A stretch of 64,000 nt of DNA, from NCBI GenBank assembly GCA_963801605.1, contig CAWDFP010000011.1, positions 64,001-128,000 on the forward strand. Direction: 5' to 3'. The position numbers and the translations under genes were made by a program. Within the stretch, counting starts at the first letter, position 1. Each line of letters begins with the position of its first letter. This stretch comes from an uncultured candidate division Zixibacteria bacterium. GTDB taxonomy: Bacteria > Zixibacteria > MSB-5A5 > UBA10806. Under the pieces are notes generated by a model. It was not told where the DNA came from and did no database searches. It saw only the letters and a list, made by a program, of their open reading frames with translations. This document shows, piece by piece, positions 1 through 64,000 of the stretch.

Positions 1-98
1 GATAGATATATAATTCAGGAAATAATTAAGGCCTTCGCGGGAGATCAATAGCGCGAAGGCCTTGTTACTGCGAGAGTAGAATTTATCTCGCTATCCGG

Positions 99-548
99 TT
101 ACCTCGAAGCCACCCCATTTTCCATATTTAGCATCAAGCTTTCAATCGATACCAACTGCTGGAATTTGGCAAGCTGATCCATTTCCAGAATAGAGCGAGC
201 CTGGATGATAGCTTCCATTTCGGCGGTTCTATAATCGGTTTCATACTTAAAGTATTCTTTAATCAAGCTGAGAACCGCGACGCTATTCATGTTGGTCCAG
301 TTGGATGTGAACTTCTCGATCTCGTTGAGCCTGATTCCAGATTGAAACTTAGCCTCATCCATTCTCTGCTGCGCCGTCTTTTGGATAATTTCAAGCTTCT
401 TTACCTGCGATGGGGTCAGGTTCAATGATGATTTATAATCGAGGATTTTTGAAATTTGTGTTCCCGGAGTCTGGCCGGCGTTGCTCGGGATGGCGGCCAA
501 CATATATCCCAGGAAAATCACTGCTGTAATTGCGATAACCTTTTTCAT
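99..548 (-). CDS. Secreted helical protein, Spy/CpxP-like (LTxxQ motif)
   Basis: Signal peptide MKKVIAITAVIFLG...NA; LNLTPSQ motif; AGGAGG RBS upstream; hairpin at about 30-61 downstream. Confidence 0.5.
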   Translation of the reverse strand: MKKVIAITAVIFLGYMLAAIPSNAGQTPGTQISKILDYKSSLNLTPSQVKKLEIIQKTAQQRMDEAKFQSGIRLNEIEKFTSNWTNMNSVAVLSLIKEYFKYETDYRTAEMEAIIQARSILEMDQLAKFQQLVSIESLMLNMENGVASR

Positions 549-886
549 CGCTGCCTCCTACTCTTTCAAACCTTTGCGGCTTTTATTTTTTTTCAAATAT
601 CTCAGAGAGCGAAGGGAGCTTCACTTATGTCCCGCGATAGTCAGTTTCGTTATTATTGAATTGCAGCCGATGACTATCGATTGCTCTTCTTAACTTTTAA
701 CTCTCACTATGAACTACGGAAATCGCAAGGCAGTGTTTCAAAAATTTACACAAACATTTATAAAGAAAAATAAATTTTTAGGGGAATAAAATAATTGAAA
801 CATTTGTAATATTAAAGATATCGATTACAACAAAAAATGGCGTCAGACCCTAAAGCCCGACGCCATAAAATAAAAGCGGAATTGAT

Positions 887-2263
887 TTACATATCGTCCA
901 CGGTTTTAATGGTAACAGTCCCCAGAGTTTTCAAGCTATCCTGTACTGCGGCGGCGTTGGAAACGATGGTGAAATCCATATTATCGGGATCGATATACTT
1001 CTGCGCGGCGCGAAGGATATCTGCCTTGGTTACCTTTTTGACATTCTTTGTGAAATCCTGAATGTAAGAAACGGGGAGATCGTAAATCTTGATCTTAATA
1101 ATTTCACTGGCGACCTGCGCGGGCGTCTCAAGGGTCATTGGATAATAACCCTCGTAGAAGTTAACGGCATCGGTATATTCGTTATCGGTAACTTCAGCCT
1201 GCCGAATCCCCTTAATTACTTTAAGCGAGGCGCGGATAGCGCTCATGGTGGAATCGTTTTCGGTGAAAGTGTTACAATAGAACGCGGCGGGATGCAGATT
1301 CCATTCGTTGGTGCTGCGAATATCGTAAGTCATGCCGCCCTTAACGCGAACCTCGTTGTTGAGACGCGAGGTAAAACCGACTCCCAGAATATAATTCATA
1401 AGGAGCATCGGATAATAATCAGGATTCTGGCGAGTGATGCCGAAATGTCCATAGCGGATATTTGTCTGGGTGACATCGGGTTTGTTAATGAGCAGAATAT
1501 TGTATCCTTTAGGCGCAGGAGGCATGGTCCAATCGAGGACCGGGATCGTGGCCTGTTTCCAATCTCCGAAAGCCTTGGAAATCTTGGGCAAAATCTCAGC
1601 CGGTTTGATATCTCCGGCGATCACCAGGAAAGCATTGTTGGGATGATAATAGGTATTGTAGAAACCGGTGATATCATCCCTGGTGATAGCCTTAACCGTC
1701 GGCTCAGTTCCCTCGCCCGGATGGCCGTAGGGGTTGTCGCCAAAGAGCATCTGATCGAAACCTCTGTCGCAGAGGGTGCCGGCATCATCTTTTGATTGCA
1801 CGATGCCGCTTAGCACCTCGTTTCTGTGACGTTCAATTTCGCTGGTATCAAATGCCGGATGCAGAATGATTTCGGAAAGTAGTCCCAGGCCCACATCGAA
1901 ATGCTTCAGTAACACATCGCAACTGGCGTTGGTAGCATCGCGATCGGCTCCGGCGCCCAGCGATCCGCCTACAAAATCAATCGCCTCGGCAATTTGCGTG
2001 GCGGTTTTGCCCTCAACGCCGTTTCGAAGCATGCTGGCGGTGAAATCGGCTAATCCGCCCTTTGCCAGGGGATCGTTAGCAGAGCCGGCTCTGATTACCA
2101 TCCTCATCGAGACAGTGGGAAGTTCGTGGTTTTCGATAGTCACCACCACCAGCCCGTTAGAAAGAGTGTCTTCGGTTATCGGAGGAAGCTTGACCTCGCT
2201 GGCATAAGCCCAGGTGAAACCGAAAAGAACCAGTATTATTATTAGGTATTTTTTCATAATCAC
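887..2263 (-). CDS. M16 (insulinase/pitrilysin) family protein, non-catalytic subunit
   Basis: M16 motifs (DTLSNGL, RAGSANDP, SRLNNEVR..GMTY) but HxxEH replaced by DFTAS; signal peptide; 4-bp overlap with upstream M16 gene. Confidence 0.85.
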   Translation of the reverse strand: MIMKKYLIIILVLFGFTWAYASEVKLPPITEDTLSNGLVVVTIENHELPTVSMRMVIRAGSANDPLAKGGLADFTASMLRNGVEGKTATQIAEAIDFVGGSLGAGADRDATNASCDVLLKHFDVGLGLLSEIILHPAFDTSEIERHRNEVLSGIVQSKDDAGTLCDRGFDQMLFGDNPYGHPGEGTEPTVKAITRDDITGFYNTYYHPNNAFLVIAGDIKPAEILPKISKAFGDWKQATIPVLDWTMPPAPKGYNILLINKPDVTQTNIRYGHFGITRQNPDYYPMLLMNYILGVGFTSRLNNEVRVKGGMTYDIRSTNEWNLHPAAFYCNTFTENDSTMSAIRASLKVIKGIRQAEVTDNEYTDAVNFYEGYYPMTLETPAQVASEIIKIKIYDLPVSYIQDFTKNVKKVTKADILRAAQKYIDPDNMDFTIVSNAAAVQDSLKTLGTVTIKTVDDM

Positions 2264-3612
2264 TTCCCTTCCCCGGCGTTAGGAGCGGCGGCTTTTTGTG
2301 GAGGCTTGGTGGGTATCAGGTTAATAACCGTCCGTCCATTTTCCGTCAAATACTTGTTGGCCACCCGCATGACGTCATCAGCAGTGACAGCCTGAATTTT
2401 GTCGGGATAGCTGTAAATATTGTTGTAATCATCAGTGCTTATCTGGAACGAGCCAACCTCGCTGGCGCGGCCCTCATTCGATTGCAGACCATTAATGAAA
2501 TCAGATTCCATCTGGTTTTTAGCTTTCTGAAGCTCATCGGCGGAGATCGGCTCCGTTTTCAAACGATCGATTTCCTCGAAAACTTCTTTTTTAATCGAAT
2601 CCATACTGGAACCGGGAGTAGCCTGCGCGGCAACGTAAAAGAGCGAGGGGTCATGCAGCACCATAGCGGCGCCCTCGACGAAGATCGCTTTCTGCTCGGC
2701 GTATACCAAGCGGTGATAGAGCCTCGACGACTCACCGTCGAAAAGCACTTTGCCCGCAACCTGTAAGGGAACGATATCGGCGTCCTTTCCTGCGGGGATT
2801 TTGTAACCCGCCATCATGGCGGGCAGTTGAGCGACTTTGTGGAAATCAATTCTTTTCTCGCCCTTTTGTTCCGGCTCCACGGTAGTTACGAGCGGGGCCG
2901 GAGGTTCGGCCTTGATTACGGCGTAAGATTTTTTAACTAGCTTCAGCGCCTCGACGGGATTGAAATCGCCGGCAATCACCAAAAAGCTGTTATTGGGAGC
3001 ATAATGGCTGCGGTAATAATCGAGGCTCTCTTGCAGAGTGATAGCGTCGATATCCGATCTGAAGCCGATCGGAAGCCATCTGTAGGGGTGCGCTACGAAG
3101 GCGTTATTGAAAAGCTGTTCATACATGGCGCCAAATGGCGAATTATCATATCGCCAGAGTCGTTCGTTGATGACCACGTTGCGTTCGGAATTCAAGTTGG
3201 CTTCGTTGATATCCAAATTGCGCGAGCGATCCGCTTCCAGTTCAACGGCGATAGCAAGCTTATCGGAGGGCATAACCTCATAGTAGGTAGTATTGTCAAA
3301 GGCGGTCCAGGCGTTATTTACGCCGCCGTTGCCGTTAACGAGGCGATCAAATTTGTCCTTGGGAAAATTTTTTGTGCCTTTGAACATCATGTGCTCGAAA
3401 AGATGCGAGATGCCGGTAATGCCCGGCCGCTCGTTTTTGCTCCCGGTTTTATACCAGACCTGTACGGTGACAGTGGGAGCGGAATGATCCGGTATAAGCA
3501 GCACCATCAGGCCGTTATCGAGCTGTTGCTTTTCGATGGGAAAAGCCAGCTCCGCGGCCGGAGCCGTTGCCGCAAAAATTAAAAAGAAAAGGACCGTCAA
3601 TCTCAGGGTCAT
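2260..3612 (-). CDS. M16 family zinc peptidase, catalytic subunit
   Basis: GSKNE..GITGISHLFEHMMFKG (HxxEH), NAWT..D.T.Y, ERNVVINER; signal peptide. Confidence 0.92.
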   Translation of the reverse strand: MTLRLTVLFFLIFAATAPAAELAFPIEKQQLDNGLMVLLIPDHSAPTVTVQVWYKTGSKNERPGITGISHLFEHMMFKGTKNFPKDKFDRLVNGNGGVNNAWTAFDNTTYYEVMPSDKLAIAVELEADRSRNLDINEANLNSERNVVINERLWRYDNSPFGAMYEQLFNNAFVAHPYRWLPIGFRSDIDAITLQESLDYYRSHYAPNNSFLVIAGDFNPVEALKLVKKSYAVIKAEPPAPLVTTVEPEQKGEKRIDFHKVAQLPAMMAGYKIPAGKDADIVPLQVAGKVLFDGESSRLYHRLVYAEQKAIFVEGAAMVLHDPSLFYVAAQATPGSSMDSIKKEVFEEIDRLKTEPISADELQKAKNQMESDFINGLQSNEGRASEVGSFQISTDDYNNIYSYPDKIQAVTADDVMRVANKYLTENGRTVINLIPTKPPQKAAAPNAGEGK

Positions 3613-3628
3613 TATTCTCCTCCGATTG

Positions 3629-6007
3629 TTATTTTATTTTTATTTCGTATTGTGGCTTGTAATAATATTCGCCATCGCCCGCTCGGCCCAGGATTGAACT
3701 AAGCTGGCTCTCAAGCGATGGCGTACTTATCGACGGCAAAAAAGAAACACTGTATACGGGAAATGTCTCCACCTCGATCCTGTCTTTGGGATCGATATGC
3801 GCTCTCTGGCGCGCCCGCTCGATAGCGTCATATATGCCGCCGTAATTATCAACCAATCCGAATTCCTTGGCTTGATGGCCAGTCCAGACGCGGCCCTGAG
3901 CAATGGCATCGATAGAATCGTAATCGATCTTTCGGCCCGCAGAGACCTTTTTCACAAAATCATCATAATACTCCCACATCAGGGTATCGATCAGAGCCAA
4001 CTCGCCGGTCGTTGCCGGACGGTTGCTCGCCCGGATATCGGCGTGTTCGCCCCTCTTAATTGTTTCGTTGCGAATTCCGATCTTTTCGTAAAACCCGGAA
4101 AGATCCACTTTGCCAACCACGACGCCAATCGATCCGGTGATTGTGCCCGGCGAGGCCAGTATCTCGTCTCCGGGGCAGGAGATATAATAACCGCCCGATG
4201 CTGCCACGCCGCCCATCGAAACTATCACGGGCTTTTTCGATTTGAGCAGCAATAGTTGCCTATAGATTTCCTCGGAGGCAAAAACATCCCCGCCCGGTGA
4301 ATTAACTCTGAAAACCACGGCTTGAATTGCGGGGTTTTCTCTAATCTGCTTAAGAGTCTTTCGAAGTGTCGTCGATCCGACTACCTTGCCTTCAAGGAGA
4401 CTGGTGCCGTTCTCGCCCTGCATGATCGACCCGTCAGCGTAAACGATAGCGATCTTCTTGGGCTCACTCCAACGAGGATTATAATCGGGAATATTATAAT
4501 AGTTATCCAGATCGATCTGGTCCGCAAATGGTCCGCCATTCTCAGACAGTTCATCATAATTTTTAAGATCATCGATTAAGCCGGCGTTATAAGCGTCCTG
4601 CGCAGAAAAAGGGCCGGAATCAATCAGGTTCCTCATCTTTTCAGGCGATACATTTCGGCTGGCGGCAATATCGTTGACAAACTGATCATAGAGATCGTCG
4701 AGCAGCCAGTTGATCTGTTCGCGGGCGGCATCAGAAAGGGCAGTATCGACGAAAGCGTCACCGAAAGTTTTATGCGGGCCGGTCGAGAGAATTTCGGCTC
4801 TGATCCCCAGTTTATCCATAGTCCCTTTATAGAAACGAGTCGTAGCGGCCAGGCCTTTGAGTTCAAGCAATCCCGATGGATTCATGATGATTTGGTCTGA
4901 AACCGAGGCCAGATAATATCCGAGATTACCAGTCTCGCCCATATAGGTCACTACTCTCTTGCCGTTATCGCGATATTCCTTTATGGCGTTTCGCAATTCC
5001 TGAACGCTGGCGAAATCCAGATTGACATCCTCGATATTCACAAGCAGGCTTTTGATATGAGGATCGCTCGCGCCGCGTTTGAGGTCTCGTATGACCGAAT
5101 AAAACGAGCGTTTGCCCGGTGCGAATATCGCCCGGCCCCTCGGCTCCTCAACGATATCGCTTTTCAAAACCATAGAGCCCGGTCGAGCGACACTGGCGAA
5201 ACCGGTGCGATACTCCTCAGCTTCCACCTCAAGATAATAGGACCCGCCGCTATAGTGGCTTTCTCTGAAGATTCTGGGTTGGATCCCGATGCTCGATTGC
5301 GAGAAATCGAAGGATAAATTAAAACGCCATTGTCCGTTGGTACGATAGTCACTAACGAACGACACCCCGTTGAACGGCCCCAGGGCCACTCGAAATATGC
5401 CGTTGGAATGCGAAATGGATTTTCCTTCGAGGAAAAGGCCATCGGCGGAGAAAGTGATTTTATCGCCAAAAGGACGAAGCCCCAGGCCGGGCTGGTAGAT
5501 GCGTTTTTGTTTGATTCCCCCAAGACGGGGTTCATTTAATTTGTCGACGACCAAACCCAGTGAGGCAAACGGTTTGGGGTGATATAACAAGCCAAGCTTC
5601 CAATCCTTTTTGCCCTTATATAAGACGTCGGCAGCGCCAAACCAGGCGTAGGAAACCCCGACATAAAAATTGGGAAGCATACGGTCACCCATGGCGAGCG
5701 TATATTTTCGTCTGAAGATATCGGTGGAATGATTGAGCCACTCTATCGAGAAGAAAGCGCCTCGAGACGCCAGCATCAAGCCATCGTTACCCTTGTAGGT
5801 GGAATCGGTGAAATCATGAGTATACTGCAAACCCATCGAATTCCAGAATCCGAGCGCCGCGGGATTTACAATTCCTGAAAGCGGGCGGTCAACCGTCGCC
5901 ACCGATTGTGATTGATAGTCGACTCCCGACAGGGGATCGATTTGCTGGGCATTGATGTTACTCAGGGAAAAAAGCAAAGCGATTAAGGTAATCGGAATGT
6001 ATTTCAT
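3629..6007 (-). CDS. sppA: Signal peptide peptidase SppA (S49) fused to an N-terminal predicted beta-barrel domain
   Basis: C-terminal tandem S49 domains (YYLASVSD; RVNSPGG, ASGGYYIS, TITGSIGV, GRVWTG); N-terminal ~260 aa with NPAALG and alternating aromatic strands. Confidence 0.85.
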   Translation of the reverse strand: MKYIPITLIALLFSLSNINAQQIDPLSGVDYQSQSVATVDRPLSGIVNPAALGFWNSMGLQYTHDFTDSTYKGNDGLMLASRGAFFSIEWLNHSTDIFRRKYTLAMGDRMLPNFYVGVSYAWFGAADVLYKGKKDWKLGLLYHPKPFASLGLVVDKLNEPRLGGIKQKRIYQPGLGLRPFGDKITFSADGLFLEGKSISHSNGIFRVALGPFNGVSFVSDYRTNGQWRFNLSFDFSQSSIGIQPRIFRESHYSGGSYYLEVEAEEYRTGFASVARPGSMVLKSDIVEEPRGRAIFAPGKRSFYSVIRDLKRGASDPHIKSLLVNIEDVNLDFASVQELRNAIKEYRDNGKRVVTYMGETGNLGYYLASVSDQIIMNPSGLLELKGLAATTRFYKGTMDKLGIRAEILSTGPHKTFGDAFVDTALSDAAREQINWLLDDLYDQFVNDIAASRNVSPEKMRNLIDSGPFSAQDAYNAGLIDDLKNYDELSENGGPFADQIDLDNYYNIPDYNPRWSEPKKIAIVYADGSIMQGENGTSLLEGKVVGSTTLRKTLKQIRENPAIQAVVFRVNSPGGDVFASEEIYRQLLLLKSKKPVIVSMGGVAASGGYYISCPGDEILASPGTITGSIGVVVGKVDLSGFYEKIGIRNETIKRGEHADIRASNRPATTGELALIDTLMWEYYDDFVKKVSAGRKIDYDSIDAIAQGRVWTGHQAKEFGLVDNYGGIYDAIERARQRAHIDPKDRIEVETFPVYSVSFLPSISTPSLESQLSSILGRAGDGEYYYKPQYEIKIK

Positions 6008-6069
6008 TTATGCTCCTTGATAAATTTCCGGGAGGAAAATACGCAGTCGAATGAGTGGAGGCAAGGGTT

Positions 6070-7212
6070 TTATCGGCCCTCGATTTCAATTGTGCCGATC
6101 CCGCTGACTTTCAGCTCTATGCGGCCTGCCCCGGCCCCCAGCGTGCCCTCCAGGCGGGTGGCATCGAGGAAAGTCGGCTTCACCGGCAGATCGGTGGTGT
6201 AGATTCGCCCGCCATCATCTACAGTTGCGGCAATTTGAGAGGAGGTGTTCGGCGGAATGGCGAGAACAATATTATTATAAGTGTTGAACATGAACAATTG
6301 GCTCTCGTCTTTGAGATCGAGTCCGGCTTTGATAGGGGAGTAGCTGGTTTCAAATCGGGATTGCCCCTGCGTCAAGATGCAATCATTAATATCGATAGGG
6401 CTGAAAGAAGTTTCGCAGATTATCTCGCCGGAGACATCATTAAGCGTGATGGGCGAGTAACTGGTCCTGAAAACTGCGGAGCTTCCCTTGGCCAGAATAT
6501 CCGTGGCTTTTATTGGCGAATAGGAGGTGTAAGCCTCGACTGGTCCCTGTATATTGGAAAGATCGATTGGCCCTCCGGTATTCTTAAAGATGGCGCTTCC
6601 CAGAGGCACATTAATATCAGTGGCTTTAATGATAGCGTAACGCGTTTCGGCTTTAATGCTGCCGGTGATATCCGTCAGATTAATCGCGGCGAAGGTGGTG
6701 GTCAGATCAAGCGGACCATTTATCTCGGCAATATCAAATTCGGAAAATCCGCATTGCATATCCATTCCGCCGAATGGTCCGCGGACCTCCAATTTCATAA
6801 ACTGCAACTGGCCCTCGATCCTCATTTTTTCGGGGAGCTGCACGATGATATCGAGTGAAACGTGATAATTGCTTCCCTCCCAGGGGGAATCGGATGGCGT
6901 CAGGATGGTCAGCACTGATCTATCCGTACCCGGTACCAGCCTGAGATCAATCAGGTCTATAAAACGCTGAGCCTGTGATTTGTTATCGGCCTCGGCCCAT
7001 TTTTTATAGGAGATATTAATTAGATTTTCGTCAGCGGGAATAATTTTGATATTGCCATTAAGATTTCGGCTGCCATGAATTTCAAACACCAACTTGCCAT
7101 CAGCCGAGGCGCTTAGTTGGCCGGTTTGTTCTACCGGTTCTCCGGCCGATGCCAATGAAACCGCGGCAAAGATTGCCAGCATACAAGTTATCGTTTCTCG
7201 AACCTTTCTCAT
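6070..7212 (-). CDS. DUF4097-like beta-strand repeat protein
   Basis: Signal peptide; repeated 'I.G.i...TsyspI' units. Confidence 0.7.
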   Translation of the reverse strand: MRKVRETITCMLAIFAAVSLASAGEPVEQTGQLSASADGKLVFEIHGSRNLNGNIKIIPADENLINISYKKWAEADNKSQAQRFIDLIDLRLVPGTDRSVLTILTPSDSPWEGSNYHVSLDIIVQLPEKMRIEGQLQFMKLEVRGPFGGMDMQCGFSEFDIAEINGPLDLTTTFAAINLTDITGSIKAETRYAIIKATDINVPLGSAIFKNTGGPIDLSNIQGPVEAYTSYSPIKATDILAKGSSAVFRTSYSPITLNDVSGEIICETSFSPIDINDCILTQGQSRFETSYSPIKAGLDLKDESQLFMFNTYNNIVLAIPPNTSSQIAATVDDGGRIYTTDLPVKPTFLDATRLEGTLGAGAGRIELKVSGIGTIEIEGR

Positions 7213-7256
7213 AATGGCTCCAGTTAATATACGATAACTTATGGCGGCTGTTGCAA

Positions 7257-8159
7257 CTAAAACTTTTCGATGCGCTTATTATATATGGCGGCGACCAGCA
7301 CCCGTCCCACCGCCTCCAGTGATTGCGGCGAGCATTTATCCGGTGTATCCTCGTGGGTGTGCCAATAAGGATAGTCGAAGTCTATGATATCTATGGCTTT
7401 GATGCCGCTCGACAGGAGGGGGATATGATCATCGGAAACAGAATGCTTTACCGAATCGATAAAGGCCGTTGAGCCAATCTCTTTGGCAACGCTCCAGATA
7501 TAATCGTTTATTTCGCCGGCGTAACGCTGCGAAATCGACTCGCGATATATTTGAAGGTCTTTATCTCCCACCATATCGAGTAATATTGCCATTCTGGGAC
7601 GATATCCTCCCAGATTTCGGGCAAAACGGGTGGAACCCAAAAACCAGCCCTTTTCTTCCCCGGCAAGCCCATAATCTTCACCATCGAATAAGACGATATC
7701 GACTCCCACTGGTGGTGGCTGCATGCTAAACAGACGGCCCATTTCAAGGAGGATTGCAACTCCCGAGGCGCCATCGTTTGCTCCGGGAATTGGTTGGTGA
7801 GCGAGGATCGAATCGGGGTCTTGATCGGCGCGCGGACGGCTGTCCCAATGGGCACAGAGCATAATACGTTTCTTCATTTTGGGATTATAGGAAGCTATTA
7901 CATTTGTCAATGAGAGAGTTTGTCCGCTGGAAGAATCTAAATAAGTAAAATTCTGTCTTTGACAAAGTTCGGTAGTGTTTTTTAGCCGGTCGAATAGATA
8001 TCCAAGCGCTTTTTCATGCGCCGGGCTATTGGGCACTCGGGGGCCAAAATCGCACTGCGCTACCAGGTCGTTATAAGCCCGAGTAGCGTCGAATTGCGGC
8101 GTTCCCCCGCAAGAGATAGTCAGAAAGGCGGTCGCTATCGCCGCTAATACGGTCCTCAG
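7257..8159 (-). CDS. M28 family metallo-enzyme, glutaminyl cyclase-like lipoprotein
   Basis: AHWDSRP, GANDGASG, FDGED, LLDMVG, DDHIP, YWHT..D motifs; frame stays open 41 codons upstream of the tracked GTG (8036) through a lipoprotein signal LRTVLAAIATAFLTISC. Confidence 0.85.
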   Translation of the reverse strand: MRTVLAAIATAFLTISCGGTPQFDATRAYNDLVAQCDFGPRVPNSPAHEKALGYLFDRLKNTTELCQRQNFTYLDSSSGQTLSLTNVIASYNPKMKKRIMLCAHWDSRPRADQDPDSILAHQPIPGANDGASGVAILLEMGRLFSMQPPPVGVDIVLFDGEDYGLAGEEKGWFLGSTRFARNLGGYRPRMAILLDMVGDKDLQIYRESISQRYAGEINDYIWSVAKEIGSTAFIDSVKHSVSDDHIPLLSSGIKAIDIIDFDYPYWHTHEDTPDKCSPQSLEAVGRVLVAAIYNKRIEKF

Positions 8160-11100
8160 AATCGAATCTCCGCGTTAATACCAAGTTCCCTGATATGATG
8201 CTTACGTTTCTGAATCTTATCGTTGGAATCGTCCCAGCGCGCTCTGAGACCGCCGGTGATGGCTTTGGAGAATTGATAATTAATACGGGGCTCAACTACG
8301 GTCTGAGAGCGGTTAACGTCCATTGATCTCGAACCGCCGGAGACAGATTCCGAGGTTGAGTTTTTCAAAGTTATATCGAGACTTATTGAAAGCTGGCTGT
8401 TGAATTTAACTCTCTTTAATAACGGCAGTTTCAAGCCTTTGGGGGCGCTAAAGCTATAGTTGAAAGACAACTTGATACTTTTATCGGTGCCGTAGGTATC
8501 ACGAATCGTCATACCCTCGCTTCTTAGATTTTGCGAGATATTTCGAATCAGATCGTAGCGCAGGCTACTTCTGACATTATTAAGGAAATTGATACTGATT
8601 GCCGCCAGAGGGGCCCATTGTTTGCCGGTGTCTCGTTTGTATAGTTCGCCGGTACTGGCGTCGCCGTTATTGTCAACTTTTTTAGAGTAGGATGTTTGCA
8701 GGGTGACGCCGTTGGAAACTTTTTTAAACAGCGATAATTTTTCCAGACCGGAAAGATTTACCTGAATATCCGGGAAGGTGACCGATTTTGTAAAAGTCGG
8801 AGTATTCGACGATAGCGTTTTGGTCTTTCGCATGCTATAGCCGCTATTGATATCGAGGCCATGGCCCGGCTGAAGCCCGGAATCCAATTGGTAATCATCG
8901 CTGAAAACCGATTGGTTTTGGCCGGCCAGACCTGACGTCGCCTTGGATCTGACGTTGGGGTCATTGATCAAGCCAAACATATATTGCCATGACGGTCTTC
9001 CAAGAAGCCCCTGGAGGGTCAGCTTTCTATCCTTCATGAATGACGCTTTGACAGGTTTGATAGCCCTGAAAAAGCCGGCAAAGCGCTGTAGCATCCAGGA
9101 TGGCGATCCAATTCCGGGGCCGGTTTTAGGCTCATCGAGCGAAGGCGCTTCGTCGCGCATTTTTTGAGCGTCAGTAGTATCTCCCTTGACCGGATTATCA
9201 CCTCCGCCGGGCAGATCGGGACGCTTGGGGGGAGTCGGAGTTGGCCGGTTGGGCGCTTTTATAAAAGAAAACAAGCTTTGCAGATTAAGCGTAACGTCAG
9301 TCTTAAATGTACCGCCCATCTGGGTAGCTCTGGTGGAATCGGGATTGCGGGTCAGATCGGAATTTTCCGCGTAGGTTGACGTGAAGGAGAATCTGTTTTC
9401 CAGGGGGTTGAATAACTTGGGCTGGAAACTGGATTCAAACCTTTGAGTGAACGATTCCTCCCGACCAAGTTTCAGTTTTGATGGGTTGATGCTGAGCTTG
9501 AATCGGTTCGGATCGCGTATATCTCTGGCGCTGGAAAGATTATATCCGGCGTGCAATGTCGAAAACAGATTCAGGGCGGTCGTGCCGTTAAGCGATAAAT
9601 CTTTCACGCGCGTGCTGGTGGTAATTCCTCGATAATTAAGGGTGCTGGATTTACTGCCATTGACCTCCCCGGTAAAACTAAGCTGAGTGGGAAGATAAAA
9701 TAGCTGGCTATTGTAAAATTTCGATGGCAGAAAAAGATATTTAGTCCAGAAAAATGGTTTGAATGACGGTTTTGCTTTGGGCGAAAGATCATAAGCTCCG
9801 GTACCTCTGTAGGTATCTCGTCGGTCTGAGGGGTTGGACGGAGATGTACCTTCGCTTCGACTGAAAGTATAGCCGGCCCTGATACGGTTCAGAGTCAAGT
9901 TCCAGAGCCAGTTATTGGTGGTACGATTGATAGATTCCGAAATGCTATAACTGAACGATTTGTTTTCGGTTTTCTCGATCTGCTGGGCTGCTGAATTGAG
10001 GATAATATCCGACCCCGGCTTGAGCCTTGGCAATGCCAGATTGCTTTGCCAGGAGACCGAAACAGGAATGGTCATTCCCAACGACGGCGGGAAAAATTTC
10101 TGAGGGTTGAGGTCAATTCTCAGGGCTTTACCGATACTCGTGGAGCCAACGGCTTTACCGGCGAGAGGCGTAAAATCGGCTCCGGTTCGGTTATAGTTCC
10201 CGCTGATTGTCATGAGATCCGAGAATCTGGCGGTAGCCTGAATTCGTCCGGCGAAATCGCTTTTGCGGCGTACGCCTGTAACTCTCATTTCGTCGATCCA
10301 GACCTCGCCGCTGTAAAGCTCCGTAGCCTGGCCGCCAACTTCCACTCCAACGATGAAAGTCTTTACCTGGGAGAGAGCCGGGTTGCCATGGATATGATAA
10401 TGGCCGTCGGTGGTGTCAGGCATCCAGGTGTTAGGAGCCGAATCGGGCTTGGGGGTTTTGAGCATCTCATATTTAAGCTCGGTGAGTTTGGCAAAGTCGA
10501 TATCTACCCAGTTATTCTGCGACCAGCCGGTATCGAGCACGGCTCTGTATTCATAATAATTCCGGGCATCCTGATCCTGGCTCAATCTTAGAAAGAATGT
10601 CAATTGTGCATCGCCGACTCTACCGGCGGTAATCGTATCCCCATGCACATACATCTTAAGATTCGAATATTGGGTGTAATCCTCGGGGGTATACAAATTC
10701 GTATAAGCGCCGCTGAGATGGCCGGATGCCAAATTTTGATAGGCCAGAACCAGCGACTGCTCTTTTTCTCTGATGCCGGTGCTGCGATCGAGATTTCCGG
10801 CCACTCCGGGAGGAGAATAATAACTGGAGTTTTCCTGAGTATTCTTGATCGTGATTTCGAATTTTTCCTCGGGCCGCAGCGTATCTCCGGCGGGGAATGC
10901 GATCGGCATCTCCAACCATCTATTGCCCACCAATTGAACTGATGCGATGGCCATTCTATGTGCCTTTTTGCCTCCGCCAAACCAGATTCGAGCGAAATTT
11001 ATCCTCTGGAAATCAGCGGATGTGCTGATGCCTCGGACTTTATATACGCTCGAATCCTGGAACGGAATCCTGAGAAGCTTCCAGCCGGTGCGAGTCGAAT

Positions 11101-14100
11101 CTGCCAGAAATTCGGGGTTCTTAAGGTGAATCGTATATTCGAAATATCCGTTCTGCGTATCGAGCGAATTATTGTTATTGATATCCTCGGTATCGGCACG
11201 GCCCCGCCGGTCGGGATCATCATTGTTTCCCTCGGTACCGTTGATATGAGAATAATCCGGATTATTCGGATTCTGATCGGGATTCCAGATCCAATCATCA
11301 TGATTGGGATCGGGGTTAGTCGCAGCATTATATCCCGGTTCCTGAGGATCAAATACACCATCGAGGCCGGTATCTTCCAGATCGGGCTCGAAAGTTCCAA
11401 TCGAGCCGGCATTTTGCCGATCTTCGCTATCGAGCCGTCCATTGTTGTTGATATCTTCTGAGACAGCCCCAAAATCGAGATTTAACGTCGGGTCCTCATT
11501 TAAATCCACTGAATCGGGATAATACCAAACCTCGATAAACTTCATATCCGTCTGATCGGCTAACCCGGCGAAAAACGGCCTCATGATTCCCGTCCAGGAT
11601 GATTCGGGGGCGGCGAAGGCTGTATCCGGGAAATAATTCAAAAATAAAACATCAATACGGTCGTCTTCTTGCTTTACCGAACGATCAGGCCAGATTTCGG
11701 TCAGACGAAGGGTGGTAATGGGATTATACCACCAGATATCGGATCTTCTTTCCAGAGGATATTTAACGCCGGATGGGTCAAGCGGAGGCGATGCCAGGGT
11801 CCAGATACCGCGCCTGGTGGAAAGATCGGTATAGCTTCTGGCGCCTTCGAAATCATCTATGAAAGCTTCATCCTTGGTATTGGGATTGGGAAAGCTCTGA
11901 GCAACTTCGCCTGTGACCTCAAAAGTGGAGGGAGCATCGGTCTGTATAAATGGCAGGAAGTTTACCATGTTCGTCATAAATTCGGGCTTGAAGTTGAAAT
12001 CGAAATTGCTATCCCAGACAAAACCTTTTTTAGGTTCACGTCCCACGCGCGGCCGAGGATCAGAAGCCGATTCCGAACGATACATGGCGGCCATGGTGAT
12101 ATTGGAATTATCCCAAAGAGAGTACTGCCCGGCCACGCCGAATAAGCTTTTCTTTTCCGGCATGAAGAATGGAGCGTACTCAAAATCTATCGAGACATTT
12201 GCGGCGGGATTCAAGGCTTGATCATTCAGGAAAGTAATCTGCCCGATATCGTAATTGATGTTGTAATCGACATCCCGGCGCAGGACAGTGCCGTCACCAA
12301 GTTTGACAACCTCGGAGTTGGGCATGATGTTGGCGCGGCCCAGGGAGAAAGTCGAAGCACGCGTGGATGTTTTTACATAAATATAATATTTACTGGAATT
12401 AGGCAGGGTAGGAGCATCACGAGGTTCATTGTATATATTGGGCACTCTTTCAGCCTCGGGAAGACTGTCACTGATAAAAGGGAATCTGCTGGGGAAAATG
12501 AGATGGCCCCTGGAGGCGTCGATCTTGGTATTGTTAAAATCGAATATACAATCGGCGCCCGGCGTTTGATTGTTGGTGAGACTATCCAAGCCCAGCAGAG
12601 TAATATAGCAATGGCTGTTCAAGTCTTCGGGATCAGTAATTTGGTCATTGACAGCACCCGTGCCTTTATAAATTTTCAGCTCAAAACCGTCCGGTGAAAT
12701 ATCCCGGGATCCCAAATCGTAGACATTGCGCCACATGCGGTTCCAGGTCGCAAAGGCCGAACTGGCATTATGGTGCTTCAAGAGCTGCAAAACCATAGTG
12801 GTATCGTTCGTGCCCTGATTACGGCGATAATTCAGGTTTCCAATTATGACTGTATCTATTTTCTGGTAGTTGGCCGGATCATGATGATAATATTTAATAT
12901 ATGCTCCTAAATCCTGGCTGGGTTGAATCGGTTTATTCAATACAATGTACCAACCCATGGGGACAACTACATAATCGGCAGGATAGACGGGTGCAAAAGG
13001 AGTATAAATATATTCGCCTCTGTCATATTCCTGGGAAGTCATACAGGGCAGGCTGTCGCAAGGGTTGACCACTGCAATTCCGTAAGGATCATTGGGAGGG
13101 GTGCCCGGCACATAAAGCTCCACCGAAAGGAGTGTATCCTCAGCAGTATGGTTCACATCCAACCAGAAATAAGTGTTGGCCAGATATTCGTAATCGCGAA
13201 TATTATGGGGGGTCCCCTTAGCGCCGGCGCTGATGGTAGATTTCTCGGTGGTTCCCTTTTCCTGACTGGTAATCATTGTGAGATCGAGATTTCCGATACG
13301 GGCGGTCGATTTGATACCGAATAGTCCCTGCACATTTTGAGAGTAACCAATTAGCTGAGCATTTGGCAGCGCTAGATTGGTATTACCGGCCTCGATGGTT
13401 TGAAGGATCTCATCCTCGCCGCCTTTGTAGCGCAGCTTGATGGTATTGGCAAGGTCGACATCGCGCTTGGAGTCCTGGTCAACCTCGACCGTAATCTTCG
13501 AACCGATATTGCCCGTTACCTTGAAACGCGAGGTTTGCTCCATTTGAAGGGTGGGGAATTTCGATTGTTTAAAGGTACCGGTATTCTTAAGACCATCTTC
13601 CCATTCCGAACGACCGGAAAAAGAGATCGACCGCGAGCCGTTGACCTGAATACTCGAGCGGCCCTCGCCGATAATACTGGTCACCGCCTTGGGCGGCTCC
13701 CAGGGAATATCAATACTGACAGCTCCCTTATTGTCGCCGACATCACCCTTGCCGAGAACCGTTCTGAGATCGTTTTGCCACGATTTATTGAGCGCGTACT
13801 GCCGTCTAAAACTCACATAGTTAGAAAGCTTCTCGACCTCAACGGACGGCAACAAGTACTCACCATAATAATCCCTTTGAACGATGTATTCACCGTCAGG
13901 GGAGAAGACTATATCACGTTTGTATTTTAGGGATGAAAACTTAAATAAATAACAAGGAGCGATATCATTAAGTCCCTTGCCGCTGGAGGGAGGACCTTCT
14001 TCCGCTCGAAGTACAAATCTGCTATTAATTTCCAGGGGAACTCTCAGATCACTGATTTCTGTCGCCCGCACCCCGGATGAGATGATCAGGATCGAGAGTA

Positions 14101-14128
14101 AAACGCCTATTCTAGTATACAAAGACAA
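8156..14128 (-). CDS. sprA: SprA/Sov-like large outer-membrane protein (T9SS translocon family)
   Basis: 1990 aa; LQTIEAGN..L......QGLFGIK, Y.INYDIGQITF, AFIDDFEG, DTEDINNN, YYEYR, VWIDEMRV motifs typical of SprA; C-terminal Phe. Confidence 0.88.
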   Translation of the reverse strand: MSLYTRIGVLLSILIISSGVRATEISDLRVPLEINSRFVLRAEEGPPSSGKGLNDIAPCYLFKFSSLKYKRDIVFSPDGEYIVQRDYYGEYLLPSVEVEKLSNYVSFRRQYALNKSWQNDLRTVLGKGDVGDNKGAVSIDIPWEPPKAVTSIIGEGRSSIQVNGSRSISFSGRSEWEDGLKNTGTFKQSKFPTLQMEQTSRFKVTGNIGSKITVEVDQDSKRDVDLANTIKLRYKGGEDEILQTIEAGNTNLALPNAQLIGYSQNVQGLFGIKSTARIGNLDLTMITSQEKGTTEKSTISAGAKGTPHNIRDYEYLANTYFWLDVNHTAEDTLLSVELYVPGTPPNDPYGIAVVNPCDSLPCMTSQEYDRGEYIYTPFAPVYPADYVVVPMGWYIVLNKPIQPSQDLGAYIKYYHHDPANYQKIDTVIIGNLNYRRNQGTNDTTMVLQLLKHHNASSAFATWNRMWRNVYDLGSRDISPDGFELKIYKGTGAVNDQITDPEDLNSHCYITLLGLDSLTNNQTPGADCIFDFNNTKIDASRGHLIFPSRFPFISDSLPEAERVPNIYNEPRDAPTLPNSSKYYIYVKTSTRASTFSLGRANIMPNSEVVKLGDGTVLRRDVDYNINYDIGQITFLNDQALNPAANVSIDFEYAPFFMPEKKSLFGVAGQYSLWDNSNITMAAMYRSESASDPRPRVGREPKKGFVWDSNFDFNFKPEFMTNMVNFLPFIQTDAPSTFEVTGEVAQSFPNPNTKDEAFIDDFEGARSYTDLSTRRGIWTLASPPLDPSGVKYPLERRSDIWWYNPITTLRLTEIWPDRSVKQEDDRIDVLFLNYFPDTAFAAPESSWTGIMRPFFAGLADQTDMKFIEVWYYPDSVDLNEDPTLNLDFGAVSEDINNNGRLDSEDRQNAGSIGTFEPDLEDTGLDGVFDPQEPGYNAATNPDPNHDDWIWNPDQNPNNPDYSHINGTEGNNDDPDRRGRADTEDINNNNSLDTQNGYFEYTIHLKNPEFLADSTRTGWKLLRIPFQDSSVYKVRGISTSADFQRINFARIWFGGGKKAHRMAIASVQLVGNRWLEMPIAFPAGDTLRPEEKFEITIKNTQENSSYYSPPGVAGNLDRSTGIREKEQSLVLAYQNLASGHLSGAYTNLYTPEDYTQYSNLKMYVHGDTITAGRVGDAQLTFFLRLSQDQDARNYYEYRAVLDTGWSQNNWVDIDFAKLTELKYEMLKTPKPDSAPNTWMPDTTDGHYHIHGNPALSQVKTFIVGVEVGGQATELYSGEVWIDEMRVTGVRRKSDFAGRIQATARFSDLMTISGNYNRTGADFTPLAGKAVGSTSIGKALRIDLNPQKFFPPSLGMTIPVSVSWQSNLALPRLKPGSDIILNSAAQQIEKTENKSFSYSISESINRTTNNWLWNLTLNRIRAGYTFSRSEGTSPSNPSDRRDTYRGTGAYDLSPKAKPSFKPFFWTKYLFLPSKFYNSQLFYLPTQLSFTGEVNGSKSSTLNYRGITTSTRVKDLSLNGTTALNLFSTLHAGYNLSSARDIRDPNRFKLSINPSKLKLGREESFTQRFESSFQPKLFNPLENRFSFTSTYAENSDLTRNPDSTRATQMGGTFKTDVTLNLQSLFSFIKAPNRPTPTPPKRPDLPGGGDNPVKGDTTDAQKMRDEAPSLDEPKTGPGIGSPSWMLQRFAGFFRAIKPVKASFMKDRKLTLQGLLGRPSWQYMFGLINDPNVRSKATSGLAGQNQSVFSDDYQLDSGLQPGHGLDINSGYSMRKTKTLSSNTPTFTKSVTFPDIQVNLSGLEKLSLFKKVSNGVTLQTSYSKKVDNNGDASTGELYKRDTGKQWAPLAAISINFLNNVRSSLRYDLIRNISQNLRSEGMTIRDTYGTDKSIKLSFNYSFSAPKGLKLPLLKRVKFNSQLSISLDITLKNSTSESVSGGSRSMDVNRSQTVVEPRINYQFSKAITGGLRARWDDSNDKIQKRKHHIRELGINAEIRF

Positions 14129-14241
14129 CGTACACCCTGCCGCCGTCGGCGGTTTTTAGATGCTACATTCAGTCTTTAGCGAATGTCCCTAAGTCCTCCT
14201 TTGATATTTGGTTTTCATTACGTGCTCGCTGCACGTTCTCG

Positions 14242-15156
14242 CTACGGGTCAATATACAATATTTCCCGTTTTAAATCCAGACCAAACTTCGCCCTGGCAG
14301 CCGCTATCATGTTGGCGACTAAAGTCTTTACATCACTTGAGGTTGCGCCGCCCAAATTGACTACAATATTGCAATGCTTTTCAAAGACAGCGGCCTGGCC
14401 GACTCTCATCCCCCTAACTCCAGCAGCTTCAAGGATTTTTCCCGCTGGAGTAACATTGGTGGGATCTTCAAGCGATCTCAGGTTTTTAAATACCGATCCG
14501 GCTGATCCCAAACCTACCGGATGGTGGTCTTGACGGAATTTCCGCCTCTCATTAATAATATCGGCTAATTTTTGTCTGTTCTCAACTTTTAATACCAGCT
14601 TGACTGTCAATACAACGTCTCCCGAATCCGAAAGGGATGATTTCCTGTACGCGAACTTGAAATGATTATTATCGACAATGGCAATTTGACCGTCATGAGT
14701 GTAAAGCACGGCGCTTCGAAGGATTTCGTTGATGGCATGACCAAAGGCTCCGGCATTACCATAAACCGCTCCGCCGATCGTGCCCCGGATTCCGGCTGCA
14801 TATTCGAGTCCTCCCAGTCCGGCCTCCAGAGCGGCATCAACCATCTTATCGACCACCGCGCCCGATTGAGCGGACATTCCATCGGGATAGACCCTAAATT
14901 TCGCGCACTCGTCCTTGATGATAAGCCCGGTATATCCGAGATCATCAAAAAGGATATTCGATCCGCCGCCAAGAACAAAAAACTTGATGCCCAGATCGCG
15001 CGCGGCCCGCACTGCTCTGATTATTTCGGTCGGGGTTTTCGCTACGAAAAAGAAGTTAGCTGGTCCGCCGATTCCGAAACTGGCATACGGCGCCAGGATT
15101 ACATTCTGCTCCACGCGGCCATCGAGCTTGCTATTCAAAATTTCTGCACTTGTCAT
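14242..15156 (-). CDS. murB: UDP-N-acetylmuramate dehydrogenase
   Basis: FGIGGPA, LGGGSNILF, GI.GTIGGAVYGNAGA, F.YR.S, SAGSVFKN, KHCNIVVN; start position uncertain. Confidence 0.93.
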   Translation of the reverse strand: MTSAEILNSKLDGRVEQNVILAPYASFGIGGPANFFFVAKTPTEIIRAVRAARDLGIKFFVLGGGSNILFDDLGYTGLIIKDECAKFRVYPDGMSAQSGAVVDKMVDAALEAGLGGLEYAAGIRGTIGGAVYGNAGAFGHAINEILRSAVLYTHDGQIAIVDNNHFKFAYRKSSLSDSGDVVLTVKLVLKVENRQKLADIINERRKFRQDHHPVGLGSAGSVFKNLRSLEDPTNVTPAGKILEAAGVRGMRVGQAAVFEKHCNIVVNLGGATSSDVKTLVANMIAAARAKFGLDLKREILYIDP

Positions 15157-15179
15157 TACCACGAAAAAAACTTCACTTT

Positions 15180-16764
15180 CTAATTTTCCGGATTCCATTC
15201 CATATTGGCGAGTTTCAAGAGCGAAATAGCCAGGGAGATGGCCAAAAATCCGCAGGACACCAGTAACATAAAGATTATCGGACTTATGAAACCTGATAGA
15301 AACCGCGAGACCAGATAGACCAATCCGTAAAGTCCAAATCCGCTGAACATCATCAAAAGAGCATAAAGAAAGGCTCCGCCGCCCTTAAGCATTCGTCGGG
15401 GATGTTCCCAGCTGAAATTGGCAAAGAAAATTCCCAGAGGCAAACCCATTGATAGCCCAACCCATGCAAAGCCAATCATAAATAGAATGACGATAGGGTC
15501 TGTTATTCGTCCGGTTACGAAATGAATAATCCCAACCAGGGCGGAAAATACTGTTACAAAGATTAGGCCGATTATCGTTTTGCTTAATATCGTCAGGTTG
15601 CGGCCATTTGGAGTTGACATATTCTGCCAGAAACCAAGCCTCTCCATGGGAATCAGGCGACTGCCGATCTGTCCGCCGAAAAAGGCCGCGAAAAGAGCGG
15701 TTACCGGCGAAAGCGAAAGTTTGGTCAGGCCTGCAAGTTCATCTTTACCGGTAACGTAAGGATAGAGCAGAAGAAACACCAACATTATCAAGCTTTGCGT
15801 CACAACGCCCGGGCTCGCGCCAGAAAATCGCGAGATCTCGTCTGATATGAGCCATGAGAGGTGAGCCTCCCATGCTAATCCCGGATATCGCCGCTGACGG
15901 TAACGCGACTTCTTCACCAATACCGTTAGCATAATGACGGGAAATCAGGATTAGCGCGATATAGATTAATGCCATTGAAACTATCGCCAGTATTCCCATG
16001 AATGCCAGGCTTTGTCCCCAATGTCCGAAGGCCGCTTCCTTTGTAGCGCCATAAGCCCATCCCGACGGCAGCCATTTGAGTATCGGCGACGATACATATT
16101 TGGCCATTCCCTCAAATGGTATATTCATATCGGGTGTTTCCGATGAAAAACGGCCGTTGAAACGGTTCATGAACGCCCAGAAAATAACACCAATCAAGCT
16201 TCCGATAATCGTGATTGCGGTTTTGAGTCTTGCTTTGGGAATTCTGCGGCTTAAAAATGATGCGATAATAATACCCAGCGCCCCGGGTATTACGGCCATT
16301 AGAGTTGCTACAATGATCACTATAAAATAATAGGGAAATGCGGCGTGGTAATGAAGACCCAGAGTGATCATAGTGGGCACAATCAGGAGAAAGGAGAATC
16401 GCATATTCTGATAGGTGGCATCTGTGATTTTGTAGATGAATATGTCGCGCGGCTTGATAGGCATAGTTAACAGCAGCTTTAAGTCATTCGAGAAAAAGAT
16501 GGTGAGTATCGCCATCGATAGACCCCAGAAGCACAGCCACATAAACATGCCGTGAAAAAGCATGGCAGTCAGGAAATCTATAAATTTCTCACCCTGCTCA
16601 GGGTTTATTTTGGCAAATTCATATATTCCGATAAAAAAGCTGATAAAGGCAAATGCCACAGCTAATAAAGCAAAAAGGAATAACAGGGTCTGTCCGACTT
16701 TTTTGCCTCCCTTAAACATCGAGAGAAGCATTTTTAAACGATATTTAATGAGGGTGAGGATCAT
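15180..16764 (-). CDS. ABC exporter permease, split by a frameshift near 15810
   Basis: Two overlapping hydrophobic ORFs (15745-16764, 15180-15932) join as ...DLAIFWREP/GVVTQSL...; DLKLLLTMPI and WLPSGW motifs; next to an ABC ATPase. Confidence 0.75.
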
Positions 16765-16864
16765 AACGATTATTTATAATGTTCCGATATTGCCTATCTT
16801 TTTGTGGTAGATTGCAGGTTGGGTTTCTCACTCGGTCAAGACCCTTGCTCGAAACCTGACTTAC

Positions 16865-17627
16865 CTAATTCTTCAAATACTTAACAACCTCATCATATTC
16901 GGAACCGCCGGTGAGCTCGATAAATAACTCCTCCAATGTCGAGCCTTCTTTGGCGTTGCTTTTGAGCTCGGCTGTCGGTCCGCTGACCACAATCTTGCCT
17001 TTATTTATGATATAAAGATTGTTGCACATGCTTTCGGCGATTTCGAGAATATGAGTGGAAAAAAGGATGGCGCAACCGCCTCTCGACAATTCGAGCATGA
17101 TATCTTTAATCTTGCGCGTTGCCCGGGGATCGAGCCCTCCGGTAGGTTCGTCAAGAAGCAGCACCTCGGGACGATGCAGCACCGCGGCCGCCAGCGAAAC
17201 TTTCTGCTTGGTTCCGTGTGAGAGCGAAGAAATAAGTTTTTTACATTGATCGCCGAGATCGAACAACTCCACCAAATCGCGAAATCCTTTTTTTCGCCAG
17301 GCCTTTCTCAAGTCGGAATACCTCGGCGGTAAAATTGAAAAACTCGGTTGGAGTCAGTTTATCATAGAGATTCGGAATATCCGGCACATACCCGACCTGT
17401 GATTTAGCCCGGATGGGATCGCCCTCGAGATCGAATCCGGCGATATTGATCTTGCCGCTATCGGGCTTGAGCAGGCCGATCAGCATCTTAAGAGTGGTGG
17501 TTTTGCCGGCGCCGTTAGGGCCTAAAAAGCCAACGATCTCTCCGGCCTGTACTTTAAGGCTGACATCATCGACAGCCCTGAGTTTACCGTAGGTTTTTGA
17601 AAGATTTTCCGCCGATAGCTTAATCAT
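16865..17627 (-). CDS. ABC transporter ATP-binding protein, split by a frameshift near 17283
   Basis: Walker A GPNGAGKTT in 17241-17627; LSHG signature, LLLDEP and STH in 16865-17311. Confidence 0.9.
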
Positions 17628-17974
17628 TCCTTATTTTCCTGATCGGGTTCGTCGGGTTTTGGTGTTTCGCTTTTTTCTTCTTTTTTATCCGGCCCCTTTT
17701 TTAACTCATCGAGATAATTTAACCTGAGTTCATAGAGCACGTGCTGCAAATATTTATCTTCGCTTTCGGTCAGGTTGCCTTTGGTCTTGGCCTCCAGCAT
17801 GCCCAGCATATCGATCGAATGCTTGGCCATCTCGATGTCGCGTTCTATTTTGCCGCTGATTACGCTGGGCACTTTTCCCAACTGCTGCCAGGCGGCCGCC
17901 TGAAATGAGAGCACAAGCTGGGTAAACATTAGCTCGTGGCTAAAATCTCCCGATGCCGATTTCTCATCATTCAT
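17624..17974 (-). CDS. DUF1844-like protein
   Basis: QQLGK......ERDIEMAKHSIDMLGMLEAKTKGNLT..E motif; ATG at 17974 follows the upstream small gene. Confidence 0.8.
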   Translation of the reverse strand: MNDEKSASGDFSHELMFTQLVLSFQAAAWQQLGKVPSVISGKIERDIEMAKHSIDMLGMLEAKTKGNLTESEDKYLQHVLYELRLNYLDELKKGPDKKEEKSETPKPDEPDQENKE

Positions 17975-17978
17975 AATA

Positions 17979-18161
17979 TCAGCCTTTCTTTGCAAGTCTG
18001 ACTGCAATTGCCAGCTTATGCTGTAAATCCATGAGGTCGGCCTCGATTTGTTTGAGCAGCCTCTGCAAATCGAGATCGCCGGCGTCATCGATCATGCTGC
18101 GTACCTGATCAGCCACATTTTTGGCGCCATTTAAGGCGTCCTGAAGTTTTTCACTTTTCAT
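17979..18161 (-). CDS. Small helical hypothetical protein (60 aa)
   Basis: Fills the gap between recG and DUF1844; GGGGA RBS; amphipathic helical sequence. Confidence 0.65.
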   Translation of the reverse strand: MKSEKLQDALNGAKNVADQVRSMIDDAGDLDLQRLLKQIEADLMDLQHKLAIAVRLAKKG

Positions 18162-18187
18162 AATCCTATCCCCTTTATTCCCGAATA

Positions 18188-20314
18188 TTATCCTATTTTA
18201 GCAAATTTTAGCCGTCCACCCAACCTTTTTTTCAAAATGCTTTTAATTTCGATATTTCCCGGTTTGATAAGGGAGGGATCATCCTCCACCATCTCAAACG
18301 CCAGACGACGCGCCAACTCCACCAAACGGGTATCCGTTATACGTGCCACTCGCAAATCCGGAAGGCCATGCTGACGGGTACCCAGAACCTCGCCGGGGCC
18401 TCGGATTTCGAGGTCAGCCTCCGCAATTTTGAAACCATCGGTGCTCGATACGATAACCTCAATCCTCTTTTTGCCCTCGTCGCCGGTCCGTTCGCCGGAT
18501 AGAATAAAGCAGTATGATTGTACGCCCGAGCGGCCAACTCGTCCTCGAAGCTGATGAAGCTGCGATAGGCCAAATCGCTCGCCGTGTTCGATTACCATGA
18601 CATTGGCCGATTTAACGTCAAGCCCGACCTCAACGATTGTAGTGGATACCAGGATATCAATCTTTCGTTCCTTAAAATCGGTCATGACCGAAAGCTTTTC
18701 CTGACTGGTGAGCTTGCCATGCAACAGGCCGAGGCGCAATTTTGGAAATACCTTTTTTAACGATTCATAGCCTTGCGTCGCCGCCTTAAGATCGGATTTC
18801 TCGGTCTCCTCGATCAGAGGATAGACGATATAAATCGAACTGCCAACGCTGACTTTTTTGCGGATGAAATCGTACATCCAGCGGCGACGATCCTCCGGAA
18901 TATATTCGGTGGCAATTGGAATCCGTTCCGGCGGCATTTCGTCGATGACTGAGACATCGAGATCGCCGTAGACTGTCATGGCGAGAGTCCGCGGGATTGG
19001 AGTGGCGGTCATGACAAGAATATCAGGATTTTTCCCCTTAGTTTGGAGAAGCGCCCGCTGCATGACACCGAACCGATGCTGCTCGTCTATGACCACAAAG
19101 CCAAGTTTAGCAAAAGTGATCTTCTTTTCGATCAGAGCATGCGTTCCGATTACGACCGCATATTCGCCGGATGCAATTTTGGTCGTCGCTTCCTTGCGAG
19201 CTTGACCTTTTACCGAACTTGTCAGGAGTGTTACCTCAATGCCAAGCGGACGCAATAACTCCGATATAGAATAGTAATGCTGCTCGGCCAATATTTCCGT
19301 AGGCGCCATAATTGCAGCCTGGTAACCGGATTCAATAGCGCCCAACATAGCCAGTACTGCAACTATCGTTTTGCCGGAGCCAACATCGCCTTGAAGCAAA
19401 CGGTTCATCTGATAGGGAGCGGCCATATCGACATAAATTTGATTTAATACTTTTACTTGAGATTTGGTGAGTTTGAATCCCAGGCTATCGAGAAGTTTGC
19501 GGCCATTCTTTTTGGGTGGACCCAGCATTATCCCGTTGGTTTTCTGACGGCGCTTTTTGTGCCGTCCGGCCATGATAAGCTCGAGATAGAACAACTCCTC
19601 AAACGCCAGCCTCTGACGGCCGGATTCGGCCATCTCCATCGTATCCGGAAAATGCGCTTGCTGAATAGCGCGATCCAGGCCGGCCAGGCCGTATTGCTGA
19701 CGCCATTGTTCGGGAATTGTTTCGCAGGGATGCTCTGTCAGATGGTCTAAGGCAGGCTTTATTATTCGTCTGAGCGCTCGCGAGCTGAGGCCATTTTCAC
19801 GAAGGCCGGCATTTCCCGGATAGATCGGAATCAGCCGTCCGGTATGGATAGTCTCGTCCTCTGCCGAATCTACAACTTCAAACTCAGGATGCGGAATATA
19901 AAGCCGTCCATACATTCGCACGGTGCCGGAAGCGCAAACGATATCACCCTCGGCAAAAGCGTCAACGAGATAGCGATAACCGTTAAACCAGATCAACTCG
20001 ATATAGCCGGTGTTATCTTCTATAATGGCGATGAATCGTCTTTGACGGCCCTGTGCGATTCCGCTGGCCGATATCTTGCCCAACACTGTAACTGACATAC
20101 CCTCGGAGAGGGCGTTCATGGGGACGATCAGCGAGCGGTCTACATACTTTCGAGGGACATAATAGAAGAGGTCAAATACTGTGGAGATGCCGTTTTGCCG
20201 AAGAATATCTCCCTTTTTGGGGCCGACGCCTTTAAGATATTGGATATCGGAAAAAAGATAATCAAGGCCCGGCTTGGAGCCTCCCATGTTGCTTGCAGGG
20301 CTTTTGACTGACAT
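18188..20314 (-). CDS. recG: ATP-dependent DNA helicase RecG
   Basis: LKGVGP, MNRLLQGDVGSGKT, DEQHRFG, MTATPIPRT, QLHQLRGRVGR, DGFKIAEADL.RGPG. Confidence 0.97.
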   Translation of the reverse strand: MSVKSPASNMGGSKPGLDYLFSDIQYLKGVGPKKGDILRQNGISTVFDLFYYVPRKYVDRSLIVPMNALSEGMSVTVLGKISASGIAQGRQRRFIAIIEDNTGYIELIWFNGYRYLVDAFAEGDIVCASGTVRMYGRLYIPHPEFEVVDSAEDETIHTGRLIPIYPGNAGLRENGLSSRALRRIIKPALDHLTEHPCETIPEQWRQQYGLAGLDRAIQQAHFPDTMEMAESGRQRLAFEELFYLELIMAGRHKKRRQKTNGIMLGPPKKNGRKLLDSLGFKLTKSQVKVLNQIYVDMAAPYQMNRLLQGDVGSGKTIVAVLAMLGAIESGYQAAIMAPTEILAEQHYYSISELLRPLGIEVTLLTSSVKGQARKEATTKIASGEYAVVIGTHALIEKKITFAKLGFVVIDEQHRFGVMQRALLQTKGKNPDILVMTATPIPRTLAMTVYGDLDVSVIDEMPPERIPIATEYIPEDRRRWMYDFIRKKVSVGSSIYIVYPLIEETEKSDLKAATQGYESLKKVFPKLRLGLLHGKLTSQEKLSVMTDFKERKIDILVSTTIVEVGLDVKSANVMVIEHGERFGLSQLHQLRGRVGRSGVQSYCFILSGERTGDEGKKRIEVIVSSTDGFKIAEADLEIRGPGEVLGTRQHGLPDLRVARITDTRLVELARRLAFEMVEDDPSLIKPGNIEIKSILKKRLGGRLKFAKIG

Positions 20315-20616
20315 AGACTTATAGTAGGATTATATACGCTTCGTGTCAAGTTGGATAGTGGTTGATATATAAAGCGAGCGGCCAACTTGCATCAAAATCC
20401 GTATCGTAGCTCAGTTCCGCTCGGACCTGAGAGTTTGACGGGCTCAGCAAAAATTTGAAGCACTAAATTTCATTTAAAATCCTTGCCATCCCAATTTGAA
20501 TTCTTATATTACAAGTCTGATTTTGGAGGGCAAGAAGTTTTAGGTCGGGTTCCGAGTGACCCCGATCCTATCGGGAGAGAAGGAAACCCGGCACATTCTC
20601 ACGGCGGAGGACGAAG

Positions 20617-20802
20617 ATGTCACAGATTTGCGAAATATGCGGAAAAAAGCCAGGTATCGGTCATTCGGTCAGCAAGGCTCACAACCTAACCATGAGACGA
20701 TTCAATATCAATCTCAAATCGGTAAACGCCAGAGTTAACGGCAAGCCGAAGCGCGTGCGAGTTTGCACCAGTTGTCTCAAAGCCGGCAAGATCACCAAGT
20801 AA
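20617..20802 (+). CDS. rpmB: 50S ribosomal protein L28 (Zn-ribbon form)
   Basis: MSQICEICGKKP..GHSVS.AHN.T.RRF..NL...VCTSCLK; GGAGG RBS. Confidence 0.96.
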   Translation: MSQICEICGKKPGIGHSVSKAHNLTMRRFNINLKSVNARVNGKPKRVRVCTSCLKAGKITK

Positions 20803-20855
20803 CCCGCAATAATAAGCTATCGATATTTCAGAATTAGTCTGAGATATAAAGTATG

Positions 20856-20889
20856 CCCCGACCGTAACCAGGTTGGGGTTTTTCTTTTT
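20856..20889 (+). terminator. Intrinsic terminator after rpmB
   Basis: GCCCCGACC...GGTTGGGGT hairpin followed by a T tract. Confidence 0.65.
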
Positions 20890-20977
20890 ATATCCGGCGT
20901 TGATATACTTATAACATGCTTACCACTCCGATAAAATCGGGGCCGTGCCAAGCCTACCACCCCATCTACGCTCCCCT

Positions 20978-21085
20978 TGTGTCAATCCTGACACAGCGCT
21001 TCGCTTTTGACACAGCTTTAGCTCGTCATCTGTGCAGTTAACTCGTTATCCGTCAACGCTATAAATTTCTGGCACGGTATTTGAC
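20978..21085 (+). promoter_or_regulatory. Candidate enhancer palindrome plus sigma54-like promoter
   Basis: TGTGTCA-N4-TGACACA at 20978-20995; TGGCACGGTATTTGAC at 21070-21085 (-12 element imperfect). Confidence 0.4.
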
Positions 21086-21139
21086 CTATTGTTAGGCGAA
21101 ATATGAAAATACCCCAAAATTTTGATTAACGGAGGACTT

Positions 21140-22237
21140 ATGAAAAATTCAGGATCACTGGCAGCAATCATCGCGGTGGTGATGCTTGGCATACTAATAG
21201 TCATGGTAGGCAGCATCAAAAGAAAACCCGTGATTGTCGAAACCGAGGCAACCGCCAACGAATTCGCGCTTCCCGAAACGGCCGCATTCAACGATCAATC
21301 GCCTAACGCCGGTTACAGGCCGGAGGTCACCACCATGCTGGTCGATGGTCAGAGGCTTGTTGTCGGTACTGATAACGGCCTATTTCTTCTGCCGCTTTCG
21401 CACCGTAAACAAATTCCGCCTCAACAGCTTGTCCCCGAAAAGCGCGAGCTTGGTACCTGCCTCAAGAATCTTAATACCATTCTGCCAATCGGCAATGATC
21501 GTTTCGCGGGCGGCGACGGATTTTTCAAGTTCGACAGCGACTACACGGCCAATCTGGCGGCCTATTATCCCGGAGAGACTGTCAATGTCGTCATGGAATA
21601 TGGCGATGGGCTTTTGGTTGGCACCGATAAGGGTCTCTGGTTTCATTGCACTGATCCCTTGGATGAAGCCGGCTGCGTGGATGCATTGGTCAAATCCGGA
21701 ATCATCGTAACCGCTCTGGCGGGCGATCGCAGCGGTTTGTGGGTCGGCACTTATGGCGATGGCCTGCTCTTTTTCGACGGCCGTACCTGGCAGGAACGTT
21801 ACCTCCGTCGCGATACCTTCGCCCTGTCGTTTGTCAATGCTCTCGAATATTCCTATCCCAACCTCTGGGTTGGCACTGACGCCGGAATCTTCCGATTCAA
21901 TGGCGGCAAGTGGTCGCAGATGTTTGTCAATGATTCATCCGAAGTTTATTCCGTCAACACTATCCTGTGCACCTCGGCGGCAACTTATATCGGCGCCGAA
22001 AGCGGTTTGCTGCGATATGCCAATGACTGTCTCGAGAAGGTTGATGATTTCGAGGGAATGGAAGTAGTCAAGCTTTGCGCCAATTCAAAAGATGTTTTTG
22101 TGGCCACCAGAACAGATGGAATCTATACCTATAACGGAAAGGAGGAGCTCGTTTCGCCGGAACAGCTGACTTTTCAGGCAATACCTGAGAATACAAACAA
22201 AGAGGTCTTAGCCGGGACCGAAGAGTTCTACAAGTAA
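21140..22237 (+). CDS. Membrane-anchored beta-propeller protein (two-component regulator propeller-like repeats)
   Basis: N-terminal TM segment; repeated LWVGT..GL blades; GGAGG RBS. Confidence 0.7.
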   Translation: MKNSGSLAAIIAVVMLGILIVMVGSIKRKPVIVETEATANEFALPETAAFNDQSPNAGYRPEVTTMLVDGQRLVVGTDNGLFLLPLSHRKQIPPQQLVPEKRELGTCLKNLNTILPIGNDRFAGGDGFFKFDSDYTANLAAYYPGETVNVVMEYGDGLLVGTDKGLWFHCTDPLDEAGCVDALVKSGIIVTALAGDRSGLWVGTYGDGLLFFDGRTWQERYLRRDTFALSFVNALEYSYPNLWVGTDAGIFRFNGGKWSQMFVNDSSEVYSVNTILCTSAATYIGAESGLLRYANDCLEKVDDFEGMEVVKLCANSKDVFVATRTDGIYTYNGKEELVSPEQLTFQAIPENTNKEVLAGTEEFYK

Positions 22238-22305
22238 GTTGTGGCGCGGCCTGTGAGCAAAACGACTCTCATTCCGCGTATCGAAAAATATAGTGGCCAC
22301 ATGCA

Positions 22306-22334
22306 AGCCGCCCCGGATGAAAGGGGCGGCTTTT
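22306..22334 (+). terminator. Intrinsic terminator
   Basis: AGCCGCCCC...GGGGCGGCT followed by TTT. Confidence 0.65.
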
Positions 22335-22433
22335 GATTTAATTGCTTGACTGTCCATGAATTTATGCGATATTTAAGTTACTGTTTTTTCCATTTAGTCC
22401 GGCGTGAGTGGCTCTTTTAACGAGGAGGCCTCT

Positions 22434-24577
22434 ATGAGGCGGATAAGGTTATCTGGTATAGCTGCAGTCGCCCTCACTCTTTCAATCAGCGCTGTTACCC
22501 GGGGAACAATTGACCACATAAGCTCGACCCTTGTTTCGGGGACTGTCGAAACAATCTCTTTCAACGGACATTTTATTTATGGCGCCGGCGGTAATTTCCT
22601 GAAGGTATTTGATATGACCAATCCCGATTCCCTGAATTTGGTTAGTTTTCAGAGGTTGGGGAATCCGCATATCTTTTTCCACAACGGTTATGCGTATGTT
22701 GCATTTGATTATGGTTATCCCGAATTATACAGCGTGAACGAAGATGGGAGCCTCACATTTAGCCAGAGCCTCGATTGGGATTGCCCACAGGATATTTTAT
22801 TCAGGGGCGATACTGCCTTTGTGGCATCCTGCTGGAGCGGCTTTTACATGTACGATATTTCCAGTCCGCTCAATCCGCTACCGATTGGGAATTATTATAC
22901 TTTTAATTCCGGTTTTTATGATATCGAAGTTATCGGGAATTATGCTCTCCTGACCAGGGGAGACAGCCTGGAAGTGTTCGATATATCTAATCCAGGAAAC
23001 ATCACTCAGGTTTCATCAGTTGCTGCCGGTGGCGTTATTCACCGGCTTGAAGTGGGAGGCAACAGAGCTTTTCTCTCATGGGACCATTGGTATCCCGATC
23101 AGCACCGGGAATATGGAATCGATATGGTTGACATTTCCGATCCAGCTCATCCAATTTCGAGGGGTACTCATTCCTCTGTGGTAATTTATGATTTTTGCGA
23201 AAACAATGGCTATATTTACGCCTGCGACCATGAAGGCATTAAAATTCTACAGCCCTCCAGTTATGAGCTTGTGCAAATCGGCATGTTTGGGGCTATCACT
23301 TATTATATTGCTGGAAACGGAGACCATATTTTTATCGGCAAATCATCACTGGGGGATCTAACTGTTTTGGACGCCACCGATCCGGATAGCCTGATAGCGG
23401 ATGATACTTATTCGGGGCAGGGCGCGGTGCGTGATGTCGCCATAAATGGAAATTACGCCTACGTTGCCAGCTACTCAACCGGCCTAAGCTACTTATTTGG
23501 AATGAATGTTGTAGATATCTCTAATCCGGCGTCGCCGAACGTTGTAGGGAATATTCCAATTCGGGCCAATCCCTTTCTAACCGTATCAGTTTCTTTTCCG
23601 TATGCTTACTATTGCTGGACCGGCGGTGGGGAAATAATAGATATAAGCGATCCAGCCGATCCCATTATAGTGGCAGATACCACTCTTCTCGCCGGTACCG
23701 AATGCGCAGTTATCGGGAATAACGATTACATCGCCTGCGGAAGCAGCTTTAAGATAGTCGATGTAAGCGATCACTCCAATCCTCGGTTAATAGGGGGATA
23801 TTCCAACCTGGGAGGCAGCAACCATATTTTCGTAGCGGGCCAATATGCCTATATTAATGGCGGGGTTAATCCCGAATCGGGTGTCAGGATATTTAATATC
23901 AACGATCCGGCAAATCCAACTTTGGTTGCAACAGTGGACACAACGGCCGGCGATATCTTTGTTAGTGGCGATTATTTATATTTTACCAGTTATAATCCCG
24001 CACTTTTTATTTTTAATATTTCCAATCCCGCCGATCCGCAACTGGTCAGCTCCTACAGTTCGGGCCGCGCGAATTTGGTCACGGTTGACGGAGACTACGC
24101 ATTCCTGGCGACGGGTTCTGGCATAGATGCGGTAAATATATCGGATCGTCAAAATCCCCGGAGCGCAGCAAATTATAATCTAACCGACATTCAGAATATT
24201 TCTGTGTCGGGTGATCTTATTTACGTGGCGGCGTTATACTCGCTCGAAATACTGCGTTTTAGCCCAACCGGCATAGAGGCAATCGGCAGAGTGCCACTGG
24301 AATATTCCCTTTCCCAGAATTATCCCAATCCCTTTAATACCAGCACGGAGATTGCGTTCGAGCTCGCCCTGCCTCGACATGTGAAATTGTCAATATTTGA
24401 CATCCTGGGCCGCAAGATCATTACCCTGGCTGATGAAAACCTGAGGGCAGGATGCCAGAGCAGGATATGGAACGGGACCGATCAGGCCGGTCGAGAGGTG
24501 TCGTCGGGTATATACTTCTACCGTCTTGAAACAGGCGAACAAGCCGCCATAAAAAAAAATTAATACTTCTAAAGTAG
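22434..24577 (+). CDS. LVIVD-repeat protein with C-terminal T9SS-type/FlgD-like sorting domain
   Basis: Repeats 'GNYAYVA....l.ivDISNP..P'; tail SLSQNYPNPFN...SSGIYFYRL; removing one A from the run at 24551-24559 gives the usual KKLILLK* ending at 24577. Confidence 0.85.
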
Positions 24578-24732
24578 AATCTATCTGGCTGCGGGTGTTG
24601 CCTGATTCGTTTGACAACATAATACTGTAATTCAGCCTTAACACCTCGGGTAATGCCTGGATTATTCATGAGTAACCTGGAATTAACCCGATTGATGAAT
24701 TACTGTGATGATTTATTTTGAAAGAGGTTGGC

Positions 24733-26829
24733 ATGAAACGTTTTCTATTTTTTCTGACAGCCATATTAATTTTAGCAGGCAATACGCTCGCCCAGAATGT
24801 TGATTATGTCGAATCAACATTATGGACTGGAGCGGTAGATGCCAAAATAGTTGGCAATTATGCCTTTTGTGCCCTGGAAAATGGCATGGTGATACTGAAC
24901 GTGAGCGATCCCAATACACCAAGCTTCGTAAGCAGCTATTATCTTTCAGGGGGAGCTTACGAGATAGATGTGGCGGGCAATTACGCATATATCGCCGACG
25001 GTTCTATAGGGCTTCAAATAATAAATATCTCCGATCCTCAAAATCCGTTTTTTGCCGGGGGTATCGGCTTTACGGGCTATGTTCAGTGCGTAGATGTGTC
25101 GGGCAATTATGCCTATATTGCCAATACTTATTACCTTCGGATTATAGATATTTCCAATCCGGCGCAACCGTTGCCTTTGGGGATTTATAATCTACCTCAA
25201 TGGGCGGAGGAAGTAATCGTGTCGGGGAATTACGCCTATATGCCATGTTATTCCTCCGGACTCTTAATTGCAGATATTAGCAATCCTGCCAACCCGACTG
25301 CGGCTGGAGAATTTGTCACGGTAGGAAATGCCTTAGCGGTTGATGTATCGGGTTCATACGCTTATCTGGCATGCAGCGATTTTGGAATTATTATTCTGGA
25401 TATCAGCGATCCAGCCAATCCTGAGTATATTGGCAACTATAGCACTCCCGACAGGGCAGACGATATAGCAGTGGCCGGCAATTATGCTTATGTCGCTAAT
25501 GTTTCTTCCCTGCAAATTATCGATGTCACTGATCCAGCATCGCCGGTGTTTGCCAGCAGCGTTGGATCGCAAGGCTATACTTTGGGAATATCAATTGCGG
25601 GTAATTATGCTTATGAGGTCGATAACTGGCTGGGGATTCATATCGTAGATATTACCAATCCAAATGATCCCTTGATGGCGGGAAGCTATTATACGAATGA
25701 TTGGCCGGTTGATATTTCCGTTTCTGGCGAGTATGCTTTTTTGGCAGATTACACATCAGGACTTCAAGTGATAAATATAGCGAATCCCTCCGACCCGATA
25801 CTGGTGACAGGCTATGATACACCCGGGATGGCCACCGGGATTTACATTTCCGGCAATTACGCTTATGTTGCCGATTATAATGACGGAATCCAGATAATTG
25901 ATATCACAATTCCGTCCGAACCAAATCTGGTAGCATCATGTTATACCCCTGGAAACGCCAATAAAGTCTACGTGAGCGGTGATTATGCTTATGTTGCGGA
26001 TATCTATAGTATTCGAATCATCGATGTAAGCGATCCGGCTAATCCGATCACTGTCGGGAGTTATTCCACACCTCATTGGGCTTACAGTGTCGCTGTTTTG
26101 GGAGATTATGCCTATGTGGCGGATGCTGATTCCGGTTTGCAAATCATCAATATCAGCGATCCGTCCAACCCGGTATTTGCCGGAGCCTATAACGACGCGG
26201 GCACAGCTTACGACGTTGCCGTTTCCGGAAATTATGTATATTTGGGGAATACCCAGGAGATCATGCTGATATTTAATGTCTCAAATCCGAGCGCTCCTGA
26301 ACTTGTAAGTTATTTTAGAGGGGCCGGAGCGGTGGTTGGTATCTCCATTTTCGGGAATTATGCCTATCTATCGGAATTCAATGCTGGCCTTCAAATAGTG
26401 AATATTTCAAATCCGATGAATCCATCGCTGGTTGGAGGTTATGATACGCCGGGCCGCGCCATGGAAACTTACGCCGTGGGGAATTATGCATACGTAGCAG
26501 ATGAATATTCACTAATGATTTTGCACCTAAATAGCGATGCGGTTGGAGAAGAATCAAAAATTCCGAAAGCCTTTTCTCTTTCACAAAATTACCCCAATCC
26601 GTTTAATGCGAGGACCATAATCAAATATTCTCTACAAACGGCGTCCGATGTCATTATCGATATTTTTGATATTGAAGGCAGAAAGTTAGAGACAATTCAG
26701 GTGGGATACCAGGAGGCCGGAGAACATCAGCTGGCTTGGAATGCGGGCGATAAGCCATCAGGAGTATATTTCTATCGCCTCAAAACGGGTAAGACCTCCC
26801 GAACTGAAAAGTGTATTTTGATAAAATAA
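24733..26829 (+). CDS. LVIVD-repeat protein with C-terminal T9SS-type sorting domain
   Basis: Signal peptide ..TLA|QN; regular ~42-aa LVIVD repeats; SLSQNYPNPFN...SGVYFYRL...KCILIK. Confidence 0.9.
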   Translation: MKRFLFFLTAILILAGNTLAQNVDYVESTLWTGAVDAKIVGNYAFCALENGMVILNVSDPNTPSFVSSYYLSGGAYEIDVAGNYAYIADGSIGLQIINISDPQNPFFAGGIGFTGYVQCVDVSGNYAYIANTYYLRIIDISNPAQPLPLGIYNLPQWAEEVIVSGNYAYMPCYSSGLLIADISNPANPTAAGEFVTVGNALAVDVSGSYAYLACSDFGIIILDISDPANPEYIGNYSTPDRADDIAVAGNYAYVANVSSLQIIDVTDPASPVFASSVGSQGYTLGISIAGNYAYEVDNWLGIHIVDITNPNDPLMAGSYYTNDWPVDISVSGEYAFLADYTSGLQVINIANPSDPILVTGYDTPGMATGIYISGNYAYVADYNDGIQIIDITIPSEPNLVASCYTPGNANKVYVSGDYAYVADIYSIRIIDVSDPANPITVGSYSTPHWAYSVAVLGDYAYVADADSGLQIINISDPSNPVFAGAYNDAGTAYDVAVSGNYVYLGNTQEIMLIFNVSNPSAPELVSYFRGAGAVVGISIFGNYAYLSEFNAGLQIVNISNPMNPSLVGGYDTPGRAMETYAVGNYAYVADEYSLMILHLNSDAVGEESKIPKAFSLSQNYPNPFNARTIIKYSLQTASDVIIDIFDIEGRKLETIQVGYQEAGEHQLAWNAGDKPSGVYFYRLKTGKTSRTEKCILIK

Positions 26830-26909
26830 TGTCACTTAATTTTAAAAGAATATGCCGGCTCGGAGATGCAACATTACTTAAAAATAATGCTCAATCATCA
26901 GAGGCTGAC

Positions 26910-29038
26910 GTGAAACGCTCCATTATTAGCATAATAATAGTCCTATCCTTGAGTGCCACCGGGCTGGCTCAGAATATTGATTATGTCGAATCAACCCTGT
27001 GGACTGGAATTGCGGATGTGGAAGTTGAAGGTAATTATGCCTACTGCGCTATCGGCAATGGGCTTTTGGTTCTTAATGTTAGCAATCCGTCCTCTCCCAG
27101 TTTTGAAAGCCGATTTTATCTTTCCGGCGGGTGCGTTTATCCTGAAGGGGCGTGCGGGATAGACGTTGTCGGCAAATACGCCTATATCGCCAACGGCGAT
27201 TCTGGCCTTCAGATAATAAACATTCAAGATCCAGCTAACCCGACGCTGGTTGGCGGTTACTGTACCTGGGGTATTGCCTACGATGTTTTCGTTTCCGGCG
27301 ATTATGCCTATGTGGCTGATGGAATAACCGGTCTGGTAATACTAAATATTTCCAATCCCGCATTTCCGTCATGGGTTGGAACATATGTAACGTCAGGCTC
27401 GGCCAACGGCGTGTATGTTTCGGGCAATTATGCTTATATTGCCGACGGCATGTCGGGACTCCAAATTGTGGAAATCAGCGATCCGGCCAATCCAGTCGAA
27501 AAAGGTCATTACGGAACACGGGATTATGCTTACGGAATAGCAATTTCAGGCGAATATGCTTATCTGGCTGATGCCAGTTACGGTCTTCAAGTGATAAATA
27601 TTTCCGATCCGGCCAGCCCTCGATTATCGGGATCTTTTTATATGGCGCGGGATTACGCCCTTGATGTCCAGATTTCAGGCACCTTCGCTTATATTGGCGA
27701 TGCTATGGCCGGACTCAGAATTATCGATATATCTAATCCTTCGAATCCTACTTTAGTCAGCGATAGTCCCACGGATGGATCAGCCACAGGCATTAGTGTT
27801 TTGGGAAGTTACGTATACGAGGCCGATAATTGGACGGGGCTTCGTATTTTAAATATCTCGTCGCCGGGGGTTCCGATACTTACCGGAAGTTACCAAACGC
27901 TCGATCCTCCTCAGGCGGTATTCGTATCGGCTAACTATGCCTATGTGGCCGCCTGGAATTCAGGACTTGAGATTGTTGACATATCGATTCCGAGTAACCC
28001 GGCAGTAGTGGGAGGCTCTAATACGCCGGGCTATGCCCAGGGCGTTTATGTTTCGGGCAATTATGCCTATGTGGCCGATGGTTACCAGGGGCTCAAAATA
28101 ATTAATATCTCAGATCCGACAAATCCGGTTCTGATTGGAACGGGTGGCGCGCCAGGCTCCACATATGATGTCGTTGTTTCGGACAATTATGCTTATTTAG
28201 CAAATTATGACGGCGGTCTGCAAATCCTCAATATTTCAAATCCAGCCTGGCCAGGATTAATCGGGGGATATGATACCTCAGGTTCTGCGTTCAGCGTTTT
28301 CGTTTCGGGAATTTACGCTTATGTGGTCAATCAATTTCCCGGCTTTGAAATTATTAATATTTCTGATCCTGCTCAATTCCCGCCTTAGTTGGCACTTATA
28401 CGGTATATTCAACCGTTTGGAGTGTATTTGTTGCGGGCAACTATGCGTATCTGGCTTGCGGATATTGGGGGCTATTAATATTTGATGTCTCCAACCCCGT
28501 TAATCCGCAGTTAGTAGTTAGATATGATACGCCGGGAGAAGCCTATGACGTAGCCGTTTCAGGTAATTATGCTTATGTGGCCGACGGGCTTTTCGGACTT
28601 CATATTATAGATATCAGCGATCCGGCCAATCCGTTTTGGATTGATGGCTACGATACGCCGGGGTTCGCCAAAAATGTTTTTCTCTCAGGGCAATATGCTT
28701 ATATCGCTGATGAGTACTCCCTGATGATTCTGCATTTAAGAACAATTGGGGTTGAGGAGGGAAATAATATTCCTCAAAGGTTTGCCCTTCTCCAAAACTA
28801 CCCCAATCCGTTTAATGCTCAAACAACAATTAAATATGGTATTCCAACATCTTCGGATGTGCTGTTGGAGATATATGATATCACAGGCCGAAAGCTCGAA
28901 ACACTCTTATCGGAGTATCAGGAAGCCGGGGAGCATCAGATTATTTGGAATGCAGGGGATAGGCCGTCGGGAATATATTTCTATAAGTTAAAAGCGGGGG
29001 AGATATCTAAAACTGATAGATGCATTTTGATAAAATAG
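26910..29038 (+). CDS. LVIVD-repeat protein with T9SS-type sorting domain, frameshifted near 28375
   Basis: GTG start; GLA|QNIDYVESTLWTG nearly identical to the upstream paralog; repeats continue in a shifted frame to LLQNYPNPFN...RCILIK. Confidence 0.85.
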
Positions 29039-29054
29039 ATTTCAATAAATGAAG

Positions 29055-29126
29055 AAGTGGTGTCAGGTTCGGGGACCTGACACCACTTGAATAGTGGTTC
29101 CGGGGACCACAGGGGTCCCCGGCTAC
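29055..29126. repeat. Two REP-like palindromes between convergent genes
   Basis: AAGTGGTGTCAGGT-N6-ACCTGACACCACTT and CCGGGGACC-N5-GGTCCCCGGCTAC; both recur elsewhere in the window. Confidence 0.75.
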
Positions 29127-29141
29127 AACTCACAACTTGCC

Positions 29142-31348
29142 TTATCTCCCCAAGATTTCCAAACTCGCATATTTGGCCATGATCTTTTTAACTCCGGCGC
29201 GCTCAAAACGGATTGTTACCATCAGGTTTTCGCCCGATCCTTCTCGTCCGACAATTACGCCGTGTCCGAACTTATCATGTAGTACGGATGTGCCCAGCGG
29301 GAGTAGATCATCATAATCATACTCGGGTTCCGGGAAATGTTCTGTAGGCGTTTCTTTATGCACGTGCCGGGCCTGAGCGCCGTTTTTCGCTCCCCTGGAG
29401 TAGATATCGTTCCAGTAATTGAATCGCTCTAATTCTATTAACTCCTCCGGGAGATCCTTGAGAAACATCGACGGCCCGCCGGTAAAATCACCCCAACGTC
29501 TGCGAAATCCCGCCATCGAAAGATAAAGTTTGTTCTTGGCGCGGGTCATTCCCACGTAGCAGAGACGGCGCTCCTCCTCTAAATCCGCAGGCTGATCGAA
29601 TGATCGCTCCAGCGGAAAAAGACCATCTTCCATACCGGCCAGAAAAACCGTATCAAATTCCAACCCTTTGGCGGCGTGCAATGTCATAAGCGTTACCGCT
29701 GACGAGGCATTATTCCAGGTATCGATTTCAGCCAACAGCGCTACTTCCTCTAAAAAGCCTGCCAGGGACGGCGACTCGTTACGTTCGGCATATTCACGGA
29801 TACCGGCCACCACTTCGCCAACGTTTTCAGCGCGCACGTCGGATTCGGGAGTTTTCTCGTCCTCGAGCGCCCGCAGATAACCGGTTTCGGTGATAACTTT
29901 GCCGGCGATATCCTGCGGCTCAAGTTTGCCGACATCATCGGAAAGAGCCTTAAGTATTTTGACTAACTTATCAAGCTCGGCTTTGGCTTTCCCTTTGATT
30001 CCCAGTGATTCCAGCGGCAGGGAAAGAGCTTCGAGCATCGGTATTCCCTGAGACAACGCGAAAGCCTCCAGCTTAGCCACGCTGGTTTTGCCGATTCCGC
30101 GCCTGGGGCTGTTGATGATTCGCAGCAGCGCCAGATTATCCGCCGGATTTAACCAGTAACCGCAGGTACGCTATGATGTCTTTAACTTCAGCTCGCTCGT
30201 AAAACCGCACACCGCCCACGATGGTATATGGAAGCCCCTTGTAGCGCAGAATATCCTCGATTACACGCGATTGGGCATTAGTGCGGTACAGCACCGCGAA
30301 ATCGGATGGCGCTTTATCGTAAACCAATCCCAGGCGAATCTTTTCCACGACCGCCTCGGCCTCGTCGTGTTCATCACCGCAAAGAAGCAGCGTGATTTTG
30401 TCACCGCCGTCCTTTTCGGTGAATAAGCGCTTTTTCATGCGGCCCAGATTTTTCGAAACCACCTGGAAGGCGGCATCGAGGATAACCTGGGTGGAACGAT
30501 AATTTTGTTCGAGCTTGATGAGACTTTGGCCTCGGGGTAATCATCCTCGAAATCGAGAATGTTCGATATATCGGCGCCCCGCCAGGCATAGATCGATTGA
30601 TCATCGTCACCCACCACACACAGGTTATGATTCTTACCTGCTAAAAGATTTACCAGACGGTATTGGGCGTGATTGGTATCCTGGTCTCGTCAACGAGAAT
30701 ATATTTAAGCCGATCCTGATAATATTCCAGAATATCGGGATGCTGTACAAATAGCTCGACAACCTTCATCAGTAGATCGTCAAAATCAAAGGCATGACTT
30801 TGCGCCAAGCGCTTCTGGTATTCGGAATACACCTTAGCCACGTTTTGATCGAGGAAATCGGCGGCTTCATCCAGGAAATCGTCGGAGGTGATAAGCTGTT
30901 CTTTGGCGCGAGAAATCCGCACCTGTGCGGTTCCAAATGATGGCTGGCTATCGGGGATTCCCTTATCTTTATAAATTCTCTTTATCAACGCCAGCGATTC
31001 GGAATCATCATAGATTGAAAATGAACGTTTGTAGCCAAGCGCCTCGGAGTTATCGCGAAGCAATCGAGCGCAAAAAAGAGTGAAAGGTTGAAATCCAGAC
31101 GCGGCGACCTCGAAACCAAGCAGTTCGACTACTCGTTCCTTCATTTCCCCGGCGGCTTTGTTGGTGAATGTCACTGCCAGGATTTGATCGGGGCTGGCCG
31201 TATCGGTGGCGATCAGATGGGCGATTCGATGAGTGATAACCCTGGTCTTGCCCGACCCGGCTCCGGCTACCACCAGGAGGGGACCGTCGAGCTGTTCCAC
31301 TGCCTGACGTTGCGGTTCGTTTAGTCCTTCAAGATGCTTATATTTCAT
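29142..31348 (-). CDS. pcrA: UvrD/PcrA superfamily-1 DNA helicase, several frameshifts
   Basis: [63 protein letters not shown] and a C-terminal H.KFG.G Tudor-like domain, spread over four ORF pieces. Confidence 0.92.
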
Positions 31349-31498
31349 AGCGCGATAATATACGATATTATGACGATTTAACAAGTGGCCGGAGAAACTA
31401 TCATTGAATCAAACACCGAGACAGAATTATAAATTTCACTCAATAAAAAAAGACAGGGCGGGGCGCTGTTCTTTTTTAAGTATGGATAAATTGCCCAA

Positions 31499-33683
31499 CT
31501 ACTTCAAGAGCATAATCGGAATATTCTGTACTGCCTCGCCAAATGCGGCGCGGACGAAATACCTACCCGACGTAACTACATCGCCATTATCGGTGGTGCC
31601 ATTCCAGCTAATGGCGTGTTGTCCAGCCGTAAATTCGCGGTTGGCTAAGAGGGAGATTTTCCGGCCAAGAATATCATAAACCGCCAGCGATACCTTCCCG
31701 GCCTTTGGAAGTTCAAATCGAATCGTAGTCGATGAATTAAACGGATTGGGATAATTTTGAAGCAGTGCAAACGACTGGGGGAGTGTCGGAGCCGAGGGAT
31801 GGTCGATTCCCACAGCCTGGGTGCAATCGTAAAATCCGAGATTGGTGTAATCTCCGACGATTGCCAGATTACCCCTTACCACCATTCCGCCGGGGCTACC
31901 GGGAGTGTCATAAAGCCCAACCAATTCCGGCCGGCTGCCGTCGGTTACATCATAAATACAAAGTCCTATATTGCTGACAGTTAAAAAGGCGAGGTTATTG
32001 ACAATTTCTACGCCCTGAAGGTAATTGGTTGTCCCGTCAAAAATAGTAGTCGACGAAAGCGGCACCCAATTCGAGACGTTGGTTATATCAAAAATCCAGA
32101 GCTTATGGCTTCCTGTTATGTAGAGTCGGCCATCAGCGGCTCTGGCAGTGCGACAATATTGCATCCTGCCGATGTCATATTCCTCAATAATCGTTGGCGC
32201 CAGAGGATCAGTTAAATCGGCAACCTCGATAACCTGGGCGGAATTCTGGAAAATTGCATAGTGATCGAATGTTTCTAGAAAACCGGGTGTGGTGCTGTTA
32301 TTAAAAAATCCAACTTGCGCCATATTAGCAGGATCGGAAATGTCGATTATTCGCAAGCCGCCGTTTTCAAGCAAATAGATGTAATGATCGTATTTGGCCG
32401 CCTCGTAATGCACGTCATGTTCAGCCGTATAGCTGCCCAGTAACGCGGGCGATGCAGGATTGGAAAAATCAACTGCATACAGGCAGGTATTAGATTGTTG
32501 ACATGAATAGACGATATTTCCGACGTATATCAAATTCTTGATTATCTGAGCGAATTCAAAATTGCCGACTTCATGTGGATCGTTTATGTCATTAATATCG
32601 ATAGCTGTAATTTTGTATTCACCCTGAACAAATGCGATGTCGCTTTGAACCGTAACAGCTAAATCGTGCCCGTAACGATTATGAACTGCCTCCTCGTGAG
32701 GATTAGTTGGTTCATAAATATCAATCAGTCGAAGTCCGTGATAATAATCGGCGACATAAATCAAATCGTCTTTGATGGCGAAGTTGACTATGTCCTGGCG
32801 GAGGATAGTAGATGCCCATTGTTTGAGGATTGTAAGGCTCGGAAATATTAACTACCGCCAGGGGGCATTCAGGATCGCCATATGTCATGTAAGCGTAGTC
32901 GTTCCTGACTTTTATTTTAAAAGCATAGGAAAGCGAATCTATTCCGGCGATAATTTGCATCGTTTTCATATTAAGCACCTGTAATCCTCTACTGCCGCAG
33001 GCCAGGTAGGCATAATCGCCGGAAACCGAAACTCCGGACACCCAGGTACCATCCTCAAAGTAGAATCGATCAACGATCAGCGGGGAAGTTATCTGAGTGA
33101 TATCCATAACTTTCAATCCGTGTTCGCCCCAGGCGGCATAAGCCGTATCTCCTTTGATTTCGATATCACCCATTTCGAACTGATCCTCCGATTCCCAGAT
33201 AACCTGGGAGTTGATCGGATCGCTGATATCGATGATTCTCAAACCATAACTGCAAACAAACGCGTAGTTCCCCGAGATTCGAATCGATTGAATTGTGCTG
33301 GTCGCTAAAGGTATTCTATGAATAATAGCGGGTTCGGCCCGATTGGAGATATCAATCACTAAAACACCGCTTTGAAAGGTGCCCAGATAAGCATAATTTC
33401 CGCTTACGGCCACCGCGTTGGCGCAATCAAAGGTAGTGTCGCCGATATAACACTGCCCAATATCCATGATGGCGTTGGGCTCAGAGATATTTACAATGCG
33501 CAACCCATCGGAATTGCAGGCGAGATAAGCATAATCGCCGTCGATACAAACATCTGTTACGCCATCACCCCAATTATGATAATATTGATTGACACTGGTA
33601 ATGTTGAAATTGTCTTGAGCGTGAACCAGGCCAAACGATAAGGCGATGATCGCGAGAACAAATAAGCAGCACTTCCCATTCAT
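31499..33683 (-). CDS. LVIVD-repeat protein with T9SS-type/FlgD-like tail, frameshifted near 32800
   Basis: Signal VHA|QDN; LVIVD repeats in both ORF halves; LLQNYPNPFN...TSGRYFVR...IMLLK. Confidence 0.85.
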
Positions 33684-34169
33684 ACCATCCTCCGATCCCT
33701 TCCGAGAAACTGGAATTTTTTCAAAAGAACATAACTTACGAATTACGGCCGGTTTGTTTCTCTCCGCTCAAAGGCGTTATTCGATTTATTACAAAAAAAG
33801 ATAATTACGGAAATTAATTTAATGGATAATTTTCACATCTTCAAGAATAATCTTTTGTTTTTTTACCTCCTTAATTAGTAATTCGTAGCATGACGCCGAT
33901 TGTTTCGATTTTAAAGCTTTTTTTAGAATTTCAATAAACCGGATTCGCCTTTCAATCCGAGTTTCTTATCAAATACTAATCACGGAATTACTACTAAAGT
34001 AATAACAATGAAACCGTTTTAATTCTCCGGTTATTCTCGTAAACGTCTATAATTCAATAAGATAAAAGCCTAAAAAATGGAACTTGAGTTATGAAATTAA
34101 AACTTTTTAACTTTCGAACCTGAGAAGAACTGTTTCGGGGATTTTAGGCGATTATTATCGTTAGGGCAT

Positions 34170-35066
34170 TTATCTGAAATTAAATACGAAATCCACCCAG
34201 GGTAATCCGGGGAAAATAAAATCCTCGCCGGTTGGTGTAATAAATCCCAAATCGAAACTCATGTTTTCGCCGAAAAATCGCGCTCCGTAGGAGATTAGAG
34301 GATTATCGACTTTCGGGAAAATCCAGTTCTCCGAAACAAATGATATTCTCCTGGAAATACGTTTCTCGCCTCCAATTACCCCCACAGGCTTGTTTGCGAC
34401 CCGGTTATCAACAAATCCGAACCCCAGGCCCGCGGTTATGCTGCCATCGGGCCCTCCATATGTACCGACTCCATATAGTATCCCGAACGCCGGTACATTT
34501 TCGTCGAATACTTTATGCGGAATCGATATAACCAAGGCTCCCAAGGCCAGACTGGTATTCTTCGATGTGGCCAGGCCTATCTTGGGAGTAAAATAATATA
34601 TCTGCTTATCGAAACCGAGTCCGGGAAATAACGAAACCCCGCCCCCAAGAGTGATATTATCGGTCAGGCCATAGGAAATGCCGGGAAAGAAAATATAATA
34701 ATCGGAAAAATATCCCTGCCCTTTCTTCAGCATGTGCGCTGTAGGGGAGAAGAATAATCGAGTAGCATTTGGATTTTCAAACCAGTATTTACCATTTTTT
34801 ACGCTTGATTGTGGAACCTCACGTACTTCTCTGATTTTCGTTTTGAGTATTTTCAAAACGCCCAAATCCGATTGAAAAGTAATCTCGTTTTCGTCGATAG
34901 CGGTTATCCGTCCGATAAGCTCTGAGCCATCCTGTAACTTGAGTATTTGAAACGACGTCGAATCGGAAATTTTAAAATCCAGATTAGGAATATTTTGAGC
35001 CGCGGCAAAATCGGTCATAAAACATATTGCCAAAACTAAAATTACAGTGCGGATAAGTGAATTCGT
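34170..35066 (-). CDS. Secreted/outer-membrane hypothetical protein
   Basis: LKLQDGSELIGRI N-terminal domain, NATRLFFSPTAH.LKKG motif, beta-strand-rich C-terminus; signal peptide extends upstream to ACG at 35066. Confidence 0.65.
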   Translation of the reverse strand, partial: TNSLIRTVILVLAICFMTDFAAAQNIPNLDFKISDSTSFQILKLQDGSELIGRITAIDENEITFQSDLGVLKILKTKIREVREVPQSSVKNGKYWFENPNATRLFFSPTAHMLKKGQGYFSDYYIFFPGISYGLTDNITLGGGVSLFPGLGFDKQIYYFTPKIGLATSKNTSLALGALVISIPHKVFDENVPAFGILYGVGTYGGPDGSITAGLGFGFVDNRVANKPVGVIGGEKRISRRISFVSENWIFPKVDNPLISYGARFFGENMSFDLGFITPTGEDFIFPGLPWVDFVFNFR

Positions 35067-35269
35067 CGGAGGCTCCTTTTTCCAAAGTTGCGATTATTAT
35101 CTGAAATCAATCTATGAGGAATAGCATATTATGTCAACCTTAATAACTTGTTATTACGGGGTCCATAATGTTTGATTATATAGAAGTTTAATAAGTATAA
35201 GCATTGGAGATTCGGAAAAATTAATCAGCTAAACTTTATAATTTATTACTACAGTACGATATTAATATA

Positions 35270-35668
35270 TTACGCTGACGCTTTTACCTGAACGCCTTTA
35301 GCCTTCTTATCCTTCGAAAATCGCCTGGCGATATAATCGTCGAGCTCTTCGATATTCGAAAACTTGACTTTGGCGGTATATTCGGAATCAAATTCGCATC
35401 CTGACGGATCATGCTCGCGACAGATTTGGGGACGGTTGTCATAAATCCCACAGCGACCATCGGATGTCAAATGACGGCAAATCGAATCAATATGCAGAAA
35501 CCAGATATTGCCCTTCTCTAAATAAATAGTTGTACCATGATGGCTCAAGTACCAGCGCAGATTCTCGAAATCGATTTTGCGTGTCGGGGTGTCAATTTGA
35601 AGCATAATATATCGGCAGCATTTGGCGTGGCAGCGTATGCAAACATCCGGATTATCAAAAACGACCAT
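35270..35668 (-). CDS. YkgJ family cysteine-cluster (CxxCxxCC) protein
   Basis: CIRCHAKCC...CRHL....CGIYDNRPQICR. Confidence 0.88.
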   Translation of the reverse strand: MVVFDNPDVCIRCHAKCCRYIMLQIDTPTRKIDFENLRWYLSHHGTTIYLEKGNIWFLHIDSICRHLTSDGRCGIYDNRPQICREHDPSGCEFDSEYTAKVKFSNIEELDDYIARRFSKDKKAKGVQVKASA

Positions 35669-35812
35669 TTTTCACTTACTCCTATTTAGATTAAAGGTCT
35701 TAAGACTATAGAAAATCAAACAGACCAGATTGCGCTAATTTATATTGTCCCAATGCCTATTTCAAGGCATATTATCATCCGATAAATAATTGGAGGGCAC
35801 GTCAAAGGAATA

Positions 35813-36899
35813 ATGGAATTTACTTTAGAAAAACGAATCGCCCACCGGGCAATTGTCAACGGCAAAGAGGTCCTGATCTTCAGCTCTAACGATTACCTGG
35901 GGCTATCGGCTCATCCAGCGGTGTTGCAGGCCGCATCCGAGGCCGCAGTGCGATATGGCGTTGGAACAGGCGGAGCGCCCGGCACTACCGGCACTACCCA
36001 GATCCATACAGAGCTATCGGCAGAAGTTGCGTCTTTTCAGTCGCGAAAGAATGCTGCTCTTTTCCCCTCCGGCTACCAGGCCAACCAGGCGATCCATCAG
36101 GCTCTCGATAGTGACCGCACCATTTTCTATGTCGATAACCGCCATCACCCGTCGGCCATAGATGGAGTGAAACTGGCCAAAAATTCGAGGATGGTGCGAT
36201 TCGATCATAACAATCTCGATATTCTCAAGGGGGCGATCCTGGCTCATCGGGGGATGGTCAATATCGTTTCGATCCCGTCGGTCTTTACGGTTGACGGCGA
36301 TATTGCGCCGCTCGATCGACTTTATGAGATGAAACAGAAGCTTGGCTTGATGCTAATTTTCGATGAAGCGCACGCCACCGGCTGCCTGGGAAAAACGGGA
36401 CGGGGGATAGAGGAGCATTTCAATCTAATCGGCGCCGCTGATTTTATCATGGGGACATTCTCCAAATCGCTGGGTTCGCAGGGTGGATTTCTGGCATACA
36501 ACGATGACGCTGCTAAGCTGTTGCGCGCTCATTTCCGCACGCTTAGAATATTCGACGTCGCTGTCAGCCGTATCGGCTGCCGCCGCGTTGAAAGCGTTAC
36601 GGCTTCTAGAAAGCGACCCTACGCTGATGGCATCTCTTCGTCACGTTAAACAAACGATTATCGAAAATTGCCAGGCGCTTGATATTCCTCTCATTTCCAA
36701 AGAGAGCATGATTATGCTCCTACCAAACGATAATTGCGACGCCCTGCAAGCGCGCTTATTTGAGGCCGGTTTTCTGACAATAGTAGTGAAGGCTCAACTG
36801 GCATCGGGCTTGCTTCATTGCTTGCGCATTATTCCGATGGCCACCCAAAGCGACGACGAGATCAAATCGTTCGCTCAAGCCATAAAGGCGAATCTATAA
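35813..36899 (+). CDS. PLP-dependent alpha-oxoamine synthase family enzyme (BioF/KBL/SPT), frameshifted near 36540
   Basis: FSSNDYLGLS, FPSGYQAN, DGDIAPL, DEAHATG, GTFSKSLGSQGG; C-terminus continues in ORF 36483-36899. Confidence 0.8.
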
Positions 36900-37116
36900 A
36901 ACCGCTACTTCATTGCGAAGTTCGGTCGTTTCGACCGAATTGAAATAATCCCCCCGTATAAAAAGTTACTAATACCTGCCGGATGCCGCAATTTATTATT
37001 CCGGGAGGCCGATTAAGGCACAGCGGCGGATTTATTTGGCCGAATGTCGATTCTCCCGGGCATAAAAAATGGCGAGGCTTTGAATGCCTCGCCATAAGTC
37101 AGATTAATCTTAGCGA

Positions 37117-38595
37117 TTAATAATATTCATTCGAAACAATTTCGACTCTGCGATTCATCTGACGTCCCTCAGGAGTCTTGTTATCGCCAACGAAATAAGC
37201 CGGATTCTCTCCAAATCCCTTGGAAATCATTCTGTCGGCAGCGACACCCTGCTTAAGGAGATACTCCATTACGCCCTGGGCGCGCTTCTCAGACAAAGTT
37301 TGATTGGCCGCGTCTTTACCAACGTCATCAGTAAAGCCATCGATTTCGATCTTGACGCCGGTATAATTCTTCATGGTTTCAGCCAGATCGTCGAGAGTCT
37401 TCTTGGCTGGAGCGTCGGGCTCGAAGGAACCGGTTTTGTACTTAATGTTCAGTGTGATTTTCTTGACGGGCGGCTTGACATTCAACGGGCAGCCAAGCGA
37501 ATCAACCTTGGTGCCGGGCGGAGTGGTTGGGCACTTGTCAATACCGTCGCAAACACCGTCACCGTCGCTGTCCAGCGGGCAGCCGTCTTTGTCAACCTTG
37601 CAACCCTTGCGGGTATCCGGGCACTTATCGACACCATCGCAAACACCATCGCCGTCGCTATCGATCGGGCAGCCGGCTTTATCGACGACGCATCCCACCG
37701 GCGTATTCGGGCATTTATCGAGACCATCGAATACACCGTCTTTATCGGTATCCAGCGGGCAACCGGTGATATCGACTATCGCTCCCTTGGGAGTATCGGG
37801 GCACTTATCGAGACCATCGCAAACACCGTCGCCGTCGCCATCGAGCGGGCAGCCGTCTTTATCGACTATACAACCTACAGGCGTATCGGGGCATTTATCT
37901 TTCTTGTCCGCTACACCATCGCCATCAGTATCCTTGGCTTTACCTAATACATAGGTAAGGCCAATTGACGGTTCGATATAGCCTCTGAAGGGACGCTCTT
38001 TCCATTTGGAGTAATCGATGCCGGTATTTTTTGTGCCCGAAAGATTGGAAACTTCATAGGTAATCTTGCCCTGAATGTCCAACGTTACCTTTTCGGACAA
38101 CCAGAAATTAATACCCAATCCGCCTTTGATACCGAAATCTGTCACGCTGATATTTTGACCCACTCCAGAGACCGGTTTGAATTTCCACATATCAATTCCG
38201 ACACCGGCCAAAAGATATGGCTGTACCTTTTTGCCCGGCATAAAGTAGTAATTGGCGGTCAGGCCGATTGGAATATCGGTCAACTTGGAATTAGCCAGAG
38301 CTTTTTTCATGAATTTCAGGTTGGCGTCCTTGGTTGCTGTGGTGTCGTTGTAGGTTGTGTTGTATCCAATTGAGAGATCCACAACAAAGCTATTGCTCAA
38401 GCCGTGTTTTAAGAAAATCGAAACACCGGGGATTCCCATGCGATATGGTTCAGGTCCCCAATGATCGTCAAACGGAGTCCAAACCGGGCCTCGAATTCCA
38501 ACTGCGTTTTTGCCGGCCCAATCACCGGCGTTGGCTGAGACCGAAAACAGCATTACCCCCGCTAACAACAACAGAATTAAAATTTTCCCTTTCAT
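37117..38595 (-). CDS. OmpA family protein with thrombospondin type-3-like repeats
   Basis: N-terminal beta-barrel; five D.DGDGV.D..DKCP.TP.G..VD..GCP repeats; OmpA C-domain (GFTDD.G...N..LS..RA, NRRVE). Confidence 0.93.
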   Translation of the reverse strand: MKGKILILLLLAGVMLFSVSANAGDWAGKNAVGIRGPVWTPFDDHWGPEPYRMGIPGVSIFLKHGLSNSFVVDLSIGYNTTYNDTTATKDANLKFMKKALANSKLTDIPIGLTANYYFMPGKKVQPYLLAGVGIDMWKFKPVSGVGQNISVTDFGIKGGLGINFWLSEKVTLDIQGKITYEVSNLSGTKNTGIDYSKWKERPFRGYIEPSIGLTYVLGKAKDTDGDGVADKKDKCPDTPVGCIVDKDGCPLDGDGDGVCDGLDKCPDTPKGAIVDITGCPLDTDKDGVFDGLDKCPNTPVGCVVDKAGCPIDSDGDGVCDGVDKCPDTRKGCKVDKDGCPLDSDGDGVCDGIDKCPTTPPGTKVDSLGCPLNVKPPVKKITLNIKYKTGSFEPDAPAKKTLDDLAETMKNYTGVKIEIDGFTDDVGKDAANQTLSEKRAQGVMEYLLKQGVAADRMISKGFGENPAYFVGDNKTPEGRQMNRRVEIVSNEYY

Positions 38596-38677
38596 CTTAG
38601 CACCTTTCTCACATGTTGCATTCAAAATTAACATTTTTCCCTACTGTAATACTATATCGGCAAAGTTACTATTTTGA

Positions 38678-39121
38678 CTACGCCGCCCTTAACTCCGATG
38701 TGCAATGGGGGCAGCGCGTGGCGTTGATCGGAATACTGGTAAAGCAGTACGGGCAATCCTTGGCGGTAGGAGCCGCAGGCGCGGCGGCAGGTTTGCGGTT
38801 CAGCTTGTTCATCTGCCTGATCAACATGAAAATTACGAAAGCCACGATTACGAAATCGATAATGGCATTAATAAATAGCCCATAACTGATCGTGGCGGCC
38901 CCAGCCGCCTTGGCAGCAGCCACCGATGGATATGAGCCTCCGGAGAGATTAATATATAAGCTGGAAAAATCCACCTTGCCCAGCAGAAGGCCGATCGGCG
39001 GCATCAGGACATCATTAACAAGTGAGGTTATGATCCTGCCGAATGCCGCACCGATTATGATGCCGATGGCCATATCGAGGACGTTGCCTCGCATGGCGAA
39101 CTCCTTGAACTCCTTCAGCAT
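38678..39121 (-). CDS. mscL: Large-conductance mechanosensitive channel with C-terminal CxxC/CxxC tail
   Basis: [47 protein letters not shown]...CPHC. Confidence 0.95.
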
Positions 39122-39177
39122 AATATTTTCCTTTCTTTAGGGTTTATTATTTACACCTATCATGTTCCCGGAAAACA

Positions 39178-40111
39178 TCAAATCATCTTGTAAGTCAGGC
39201 CCAAACCAAACGTTTCCTTGAACCGTCCTCCCAGAGCTATTTCTTTATCGTAAAGCAATTGGGTATAAAGATTGACCGTAATGATTTTGGTAATCGCCGC
39301 CGCAAACGTATTTTCCCAGTTGACATCGACAGCTTTCCAATAATTGGCGTTGGGCAGTCCCTTGAGTTCATTCTTTTTGGAATTAAAAACGGCTTTGAAA
39401 ATTGTCAATTTGCCGGTGTAGGTAACATTCGATAGCAATTTGTATTGAGCATCGGTGACGGATTCAATACCGCCGTCGTTAGTAGTTAAGGTCTTAGTGT
39501 TTTTCGCCAGAGTATCAGCGGGAGTACCCGGAATAGCCCTATTGAGATTCTGACGGAACGCGAATCCCAATCGGCTCAGGATTTGATCCTTATCCTTCTG
39601 ATAAATCATCCGGGCGATACCGGCTGATTCTGTTAAGAGGATGGGATTAATGACGCGATCCAGCGGCTGATAGGAATCATCGAGAAATTGCGATTGAAAT
39701 CTGAAAGCAACGAAGGGATCGACAAAGGCATGAAGCGTGAATCGTCCCAGATTATCCAGATCAATTTTATCGGTTGACTTAAGGGGCTTAGCCCAATGTT
39801 TGGTGGTTTTATCCTGTTGATGAGTCTGGCCGAATTGCAGGTTGCTGGTATTTCTGAAATTAAACTTACTTGAGACCTGCTTTTCAAATGTGCCGTTAGC
39901 TAATGCCACCCAGGCGATATTTCCCGCCTCGCCGCCGGCCCAATTATCGGAATAAGAGTTCTGGCTTAGATTTAGGCCGATATTAAGCGTATTTTTCCAG
40001 GGTTGAGGGCCCGTTGTCGAATCTACTTTTGCCTCGATCCGCGAAGGCAACAACTGGTATCAAAACCAGGAGAGCGACGCATAAAATGATTTTTTTAAGA
40101 AATCTGTTCAT
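39178..40111 (-). CDS. DUF3078-like outer-membrane protein, frameshift just after the signal peptide (~40040)
   Basis: LNLSQNSYSDNWAGG, K.TDKIDL, LLYDKE, ETFGLGLTY; signal peptide MNRFLKKIILCVALLVLIPVVAFA from ATG 40111. Confidence 0.75.
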
Positions 40112-40270
40112 ATTAGCCCTTTCCAATACTCGTTTCTCATAAGAATCAATCTGTATTAATACAGACTATGAATATCCATAAAACGCATTGTAAACTTTCT
40201 TATAGGATAAAAAGCGCCAAAATGCAAAAAATATTTTATAAAAATCATCTTTGTTGCGTATAATGCAACA

Positions 40271-41185
40271 ATGTCTGATTCGCGTCCTCTACAGGAAGAT
40301 TACCGCCGTTATCTCGACCCGGCTACAGTCAGTAAGCTCTCATCCATCGAGCTTAAGGCCCGGCTCGTGGTTGAGGGGTTTATCGTGGGACTGCACCGCT
40401 CTCCCTATCATGGATTTTCGGTGGAATTCGCCGAACATCGTCAATATATGCCGGGCGATGATTTTAAGCATATCGATTGGAAAGTTTACGGTAAGTCGGA
40501 TCGTTTTTATATCAAGCAGTTCGAGGAAGAAACCAATCTCAAGGCCTATATCCTCTTAGATGCGTCCCGCTCAATGGGCTATAAATCTAACGGTATCAGC
40601 AAGTTGGAGTATGGCTCCTATCTTGCGGCCTCGTTAGCGTACCTAATGCTTCGTCAGCAGGATGCTCCCGGGTTGCTCATCTATGATGAAAAAATCCGAA
40701 GCTATATCCCACCCAAGGGCGCTAGATCCCATATTACACCGATACTAAGACAGCTCAATAATACCGAGCCATCCAATCAAACAGACGCCGGCGTGGCTTT
40801 TCATGAGTTGGCTGAGCGAATCAAGCGCCGGGGTTTGATCATAGTTATCTCAGACCTGCTTGACGACCCCGACAAGCTTCTTATGGGCCTCAAACATTTC
40901 CGGCACCGACAGCACGAAGTTATCGTTTTTCAAATACTGGATCCTTTCGAACGCAGTTTCGAATTTAGTACTGAAGCTCGTTTTCGTGATATGGAAACTG
41001 GCCGGGAGTTGTTGACCGATCCCTGGCAAGTCAGGAAGGAGTATACCAAACGTCTGGAGGAGTATATCGGGCAGATCAGCCGCGCCTGCCGCGATTCGAG
41101 AATAGATTATCAACTTCTGGACACATCGATCCCGTTCGACCGGGCGCTTTTTGGATACTTGTCAAAACGATCAAAATTAGGTTGA
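40271..41185 (+). CDS. DUF58 domain protein
   Basis: GLHRSPYHGFSVEFAEHRQY.PGDD.KHIDWK, LLDASRSM, VISDL. Confidence 0.92.
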   Translation: MSDSRPLQEDYRRYLDPATVSKLSSIELKARLVVEGFIVGLHRSPYHGFSVEFAEHRQYMPGDDFKHIDWKVYGKSDRFYIKQFEEETNLKAYILLDASRSMGYKSNGISKLEYGSYLAASLAYLMLRQQDAPGLLIYDEKIRSYIPPKGARSHITPILRQLNNTEPSNQTDAGVAFHELAERIKRRGLIIVISDLLDDPDKLLMGLKHFRHRQHEVIVFQILDPFERSFEFSTEARFRDMETGRELLTDPWQVRKEYTKRLEEYIGQISRACRDSRIDYQLLDTSIPFDRALFGYLSKRSKLG

Positions 41186-41252
41186 CGAATTGAAAAATAT
41201 TGCGATATTAACAAAGATGTAATTTCTGTCAAGTAAGAGTAGGAGCAGTAGT

Positions 41253-42134
41253 ATGAAGAAGTTTCTGGTATCATTTGTCTTTCTCGCCTCTCTGCCCGCC
41301 GTTTCGCTGGCCGGGCCCCAAATGTCGGTGCCTGAGACACATTGGGATTACGGCAATGTGCCCCAAAACAGCATCCTGACGCACGATTACTGGATCAGAA
41401 ACATAGGTGACGATACCTTGAGGATTATAGATGTCAAACCTGGCTGAGGATGCACCTCAGCGCCAATCCAGAAAAAGGCATTGGCGCCGGGCGATTCCAC
41501 GGTCGTGGAATTAATTTTCGGAACCAAGACATCAAGAGGAAGAATTACCAAGAACGCCAAGATTACCTGTAACGACTCTACCAGGGCATCGCTGACAATC
41601 GATTTTGCAGCCAATGTCATCCTGGATCCGGATACTGTTTCGGTAGTAAAGTATACGCCGCAGCAAATAACATTCAGCAAGGATACGACCAAATGCGCGG
41701 TGACTGTCGCAAACAATGACTCTCTTCAGGCCAACCTCGTCATGGTCGGGATACCTGTTGATAATATCAGCGCCAAGGTAAAGAACTCGGCGATTAAAAA
41801 GGGAAAAAACACAAAAATAGAATTTGAATGGAAAGGCACAGAGCCTGAATATGACGCCAACCATGTTTTAACGTTTGCGACAGGTCTTCCGGATAAAGAA
41901 AGTGCGCGTTTTTCAGTGCCGTACACTATCAGAGGTACCAAAGGCCCGAAACCCGCGACGAAACCTCAGAATTCGGCGCCAATAAAGGCCAAAGACCTCG
42001 GTAAGACCGCAGTACCCGGAACCGTTGGGCAAGTGCAGCCCCCGGGGGTAAGTGTCAAACCGTTAAAACAGATTACGCCAGATAGCATTAACACAGTTAA
42101 GCCAATGCCTAACACGAAGTGGCCGCCTAAATAG
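41253..42134 (+). CDS. Secreted DUF1573-domain protein with in-frame UGA, probable selenoprotein (293 aa)
   Basis: ORFs 41253-41447 and 41481-42134 are in one frame; join reads WDYGNV...IRNIGDDTLRIIDVKPG-TGA-GCT...LAPGDST, matching the DUF1573 'CGCT...i.PG' pattern with the first Cys as TGA. Confidence 0.8.
41460..41487 (+). promoter_or_regulatory. Candidate bacterial SECIS hairpin
   Basis: GCGCCAAT/ATTGGCGC perfect 8-bp stem plus CC/GG and AGAAAAA loop, starting 12 nt after the UGA. Confidence 0.65.
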
Positions 42135-42158
42135 GCGTTTAGATAGCTTTTATCGATG

Positions 42159-42190
42159 AGCCGCGAATTAAGTTCAATCGCGGCTTTTTT
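42159..42190 (+). terminator. Intrinsic terminator after the DUF1573 gene
   Basis: AGCCGCGA...TCGCGGCT followed by a T tract. Confidence 0.7.
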
Positions 42191-42300
42191 ATTGGGAAAA
42201 GACTTTGAGATTTTACAAAACATATCATAAGCTATCGAAGTTGATAATGAACAAATATGATATTTAGTTTGGTTTACATAAAACCTAAGGAGAGATAAAA

Positions 42301-43465
42301 ATGAATTTCGAGCTCAACGATGATCAGCAATCGGTCCAGAAGCTTTGCAGGGAGTTTGCGGCCAAAAATGTTACACCCAATATCCGCGAAAACGACCGGG
42401 CGCAGAAATTCGATCCATCGATTATGACCAGAATGGCAGAATCTGATCTCTTAGGTCTTTGCCTGCCTGAAAAATATGGCGGGGCCGGAATGGATTATAT
42501 CTCCCTGGGATTAGCCTGTGAGGAATTGGAATATGCCGATACATCGGCCCGCGTGATACTCTCGGTGCATATCGGCCTTAATTCGCTAACTCTCCTTTCA
42601 TGGGGCAACAAATTCCAAAAAGAGAAATATCTCATACCGCAGGCCAAAGGAGAGAAGATCGCCAGTTTCGGCCTGACCGAACCGAACGCCGGTTCCGATG
42701 CAGTTGGAATTCAATCAACCGCTGTGAAAAAGGGGAATAAGTATATCTTGAACGGCGAGAAGATGTGGATCAGCTTAGCCGATGTAGCCGATAATTTTCT
42801 CGTCTTTGCCTGGACTGATCTCGAAAAAAAGAGAAAGCGCGACCACACCGGCATATCGGCTTTTATTATCGAAAGGGCCTTTTCCGGCGTGACCACCGCT
42901 ACAATCCACGGCAAGCTTGGGGTGCGGGCCGGCAATACCGGCTCAATCGCCATGCAGGATGTTGAAGTGCCGTCGGAGAATCTTCTGGGCAACGAGGGCG
43001 AGGGTTTCAAGATCGCCATGTTCTGCCTGGAGCAGGGACGATACACCGTAGCAGCCGGTTCAACAGGATTGATCAGGGCATGTCTCGACGCCAGTGTCAC
43101 CTATTCCCACACCCGTAAAACTTTCGATATGCCGATTGCCGAACATCAGCTTGGTCAAGGAGATGATTGCCGGCATGGCAGCGGGATATGAGTACTCAAG
43201 GCTTCTCTGGCTAAAAGCCGGATGGCTGAAAAACATGGGGGAGAGAGCTACCAGAGAAACCGCCCTGGCCAAGTGGATCGCCTGCGAGCAGGCTGAAAAA
43301 GCGGCTGCCGATGCCGTTCAGGTGCATGGAGCGTACGGATTCTCAGATGAATATCCGGTGGAGCGCTTCTATCGCAATTCCAAGGGGGCCTCGATTTATG
43401 AGGGCACCCGCGAAATCCAGAAACTGATGCAAGCCGATTATGCGCTCGGGTTTCCGAAAGGATAA
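42301..43465 (+). CDS. Acyl-CoA dehydrogenase, frameshifted near 43150
   Basis: FGLTEPNAGSD, LNGEKMWIS, GEGFKIAM; QVHGAYGFSDEYPVERFYR and IYEGT in the second frame. Confidence 0.92.
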
Positions 43466-43548
43466 GCCTCGCCGCTGCAACCTGCCTGCCTGGCCGTTTG
43501 GGAATGATGTATAACAACCTTGGTGGCGTCAGGTCCGCGAACCTGACG

Positions 43549-44352
43549 CTATACTGTTTTCCTGGCCCTCAGACTAAACATCAGCGGCAATTTCCCTCGA
43601 AGATGGGGCAGCACCCACCAGCCATCCTGATCCTTTTCCATATCGGGAAAATATTTGCTGAATACCTTGTCGTATTCATTGAAAAATTCGATTGTCAATC
43701 CGGCGGAGATGAGCGAGTTAATAATATCGGAGATCGTCCAGCGCCATTCATATGATGGATTTTCCTGCAAATGTGTCGGATCGGAATAATCGGGGGCGTG
43801 GTCATCCCATATTATAGGCTCGTCTTTGTGAAAATAGTCGATCGTAATAGCCAACGGCCCAGGTTTGGTATCGTCGAAAATATTGATTATCGGATGCGAT
43901 TCCATCAAATACAACATTCCGCCCGGCTTGAGATAGCGGCCTATAATTTCTCCCCAGCGTTTAATATCTTTTAGCCAGCAAAGGACGCCCATGGTGGTAT
44001 AGACCACATCGAATTTCTCATCGAGTTTGCTTTCAAGGTCATAAATATTGGAGAGAATGAATCTGGCCGGAATGCCGGTAACATCCACAAGTTGCCTGGC
44101 ATTAATAATTGCCCGTTCGGAGAAATCAACGCCGGTCACAATTGCGCCCTCGCGGGCCAGCGACAGCGTATCGAGTCCAAAATGGCATTGCAGATGCAAG
44201 AGCGATTTCCCCTTGATATCTCCCAGTTCGCGAAGCTGAATCTCATCGAGCGTCGTTTCCCCGGCCAGGAATTTATCGACACCATACGATTTGATATGCA
44301 CGTCGGTAAGTTCATTCCATAATATTCTATTGCCATCTTCATAATTAATCAT
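43549..44352 (-). CDS. Class I SAM-dependent methyltransferase
   Basis: LLHLQCHFGLDT, VTGVDFS, FDVVYT..GVLCW, LKPGG. Confidence 0.9.
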   Translation of the reverse strand: MINYEDGNRILWNELTDVHIKSYGVDKFLAGETTLDEIQLRELGDIKGKSLLHLQCHFGLDTLSLAREGAIVTGVDFSERAIINARQLVDVTGIPARFILSNIYDLESKLDEKFDVVYTTMGVLCWLKDIKRWGEIIGRYLKPGGMLYLMESHPIINIFDDTKPGPLAITIDYFHKDEPIIWDDHAPDYSDPTHLQENPSYEWRWTISDIINSLISAGLTIEFFNEYDKVFSKYFPDMEKDQDGWWVLPHLRGKLPLMFSLRARKTV

Positions 44353-44420
44353 CGCTTGCTCCCGCGTTAAAAATTTCCATGAAATAATAGGATATTAACA
44401 ACGATTTGTCAAAAATAGCT

Positions 44421-44552
44421 GTCATTGCGAAATTCGGGCGCTTCGACCGAATTGAAGCAATCCCCCTGCATAAAGCGTCATTTATTAAATTAGATACCCC
44501 GGCTATATGCGAGGGGATTGCTTCGTCGGTCAAGTGACCTCCTCGCAATGAC
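44421..44552. repeat. Long palindromic repeat element
   Basis: GTCATTGCGA..GAAGCAATCCCC / GGGGATTGCTTCG..TCGCAATGAC; degenerate half-copy at 36911-36955. Confidence 0.7.
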
Positions 44553-44778
44553 GATCTTACGTGTTGGCGCCTCAGGATGTCACAAAGATTTCCATCCTGA
44601 GGTATAAAACACGCTCCAATTCCGCTCGGAAAAAATCGAGTCTTTTAGACTTGCTTTTCAGGACGTTATAACGTAATTTTTTGCCTTGTGAATAACGGGC
44701 GACGGTCCGCCGCTTGCCTTTATGGTTTCGATTATCGTTTTTGGGCCGTCGATGGTGACATTAAACTAAGAGGTGCCA

Positions 44779-46645
44779 ATGGCCTCCGACCTGTACAATG
44801 AGACTGCGTATCGGCAATTTGTCGAGAACGTAAGGCCAACTTTCAAAGGCAGTAATATAGAAGAATATTCGATGCGCAAGCTGCGCGCTCTGTCGATCAA
44901 AACCGGCACAAAAACCATATTCGGCTCGTGGGGCTGGCGCAGCGCCGTTTCCAGCCGTATCGGCCCGCGGACAGTTTATCTCGGCTCGCCGTCGGTGCGG
45001 CTGCCCAAGCTGACCGATCTGATGCGCGGCTTTGTCGAAAATGCCCCCGAGGAACTGCATAAAGTGTCTCAGGTGATGCGCGATCTGCCGTTTGTCCATG
45101 TCCGTCGCCAGATGGGCGATAACCCCGAATTCAATCCGATTTGCAATCTGTATATGTCGGTGTCCGATCCCAAGCTTTACCGCACCGCCTACCTGTGGGC
45201 CAACACCATGGGCGATGTCAACCCCAAACGCCCCGGCCCGGAATTCACCATGATCCATATCCCCGAGGAACATCCGATTCGTCAGCAGGTGCTCTCACTT
45301 CCCGAATACAATATGAATATCTGCCTGGGAAGCGACTATGTCGGCGAGGATAAGAAGGGATTCCTTCGGCAGGCGATGTGGGCCGCCGACCAGCGCGGCA
45401 TGCTGGGTCTTCACGCCGGCACCAAAGTTGTCTTCATCAAAGACCCGATATCGGGCAAGCTCAGAAAATTCGGCGTGCTGTTGTTCGGTCTCTCGGCCAC
45501 CGGTAAATCGACCTGGTCATGCCATCAGCTTGGGCTGAACTACAAGGAAGGCGAGATGACCCAGGTCTGCCAGGATGATATCGTTTTCCTGCGCAAGGAT
45601 GGTTCCGCATTCGGCTCCGAGCGCGGCTTCTATGTCAAGACCGATGTCGATGTCAAGCTGCAGGAGGCGATGTATTACGCTCTGATCGATAAGACCGCTC
45701 TGTATGATAATGTCATGATCGATGCCAACGGCCGTCCCGATTTCCTCGATGAGCGTCTCAACGCCAACGGCCGCGCGGTGATCAGAAAAGATAAGGTAGC
45801 CATCAAGGTCGGACGAAAACTGGTTCCGATCGAGTCCGAGAGCATCAATCTGCCGCCGCTCGAGGAGCTCGACGGCCTGGCGTTCGCGTTTATTACGCGC
45901 CGTCATACGATCATGCCGTTTGCGCAGAGGCTGAATCTGGAGCAGGCGGCGTTGGCTTATCTCTGGGGCGAATCGACTCACAGCTACGCTTCCGAGCCGG
46001 CCAAGGCGGGCGAATCGGTCCGCACAGTCGGCACCGATCCGTTTATCATCGGTTCGCGCGGCTTCAAGGTCAACCGCTTCTATGAGATCATCAAGGGTCT
46101 CGATGCCAAGTACCCCGGCAAGCTGATGTTCTTCCAGTACAACACCGGCGGCGTCGGCGAGATTTTGGAACGCACCGAGGTTGGCGGGCAGATCAAGAAG
46201 AATCTGGTGCGCAAGGCGGTGCGAGTGCCAATCGAACTCATGGCGGCGATTGCAGCGCGGCGATCTGCGCGGCACCAATAAGTATCAAGCAGTGCATTTT
46301 CGGCACCGAGGAGGTTATCGAGACCGCGGCGGCGACCTGACCCCGTTTGACCCGCACAAGTTCTATTCGCAGGAGCAGATCGATTTCTATCTGACCGATA
46401 TTGTCAATGGCCGCAAGAAATTCACCGACGAGATCAACGCCGAGGGGCTGAACCCCGATATCCTCAAGGCGGCTGAGAAATCGTTCGCCGATCTCGCCCA
46501 AGGAGAAGCCGAAATTTGTCTCTCCGGGCATGGATCTCGGCAAGGGCGCGACAGAAGCCGGGGATCGACACCTCGCCACCCGCGTTCGATCTTCTCCGAC
46601 CTCCCGCCGGTCACCCGACCGCCGCGACGGTTTGCGGGGAGGTAG
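44779..46645 (+). CDS. Phosphoenolpyruvate carboxykinase (ATP-type family, divergent), 3' end frameshifted
   Basis: GSDYVGEDKKG.LR, LGLHAG.K, FGLSATGKST, QDDIV, GSE.GFYVKT, N.NGRAVI, YNTG. Confidence 0.8.
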
Positions 46646-46740
46646 AATAGAATAAGGTTAATAAGCCGCCGGGTTTGAAAGGATTCGGCGGTTTGAATTT
46701 TAGAAACAGTGCCAACTACAAAATGATAAAAGGAATTAGC

Positions 46741-47556
46741 ATGGCTGAAGAGCAAATGCCGCAGACTCTTTATAAGTATATTTCTTGGAATAATGAACAT
46801 CATAGAAAGATTTTAACAGTAAACAAGATATTCTTTAGCTCTGCAATTAGATTTAACGACCCATTTGATAGTTCGCCTGATAGTATACGATTTGAAGATC
46901 TAAGTGAAGATGAGATACTGGAGACTTATCAACAAGGTCTAAACAATATTATTCCCAATATAAGCGATAAGTCTCGAAGGGAATTAGCAGAACAAATAAA
47001 ACAGAATGACGCCGAACTCTATAGAAGAATTATTGCTAATACACGTAAGCGGAATATAGATATGATATATAATGAAGTTGGAATATTCTCAGCTTCAAAA
47101 TTTGACGATAACATCCTTATGTGGGCGCATTACTCGAATTCTCATACCGGAATTTGTATAGGTTTAGATTTTAAAAAGCTTTCAGAATTCTTAATAAGTC
47201 ATTTTCATGCTAATTCACTTACTATTGCCCGTTCAAATGTAACGTATAGAGAAAATATGCCATATATTAAGGCAATTCCTTTAGAAGATGAAAGTGCGGA
47301 AATAATCTTAACAACTAAGGCGAAATTTTGGGAATATGAAGGTGAATGGCGTTTTATTTGTTGGGGAAAAACTGATGTTGAAGTAACATTGCCTGATGGC
47401 ATAATATCTGAGGTTGTTTTTGGATGCAAAACATCGCAAGATCATAAGGTTGAAATAATTAATCATCTTAAAATGAAAAATACCAAAATCAAATTAAAAG
47501 AGGCTTGCCCGAATCCAAGAGAATTTATTCTTGATCTTAAAAACATAAGCTATTGA
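46741..47556 (+). CDS. DUF2971 domain protein
   Basis: LYKY, FNDPFD, NILMWAHYSNSHTGICIG, K..FWEYEGEWR, I.EVVFG; AT-rich. Confidence 0.85.
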   Translation: MAEEQMPQTLYKYISWNNEHHRKILTVNKIFFSSAIRFNDPFDSSPDSIRFEDLSEDEILETYQQGLNNIIPNISDKSRRELAEQIKQNDAELYRRIIANTRKRNIDMIYNEVGIFSASKFDDNILMWAHYSNSHTGICIGLDFKKLSEFLISHFHANSLTIARSNVTYRENMPYIKAIPLEDESAEIILTTKAKFWEYEGEWRFICWGKTDVEVTLPDGIISEVVFGCKTSQDHKVEIINHLKMKNTKIKLKEACPNPREFILDLKNISY

Positions 47557-47718
47557 AGCGAGAGAGCAGGCCGGGAGGCCTGCCGCCCAAAAAATGCAAT
47601 TTTATGCTTTACATTTGGGATGTGCCTTATTATACTTGTTTCACTGAAACTTGGTGTTGAGAGTGACGAAGTTGTCATTAAAACTAAGTTTAAAGGGCCT
47701 TTAAAGTGGAGGTACAGT

Positions 47719-47967
47719 ATGAAAGGTGATACTACAAAATTCACTAAAACAACGCTTCTATATGACGATCCAAAGGACGGTTTTGCTATCGCAAAAGGAA
47801 TTTGGGATGGCCAAGAAACGGCTATAGGAGCTAGATGGTATGAGGAGGGTGGCCTAGGATATCCTCAGACGTACGGAAAACCCCAATGGTTTATTTTTCC
47901 TCAGAATATTGGAAAGATTATTGAATTTGTGCTATCGATATTAAAAACAGTTAAAAATATGGCATAG
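47719..47967 (+). CDS. Small hypothetical protein (82 aa)
   Basis: GGAGG RBS before ATG 47719; protein-like W....IGARW...GYP...G.PQWF pattern. Confidence 0.65.
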   Translation: MKGDTTKFTKTTLLYDDPKDGFAIAKGIWDGQETAIGARWYEEGGLGYPQTYGKPQWFIFPQNIGKIIEFVLSILKTVKNMA

Positions 47968-48136
47968 TTGCAATATCCCAAGTTTCAGTATTTTTTTCGA
48001 GCCATTAGGAGTCCAATCCTGATGGCTCTTTTGTGTAGCTCTCCAGCTTATCCCTTTGACCCGAATTGGGCCTGGTCGAGCCCAAATAAAAACCGGGGAC
48101 CGCAGGGGTCCCCGGCTACAAAAATACCAATAATTA

Positions 48137-48490
48137 TTAGGCTAAAGGCAACTGTGCTGGAGTCGTAAAATCTCCGACCAAATGGCTTACATAACCTCCT
48201 GCGAAGGATTTAATCGCGACTTTTTTGTCATTATCCAATTGGCTATATTTATATATTAACCAAACAATACCAATTATTACCAGCAAGATAAAAATGCTAT
48301 GCCATATCTTTCGATGAGTGCATGAAGTTGCTGGCTCAAGAATATCAGGCAATATTCCACCAATTAAACCGAGCAAAGCACAAAAACCAATACCTTTACC
48401 ACTAATATTCTCCTTGTTTCTCCTCTGATTCTCCACATAGATTCCGGCTCCCGTAATTGCGCCAAGAGCCAAATGCGTTTTTCCTTTCAT
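48137..48490 (-). CDS. Membrane-bound metal-dependent hydrolase (YdjM-like)
   Basis: TH, LPDILEP, HRKIWHS, SHLVGD motifs between TM segments. Confidence 0.8.
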   Translation of the reverse strand: MKGKTHLALGAITGAGIYVENQRRNKENISGKGIGFCALLGLIGGILPDILEPATSCTHRKIWHSIFILLVIIGIVWLIYKYSQLDNDKKVAIKSFAGGYVSHLVGDFTTPAQLPLA

Positions 48491-48746
48491 TCAATTCCTT
48501 TCTGTTTAATGTTTCTAAATAATACAAATAATGGCGGGCAAAATAATAGGATATCTGAATGGTTGATGTCAATATCAATTTGGATAAATCGTATAAGATA
48601 TTCTATTTCAAGCAGTTCTTAGCCGTAGGTCAGGTCGCCTGCGACCTGACTCTTTGATTTAATGTCAGGTGCCAGGGCACTGAGCTTTACCTGATAAACT
48701 GGACACCAAACTAAGCCTAGTTTATAATTAGGCGGGAGGTGTCAAG

Positions 48747-49052
48747 ATGAAGGGGATTCGGCGGCAATATGATCGGGCCTTTAAGCTTTCGGCGGTGAGG
48801 CTTCTATTAAGTTCGGATAAGCCACTGATACAGGTCGCCAGGGGGCTTGGTATCTCTGGTAGCATGCTTCGCAGATGGCGGGAGCAGGTCCAGGAGCGTG
48901 GAGGAGAAGCATTCTCTGAGTCAGGCCGAATGGAGCGAAGGGAGATATTGCGTCTTCAGCGGGAGAATCGGGAGCTTCGCCGGGAGAATGAGATTCTAAA
49001 AAAAACTCTGGGCTTCGAGAAGCCGGCAAAAGGGAGAGGTACCGGGCAATAG
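48747..49052 (+). CDS. IS3 transposase OrfA
   Basis: RRQYDRAFKLSAV HTH and E...L.RE...LRRENEILKK coiled coil; A8 run near 48998-49005 is the likely -1 slip site. Confidence 0.9.
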   Translation: MKGIRRQYDRAFKLSAVRLLLSSDKPLIQVARGLGISGSMLRRWREQVQERGGEAFSESGRMERREILRLQRENRELRRENEILKKTLGFEKPAKGRGTGQ

Positions 49053-49084
49053 CGGCCCAGGCGGGTGAATATTCGGTTCGGGAG

Positions 49085-49897
49085 TTGTGCAGTCATTTAG
49101 GTGTATCCGCCAGTGGTTATTATGGCTGGCTGAGGGGTGGGACAAGCAGGCGACAGCGGGAGAACGAGGGGCTTTTGAAAGCGATCAGGGAGATTCACAA
49201 ATCAGTTCGAGAGACATATGGCAGTCCTCGGATGAGGGCGGAGCTTCTCTCCCGGGGCTACTTATGCGGGCACAACCGGGTGGCTAGACTCATGAGCGAG
49301 GGTGGTATTATATCCAGAATGACGCTACGCTTTAGACGGCTTACCAAGGCCGGGAAGAGGCGTCCTGCGGCACCCAATCTTTTAGACAGGAAGTTTGCAG
49401 TTGCCACGGCCAACTCTGTCTGGGCTTCGGATATTACCTACATTCCCACTTCCGAGGGGTTTTTATACTTGGCGGTAGTAATGGATCTGTACAGCCGAAC
49501 AGTGGTTGGTTGGGGGATGTCATCGAGGCTGACGCCTGACCTAGTTGCATCTGCTTTACGACAGGCCATAGATAAGCGAGAGATTAAACCGGGGCTCGTG
49601 CATCACAGTGATCGGGACATGCTCTACTCCAGCTACCTCTATCAGGGTCTTCTCTCAGACAATGAGATTACCTGTAGTATGAGCCGCAAGGGCAATTGTT
49701 ATGATAATGCGGTGGTGGAATCGTTCTTTGGGAGCCTAAAGAATGAGTTTTGCGCTTTCGAGCACTTTGAAAGCCGAAACGAAGCCACCATAAGGATATT
49801 TGAGTGGATTGAAGCGTTTTACAATAGAGTCAGACGCCATTCAACATTGGGATATTTAAGCCCGTTTGACTACGAGAGCAAAAACGCTTATGCTTAA
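49085..49897 (+). CDS. IS3 transposase OrfB (DDE), in the -1 frame relative to OrfA
   Basis: YGSPRM, WASDITYI, DLYSR, HHSD, GNCYDNAVVESFFGSLKNE, YNRVRRHSTLGYLSP. Confidence 0.93.
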   Translation: MCSHLGVSASGYYGWLRGGTSRRQRENEGLLKAIREIHKSVRETYGSPRMRAELLSRGYLCGHNRVARLMSEGGIISRMTLRFRRLTKAGKRRPAAPNLLDRKFAVATANSVWASDITYIPTSEGFLYLAVVMDLYSRTVVGWGMSSRLTPDLVASALRQAIDKREIKPGLVHHSDRDMLYSSYLYQGLLSDNEITCSMSRKGNCYDNAVVESFFGSLKNEFCAFEHFESRNEATIRIFEWIEAFYNRVRRHSTLGYLSPFDYESKNAYA

Positions 49898-50107
49898 AAC
49901 AGTGTCCAGTAAATCGGGTAAACATCACACCTGACCTACGGGGTTTTGCGATTTGGTTAGCGATCAGGTTCGGGGACCTGACGCCACAACAGGGGACCTG
50001 GCACCACATAAAAAATAACTGGCTATAATCCTGTATCATTTACTATACTGCCGGTCATTAAAGTAACCGGGGGAATACCGGATAAGATTCAAACTTAGGA
50101 GGACTAC

Positions 50108-50774
50108 ATGAAAAACACGATTAAGATTCTAATTCCACTTGCATTGATTGCAACGATTTTTGCCTGCAGCAAAGACAAAACCAACAACTCTACGCCCCCC
50201 CAGCAACACATTTCGCATTGTCACCACGGTCACCGGTGTCGGCCTTGACAGCACCCTGAGCGGGTCGGCCACGTTCACTGTGACCAACAACACAACTGTG
50301 GCAGGCTTATTCCGAATCGTCACTCCGGATACGGCGTCTCATAACCTCGTTGGCACCTATATCGATACCCTCGGTGTCAATATCTTAGCGGCGTCGGGCG
50401 GCGGCTACAATTTCAGCGGCTATGTGAACGATACGACCGGGCAATTCCGGGGCGTAGCATCGGGCGCGGCCAACGCTCTGGTTATAGGAGCCCGCGACGA
50501 TGACAACACATCAATAGCTTATTGCGGCACCTTCACCGGCACTGACCACGGCACCTGGAATTTTACAGTCGAGGGCAACTCGGTTTGGGGTTCGTATTCG
50601 CCTGTTGGCGGCGATGGTGGAATACTTGAGGGAACGATTACCGGAAACGTCATTACGCTCAATGAGGACGGTGTGCAAGTCGCCACCGGCACCAAAAGCG
50701 GCGATAATGTCACCGGCACCTGGAACAACGGCAATGGCGGCAGCGGCGCCTGGACCGGTTCGCGCTGTAACTAA
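50108..50774 (+). CDS. Gly/Thr-rich beta-strand lipoprotein, frameshift in a C7 run at ~50195-50201
   Basis: AGGAGG RBS; MKNTIKILIPLALIATIFAC lipobox from ATG 50108; continues into ORF 50148-50774. Confidence 0.7.
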
Positions 50775-50796
50775 ATTAATTTTAACCTAAGCATTT

Positions 50797-51046
50797 ACGG
50801 CAGGTTTCAGATCATTTTGATCAAAGCCTGCCGTTTTTGTTGGGTAGGCGAGGCTGTCAGCTAGTTATGTCGGGTTTCTCGTCCAAGGGACTCCGAACCC
50901 GACCTACATCCCACTTTTCAGTTGGCGCACGGGGACGTACGCCAACCACAATACATAAAAGTTCCGTCAGGTCTTAGACGCCGAAGGAGACGTGACCTGA
51001 CGGATTTGCCGTTAAAAAAAACCGAGGTCCCAATCGAACCCCGGTT
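50797..51046. repeat. Cluster of five palindromes (terminator-like and REP-like) between convergent genes
   Basis: ACGGCAGG/CCTGCCGT, GTCGGGTT/AACCCGACCTAC, GTTGGCG/CGCCAAC, CCGTCAGGTC/GACCTGACGG, AACCG/CGGTT. Confidence 0.65.
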
Positions 51047-51092
51047 ATGATTCTGTGGGACTTCGAACTGCCACATTTCGCATTTCCAACTC

Positions 51093-52178
51093 TTAGGGTA
51101 TTCTGTATACCATCGAATTAATATTCATCCCCGCCCCGACCGAGGCGAAGACGATAATATTGCCGCTGTGCAGGGGATGATCGTGCATCTTGCCCTTAGT
51201 CATCATATCGAGCAGCGTGGGCAGGGTGGCCACCGAGCTGTTGCCCAGACGGGAGATGATCATCGGCATGATATGCACCGGGGCGCTGTCGTCGCTGTAT
51301 TTGCTGTAGATGCGACGTAAAATTGCCTCATCCATCTTGGCGTTCGCCTGATGAATCAGAATCTTATCGACATCACCAAGCGCTACGCCAGCCTTATCCA
51401 GGCTCTCTTTCACCACCGATGGCACCGTGCTGATCGCATACTGGTACAGCTTGTGGCCGTCCATCTTGAGATAGATATTATCATCATTGGATTCGGGATT
51501 ATAGCTCTTAGCCATCCATAGCATAAAGGCGTGATCGAGGGTATCGGACCTGGTGACATGCGAAAGCACCCCTACGGGCTGGGAGCTTGTCCTGGCCTCC
51601 AATATCGCGGCGCCGGCGCCGTCAGCGTAGATCATGCTGTCGCGGTCGTGAGGATCGGATACCCGCGAGAGAGCCTCCGAGCCAATCACCAGCGCCTTTT
51701 TGGCGTCACCGGATTTGAGATAGTAATCGGCCTGGATCATGGCCTGCAGCCAGCCGGGGCATCCAAACGGGAGATCGTAGGCAACCGTTTTAGGGTTTTC
51801 GATGCGGAGCTTATGTTTGACTCGCGCAGCCAGGCTGGGAACGAAATCGGATCGTCTATTGGATGCTTTAACATCGCCGAAATTATGAGCGACTATTAAA
51901 TAGTCGAGACTTTCTTTGTCTGTTTTCGATGATTCCAAGGCGTCACAAGCCGCCATATAGGCCATATCGGATGTGACCAGATCATCGGTGATAAATCTGC
52001 GCTCGATTATGCCGGTTATTTCCTCGAGCTTTTCGATTATCTCGGTGTTCGATTTATCGAATTTCTTGCCGTCCGGATCATAAAACTCGCGGCTTTCGAA
52101 ACTTTCATTCGGAATTTCCCTGGCAGGTATATAGCTGCCCGTACCGGTAATAATGGAGCGAATCTGATTATCAGTCAT
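51093..52178 (-). CDS. fabH: 3-oxoacyl-ACP synthase III family protein
   Basis: ITGTGSYIP, TGI.ERR, FGCPG (Cys), DGAGA, IHQAN (His), GNSS (Asn), SVGAG. Confidence 0.9.
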   Translation of the reverse strand: MTDNQIRSIITGTGSYIPAREIPNESFESREFYDPDGKKFDKSNTEIIEKLEEITGIIERRFITDDLVTSDMAYMAACDALESSKTDKESLDYLIVAHNFGDVKASNRRSDFVPSLAARVKHKLRIENPKTVAYDLPFGCPGWLQAMIQADYYLKSGDAKKALVIGSEALSRVSDPHDRDSMIYADGAGAAILEARTSSQPVGVLSHVTRSDTLDHAFMLWMAKSYNPESNDDNIYLKMDGHKLYQYAISTVPSVVKESLDKAGVALGDVDKILIHQANAKMDEAILRRIYSKYSDDSAPVHIMPMIISRLGNSSVATLPTLLDMMTKGKMHDHPLHSGNIIVFASVGAGMNINSMVYRIP

Positions 52179-52420
52179 GAATAATTATCCCTTTAACTCT
52201 TGATGTGGATATCCCACCATACAAACCAAACGACCGTTATAAATATTAATAAAGTAGCTCCCATAATTCAAGTGATTAATGTTTGATGGACAACAGACAT
52301 TATCATAAAAATCTTATTAAAAACGGAATATCTTTTGGACGGATATCTTGCGAATGCTTTTTTAATCACAAAAAAGCCGGGGACCATGATAGTCCCCGGC
52401 CGGAGCACAAACCCCAATTA

Positions 52421-53278
52421 TCAGGACAAACTGAGCGTTTCAAACTCGGTATTTATGGCATCATGCTCTCTTATAGTGAGAGTCTTGCCGGGCTGCGAGA
52501 GCATCAGTTCGGGCATAGTAATCGCCGAAAGATCGGTGATCTGCGCGGGGGCAACATTATCGCCTGTAGTCCCGCTGGGAACATTAGACAGGCCCGACCA
52601 GTTGGGCACCTCATCGGCGGTCTTCATCGCAAAATAGTAGGTTCGATTCGATTGCAGACCGGTTACTATGAACGTCTGCTGAGTGCCGGCAATCTGAGGC
52701 GTTGGTTCGCCGGTGCACTGAGTTGCCGAGGACCAGTTGGCATCAGTTATCGGCGACGTTGAATATCTGATATCATACTGGCTGGCAGTACCGGAACCGC
52801 TGTCGTCACCCGGAGCAGTCCATGTCAATCTAAGGGAGCTGCTGGTAGGATTTGAGGTGATTAGATCGGCAATATTGCGTGGAGGAATCGATTCGGGCGC
52901 TGTAATGCCGGTAGCGATATTGGAAAGGGGCGACCAGTTCGGAACTTCATCGCCGGTTTTTATGGCAAAATAGTACCTGGTAGCGGATTGTAGGCCTGTC
53001 ACGGTATATGTTTGGGCAGATCCGGCTGCTAATGGCGTCGGTTCGCCGGTTACCTGAGTTGCCGATGGCCAGTTGGCATCGGTGATAGTCGATGTCGAAT
53101 ACCTGATATCGTACTGGCTTGCCGTTCCGGACGTACTGTCATCGCCCGGCGCGGTCCAATGCAATCTTATCGTACTCGAAGTTGAATCGCTGGCAATAAC
53201 TCCGGCTTTAGCTGCCGGCATTAATGCAACAATGAATGCCAAAATACTTGCCATCCTCGCAAAGTAATTCTTTTTCAT
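52421..53278 (-). CDS. Secreted protein with two tandem fibronectin type III domains
   Basis: Two near-identical ~103-aa units L.WTAPGDD...GTASQYDIRYST..ITDANW...VTGL....YYFA.KT.DEVPNWS.LSN; GAGGAG RBS. Confidence 0.88.
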   Translation of the reverse strand: MKKNYFARMASILAFIVALMPAAKAGVIASDSTSSTIRLHWTAPGDDSTSGTASQYDIRYSTSTITDANWPSATQVTGEPTPLAAGSAQTYTVTGLQSATRYYFAIKTGDEVPNWSPLSNIATGITAPESIPPRNIADLITSNPTSSSLRLTWTAPGDDSGSGTASQYDIRYSTSPITDANWSSATQCTGEPTPQIAGTQQTFIVTGLQSNRTYYFAMKTADEVPNWSGLSNVPSGTTGDNVAPAQITDLSAITMPELMLSQPGKTLTIREHDAINTEFETLSLS

Positions 53279-53348
53279 TTTACTCCTCGCTCTCATCATA
53301 ATGTTGCTTGCTAGATTTCCTGCGTTCACACTCTCCGCAGTAAACCTA

Positions 53349-53364
53349 TGCAAAAACCAAACCA
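53349..53364 (-). promoter_or_regulatory. Candidate sigma54 -24/-12 promoter of the Fn3 gene
   Basis: TGGTTTGGTTTTTGCA (GG-N10-GC) about 70 nt upstream of the ATG. Confidence 0.4.
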
Positions 53365-53755
53365 AGCCAATATAAATAAATTATGTTATATAAATCAAAG
53401 AGTTATATAAATGGAATATAAATATATTCTGGGACTAAGGCCTCAAAACTTGTGCTATTATTGGAATTTGTTCACTAATTAATCAGGATAATTATGACAT
53501 TTAAAGCCTGACAGGCGTCATAAGTTTAAGTCTATTAGAATATTGTAGAATTTGTTTGAAATGGCGAATCAGCACTCTATTCGCAAAATAGTGACTAACG
53601 ATTCAGACTGAAACAATATGGGTCGATTAAATATTTGTTAATATAGTGTAACTTATCCGAAATAATTAGAGTTTATTGATATTAGTAGAAACAAATGTTA
53701 CTACTAACGATATACATGAAAAGATAAGCGAAATTTGGATTTATATGGGGGCTCA

Positions 53756-54277
53756 ATGAAACCGGTTGAAATTCTATTAGTCGAGGATGATCCGGGTGAC
53801 GTTAGATTAACCGCCGAGGCATTGAAGGAAAGCGGGTTTCCGTTTCATCTCAGCGTTGCCAATGACGGTGATGATGCGCTCAATCGACTTTATAAAGTTG
53901 GCAAATATTCAAATCAACCAACTCCCGAATTGGTTTTACTCGATCTCAACCTTCCGACACTGAGCGGTAAGGAAGTTTTAAAAATAATCAAACACGATAA
54001 CATCCTAAGCCAGATTCCGATCATTGTCCTGACAACGTCCAAAGACGAAGACGATATTAATGCCTCATACAATCTTCATGCCAACTCCTATATAACCAAA
54101 CCGACAGATCTGGATCGGTTTATTGAAATCATCAAGATGACCGAAAACTACTGGGTTAATATCGCCAGGCTGCCGTCGAAAGCCGCAAATAACGAATCGA
54201 ATCAAATCGAGGTTAAAAAAGATGAACTGCCGAAAGGGTCGGTCAAAGTAACTGCCGGACCCGATCGACATAATTGA
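53756..54277 (+). CDS. Single-domain response regulator (Rcp1-like)
   Basis: ILLVEDD, LVLLDLNLP, IVLTTS, ANSYITKP, YW. Confidence 0.9.
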   Translation: MKPVEILLVEDDPGDVRLTAEALKESGFPFHLSVANDGDDALNRLYKVGKYSNQPTPELVLLDLNLPTLSGKEVLKIIKHDNILSQIPIIVLTTSKDEDDINASYNLHANSYITKPTDLDRFIEIIKMTENYWVNIARLPSKAANNESNQIEVKKDELPKGSVKVTAGPDRHN

Positions 54278-54417
54278 TATATTGGTTGGGTGTTAACTAA
54301 TTATCGGCGCTGGAAGGGGGTCCGGCGCCTTTTTTTATCGATATGGAAATATTTACTTTTCCAAAGTTCCCTTGCCTTTGCTTTTTAATCTAGACTGAGT
54401 TTATATTCCGTCACATT

Positions 54418-55482
54418 ATGTTCAGGCAAGCAGCGTTTCTGGCAATACTATTCATTTTGATTTCAAATTCCGCACACGGCCAGCAACAATATTTCTACCA
54501 CGGTCGAAATTATGGCAGCGAGGCTCTTTATAATCCTGTCAATCTTATCATAAATAGCGGTTATGGCATCATGCAAATGGAGGAATACAGGCGTGATTTC
54601 CTTCATTTACCATACCGTGAGGGAGCCCGGAATCTCTGGCGCAACCTGAGCAGTCCATTCGGTCCCATTTCACGCTATGGTTGGTGGAATTTTGCCTCCA
54701 ATGAGCTTTTCCCGCTCCATTTGACCAAAACCCGCGCCCAGTGGCTTCCCAATTATCAGCTTCATTTGATAGGCGGCGGTATGAGCTATCGCGCTATGTA
54801 CGAATGGTATGAACTGCACAACTACCCAGTTCCGCGAATAATGTCAATTTCCACAATGGCGGCCTGCCATATTTTGAACGAAATCGTGGAAAACGGCTCT
54901 TACCAGGGAGACAATGTCGATCCTATCGCCGATATCTATTTTTTCGATATCGGAGGAATTATCCTTTTCAGTTTCGATAATATCAATCGCTTCTTCAGCA
55001 AAAAGGTTGTTATAGCCGATTGGTCGTTGATGCCATCACTGGCGCTTCATGATATGACTATCCAGAATAACGGGCAGAATTTCAGCTTCAAATGGCAACT
55101 TCCTTTTGCCCGTAAATGGTCATTATTCCACTATTACGGCCTTCAAGGCTTGACCGGATTTTCGCGCCGTGTCAGGGGAGACGATGATATATCGGTCGGC
55201 CTGGGACTTCGTTCCAAAGCAATTGAAGTTATCGATCAGGGCACTCGACGGCAGACTGTCGATCTCGTTTGGAATGGCGGTCTCTTTTATGACCGCGGTA
55301 ATTCGCTTCTTTGCTCCCTGCTTTTAAGCGGGCAGTATGATAAAACGCTTATTCTGAATATTTATCCGGGTGTAGTTCGAATGGGTAATTTTTCTCCCGG
55401 TTTATGGCTCGTTATGAACGGAGCTGGTAAGCCGATGATCGGCGCTATTACAACCTGGACACCCGGTCTGGCCTTAAAATAA
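54418..55482 (+). CDS. Secreted/outer-membrane hypothetical protein
   Basis: 354-aa ORF with signal peptide ..AHG|QQQ and beta-strand-rich C-terminal half. Confidence 0.65.
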   Translation: MFRQAAFLAILFILISNSAHGQQQYFYHGRNYGSEALYNPVNLIINSGYGIMQMEEYRRDFLHLPYREGARNLWRNLSSPFGPISRYGWWNFASNELFPLHLTKTRAQWLPNYQLHLIGGGMSYRAMYEWYELHNYPVPRIMSISTMAACHILNEIVENGSYQGDNVDPIADIYFFDIGGIILFSFDNINRFFSKKVVIADWSLMPSLALHDMTIQNNGQNFSFKWQLPFARKWSLFHYYGLQGLTGFSRRVRGDDDISVGLGLRSKAIEVIDQGTRRQTVDLVWNGGLFYDRGNSLLCSLLLSGQYDKTLILNIYPGVVRMGNFSPGLWLVMNGAGKPMIGAITTWTPGLALK

Positions 55483-55624
55483 AGCGTATCGGGATTTTGA
55501 CATTTTCCATATTATTTTAATTTTCTATATTATTAGCTTGACAGATTTTCAAATATTGAATAAAAATCGTTTATATAAGTATCTCTTGATAGCATCACAG
55601 GGTGACAACATCGAGTTATTAGAC

Positions 55625-55797
55625 GCGTTACGGGCATGAGCGGCTTTTTATCTTGCCGCGATAATCAATACGGTGGGATACCGGGTATTGATTTGTGCAA
55701 CGGCCGGCAAGGTAACGTAAACCGTTAATTACGCCGCTCAATAATGTGCCCCTAATTTTGCAGCCTGCGGGGACTTCCTGAAGTCCCCGCATTGTTT
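55625..55797 (+). ncRNA. Unassigned structured non-coding RNA candidate
   Basis: Nested long-range helices plus a terminator in a 440-bp gap between convergent genes; TTGACA at 55538 upstream; strand inferred. Confidence 0.45.
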
Positions 55798-55925
55798 TAT
55801 CCTCTTATTATAGCACCATTGACACCAATATTTCAAAAGTCCGATAAATGTTATAGATGATTACAGCATAAAAAAAATGGGGCGGCATAGCAGGCGCCCC
55901 ATAAGTTTATCGGATATTGAGAATA

Positions 55926-56453
55926 TTATTGGCCGACAGTTACCGAGATGATCATGAATAAGTCGTATCTAATCGAGGCGCCTTCGGTTGGAATGGCATA
56001 AACATAGAATTGGCCGTCGCCTAAAAGCTGGTCTCGCAAGACGGGCAAATTCTGAACATGAGCCAGAGCATCAGACCAATTTAGAAAGAGTGAATCTCCG
56101 GCCGCAATCGATGGCGAATCGAACATTAGTGTGGAATTGCCAGGAGTCTCTACCTGTGTCGGAGTAGTGTAAAGATTATCAGAAATGTAGATTTTAGTAT
56201 GGGCTTCACTATCGCTGGTGTTGACCACATAACCAACCAGGGAGACTTCATCAACCGATTTTAGCTTGTCTTTGTTGTCTTGGTAATCGCTGCTTTCCGA
56301 TGATACGTCGACATACCTCCATTGCATCTGATTGGGAATAGGAGTCCAGCCGGAAAGCTCGACGTTAAAAACTTTTGTCCCGGACGTCAGTATGCATCCC
56401 CCTATAATGATGGGCAATAAGAGGGCAACCGCAATTAATAAATTCCTTTTCAT
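55926..56453 (-). CDS. Hypothetical lipoprotein
   Basis: MKRNLLIAVALLLPIIIGGC lipobox; GGAGG RBS. Confidence 0.7.
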   Translation of the reverse strand: MKRNLLIAVALLLPIIIGGCILTSGTKVFNVELSGWTPIPNQMQWRYVDVSSESSDYQDNKDKLKSVDEVSLVGYVVNTSDSEAHTKIYISDNLYTTPTQVETPGNSTLMFDSPSIAAGDSLFLNWSDALAHVQNLPVLRDQLLGDGQFYVYAIPTEGASIRYDLFMIISVTVGQ

Positions 56454-56462
56454 ATTACCCTC

Positions 56463-57008
56463 CTATATGATGCCAATGTGATAGTTCAAACCAACAAACA
56501 ACAAACCATTTTTCCGCGAACCGCCGCCGCCGGTAGGCACAATCTCAAACTTTGCCTGGCCTTCGACACCGATACCAGCCGGAAAGACAAATTCGAGACC
56601 TGTTCCCAGGCTATATCCGGTTTTGGAAATAGTCTCCTGGCCGGCGCGTTTCCACTTGTAGCCGGAAATTCCGGCCATACCGTAGAAATGCGGACCGACT
56701 CCGCCGCCCGTCGAACCAAGAAGCGCTTCAAAACCAAAAACGCTGACTTTACCGCCGGTTCCTGTAAAGGTAAGATTTCCTATTGTCTGTTTAGGATCTC
56801 CAAATTTACGAGATTCATAAAACAGGGCGCCCGCCAGAAAAGGTATGGGTGCAACCTTGGCTTTGAATCCAAAACCGGAGCCGGCCTTTGCGTCCTCTTG
56901 AATTATTGGAGCATTTAGTCCGCCGTAAATACCCGCTGAAATATCGAGGACCGCCTGGGCGCTTCCGGCCATTAATAACACCAGAATGACTGGTATCAGT
57001 TTTTTCAT
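56463..57008 (-). CDS. Small outer-membrane beta-barrel protein
   Basis: Signal peptide; about 8 amphipathic strands ending FVGLNYH. Confidence 0.75.
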   Translation of the reverse strand: MKKLIPVILVLLMAGSAQAVLDISAGIYGGLNAPIIQEDAKAGSGFGFKAKVAPIPFLAGALFYESRKFGDPKQTIGNLTFTGTGGKVSVFGFEALLGSTGGGVGPHFYGMAGISGYKWKRAGQETISKTGYSLGTGLEFVFPAGIGVEGQAKFEIVPTGGGGSRKNGLLFVGLNYHIGII

Positions 57009-57075
57009 GTTACCTCCTGTAAAAGATACTAAGTATTTTGATTATCAATATCATTAAAAAATAATTTTAGTCAAG

Positions 57076-57975
57076 TCATTTCAAAAATGAGACGCTGAAA
57101 ATGTGCCTGTCGCCAAATTCGCTTAGAGGAATATAAGAATAATCGAGCGATAATTGGGCTGTGAAAATCCGAAATCCCAGAGAGACCGGATCGAATCTGG
57201 TGCTTCCAGCCCGGAGAGAAAAACCATTGAACGCTCGATATTCCAACCCGGCGGCAACCGATAGTCCCAAACTTCTGCGGGAGATGATATCCAGATTCAA
57301 GTTAATCAAATCGTTATAAAGCGGCGCCCAAGCCGAAATCGCCAGGCGAGTCGGCAGCGGAGATGAACTGCCTCCGATCTTAAAATCAGGTCCGATATTA
57401 TCAGCCGAGAGCGCCAATCGTCCAACCATGGTTTCTATCGAAATTCCGGCGCCTAAACCCCAACCGTTGCCATAGAGATCGTCGAGTTGTTGATTATATT
57501 GTGAAATTGAAATTCCACATGAAAAATCGCCTTTGTTTATTGACCCTGCAAGGCGCAGCAGGCGGTCTCCAACGGCAATATTTCCGGTTTTTTCATCATT
57601 GTTGGAATAACCCTCGATATCACCAGGCTTAAAAAAGTACGCTCCACAAGCCAGAGTAATATCGTTCCCCAACCTGACTGCGCCGGCAAAAGCCTCCGTG
57701 CGCGTATCCAGCAGAAGCTCCTGATGACATGCGAAAGCTCCCGTTCTCTGGCCCATGAGACTGGGATTGAGGAAAATTGCCTCTGGGCCGATTATCCCCG
57801 CATAATTGCCATTTCCGAGCGCCGCTGAATAGGCGCCTGTGGGGAGATTGAGGAATTCAAGCGCATTCTGGCCAGGACCAGCCATCGCCGATCCATAACA
57901 ACTGATCCAAATGCCTGCTAACAGAATCAGCTTAGGAAGCTCGTTTCCAGATTTTGATGGAAGTTTTTGAATCAA
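57076..57975 (-). CDS. PorV/PorQ-like outer-membrane barrel
   Basis: FLNLPTGAYSAALG...EAIFLNPS, LSLDYSY....FGDRHIFSVSF, typical of PorV/UPF0164-type barrels. Confidence 0.75.
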   Translation of the reverse strand: MIQKLPSKSGNELPKLILLAGIWISCYGSAMAGPGQNALEFLNLPTGAYSAALGNGNYAGIIGPEAIFLNPSLMGQRTGAFACHQELLLDTRTEAFAGAVRLGNDITLACGAYFFKPGDIEGYSNNDEKTGNIAVGDRLLRLAGSINKGDFSCGISISQYNQQLDDLYGNGWGLGAGISIETMVGRLALSADNIGPDFKIGGSSSPLPTRLAISAWAPLYNDLINLNLDIISRRSLGLSVAAGLEYRAFNGFSLRAGSTRFDPVSLGFRIFTAQLSLDYSYIPLSEFGDRHIFSVSFLK

Positions 57976-58042
57976 TTAATTACCTCGGCGCCTAAACCGT
58001 ATTCTAATATGCCGTTTCCCGTTTTCTGTCAATCGATATCGC

Positions 58043-58426
58043 TTAAATCTGAGCGATCATTTCAATTTCCACCAATGCGTCCTTAGGGAGCCGGGCTACC
58101 TCCACAGTGGAGCGGGCCGGGAAGTCCCTAATGAAATGTTCGGCATAGACGGCGTTAACTACAGTAAAATCCGCTATATTTTTCAGAAAAATAGTACTTT
58201 TAACCACATTTTCGAACCCGCATCCGGCGGCCGCCAACACCTCTTTCAGGTTATGTAACACCTGATGCGCCTGTGCTTTAACCTCTGGCCCGACTAATTC
58301 GCCGCTGTTGGGGTCCATTCCTATTTGTCCCGATGTAAAAACCAGGCCGCTTTTAGTTTCGATAATCGCCTGATTATATGGTCCAATTGCCTTGGGGGCG
58401 TTTTCAGTGTGAACTATTTTTTTCAT
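58043..58426 (-). CDS. ridA: RidA/YjgF family imine deaminase
   Basis: APKAIGPYNQA, FTSGQI, FPARSTVEVARLP..ALVEIE. Confidence 0.93.
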   Translation of the reverse strand: MKKIVHTENAPKAIGPYNQAIIETKSGLVFTSGQIGMDPNSGELVGPEVKAQAHQVLHNLKEVLAAAGCGFENVVKSTIFLKNIADFTVVNAVYAEHFIRDFPARSTVEVARLPKDALVEIEMIAQI

Positions 58427-58495
58427 TGTGTCCTTTCTAACAATTATCCTAAATTATCGAATGAATGTATATCACTTCGATAAGCCAAATTCAAG

Positions 58496-58660
58496 ATGAA
58501 GTTAATAAAAGAACATAAACCGGAATTGTTGATTGCCTTACTGGGAATCGCAACTTATATCATTTCGCTTGCCAATACATTCCATAGCGATGATTGGCAT
58601 GTACTCATTTTCTTGAGCGACGGCCATTTGCGCGAAGCGACTGCCGATTATATTAAGTAA
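58496..58660 (+). pseudogene. 54-codon ORF resembling the N-terminus of a GT-C-type membrane glycosyltransferase (possible remnant)
   Basis: MKLIKEHKPELLIALLGIATYIISLANTFHSDDW...: a TM helix followed by SL.N.F..DD. Confidence 0.3.
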
Positions 58661-58801
58661 AGGTAAAAGCTCTAACCCGGATTGGGTCTTTCTTCGAGGA
58701 AAAAAAGAGCCGAGGCAAGCCAAGCTCGCCCCGGCTGAATAAATCGTGGACAGTCCCGATTATAAATGGATCGCGCCTGCCCCAATCTCCAATTATTTTA
58801 T

Positions 58802-59296
58802 TTACTTTGCTTTGTACTGCGTAGTCCCTTTGTTGGTAGTGGTGCTTTGATCCGTCTTATGCCACCCCTTGCTCATTTCTTTCTTTTCCATTTCCTGGTA
58901 CTTCTTAAGCTGGTCTTTATTCAGTACGCCGGAAATCTCTTTGTCAGTTGAGGTCCGTAACTCGGTTCTCGCTTTTTTTAATGCATTGGCGTCGGTGGCA
59001 TATTTTTGATGATCGGCCATCATCTGCTTATCCTGGTTTTCGTAGATGCCGCGGATCTGTGTTGCCTGAGCATCAGTGAGGTTAAGGTTCTCTTTCATCA
59101 TGGCAACATGATGCTCGATCCGCATACTGTCGGATTCCATCGGCTTGGCCATAGTCTCCATGGATTTCGACATGGTTCCGTTAGTCTTAGACATGGTGTC
59201 GTTTGGTTTTGACATTGAAGTCTGAGCGTTGGCAAAAGCCGCAATCAGCAGAAACGTTGCCAATGACGCTAATAGTGTGAATTTTACTGGTTTCAT
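58802..59296 (-). CDS. Periplasmic Met-rich protein with LTxxQ (Spy/CpxP-like) domain
   Basis: Signal ANA|QT; repeated 7-aa M(S/A)K units; LNLTDAQ...VLNKDQ. Confidence 0.7.
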   Translation of the reverse strand: MKPVKFTLLASLATFLLIAAFANAQTSMSKPNDTMSKTNGTMSKSMETMAKPMESDSMRIEHHVAMMKENLNLTDAQATQIRGIYENQDKQMMADHQKYATDANALKKARTELRTSTDKEISGVLNKDQLKKYQEMEKKEMSKGWHKTDQSTTTNKGTTQYKAK

Positions 59297-59516
59297 ACCT
59301 TTCCCCTTTTCTCCTGTTTATGTTATTTTTCGATTTACTTAGGCTTTGATATTCGCAGTGCCTACGTTAGGTTCCAATAAAAAAATATAATAAATGTAAT
59401 ATTGGGCCATTATTCAGCTTCAAAACAATAAATGGGAAACATCGCCCCAATTATCATAGTTTATAAACGCGAAAAAGACTTAAGATTAACGTAACTGTGT
59501 AAATTTAGGAGGAATC

Positions 59517-59945
59517 ATGGCCATTCGTAACGGACAAGCAGTCTGGGAGGGGAATCTAGTAAAGGGAAAGGGGACCGTCAAGTTTGGCAGCGGGGCATTT
59601 GAGGGCCAATATTCGTTCGCGTCGCGTTTTGAAAATGGCATCGGAACCAACCCCGAGGAACTAATTGGGGCGGCCCATGCGGGTTGCTTTTCGATGGCTT
59701 TCTCGCATGCTTTGGCCGAGGCAGGCTTTACACCCATAAGAGTCGCAACAACCGCCAAGGTGCACCTTGATAAAGTCGATGCCGGATTTAAGATTACATT
59801 GATAGAGCTTATTACAGAATCGCAGGTTCCGGGAATCGATAATGATCGCTTTCAACAAATAGCAGCCATTGCCAAGGTAAATTGTCCTGTTTCGCAAGCC
59901 CTGGCAGCAGTTGAAATAAAGCTGGATGCCCGTTTGATAAATTAA
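59517..59945 (+). CDS. osmC: OsmC family peroxiredoxin
   Basis: AVWEG.L..GKG, SRFE...GTNPEELIGAAHAGCFSMA, AK.NCPVS. Confidence 0.95.
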   Translation: MAIRNGQAVWEGNLVKGKGTVKFGSGAFEGQYSFASRFENGIGTNPEELIGAAHAGCFSMAFSHALAEAGFTPIRVATTAKVHLDKVDAGFKITLIELITESQVPGIDNDRFQQIAAIAKVNCPVSQALAAVEIKLDARLIN

Positions 59946-59977
59946 TCCTCCGGCTTAATATCGTAGATAACCATCTC

Positions 59978-60096
59978 TTGACCGGATTGCTCTAAAGCCA
60001 TATACTAAAACAGCAGGGGCGAGGCAGGCGCTCGCCCTTATTTTGTTGTCAGATATTCCCGGTTTTCGGGTTCGAACGAAATCTGCTGCGAGAGGC
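59978..60096 (+). promoter_or_regulatory. Sigma70-type promoter and structured 5' leader of mntP (riboswitch candidate)
   Basis: TTGACC-N17-TATACT (59978-60006); leader closed by CAGCAG/CTGCTG with two internal hairpins, next to a GAGAGG RBS. Confidence 0.55.
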
Positions 60097-60099
60097 TTG

Positions 60100-60645
60100 G
60101 TGCAACCGCTACCATTTTATGAAATATTATTGATAAGCCTGGGTTTGAGCGCTGACGCTTTCAGTGTGGCGCTGGCCGCCGGCGCCCAGGGCTTTACTCC
60201 CCGTCGGATATTCAGGCTCTCCTGGCATTTTGGGCTATTCCAATTCCTGATGCCTATCATTGGATGGTATGGAGGAGAGATCCTCGCGGAGCATATCGGA
60301 GGATATGGAAAGTATATAGTCCTGTTGCTTCTGGCTGTTATTGGTTGTAAAATGATCTTTGATGGTTTTAAGCCGAATTCACCCGAACCTCCTGATCTCT
60401 CGCGCGGCTGGAAACTCGTGATACTTTCAGTCTGCACCAGTCTCGATGCTTTGGGAGTCGGTTTTGGCCTGGGACTGATCGGAATAAATATCATCGAACC
60501 GGCCCTTCTTATCGGAGTTGTTTGCGCCGCTATGACGACCGTTGGTCTGTTTCTGGGCGTCTGGATGTACAACTGGTTGGGGCATAAAGCGATGATATTA
60601 GGCGGATTGATATTGATTGGCATTGGAATAAAGATGGTTTCCTAA
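60100..60645 (+). CDS. mntP: Manganese efflux pump MntP family
   Basis: LGLSADAFSVA, FGLFQFLMP..GW, TSLDALGVG, GGLILIGIG; GTG start after GAGAGG. Confidence 0.9.
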   Translation: MQPLPFYEILLISLGLSADAFSVALAAGAQGFTPRRIFRLSWHFGLFQFLMPIIGWYGGEILAEHIGGYGKYIVLLLLAVIGCKMIFDGFKPNSPEPPDLSRGWKLVILSVCTSLDALGVGFGLGLIGINIIEPALLIGVVCAAMTTVGLFLGVWMYNWLGHKAMILGGLILIGIGIKMVS

Positions 60646-60663
60646 ACCGGGAAGATTACTGAA

Positions 60664-61299
60664 ATGGGATTGACTGAATTTCTCGTTGAACATTTTACGG
60701 GCTGGATTTACGGCGGCGGGTATCTCGGCGTAGCAATATTAATGACGCTTGAAAGCATGGTGGCTCCGGTGCCAAGCGAGGCTGTCATGCCTTTCGCGGG
60801 ATTCTTAATCTATGAACATAAATTCACCTTCTTAGGGGTAATATTTTTCAGCACCGTGGGAAGCATAGTCGGATCGCTAATTTCTTACTATGCGGGGGCC
60901 TGGGGCGGACGGCCTTTTGTAAAGCGTTACGGACGATACCTGCTGCTTGATCTTCATCATCTCGACCTCACCGAACGCTTTTTTGCCCGTTACGGCGACA
61001 AGACCATTTTTATCAGCCGCTTTATTCCCGTAGTTCGGCATCTGATTTCGATTCCAGCCGGCGTGGGACGAATGAAGCTCGGTAAATTCTGCATATATAC
61101 AATTATCGGGGCTGCTATCTGGAATTCATTTCTGGCAATCCTGGGATATTATCTCAGGAACAACTGGACGGTGGTCAGAAAGTACAGCGAAGTTGTGGAC
61201 ATAGTCGTTGTCGGGCTGATGTTTATAGCCATAATATTCCTTGTCTATCAATATCTCAAGCGTTCAAAACGTGCCCGTCAGGCTCGACCGACCGAATAA
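60664..61299 (+). CDS. DedA family membrane protein
   Basis: LES..APVPSEAVMPFAG, F.RYG...IFISRFIPVVRHLISIPAG. Confidence 0.93.
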   Translation: MGLTEFLVEHFTGWIYGGGYLGVAILMTLESMVAPVPSEAVMPFAGFLIYEHKFTFLGVIFFSTVGSIVGSLISYYAGAWGGRPFVKRYGRYLLLDLHHLDLTERFFARYGDKTIFISRFIPVVRHLISIPAGVGRMKLGKFCIYTIIGAAIWNSFLAILGYYLRNNWTVVRKYSEVVDIVVVGLMFIAIIFLVYQYLKRSKRARQARPTE

Positions 61300-61393
61300 T
61301 AAATCGATTTTTTTAAGTTCGTCATTGACCGGCGACGTTAGTTTCGTATAAATTAAGATAATCGAATTTAATTTTATAAATTGAGGATAAAAG

Positions 61394-62416
61394 ATGTCGG
61401 AATTCAGACAGAATATGGCCTCAAAAGAATGGGTAATCGTAGCGCCTCTTCGCGGCAAACGGCCATCGGATTTTATAAAGATAATAGCCAAACGGGAGCC
61501 GCTGCCACCCCATAAAGCAGATTGTCCCTTTTGCAGGGGAAACGAGACCCAGACTCCTCAGGCGGTCTACATAAAACCGGAGAGCGGCGACTGGCGGCTT
61601 AGAGTGGTACCCAATAAATTTGCCGCCCTGCAGCCTGATACCGCCGCAGTCAGAACTCATGTCGGGGCCTTCATGTCCGCCAACGGGTATGGCGTAACTG
61701 AGGTGGTTATCGAAACTCCCGAGCATAATAAAACTATCGTTACGATGGAATTATCTGAGGTTTCGGCTATCCTGACTGCCTATCGTGAGCGCTTCGACCA
61801 GATTTCCCAAAATAAGAATATCAACCTTATTACCATTTTCCGCAACTACGGTCCGCTGGCCGGTACATCTCTGGAACATCCTCATTCTCAAATCATCGCC
61901 ACGCCGCTGGTGCCTCCTCATATACGGAACCAGATCGAGAAATCGATCCTATACCATGATGAAACCGGCCGATGCGTCTATTGCGATATTCTCGCCGAAG
62001 AGCTTCTGCAAAAGGATCGCATCGTGCTCGAAAATGATAGTTTCGTGGCGTTCTGCCCCTGGTCGGCTCGAACTCCTTTTGAGACTCGCATCTATCCAAA
62101 ACGTCATGCGGCCAGCTTCCTTTCGATAACCGAAAAGGAGATAGGGGATCTTGCCTGGATTTTGCGAGCCATGCTGGCAAAGATATACAACACGCTTCAA
62201 AATCCCGATTACAACTATGTTTTGCATTGTGCTCCCGTGGATGAACTTCATACCCGCTGCCTGCACTGGTATTTTATTCTTATCCCCAAAATCGGGACTC
62301 CCGCCGGATTTGAAATCGGATCGGGGATATATATCAATACCGTCCCACCTGAGGATTCGGCTCGGTTTTTGCGAGAAGCATCAACCGAAATCGAAGGTGT
62401 AACGTTATATTCCTGA
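61394..62416 (+). CDS. galT: Galactose-1-phosphate uridylyltransferase
   Basis: WVIVAP.R..RP, CPFC.GNE, RVVPNKF, F.NYG..AGTSLEHPHSQ. Confidence 0.9.
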   Translation: MSEFRQNMASKEWVIVAPLRGKRPSDFIKIIAKREPLPPHKADCPFCRGNETQTPQAVYIKPESGDWRLRVVPNKFAALQPDTAAVRTHVGAFMSANGYGVTEVVIETPEHNKTIVTMELSEVSAILTAYRERFDQISQNKNINLITIFRNYGPLAGTSLEHPHSQIIATPLVPPHIRNQIEKSILYHDETGRCVYCDILAEELLQKDRIVLENDSFVAFCPWSARTPFETRIYPKRHAASFLSITEKEIGDLAWILRAMLAKIYNTLQNPDYNYVLHCAPVDELHTRCLHWYFILIPKIGTPAGFEIGSGIYINTVPPEDSARFLREASTEIEGVTLYS

Positions 62417-62462
62417 ACCAATTAAGCGAACGGGGAGAATGAACTTAAATGAGGAGTAAGGT

Positions 62463-62811
62463 ATGCTCAAAAAGATAGAATCGCTGATTATCACATCGGA
62501 TAAATATGACGAAGCGATCTCCTTCTTCAAAAACAAATTAGGCTTTGAGATACCTATTGAGGGCGCCGATATGGCTCGTTTCGAACTAAATGGCTTTCCG
62601 GTATTTCGTCGCCAAAAGCGATAGCGGCAGTTGCACCTTTATCTCGCTTGAGACCGATGATATCGAAAGCGATTACCGGCTCCTCAAGGAAAAGGGTGTT
62701 GAATTTCCGGAGGAGATTAGCTCTCTCAAAAACGGCGATAAAGCCTCATTTTTCGGCGGTCCGGTCGGGATACAATTTATGCTCTTTCAATCGACAGCGG
62801 CTGCCGAGTAA
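62463..62811 (+). CDS. VOC/glyoxalase family protein, frameshifted near 62600
   Basis: GAGGAG RBS; MLKKIESLIITSDKYDEAISFFKNKLGF joins ...ISLETDDIE..Y..LKEKGVEF...FFGGP.G. Confidence 0.75.
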
Positions 62812-62933
62812 ATATGATCTTGATGAGTATTTTCGAGACTTAATATGCAATTCTCTAAAAAAGCATTGAACTATAACAGGCGATGTTGTAGAATTGGCAG
62901 CGACGTATTAGATTTTGCGATTTTAAGATGTAA

Positions 62934-64000
<1,067 letters not shown>

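Follow-up and report, generated by a model that had tools for sequence, protein, structure and literature searches.

Does the gene run that includes sprA in an uncultured Zixibacteria bacterium encode a type IX secretion system (T9SS) variant in which export is tied to N-terminal cyclisation and peptide degradation, as a first-pass annotation proposed? We examined the window, i.e., the whole stretch of 64,000 nucleotides that contains these genes, together with the rest of the genome (G000, 87% complete) and related genomes. The features of the window on which the analysis rests are the following.

837..866, minus strand: terminator-like hairpin after the last M16 gene (13 pairs, 7 of them G-C, with a T tail)
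887..2263, minus strand: M16 peptidase, non-catalytic partner (no HxxEH), signal peptide; PF00675/PF05193
2260..3612, minus strand: M16 peptidase, catalytic subunit (HLFEH, residue 70), signal peptide; PF00675/PF05193
3629..6007, minus strand: SppA (S49, tandem domains) with an N-terminal PorV/FadL-type 14-strand barrel; TIGR00705
6070..7212, minus strand: exported DUF4097-like (toast-rack) protein, 380 aa; orthologue matches to PF13349
7257..8159, minus strand: predicted lipoprotein, type II (animal-type) glutaminyl cyclase (QC); PF04389
8156..14128, minus strand: sprA/sov, T9SS outer-membrane translocon, 1990 aa with C-terminal Phe; TIGR04189, PF14349
14242..15198, minus strand: murB, upstream neighbour of sprA; PRK13905/TIGR00179
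15180..17627, minus strand: permease and ATPase genes of an ABC transporter, two ORFs apiece; PF16949, PF00005
17624..20314, minus strand: DUF1844 and recG, where the co-oriented run begins, order conserved; PF08899, recG
22404..29038, plus strand: three genes for T9SS cargo with LVIVD repeats and type A sorting domains; PF08309, TIGR04183 above cut-off
31499..33683, minus strand: fourth gene for LVIVD cargo, present as two ORFs; TIGR04183 30.2 against 23
57076..57975, minus strand: barrel paralogue of the PorV/PorQ family, distinct from the main PorV; NF033709 64.3 bits, below the cut-off of 90

The six genes from sprA to the second M16 gene all lie on the minus strand and are tightly packed, with coordinates and spacing as first annotated (sprA/QC −4, QC/DUF4097 44, DUF4097/sppA 62, sppA/M16 16, M16/M16 −4 bp). 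The run had been taken to start at sprA, but it begins upstream with recG, DUF1844, the ABC transporter and murB, at gaps of −19 to 113 bp; the hairpin at 866-837, the strongest of 29 such sites in 20 kb, closes it after the last M16 gene. A promoter scan returned 24 sites against 26.7 expected, which is uninformative. The ABC permease and ATPase are unsplit in relatives (loci L031-L034). The four annotated sorting-domain cargo genes all score above the TIGR04183 cut-off; two of them, the third gene of 22404..29038 and the fourth cargo gene, are split into two ORFs. The annotated PorV-like gene does encode a family barrel, but it is a sub-threshold paralogue: the NF033709 cut-off is passed at eight other places in the genome, and the main PorV is encoded beside porU outside the window.

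Comparison with relatives indicated that the six genes are real but not one conserved module. The full order is present in nine of 13 members of the family and in two of ten other members of the order, whereas DUF4097, sppA or M16 genes follow sprA in none of 16 loci outside this order; elsewhere, comEA, rsmD-coaD, selAB, lpxC or prmA lie downstream. The M16 genes are missing after sppA in G011 and G015. Barrel-SppA itself is encoded in 80 of 81 genomes, yet its gene is a neighbour of sprA in six of them, and in the single-contig genomes G067, G074 and G064 its gene lies 88 kb to over 2 Mb from sprA. The protease tail is thus a local gene arrangement that sits behind sprA only in close relatives, and the proposed link of export to peptide degradation is not sustained.

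The structure of SppA bears on the same point. The protein (TIGR00705, 343.5 against a cut-off of 311.45) has its first ~265 residues modelled as a 14-strand PorV/FadL-type barrel (model pLDDT 64), with PorV as best structural match (residues 24-267 against 6h3i_F: Z 20.3, rmsd 3.1, 227 aligned). HHalign restricted to the barrel parts related SppA to PorV-family barrels (96.4%, E 1.4e-9); with whole alignments the comparison with the insert-bearing PorV gave 13.8%, and Foldseek with the whole SppA model recognised the protease part alone. A word-index search with the barrel gave 23 matches, all in close relatives. The tight packing, the terminator and the resemblance to PorV would suit a conserved export-maturation-degradation module in which SppA docks on SprA like PorV and clears stalled cargo or cleaved sorting domains. 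However, the barrels of FadL and BamG come close to PorV as structural matches (Z 18.4 and 17.5), and two long insertions of the PorV-family template, probably loops by which cargo would be read, are absent from the barrel of SppA. Such a module is largely refuted by gene order, and we regard it as very improbable.

More plausibly, the PorV-like barrel of SppA would anchor the protein in the outer membrane, with the protease part suspended below. Its Ser/Lys dyad candidates, S604 and K413, are invariant in 14 of 14 sequences. Both M16 proteins carry signal peptides and are therefore assigned to the periplasm, where SppA and the M16 pair may clear peptides as general housekeeping. The DUF4097 label fared less well. 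The window protein has no Pfam match and the DUF4097-like protein no PDB match; PF13349 is matched by nine of 20 aligned orthologues (E<=0.1, best E 1.4e-7), so the label is weakly supported, as it comes from the orthologues and not from the window protein.

The M28/glutaminyl-cyclase-like lipoprotein was assigned correctly. Its best PDB matches are glutamine cyclotransferases of the Bacteroides/Tannerella/Porphyromonas type (4fuu, E 6e-61; 7cje, E 3e-50; also 6qro). It has a single-zinc site of Asp/Asp/His, catalytic Glu and Asp, a Trp before the His, and Asp-Gly rather than Asp-Asn/Asp. All 20 aligned orthologues share D129, E161, D162, D195 and W266, and 19 of the 20 have H267. The protein is therefore a predicted type II QC, for which homology suggests cyclase activity. 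Both its −4 overlap with sprA and its lipoprotein signal require an inferred CTG start inside the last codon and stop of sprA; the first ATG, GTG or TTG start (8036) is 119 bp away. Overlaps of −1 or −4 are common in relatives, with ATG, GTG, TTG or CTG as start codon.

In contrast to the protease tail, the sprA-QC part of the synteny is conserved. The two genes are adjacent in 112 of the 119 Zixibacteria in which both were located and unlinked in the other seven; adjacency also appears in three of four informative loci titled KSB1 and three of six titled Calditrichota. Adjacency to sprA alone is little proof, since murB directly precedes sprA in all 33 loci with upstream DNA. Nevertheless, sprA followed by QC is an old pairing, conserved far beyond chance, and its persistence in phyla where murB is no longer a neighbour exceeds what a housekeeping operon would need and may reflect a physical link.

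These observations could point to QC as a dedicated translocon partner, made 1:1 with SprA by translational coupling and held at the periplasmic mouth, where it would cap cargo or SprA-associated outer-membrane proteins during loading. The stop/start overlap is retained even where this requires a CTG start; of 65 cargo proteins whose signal peptide could be recognised, about 30 begin with Gln (counted by eye, not blind), and PorV orthologues often do so. Yet PorV of the QC-negative genome G026 also starts with Gln, and no QC was found in 30 of the 151 Zixibacteria genomes, 29 of which keep sprA. Replacement of the lost enzyme by a type I QC was considered and set aside, as it accounts for just five of the 30. 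Parabacteroides has sprA between ruvA and a TonB-dependent receptor gene. In P. gingivalis, QC (PgQC) is reported to be inner-membrane-anchored and not to be required for T9SS targeting (PMC5837995, PMC10653852). A dedicated partner role therefore seems distinctly unlikely.

We favor a general role, in which the QC lipoprotein would cyclise N-terminal Gln exposed by signal peptidase I (SPI) on any exported protein and so shield it from periplasmic aminopeptidases; QC would be co-expressed with sprA but serve the secretome as a whole, rather than being part of the pore. According to the same two sources, QC acts on SPI substrates generally and stabilises them, without controlling T9SS targeting. 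In this genome a crude predictor gave 339 SPI substrates, of which 103 (30%) have Gln at +1, against 12-24 at positions +2 to +5; in Bacteroidetes more than 48% is described as typical (PMC5837995). Genomes that lack QC offer a natural experiment. With 200 kb sampled per genome and the same crude predictor, Gln at +1 was found in 14 of 81 substrates of QC-positive genomes (G152, G074 and G141: 3/24, 6/26 and 5/31) and 8 of 59 of QC-negative genomes (G064, G120 and G050: 5/17, 1/27 and 2/15), a small sample with p 0.64. Because Gln was no commoner in QC-positive genomes, this does not confirm an in vivo role. The annotated link between export and cyclisation thus stands at the genomic level, while the genomes in which QC was not found and the negative Gln comparison leave a functional tie unsupported.

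SprA scores 716.8 bits with TIGR04189 (cut-off 200) and was detected in 41 of 41 and in 150 of 151 Zixibacteria genomes searched. Neither porU nor porKLMN lies in the window, as annotated; the absence of porU there means nothing, because it is encoded elsewhere in the genome, adjacent to porV (NF033707 701 against 420; NF033709 237 against 90). PorU was found in 40 of 41 genomes. The genome has 115 TIGR04183 sorting-domain matches, 110 of them marked above the cut-off on their own. With the stricter PorV equivalog NF033710 the score was 184 against 250, below the cut-off because of an insert. This propeller-LysM insert is present in 20 of 20 porU loci examined, with Reg_prop recognised in 20 of 21 and LysM in 8 of 21; the model of the insert-bearing protein (pLDDT 81) still has PorV as best structural match. 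Its position between the NPA motif and strand 1 suggests that the insert is periplasmic and may bind the cell wall. That it might be a fused PorZ was set aside, since relatives have separate PorZ-like genes: near full-length but below the cut-off of 260 in G008 (202 bits) and G074 (149 bits), split in G064 and G152; in G000 the matches are fragments only. A SprE-like lipoprotein was the single best match in five of five genomes (54-92 bits against a cut-off of 250; TPR proteins match in 12 of 14 controls). PorP/SprF was not found. The idea of a T9SS variant outside Bacteroidota is hence upheld, with SprA, PorU, PorV, a candidate SprE-like protein and many sorting domains, and with no PorK/L/M/N found.

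The motor searches covered several levels. Profile searches found GldM in none of 41 genomes, GldN in none of 41 and none of 151, and neither GldK nor GldL in G000, the only genome searched for GldL. GldK did not exceed its cut-off in any of eight single-contig Zixibacteria, five of which lack even an FGE-type match. Positive controls, covering K, M and N only, recovered the Parabacteroides proteins (GldK 543, GldM 575, GldN 192 bits). Searching G000 by tblastn with Parabacteroides GldK/L/M/N gave no match (best E 0.52), while Parabacteroides SprA finds G000 SprA at E 7e-76. As far as searched, the absence of PorKLMN appears to hold genome- and phylum-wide, with profiles that were trained on Bacteroidota and would miss a divergent or unrelated motor. 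The pore probably functions without the kind of motor that powers the T9SS of the textbooks.

A motor might nonetheless exist, either as PorKLMN too divergent for detection or as a borrowed ExbB/TolQ-type stator acting through the PorV insert or the SprE-like protein. In Flavobacterium, cargo loading is reported to need no energy but release does (PMC10994853), and in current models cargo does not leave SprA unless the PorLM motor and the PorKN ring are present (PMC10994853, PMC12635249). An ExbB/TolQ-type motif occurs in G000 (C5:9309), and the PorV insert is a possible periplasmic handle. On the other hand, no motor component matched where SprA, PorU and PorV are easily detected, the genes beside the SprE-like gene look metabolic (by eye), and nothing ties the ExbB/TolQ gene to sprA. 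We consider a hidden motor unlikely.

The reading that we find reasonably probable is one long envelope transcription unit, which would bring together sprA of a T9SS with no recognisable motor, its old-paired predicted QC, and periplasmic protease genes that probably joined by rearrangement in one order. The weakest step is the proposed mechanism of export. As described for Flavobacterium, PorV inside the SprA pore would take up cargo at no energy cost. Release would then probably occur in a fixed SprA-PorV-PorU assembly, because the periplasmic propeller-LysM module would tie PorV to the wall; sortase cleavage and folding outside would give direction, with no rotary motor pulling PorV away.

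With SprA in nearly all genomes, PorU in 40 of 41, more than 100 cargo genes in G000 and no detectable motor, this phylum implies a route that needs no energy or else an engine of unknown kind, and it bears on the evolution of T9SS and gliding. Tentatively, and with more doubt than conviction, one may picture an ancestral motor-free T9SS in Zixibacteria, probably also in KSB1, Calditrichota, Gemmatimonadota and Latescibacterota: a static SprA-PorV-PorU complex, pinned to peptidoglycan by LysM in Zixibacteria, that exports over 100 proteins without PorKLMN while a co-translated QC caps cargo at the pore. If true, the motor would have been added later, in Bacteroidota, to a translocon that is older and sufficient by itself. 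Bochtler et al. connected QC and T9SS by co-occurrence only (PMC5837995); the sprA-QC pair adds a genetic link, whereas the protease tail stressed in the first-pass annotation matters little. Our literature searches found no paper joining type IX secretion and Zixibacteria, no motor-less T9SS among the matches listed, and nothing relevant on glutaminyl cyclase with sprA in the best 10 of 20 matches. Kulkarni (2017) and McBride and Zhu (2013) reportedly describe sorting domains or incomplete sets of T9SS genes in bacteria other than Bacteroidota, so the lack of a motor in some FCB lineages may have been published before.

Several parts of the locus have known counterparts. Heterodimeric M16B peptidases combine one HxxEH subunit with one inactive subunit. 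The neighbouring M16 genes here (~450 aa each) resemble them in that HLFEH is found in one and is absent from the other; unlike those, both have signal peptides, and they are linked to sprA only in one order. SppA resembles E. coli SppA/protease IV (S49, 67K type; PDB 3BEZ, 3BF0) in its tandem S49 domains and dyad candidates, but a cleavable signal peptide and the N-terminal outer-membrane barrel replace the inner-membrane anchor helix.

The QC shares with the Bacteroidales type II enzymes (PgQC PG2157, BtQC 4FUU/7D1D, TfQC 6QRO) the lipoprotein signal, the Asp/Asp/His zinc ligands with Asp-Gly following the first of them and a Trp preceding the His, the catalytic Glu and Asp, and an Arg-Pro-x-x-Asp loop; residues that define type II features are named in PMC7948796. 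By alignment, the window QC has Tyr at the position like PgPhe294. It is encoded right behind sprA, whereas PgQC is described in a PG2157-PG2159 operon (PMC10653852), and compared with the Bacteroidales enzymes the Zixibacteria QC is dispensable in some lineages and accompanied by a weaker Gln bias.

The reference for the whole system is the Bacteroidota T9SS (F. johnsoniae SprA/PorV/PorU/SprE with GldKLMN; P. gingivalis Sov/PorKLMN; PDB 6H3I, 8GL6). In contrast to this reference, no PorK/L/M/N or PorP/SprF was found here, SprA has ~2000 rather than ~2400 aa, PorV has 860-1050 aa with its propeller-LysM insert, and sprA is flanked by murB and QC instead of ruvA. What both share is SprA above the family cut-off, the porU-porV pair and type A sorting domains on more than 100 genes; a sub-threshold SprE-like lipoprotein and, in relatives, a sub-threshold PorZ-like protein may be further common features.

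The first-pass annotation had read sprA, the T9SS outer-membrane translocon gene, with five genes behind it (M28, DUF4097, sppA and two M16) as a T9SS variant tied to cyclisation and peptide degradation. All six ORFs were recovered on the minus strand with their positions unchanged and with intergenic gaps of -4 to 62 bp. The predicted SprA has 1990 aa, scores 716.8 bits against TIGR04189 (cut-off 200) and is at most 55% identical to SprA of the closest named records, which are titled Candidatus Zixiibacteriota. The DUF4097 label is borne out via orthologues only, 9 of 20 matching PF13349. One M16 gene encodes the HLFEH motif and the other lacks a zinc motif; signal peptides occur on both. The co-oriented run ends at a strong hairpin (866-837); on its upstream side it also takes in murB, an ABC transporter, DUF1844 and recG, with gaps of -19 to 113. 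A GC-rich hairpin whose T run is confined to the plus strand lies between murB and sprA (window 14137-14153); it could affect how sprA is translated or terminate an antisense transcript. An IS3-family transposase pair lies at window 48747-49897.

Gene order was compared in the sprA regions of 39 of 40 relatives, the remaining one (G036) being excluded for its short contig. The full order sprA-QC-DUF4097-sppA-M16-M16, where QC is the M28 gene, a predicted type II glutaminyl cyclase, was found in 9 of 13 family members and in two of the ten further genomes of this order. One of the nine complete family loci has an extra gene inserted and another is cut inside the last gene by the contig end; among family loci without the full order, three contigs stop earlier and one (G011) lacks the M16 genes. 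Outside this order, DUF4097, sppA or M16 follows sprA in 0/16 relatives and QC does so in 10/16, while murB is immediately upstream of sprA at all 33 loci with upstream DNA. Phylum-wide, sprA is present in 150 and QC in 121 of 151 genomes. QC lies at most 1.2 kb downstream of sprA on the same strand in 112 of the 119 genomes with coordinates for both, and elsewhere in seven; two genomes giving no place for sprA were excluded. In other phyla, going by submitter titles, which are loose (several close records are titled e.g. 'Ignavibacteria'), QC follows sprA at 3/4 informative KSB1-titled and 3/6 Calditrichota-titled loci, and at 0/2 Gemmatimonadetes and 0/2 informative Latescibacterota loci. 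Other genes behind sprA are housekeeping genes (comEA-like HhH proteins, rsmD, coaD, selA/selB, lpxC, prmA, ppx). Another envelope neighbour, lptF/lptG, is divergent upstream of sprA at a Latescibacterota-, a Calditrichota- and a KSB1-titled locus (L157, L200 and L218).

These counts across relatives and phyla indicate an old sprA-QC pair and a protease tail of local extent. The proposed six-gene arrangement thus proved mostly local, and a maturation-degradation module of all six genes is very improbable, close as their spacing is in the window.

The genome, G000, is 87% complete and 2.9% contaminated. Many window genes are split into two or three ORFs (15180-17627, 26811-29038, 29142-31384 and 31499-33683; ABC transporter, LVIVD cargo, pcrA). 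Because such genes are whole in relatives where checked, the splits are probably assembly indels and not decay. A second, diverged sprA-QC-DUF4097-sppA-M16 run with 65-68% DNA identity lies at the end of contig C4 (L146, C4:20001-39642). Elsewhere, C4 resembles other contigs, C6 among them, at 65-81% in many places, and it is likely contamination from a relative.

The best solved relatives of the M28 protein are Bacteroidales glutamine cyclotransferases (PDB 4fuu, E 6e-61; 6qro, E 1e-56; 7cje, E 3e-50), and aminopeptidases match no better than E 1e-12. The residues named as defining type II QCs in passages of PMC7948796 show little or no variation among 20 aligned orthologues. The lipoprotein signal is in frame solely from a CTG that overlaps the last codon and stop of sprA by 4 nt. 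Since this overlap with the terminal Phe codon and TGA forces the choice, CTG at window 8156-8159 is the probable start codon. Relatives also have -1 or -4 overlaps, with ATG, GTG, TTG or CTG starts; a TTG or CTG start at -4 recurs at L031, L034, L037 and L040. One relative (G017, L047) has a second short SprA-like ORF of 323 aa between sprA and QC.

A predictor of signal peptidase I (SPI) substrates that is blind to the +1 residue picked 339 SPI-type proteins in G000; 103 of them have Gln at +1, compared with 22, 16, 24 and 12 at +2 to +5 (p 2e-47). This excess is consistent with an active QC. Gln at +1 was 14/81 in three QC-positive and 8/59 in three QC-negative genomes (p 0.64; 200-kb samples), which speaks against a tight QC-Gln link, though the numbers are small, the predictor is crude and the bias may fade slowly once QC is lost. 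No QC match was found in 30 of the 151 genomes, 29 of which have a listed sprA. Of these 30 genomes, just five carry a type I QC. That QC is a true pore partner is quite unlikely, despite its place behind sprA. Passages of PMC5837995 describe Q-values as a continuum outside Bacteroidetes, do not mention Zixibacteria, and conclude that T9SS targeting is not controlled by cyclisation; cyclisation is presented in part of PMC10653852 as stabilising, against aminopeptidases.

The window SppA exceeds the TIGR00705 cut-off, and its residues 1-265 model as 14 strands (pLDDT 64 overall). Structurally, this barrel matches PorV (6h3i_F; Z 20.3, rmsd 3.1, 227 aligned), FadL (Z 18.4) and BamG (Z 17.5), and it aligns with PorV-family barrels at 96.4%. 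Such a barrel-SppA is present in 80 of 81 genomes. It adjoins sprA in six, every one of this order (coordinates compared by eye), and in single-contig genomes it lies 88 kb (G067), 1.9 Mb (G074) and 2.4 Mb (G064) away.

Other T9SS parts are present. PorU is encoded at C6:1378993 (701 bits) and occurs in 40 of 41 genomes; G000 has 115 sorting-domain matches and eight PorV-family places over cut-off. A SprE-like lipoprotein was found below cut-off in 5/5 genomes, and relatives have PorZ-like genes. The porU locus is arranged as follows.

C6:1378261-1388000 (L134:10261-19998): porU, then porV with a propeller/LysM insert of ~520 aa, then an M6-like cargo gene

This PorV has 861 aa, of which ~520 form an insert that separates the NPA motif from strand 1 of the barrel. 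At 20/20 fetched Zixibacteria porU loci the insert is present and an M6-like gene follows, and at three of them the insert is longer (PorV ~1050 aa); the best PorV of five other-lineage genomes lacks the insert. Among 21 aligned members, 20 carry Reg_prop repeats and 8 carry LysM, and the model (pLDDT 81) matches PorV and propeller proteins. By FadL-family topology, the insert would be periplasmic.

Downstream of the porU operon, a few genes away, L135:7789-8625 resembles a geranylgeranylglycerol-phosphate geranylgeranyltransferase, an archaeal-type lipid enzyme family, below cut-offs. Three clusters (L136:4202-13242, L137:2345-10966, L138:7341-17760) combine a TonB-dependent receptor, a protein with a sorting-domain-like tail, a PorV-family barrel and one or two lipoproteins, resembling a repeated uptake module with PorV paralogues as dedicated carriers. 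At L140:5495-12608, a sorting-tail protein is followed by a 606-aa fusion of a PorV-family barrel with TPR repeats and then by an anti-sigma/phosphatase regulator; the three possibly form a signalling module.

Genes for the motor (PorK/L/M/N, or GldK/L/M/N) were not found. GldM matched in 0/41 genomes, 0/4 single-contig genomes and 0/5 genomes behind loci of other lineages; GldN matched in 0/41, 0/151 and, behind such loci, 0/4. GldL and GldK were not found in G000, the one genome searched for both, and GldK exceeded its cut-off in 0/8 single-contig Zixibacteria. Three of these eight have FGE-type matches, at 93 bits or less. As positive control, a Parabacteroides record whose gldK-N cluster is annotated gave 543 (K), 575 (M) and 192 (N) bits; searches of G000 with its GldK/L/M/N proteins gave no match (best E 0.52; GldL without a match at E 1), whereas its SprA recovered SprA at E 7e-76. 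An unrecognised or borrowed motor is unlikely.

From these observed parts and their distribution, a mechanism may be sketched. By homology, QC would cap Gln N-termini, and SppA, hung from its own barrel, would break down periplasmic peptides together with an M16 heterodimer. As no motor was found and PorV would be tethered to the wall, we prefer a static assembly of SprA, PorV and PorU, with direction provided by sortase cleavage and extracellular folding; how cargo leaves SprA is the least certain part of this sketch. We consider the overall reading reasonably probable.

Passages of PMC10994853 report cargo loading without energy and release of the PorV-cargo complex that requires it, and part of PMC12635249 ties energy-requiring release to GldK-PorG. 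Passages of PMC11285876, PMC5837995 and PMC6851124 mention T9SS-like components in organisms other than Bacteroidota; a passage of PMC5445135 calls the T9SS exclusive to Bacteroidetes. Our literature searches returned no description of a T9SS in Zixibacteria, a sprA-QC pair or a motor-less T9SS, though supplements may contain distribution tables. One definition of the T9SS, in part of PMC8754138, is by motor, translocon and attachment modules. The G000 system raises a real question about T9SS energetics: tested for its motor it falls outside the Bacteroidota T9SS, although, judged from its genes, it would work like one.

Follow-up and report, generated by a model that had tools for sequence, protein, structure and literature searches.

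The locus described here raised the question of whether two adjacent open reading frames, separated by nothing but a TGA codon, form a single gene for an exported selenoprotein and, if so, by which RNA signal the UGA is recoded. The window (the whole stretch of DNA analyzed, 64,000 nucleotides from an uncultured bacterium of the candidate division Zixibacteria) carries at 41253-42134 (+) a reading frame whose single internal stop is the TGA at 41445-41447. As stated in the initial annotation, this codon lies in frame between the two ORFs, and its read-through yields a protein of 293 amino acids that ends at a TAG and displays the sequence VKPG-U-GCTSAP...LAPGDST around the TGA. The extent of this coding sequence, with TGA taken as Sec, agrees with that of full-length TGA orthologs. 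The gene is present in the public protein collection as two pieces of 64 and 217 amino acids, the full-length form being absent, just as had been anticipated for annotation pipelines.

The ATG is preceded at a distance of 7 nt by a ribosome-binding site, AGGAG (41241-41245, +), recognized from the sequence. A putative sigma-70-like promoter that would belong to the gene itself (TTGACG-16-GATATT with a TG extension; 41182-41209, +) is weak, since the pattern has 12 matches in the region against 4 expected by chance. The upstream neighbor encodes a DUF58 protein (40271-41185, +) and this synteny is conserved in the family. Downstream, where a single terminator had been reported, a terminator-like stem followed by a T run is indeed found (42158-42190, +; fold z -2.2), but this stem, whose loop measures 11 nt, is missing from the list produced by a terminator scan allowing loops of 3-8 nt.

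The only long hydrophobic stretch of the protein is its N-terminus, which ends in S-L-A. Hydropathy and the N-termini of the orthologs, both judged by eye, support the proposed signal peptide (residues 1-20, without lipobox; 41253-41312, +) and hence likely export. Residues 25-121 (41325-41615, +) match DUF1573 (PF07610) with 75 bits against a gathering cut-off of 26.1. The TGA falls in the middle of this domain, at the first Cys of its CGC motif, as the initial annotation had recognized, and the resulting U-G-C motif occupies residues 65-67 (41445-41453, +). A second Ig-like domain devoid of conserved Cys, delimited by alignment, structural model and fold search, extends over about residues 129-228 (41637-41936, +). 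It is followed by a poorly conserved, probably disordered tail rich in Pro and Lys (13 Pro and 11 Lys in 65 residues; 41937-42131, +), a character that was also assessed on the ortholog tails.

Several other genes of the window are split by frame changes (29142-31384, 31499-33683, 35813-36899, 42301-43510 and 44773-46645). The earlier claim that these breaks are indels holds for the two that were compared with relatives, an acyl-CoA dehydrogenase and an aminotransferase-like gene, both of which proved to be frame changes; the others were judged by eye, and include genes that we take to encode a PcrA-like protein, a repeat protein and a PEP-carboxykinase-like protein. Elsewhere in the window we noticed two ORFs that resemble what we take to be an IS3-type transposase pair (48747-49897), a protein of 1990 amino acids presumably similar to SprA-type outer-membrane proteins (8156-14128) and three tandem, repeat-rich, presumably exported proteins (22404-28388), two of which end in what we assume to be a YPNPFN-type sorting tail.

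If the TGA were a genuine stop codon, or had arisen by sequencing error or by a nonsense mutation of recent date, the gene would be split or dead. This explanation can draw on the several apparent indel errors of the assembly, selB included, and on a read search that did not recover the source sample: the share of matching words stayed at or below 0.07 in every sequencing run, RNA runs were absent from the matches listed, and the contigs aligned to the locus came from relatives. It is nevertheless made very improbable by comparison with relatives. The same TGA is present at the aligned codon in 13/13 genomes of the same family, at 37-61% identity and with the reading frame conserved on both sides, and in three further genomes of the same order. 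A stop at residue 65 would moreover cut the domain mid-way. By hand count, 78 of the 193 PF07610 matches in 60 relatives contain one TGA and none a TAA or TAG, and 54 of the 60 genomes possess a TGA copy. At 181 distinct motif sites, a count that leaves out 26 HMM hits without callable motif (mostly second domains, a few at locus edges and one U-G-V), the codon was TGA in 84 cases, TGC in 75 and TGT in 22, without a single TAA or TAG. The check for alternation between TGA and Cys codons proposed in the initial annotation thus came out in favor of selenocysteine.

Reading of the UGA as Trp, Cys or Gly through a changed code or a suppressor tRNA, selenium playing no part, is even harder to reconcile with the data and appears extremely improbable: TGA is an ordinary stop in this genome, terminating 260 of its 958 long ORFs; of the 43 tRNAs detected, a single one carries the anticodon TCA, and it scores as tRNA-Sec; and the codon alternates with Cys codons alone. 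We conclude that TGA 41445-41447 is very likely decoded as selenocysteine, as judged from the alignment of this codon with the TGA of relatives and with the TGC or TGT of paralogs.

Full-length Cys homologs exist at 79% and 73% identity. On a quick tree in which the site and the next 24 residues were masked, the Cys label requires at least 12 changes on well-supported branches, indicating that Sec and Cys interconvert often. This switching, as read from the sequences, suggests that in the widespread DUF1573 family the reactive residue is likely the first Cys of CGC. The second Cys codon of the motif is TGC in 81/84 TGA copies as compared to 72/97 Cys copies. Variants lacking the second Cys were also encountered (U-G-V and U-G-S; L170, L202 and L205), as well as one match with two TGA codons (G264:C192). 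At 11 loci (L049, L136, L154, L155, L158, L160-L162 and L164-L166), tandem arrays of 2-4 DUF1573 genes mix Sec and Cys copies and are transcribed away from lexA, one of these lexA genes having been scored as LexA and the others being alike by eye.

The genome contains the machinery for selenocysteine insertion. A search for selA, selB, selC and selD, as had been suggested, detected tRNA-Sec, selA and a TGA-bearing selD above cut-off, together with selB in two pieces. They are clustered at G000:C6:1293255-1299699 in the order selC, an unrelated membrane-protein ORF, selD (with its UGA), selA and selB, the frame of the latter changing near 1298435. Because selB is whole in 5/5 relatives tested, and because the two further breaks compared with relatives also turned out to be frame changes, we tentatively read this frameshift as an assembly indel. 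The Sec genes are near-universal in the class (selA in 59/60 genomes, selD in 58/60, tRNA-Sec in 58/60) and, because almost every relative has them, their co-occurrence with the TGA gene is uninformative.

Other likely Sec genes of the same genome encode an exported thioredoxin-like/TPR protein (W-U-S-A-C), two Omp28-related proteins (W-G-U-G-Y-C and W-C-U-P-S-C), a SelW-like protein (C-V-L-U), which is the only one of the five to exceed its family cut-off, and a DUF1573 paralog of 373 amino acids. Four of these five candidates have N-termini that resemble signal peptides by eye. The list may be incomplete, as a stricter coding-score threshold missed the DUF1573 gene of the window and a looser screen recovered it.

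The initial annotation implied that the selenoprotein family might be new. This is not supported by the literature, in which a selenoprotein OS_HP2 with the motif UGC was reported in 2007 (PMC1976440, Table 2). It was connected to pfam07610, with a UxC motif, in 2008 (PMC2398784), and two reviews (PMC9312934, PMC13188914) include it in their tables as "DUF1573 domain-containing protein, UGC". Our gene is very likely an unannotated member of this family, listed since 2007. Like the listed DUF1573/OS_HP2 selenoproteins, which are known from prediction only, it combines PF07610, Sec at the first Cys of CGC and Cys homologs; unlike them, the Zixibacteria clade adds two Ig domains and a Pro/Lys tail. 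Its score with the OS_HP2 model of NCBIfam, NF041425, is 64.9 bits (67.1 for an ortholog) for a cut-off of 100, which places it outside this narrow model. The supplement of BSepDB (PMC13326102) includes at least seven Zixibacteria genomes among those listed and contains no family table; Zixibacteria DUF1573 genes may be present in its web database. Our literature searches, which covered sources outside subscription journals and returned partly off-topic matches, retrieved no description of Zixibacteria selenoproteins or of a bacterial SECIS with two hairpins or a distance of 50 nt. The protein family is known, and what appears to be new is its predicted recoding signal, which departs from the consensus.

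According to this consensus, used in the bSECISearch model, a bacterial SECIS is a hairpin with a small loop beginning with G[G/U] at 16-37 nt after the UGA (PMC13188914, legend of Fig. 2). The initial annotation had reported a perfect stem starting 12 nt 3' of the UGA, and we find it as described, with GCGCCAAT from 41460 and ATTGGCGC from 41480. This proximal hairpin (41460-41487, +) comprises an 8-bp stem plus 2 bp and a loop AGAAAAA situated 22 nt after the UGA, with a G in second position, so that it formally agrees with the consensus. Its predicted energy is -17.8 kcal/mol and the region folds better than 200/200 shuffles (z -4.3). Compared with synonymous shuffles, the region is more stable in 14/17 clade members (clade z -3.2) and in 6/56 Cys copies. 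The stem is thus favored among orthologs, yet the loop differs in both length and sequence: with a detector of gap-free hairpins, a loop at 16-37 nt having G as its first or second base was found in 2/17 clade members. The SECIS-like hairpin of the initial annotation is accordingly real as far as this stem goes, but the call was probably incomplete, as a second hairpin was overlooked.

This distal hairpin (41493-41512, +) has an 8-bp stem, of which TCCAC-GGTC-GTGGA forms the core, and carries its GGUC loop at 41501-41504. It is predicted to fold independently with an energy of -9.5 kcal/mol. It shares with the consensus SECIS its location in the coding region 3' of the UGA, a loop of 3-9 nt beginning with G[G/U], a stem of 4-16 bp and an energy below the limit of -7.5 kcal/mol. 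It differs by its spacer, the loop lying 53 nt after the UGA instead of 16-37 nt, and by the presence of another hairpin with a variable loop between the UGA and the conserved one. The distance of 53 nt is the same in 17/17 clade members and in 13 further genes.

The distal hairpin is conserved at positions that could vary without changing the protein. All four fourfold positions of codons 82-85 (TCC ACG GTC GTG) are identical in 16/16 orthologs, the remaining 34 fourfold columns showing values of 0.31-0.93 with the four highest in or beside the proximal stem. Held-out metagenome genes coding for S-T-V-V use the same bases in 13/13 cases; S-T-V-V is also encoded by Cys homologs (P0010 and P0011). 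Conversely, a tandem Cys duplicate in genome G001 (L026:1559-2374), which is nested in the clade with a support of 99-100 on a quick tree with the site and the signal codons masked, has lost both hairpins. Another Cys duplicate, in G055 (L053:511-1257), keeps a SECIS-like hairpin, and its change from Sec to Cys was probably recent. RNAalifold recovered the distal hairpin but not the proximal stem. For the segment that contains the distal hairpin, folding surpassed that of synonymous shuffles in just 5/17 clade members, and no covariation was detected for the hairpins (score 0.070, reached by 53/500 shuffles), the core pairs of the distal hairpin never varying, so that its structure is deduced from complementarity and invariance, not from covariation. 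As kin are not independent, these counts overstate the number of evolutionary events.

Other clades of DUF1573 genes display different hairpins at different distances: GCTGTC-GGT-GACAGC at 42 nt, TTCCCC-CGGGY-GGGGAA at 40-41 nt, CCTCCT-GGTC-AGGAGG at 39 nt and GGAAT-AGTT-ATTCC at 29 nt. Overall, hairpins with a G[GU] loop and a stem of 5 bp or longer are found at 38-60 nt in 61/78 TGA copies as compared to 6/56 Cys copies, and at 16-37 nt in 17/78 TGA copies (14 of which form the 29-nt clade) as compared to 4/56 Cys copies. The Cys copies retrieved amounted to about 55 of the 115 Cys matches in the relatives. At random genome positions such hairpins occurred in 125/3042 cases. The hairpin types, A to E, were named from the data and counts within types are partly circular, which does not apply to the masked tree, the held-out set or the set from another phylum (that of G061, a Syntrophobacterales record). 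In the held-out set, which excludes a hit lacking the motif and a short row, the frequencies were 32/41 TGA against 3/28 Cys copies at 38-60 nt, and 0/41 against 2/28 at 16-37 nt. In the other phylum, where two U-G-S genes were left out, they were 10/19 TGA against 1/11 Cys copies at 38-60 nt and 5/19 against 0/11 at 16-37 nt, three of these five being one and the same hairpin at 37 nt. The loop of TGA copies in this phylum is at about 37-39 nt, as opposed to 53 nt in our gene. At type B loci (e.g. L041, L050 and L054), GCTGTC-GGT-GACAGC goes with the protein sequence A-V-G-D-S and the Cys copies mostly have A-P-G-D-S; the amino-acid change from A-P-G-D-S to A-V-G-D-S was apparently driven by the RNA signal.

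Taken together, the sequence comparisons suggest that the SECIS of this gene has two hairpins and that the distal GGUC hairpin is probably the one bound by SelB. Alternatively, the proximal hairpin could be the SelB-binding SECIS, the distal one serving ribosome pausing, mRNA stability or protein binding. The position of the proximal hairpin, which starts 12 nt after the UGA with its loop at 22 nt, its strong fold and its excess over synonymous shuffles would all suit this role, as would a docking model in which the SECIS loop lies about 13-20 nt from the codon, 57 Å corresponding to about 13 nt, although a hinge can absorb differences (PMC4605307). We nonetheless consider it the less likely of the two readings, given that a G[GU]-loop hairpin is present at 16-37 nt in 1/17 orthologs and at 38-60 nt in 16/17, that in the 29-nt clade, where 14/14 members have a loop at this distance, a distal hairpin is mostly absent (present in 1/14), and that the other Sec genes of the genome carry GGUC, GUG or GUU loops. 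In these genes the loops of the thioredoxin-like and Omp28-related proteins are GUG or GGUC at 22-23 nt, and that of selD lies at 33 nt. Two further origins of the invariant 12-mer, an overlapping reading frame and a repeated DNA operator, are unlikely as well, no other frame being open across the site in all orthologs and the distal 14-mer occurring once in the genome; both facts also speak against a role of the distal hairpin outside SelB binding.

The two-hairpin arrangement may have counterparts. Many selD genes of relatives (L107-L126) display two tandem hairpins: one that starts about 13 nt 3' of the UGA and, behind it, one with a GG(U)N loop at 32-33 nt. When the RNA is folded, the path from the UGA to the loop in the clade of our gene, 53 steps long before folding, has a median of 27 steps, which is near the 21-23 steps of other clades. 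This path is shorter than in synonymous shuffles in 32/32, 11/12 and 4/4 members of three other clades and in 14/21 selD genes; in the clade of our gene the figure is 8/17, so that here shuffled sequences give equally short paths. SelB itself is of ordinary length (623-625 amino acids in four relatives), which likewise does not favor the long-spacer reading. Reviews mention that non-canonical SECIS classes exist, and canonical SECIS elements account for 87.4% of BSepDB entries, the other 12.6% being uncharacterized (PMC13326102). We are slightly inclined to a more general view in which a bacterial SECIS can be bipartite: a spacer hairpin with a free loop, placed at the mRNA entrance of the ribosome, would present to SelB a hairpin with a GG(U/G) tetraloop up to 53 nt past the UGA. 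DUF1573 genes would have solved this problem in at least five ways (29, 39, 40-41, 42 and 53 nt), one of them through a protein change, and the selD of Zixibacteria would follow the same plan at 33 nt.

What the protein does was approached through its predicted structure and its neighbors. A single-sequence search of the PDB gave nothing useful. An AlphaFold2 model of residues 21-232, computed from an alignment of 107 sequences (pLDDT 96), consists of two beta-sandwich domains, in agreement with the Ig-like fold proposed initially, and places the U-G-C motif in a turn that follows one of the strands of domain 1. The closest solved fold to domain 1 is 2QSV from Porphyromonas gingivalis (2qsv_A; Z 14.1, rmsd 1.6 over 100 residues; profile match with E 1e-7), followed by ASH, MSP and PapD-like domains with a likeness to pilus chaperones at Z 8-9.7. 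The fold is thus common to 2QSV, HYDIN, CEP192, MSP and pilus chaperones, and sharing it shows no function; no usher, pilin gene or pilus operon was noticed within 1.5 kb of the gene. In the 107 aligned proteins both motif positions are invariably Cys or Sec and Gly34 is invariant, His44 and Lys100 are nearly so, and there is no further conserved Cys.

A full-text literature search for DUF1573 returned, among the texts it covered, no paper on function. The nearest functional analogue that we found is CsgC, a periplasmic protein of Ig fold with a CxC of -139 mV, which its authors compare with the N-domain of DsbD (PMC3173608). Our protein would share with both an exported Ig-like beta sandwich, here taken from the predicted model, and two closely spaced Cys positions within a loop, arranged as CxC in CsgC. 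It differs from them by an ASH/PapD-like fold, which is doubled, and by Sec; neither CsgC nor the N-domain of DsbD is among the fold or profile matches listed, and the likeness is one of analogy, not of homology. Because CsgC is this nearest analogue and because the selenoproteins characterized so far are for the most part redox enzymes (PMC1794560), a role in thiol redox chemistry of the envelope is, by analogy, the somewhat better supported of the functions considered.

Alternatively, the U-G-C of this selenoprotein could bind a soft metal or metalloid (Cu, As or Hg) in the envelope, with no disulfide exchange. Hints of such a function come from a clade of long paralogs (350-400 amino acids), in which 6/12 loci lie in arsenic-resistance islands beside ArsR, ArsC, ArsM, Acr3 or ArsG-like genes (some labels being assigned by eye), from three other TGA copies that adjoin Acr3-like genes and from the near-invariance of His44 and Lys100. 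In the same-family loci, the clade of our gene itself sits after the DUF58 gene, with no metal genes seen within 1.5 kb and no redox clue either. The arsenic islands, moreover, also hold DsbD/CcdA-like membrane proteins (DsbD/ArsG-like at two of the six loci) and are therefore compatible with redox chemistry too, and the predominance of redox enzymes among selenoproteins of known function tells against mere binding. We regard metal or arsenic binding as possible but less probable than the envelope thiol-redox role. TGA copies located in or beside arsenic islands (ArsR, ArsC, ArsM, Acr3, ArsF/ArsG-like) or a CcdA/DsbD-like gene were recorded at loci L127, L144-L146, L148 and L149, and also at L041, L163, L168 and L139. 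In a separate, mostly Cys clade of DUF1573 genes, 15/17 Cys loci follow, on the same strand, a PLP enzyme resembling cysteine synthase or cysteate synthase, often with a cohesin-domain gene behind (L021, L171-L186 and L128).

The sequence, its conservation and the machinery genes, combined with the predicted fold and RNA structures, lead us to propose the following course of events. The UGA is almost certainly served by tRNA-Sec, SelA, SelB and SelD, which would insert Sec at this codon. When the UGA occupies the A site, the footprint of the ribosome would extend over about 12 nt and the proximal hairpin would start precisely there; by looping out 28 nt, this hairpin would probably bring the GGUC loop within reach of the winged-helix domains of SelB. 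The signal peptide would then, in all likelihood, export the chain, which would fold into two ASH/PapD-like beta sandwiches followed by the flexible Pro/Lys tail; we hold Sec insertion and an exported protein with two Ig domains, considered jointly, to be highly probable. Finally, and with a confidence only a little above even, U65 and C67 may alternate between a Se-S ring and their reduced state and engage envelope-protein thiols in exchange reactions, a type of activity that has been demonstrated for the DsbD N-domain and suggested for CsgC.

As a gene, this locus calls for an ordinary annotation correction, gene callers having split a selenoprotein of a listed family. Its predicted recoding signal could be of wider interest: a SelB-type loop at 53 nt that is fixed at synonymous sites, is lost upon reversion to Cys and is swapped for other GG-loop hairpins in sister clades. 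It opens the question of how far SelB reaches and whether an intervening hairpin shortens the path, which bears on SECIS predictors and on the production of recombinant selenoproteins, in which the choice of residues immediately following Sec is normally limited by the SECIS. A bipartite SECIS, if true, would account for some of the 12.6% of bacterial selenoprotein genes that lack a canonical element, and would yield a rule by which a SECIS could be positioned at a long distance from its codon.
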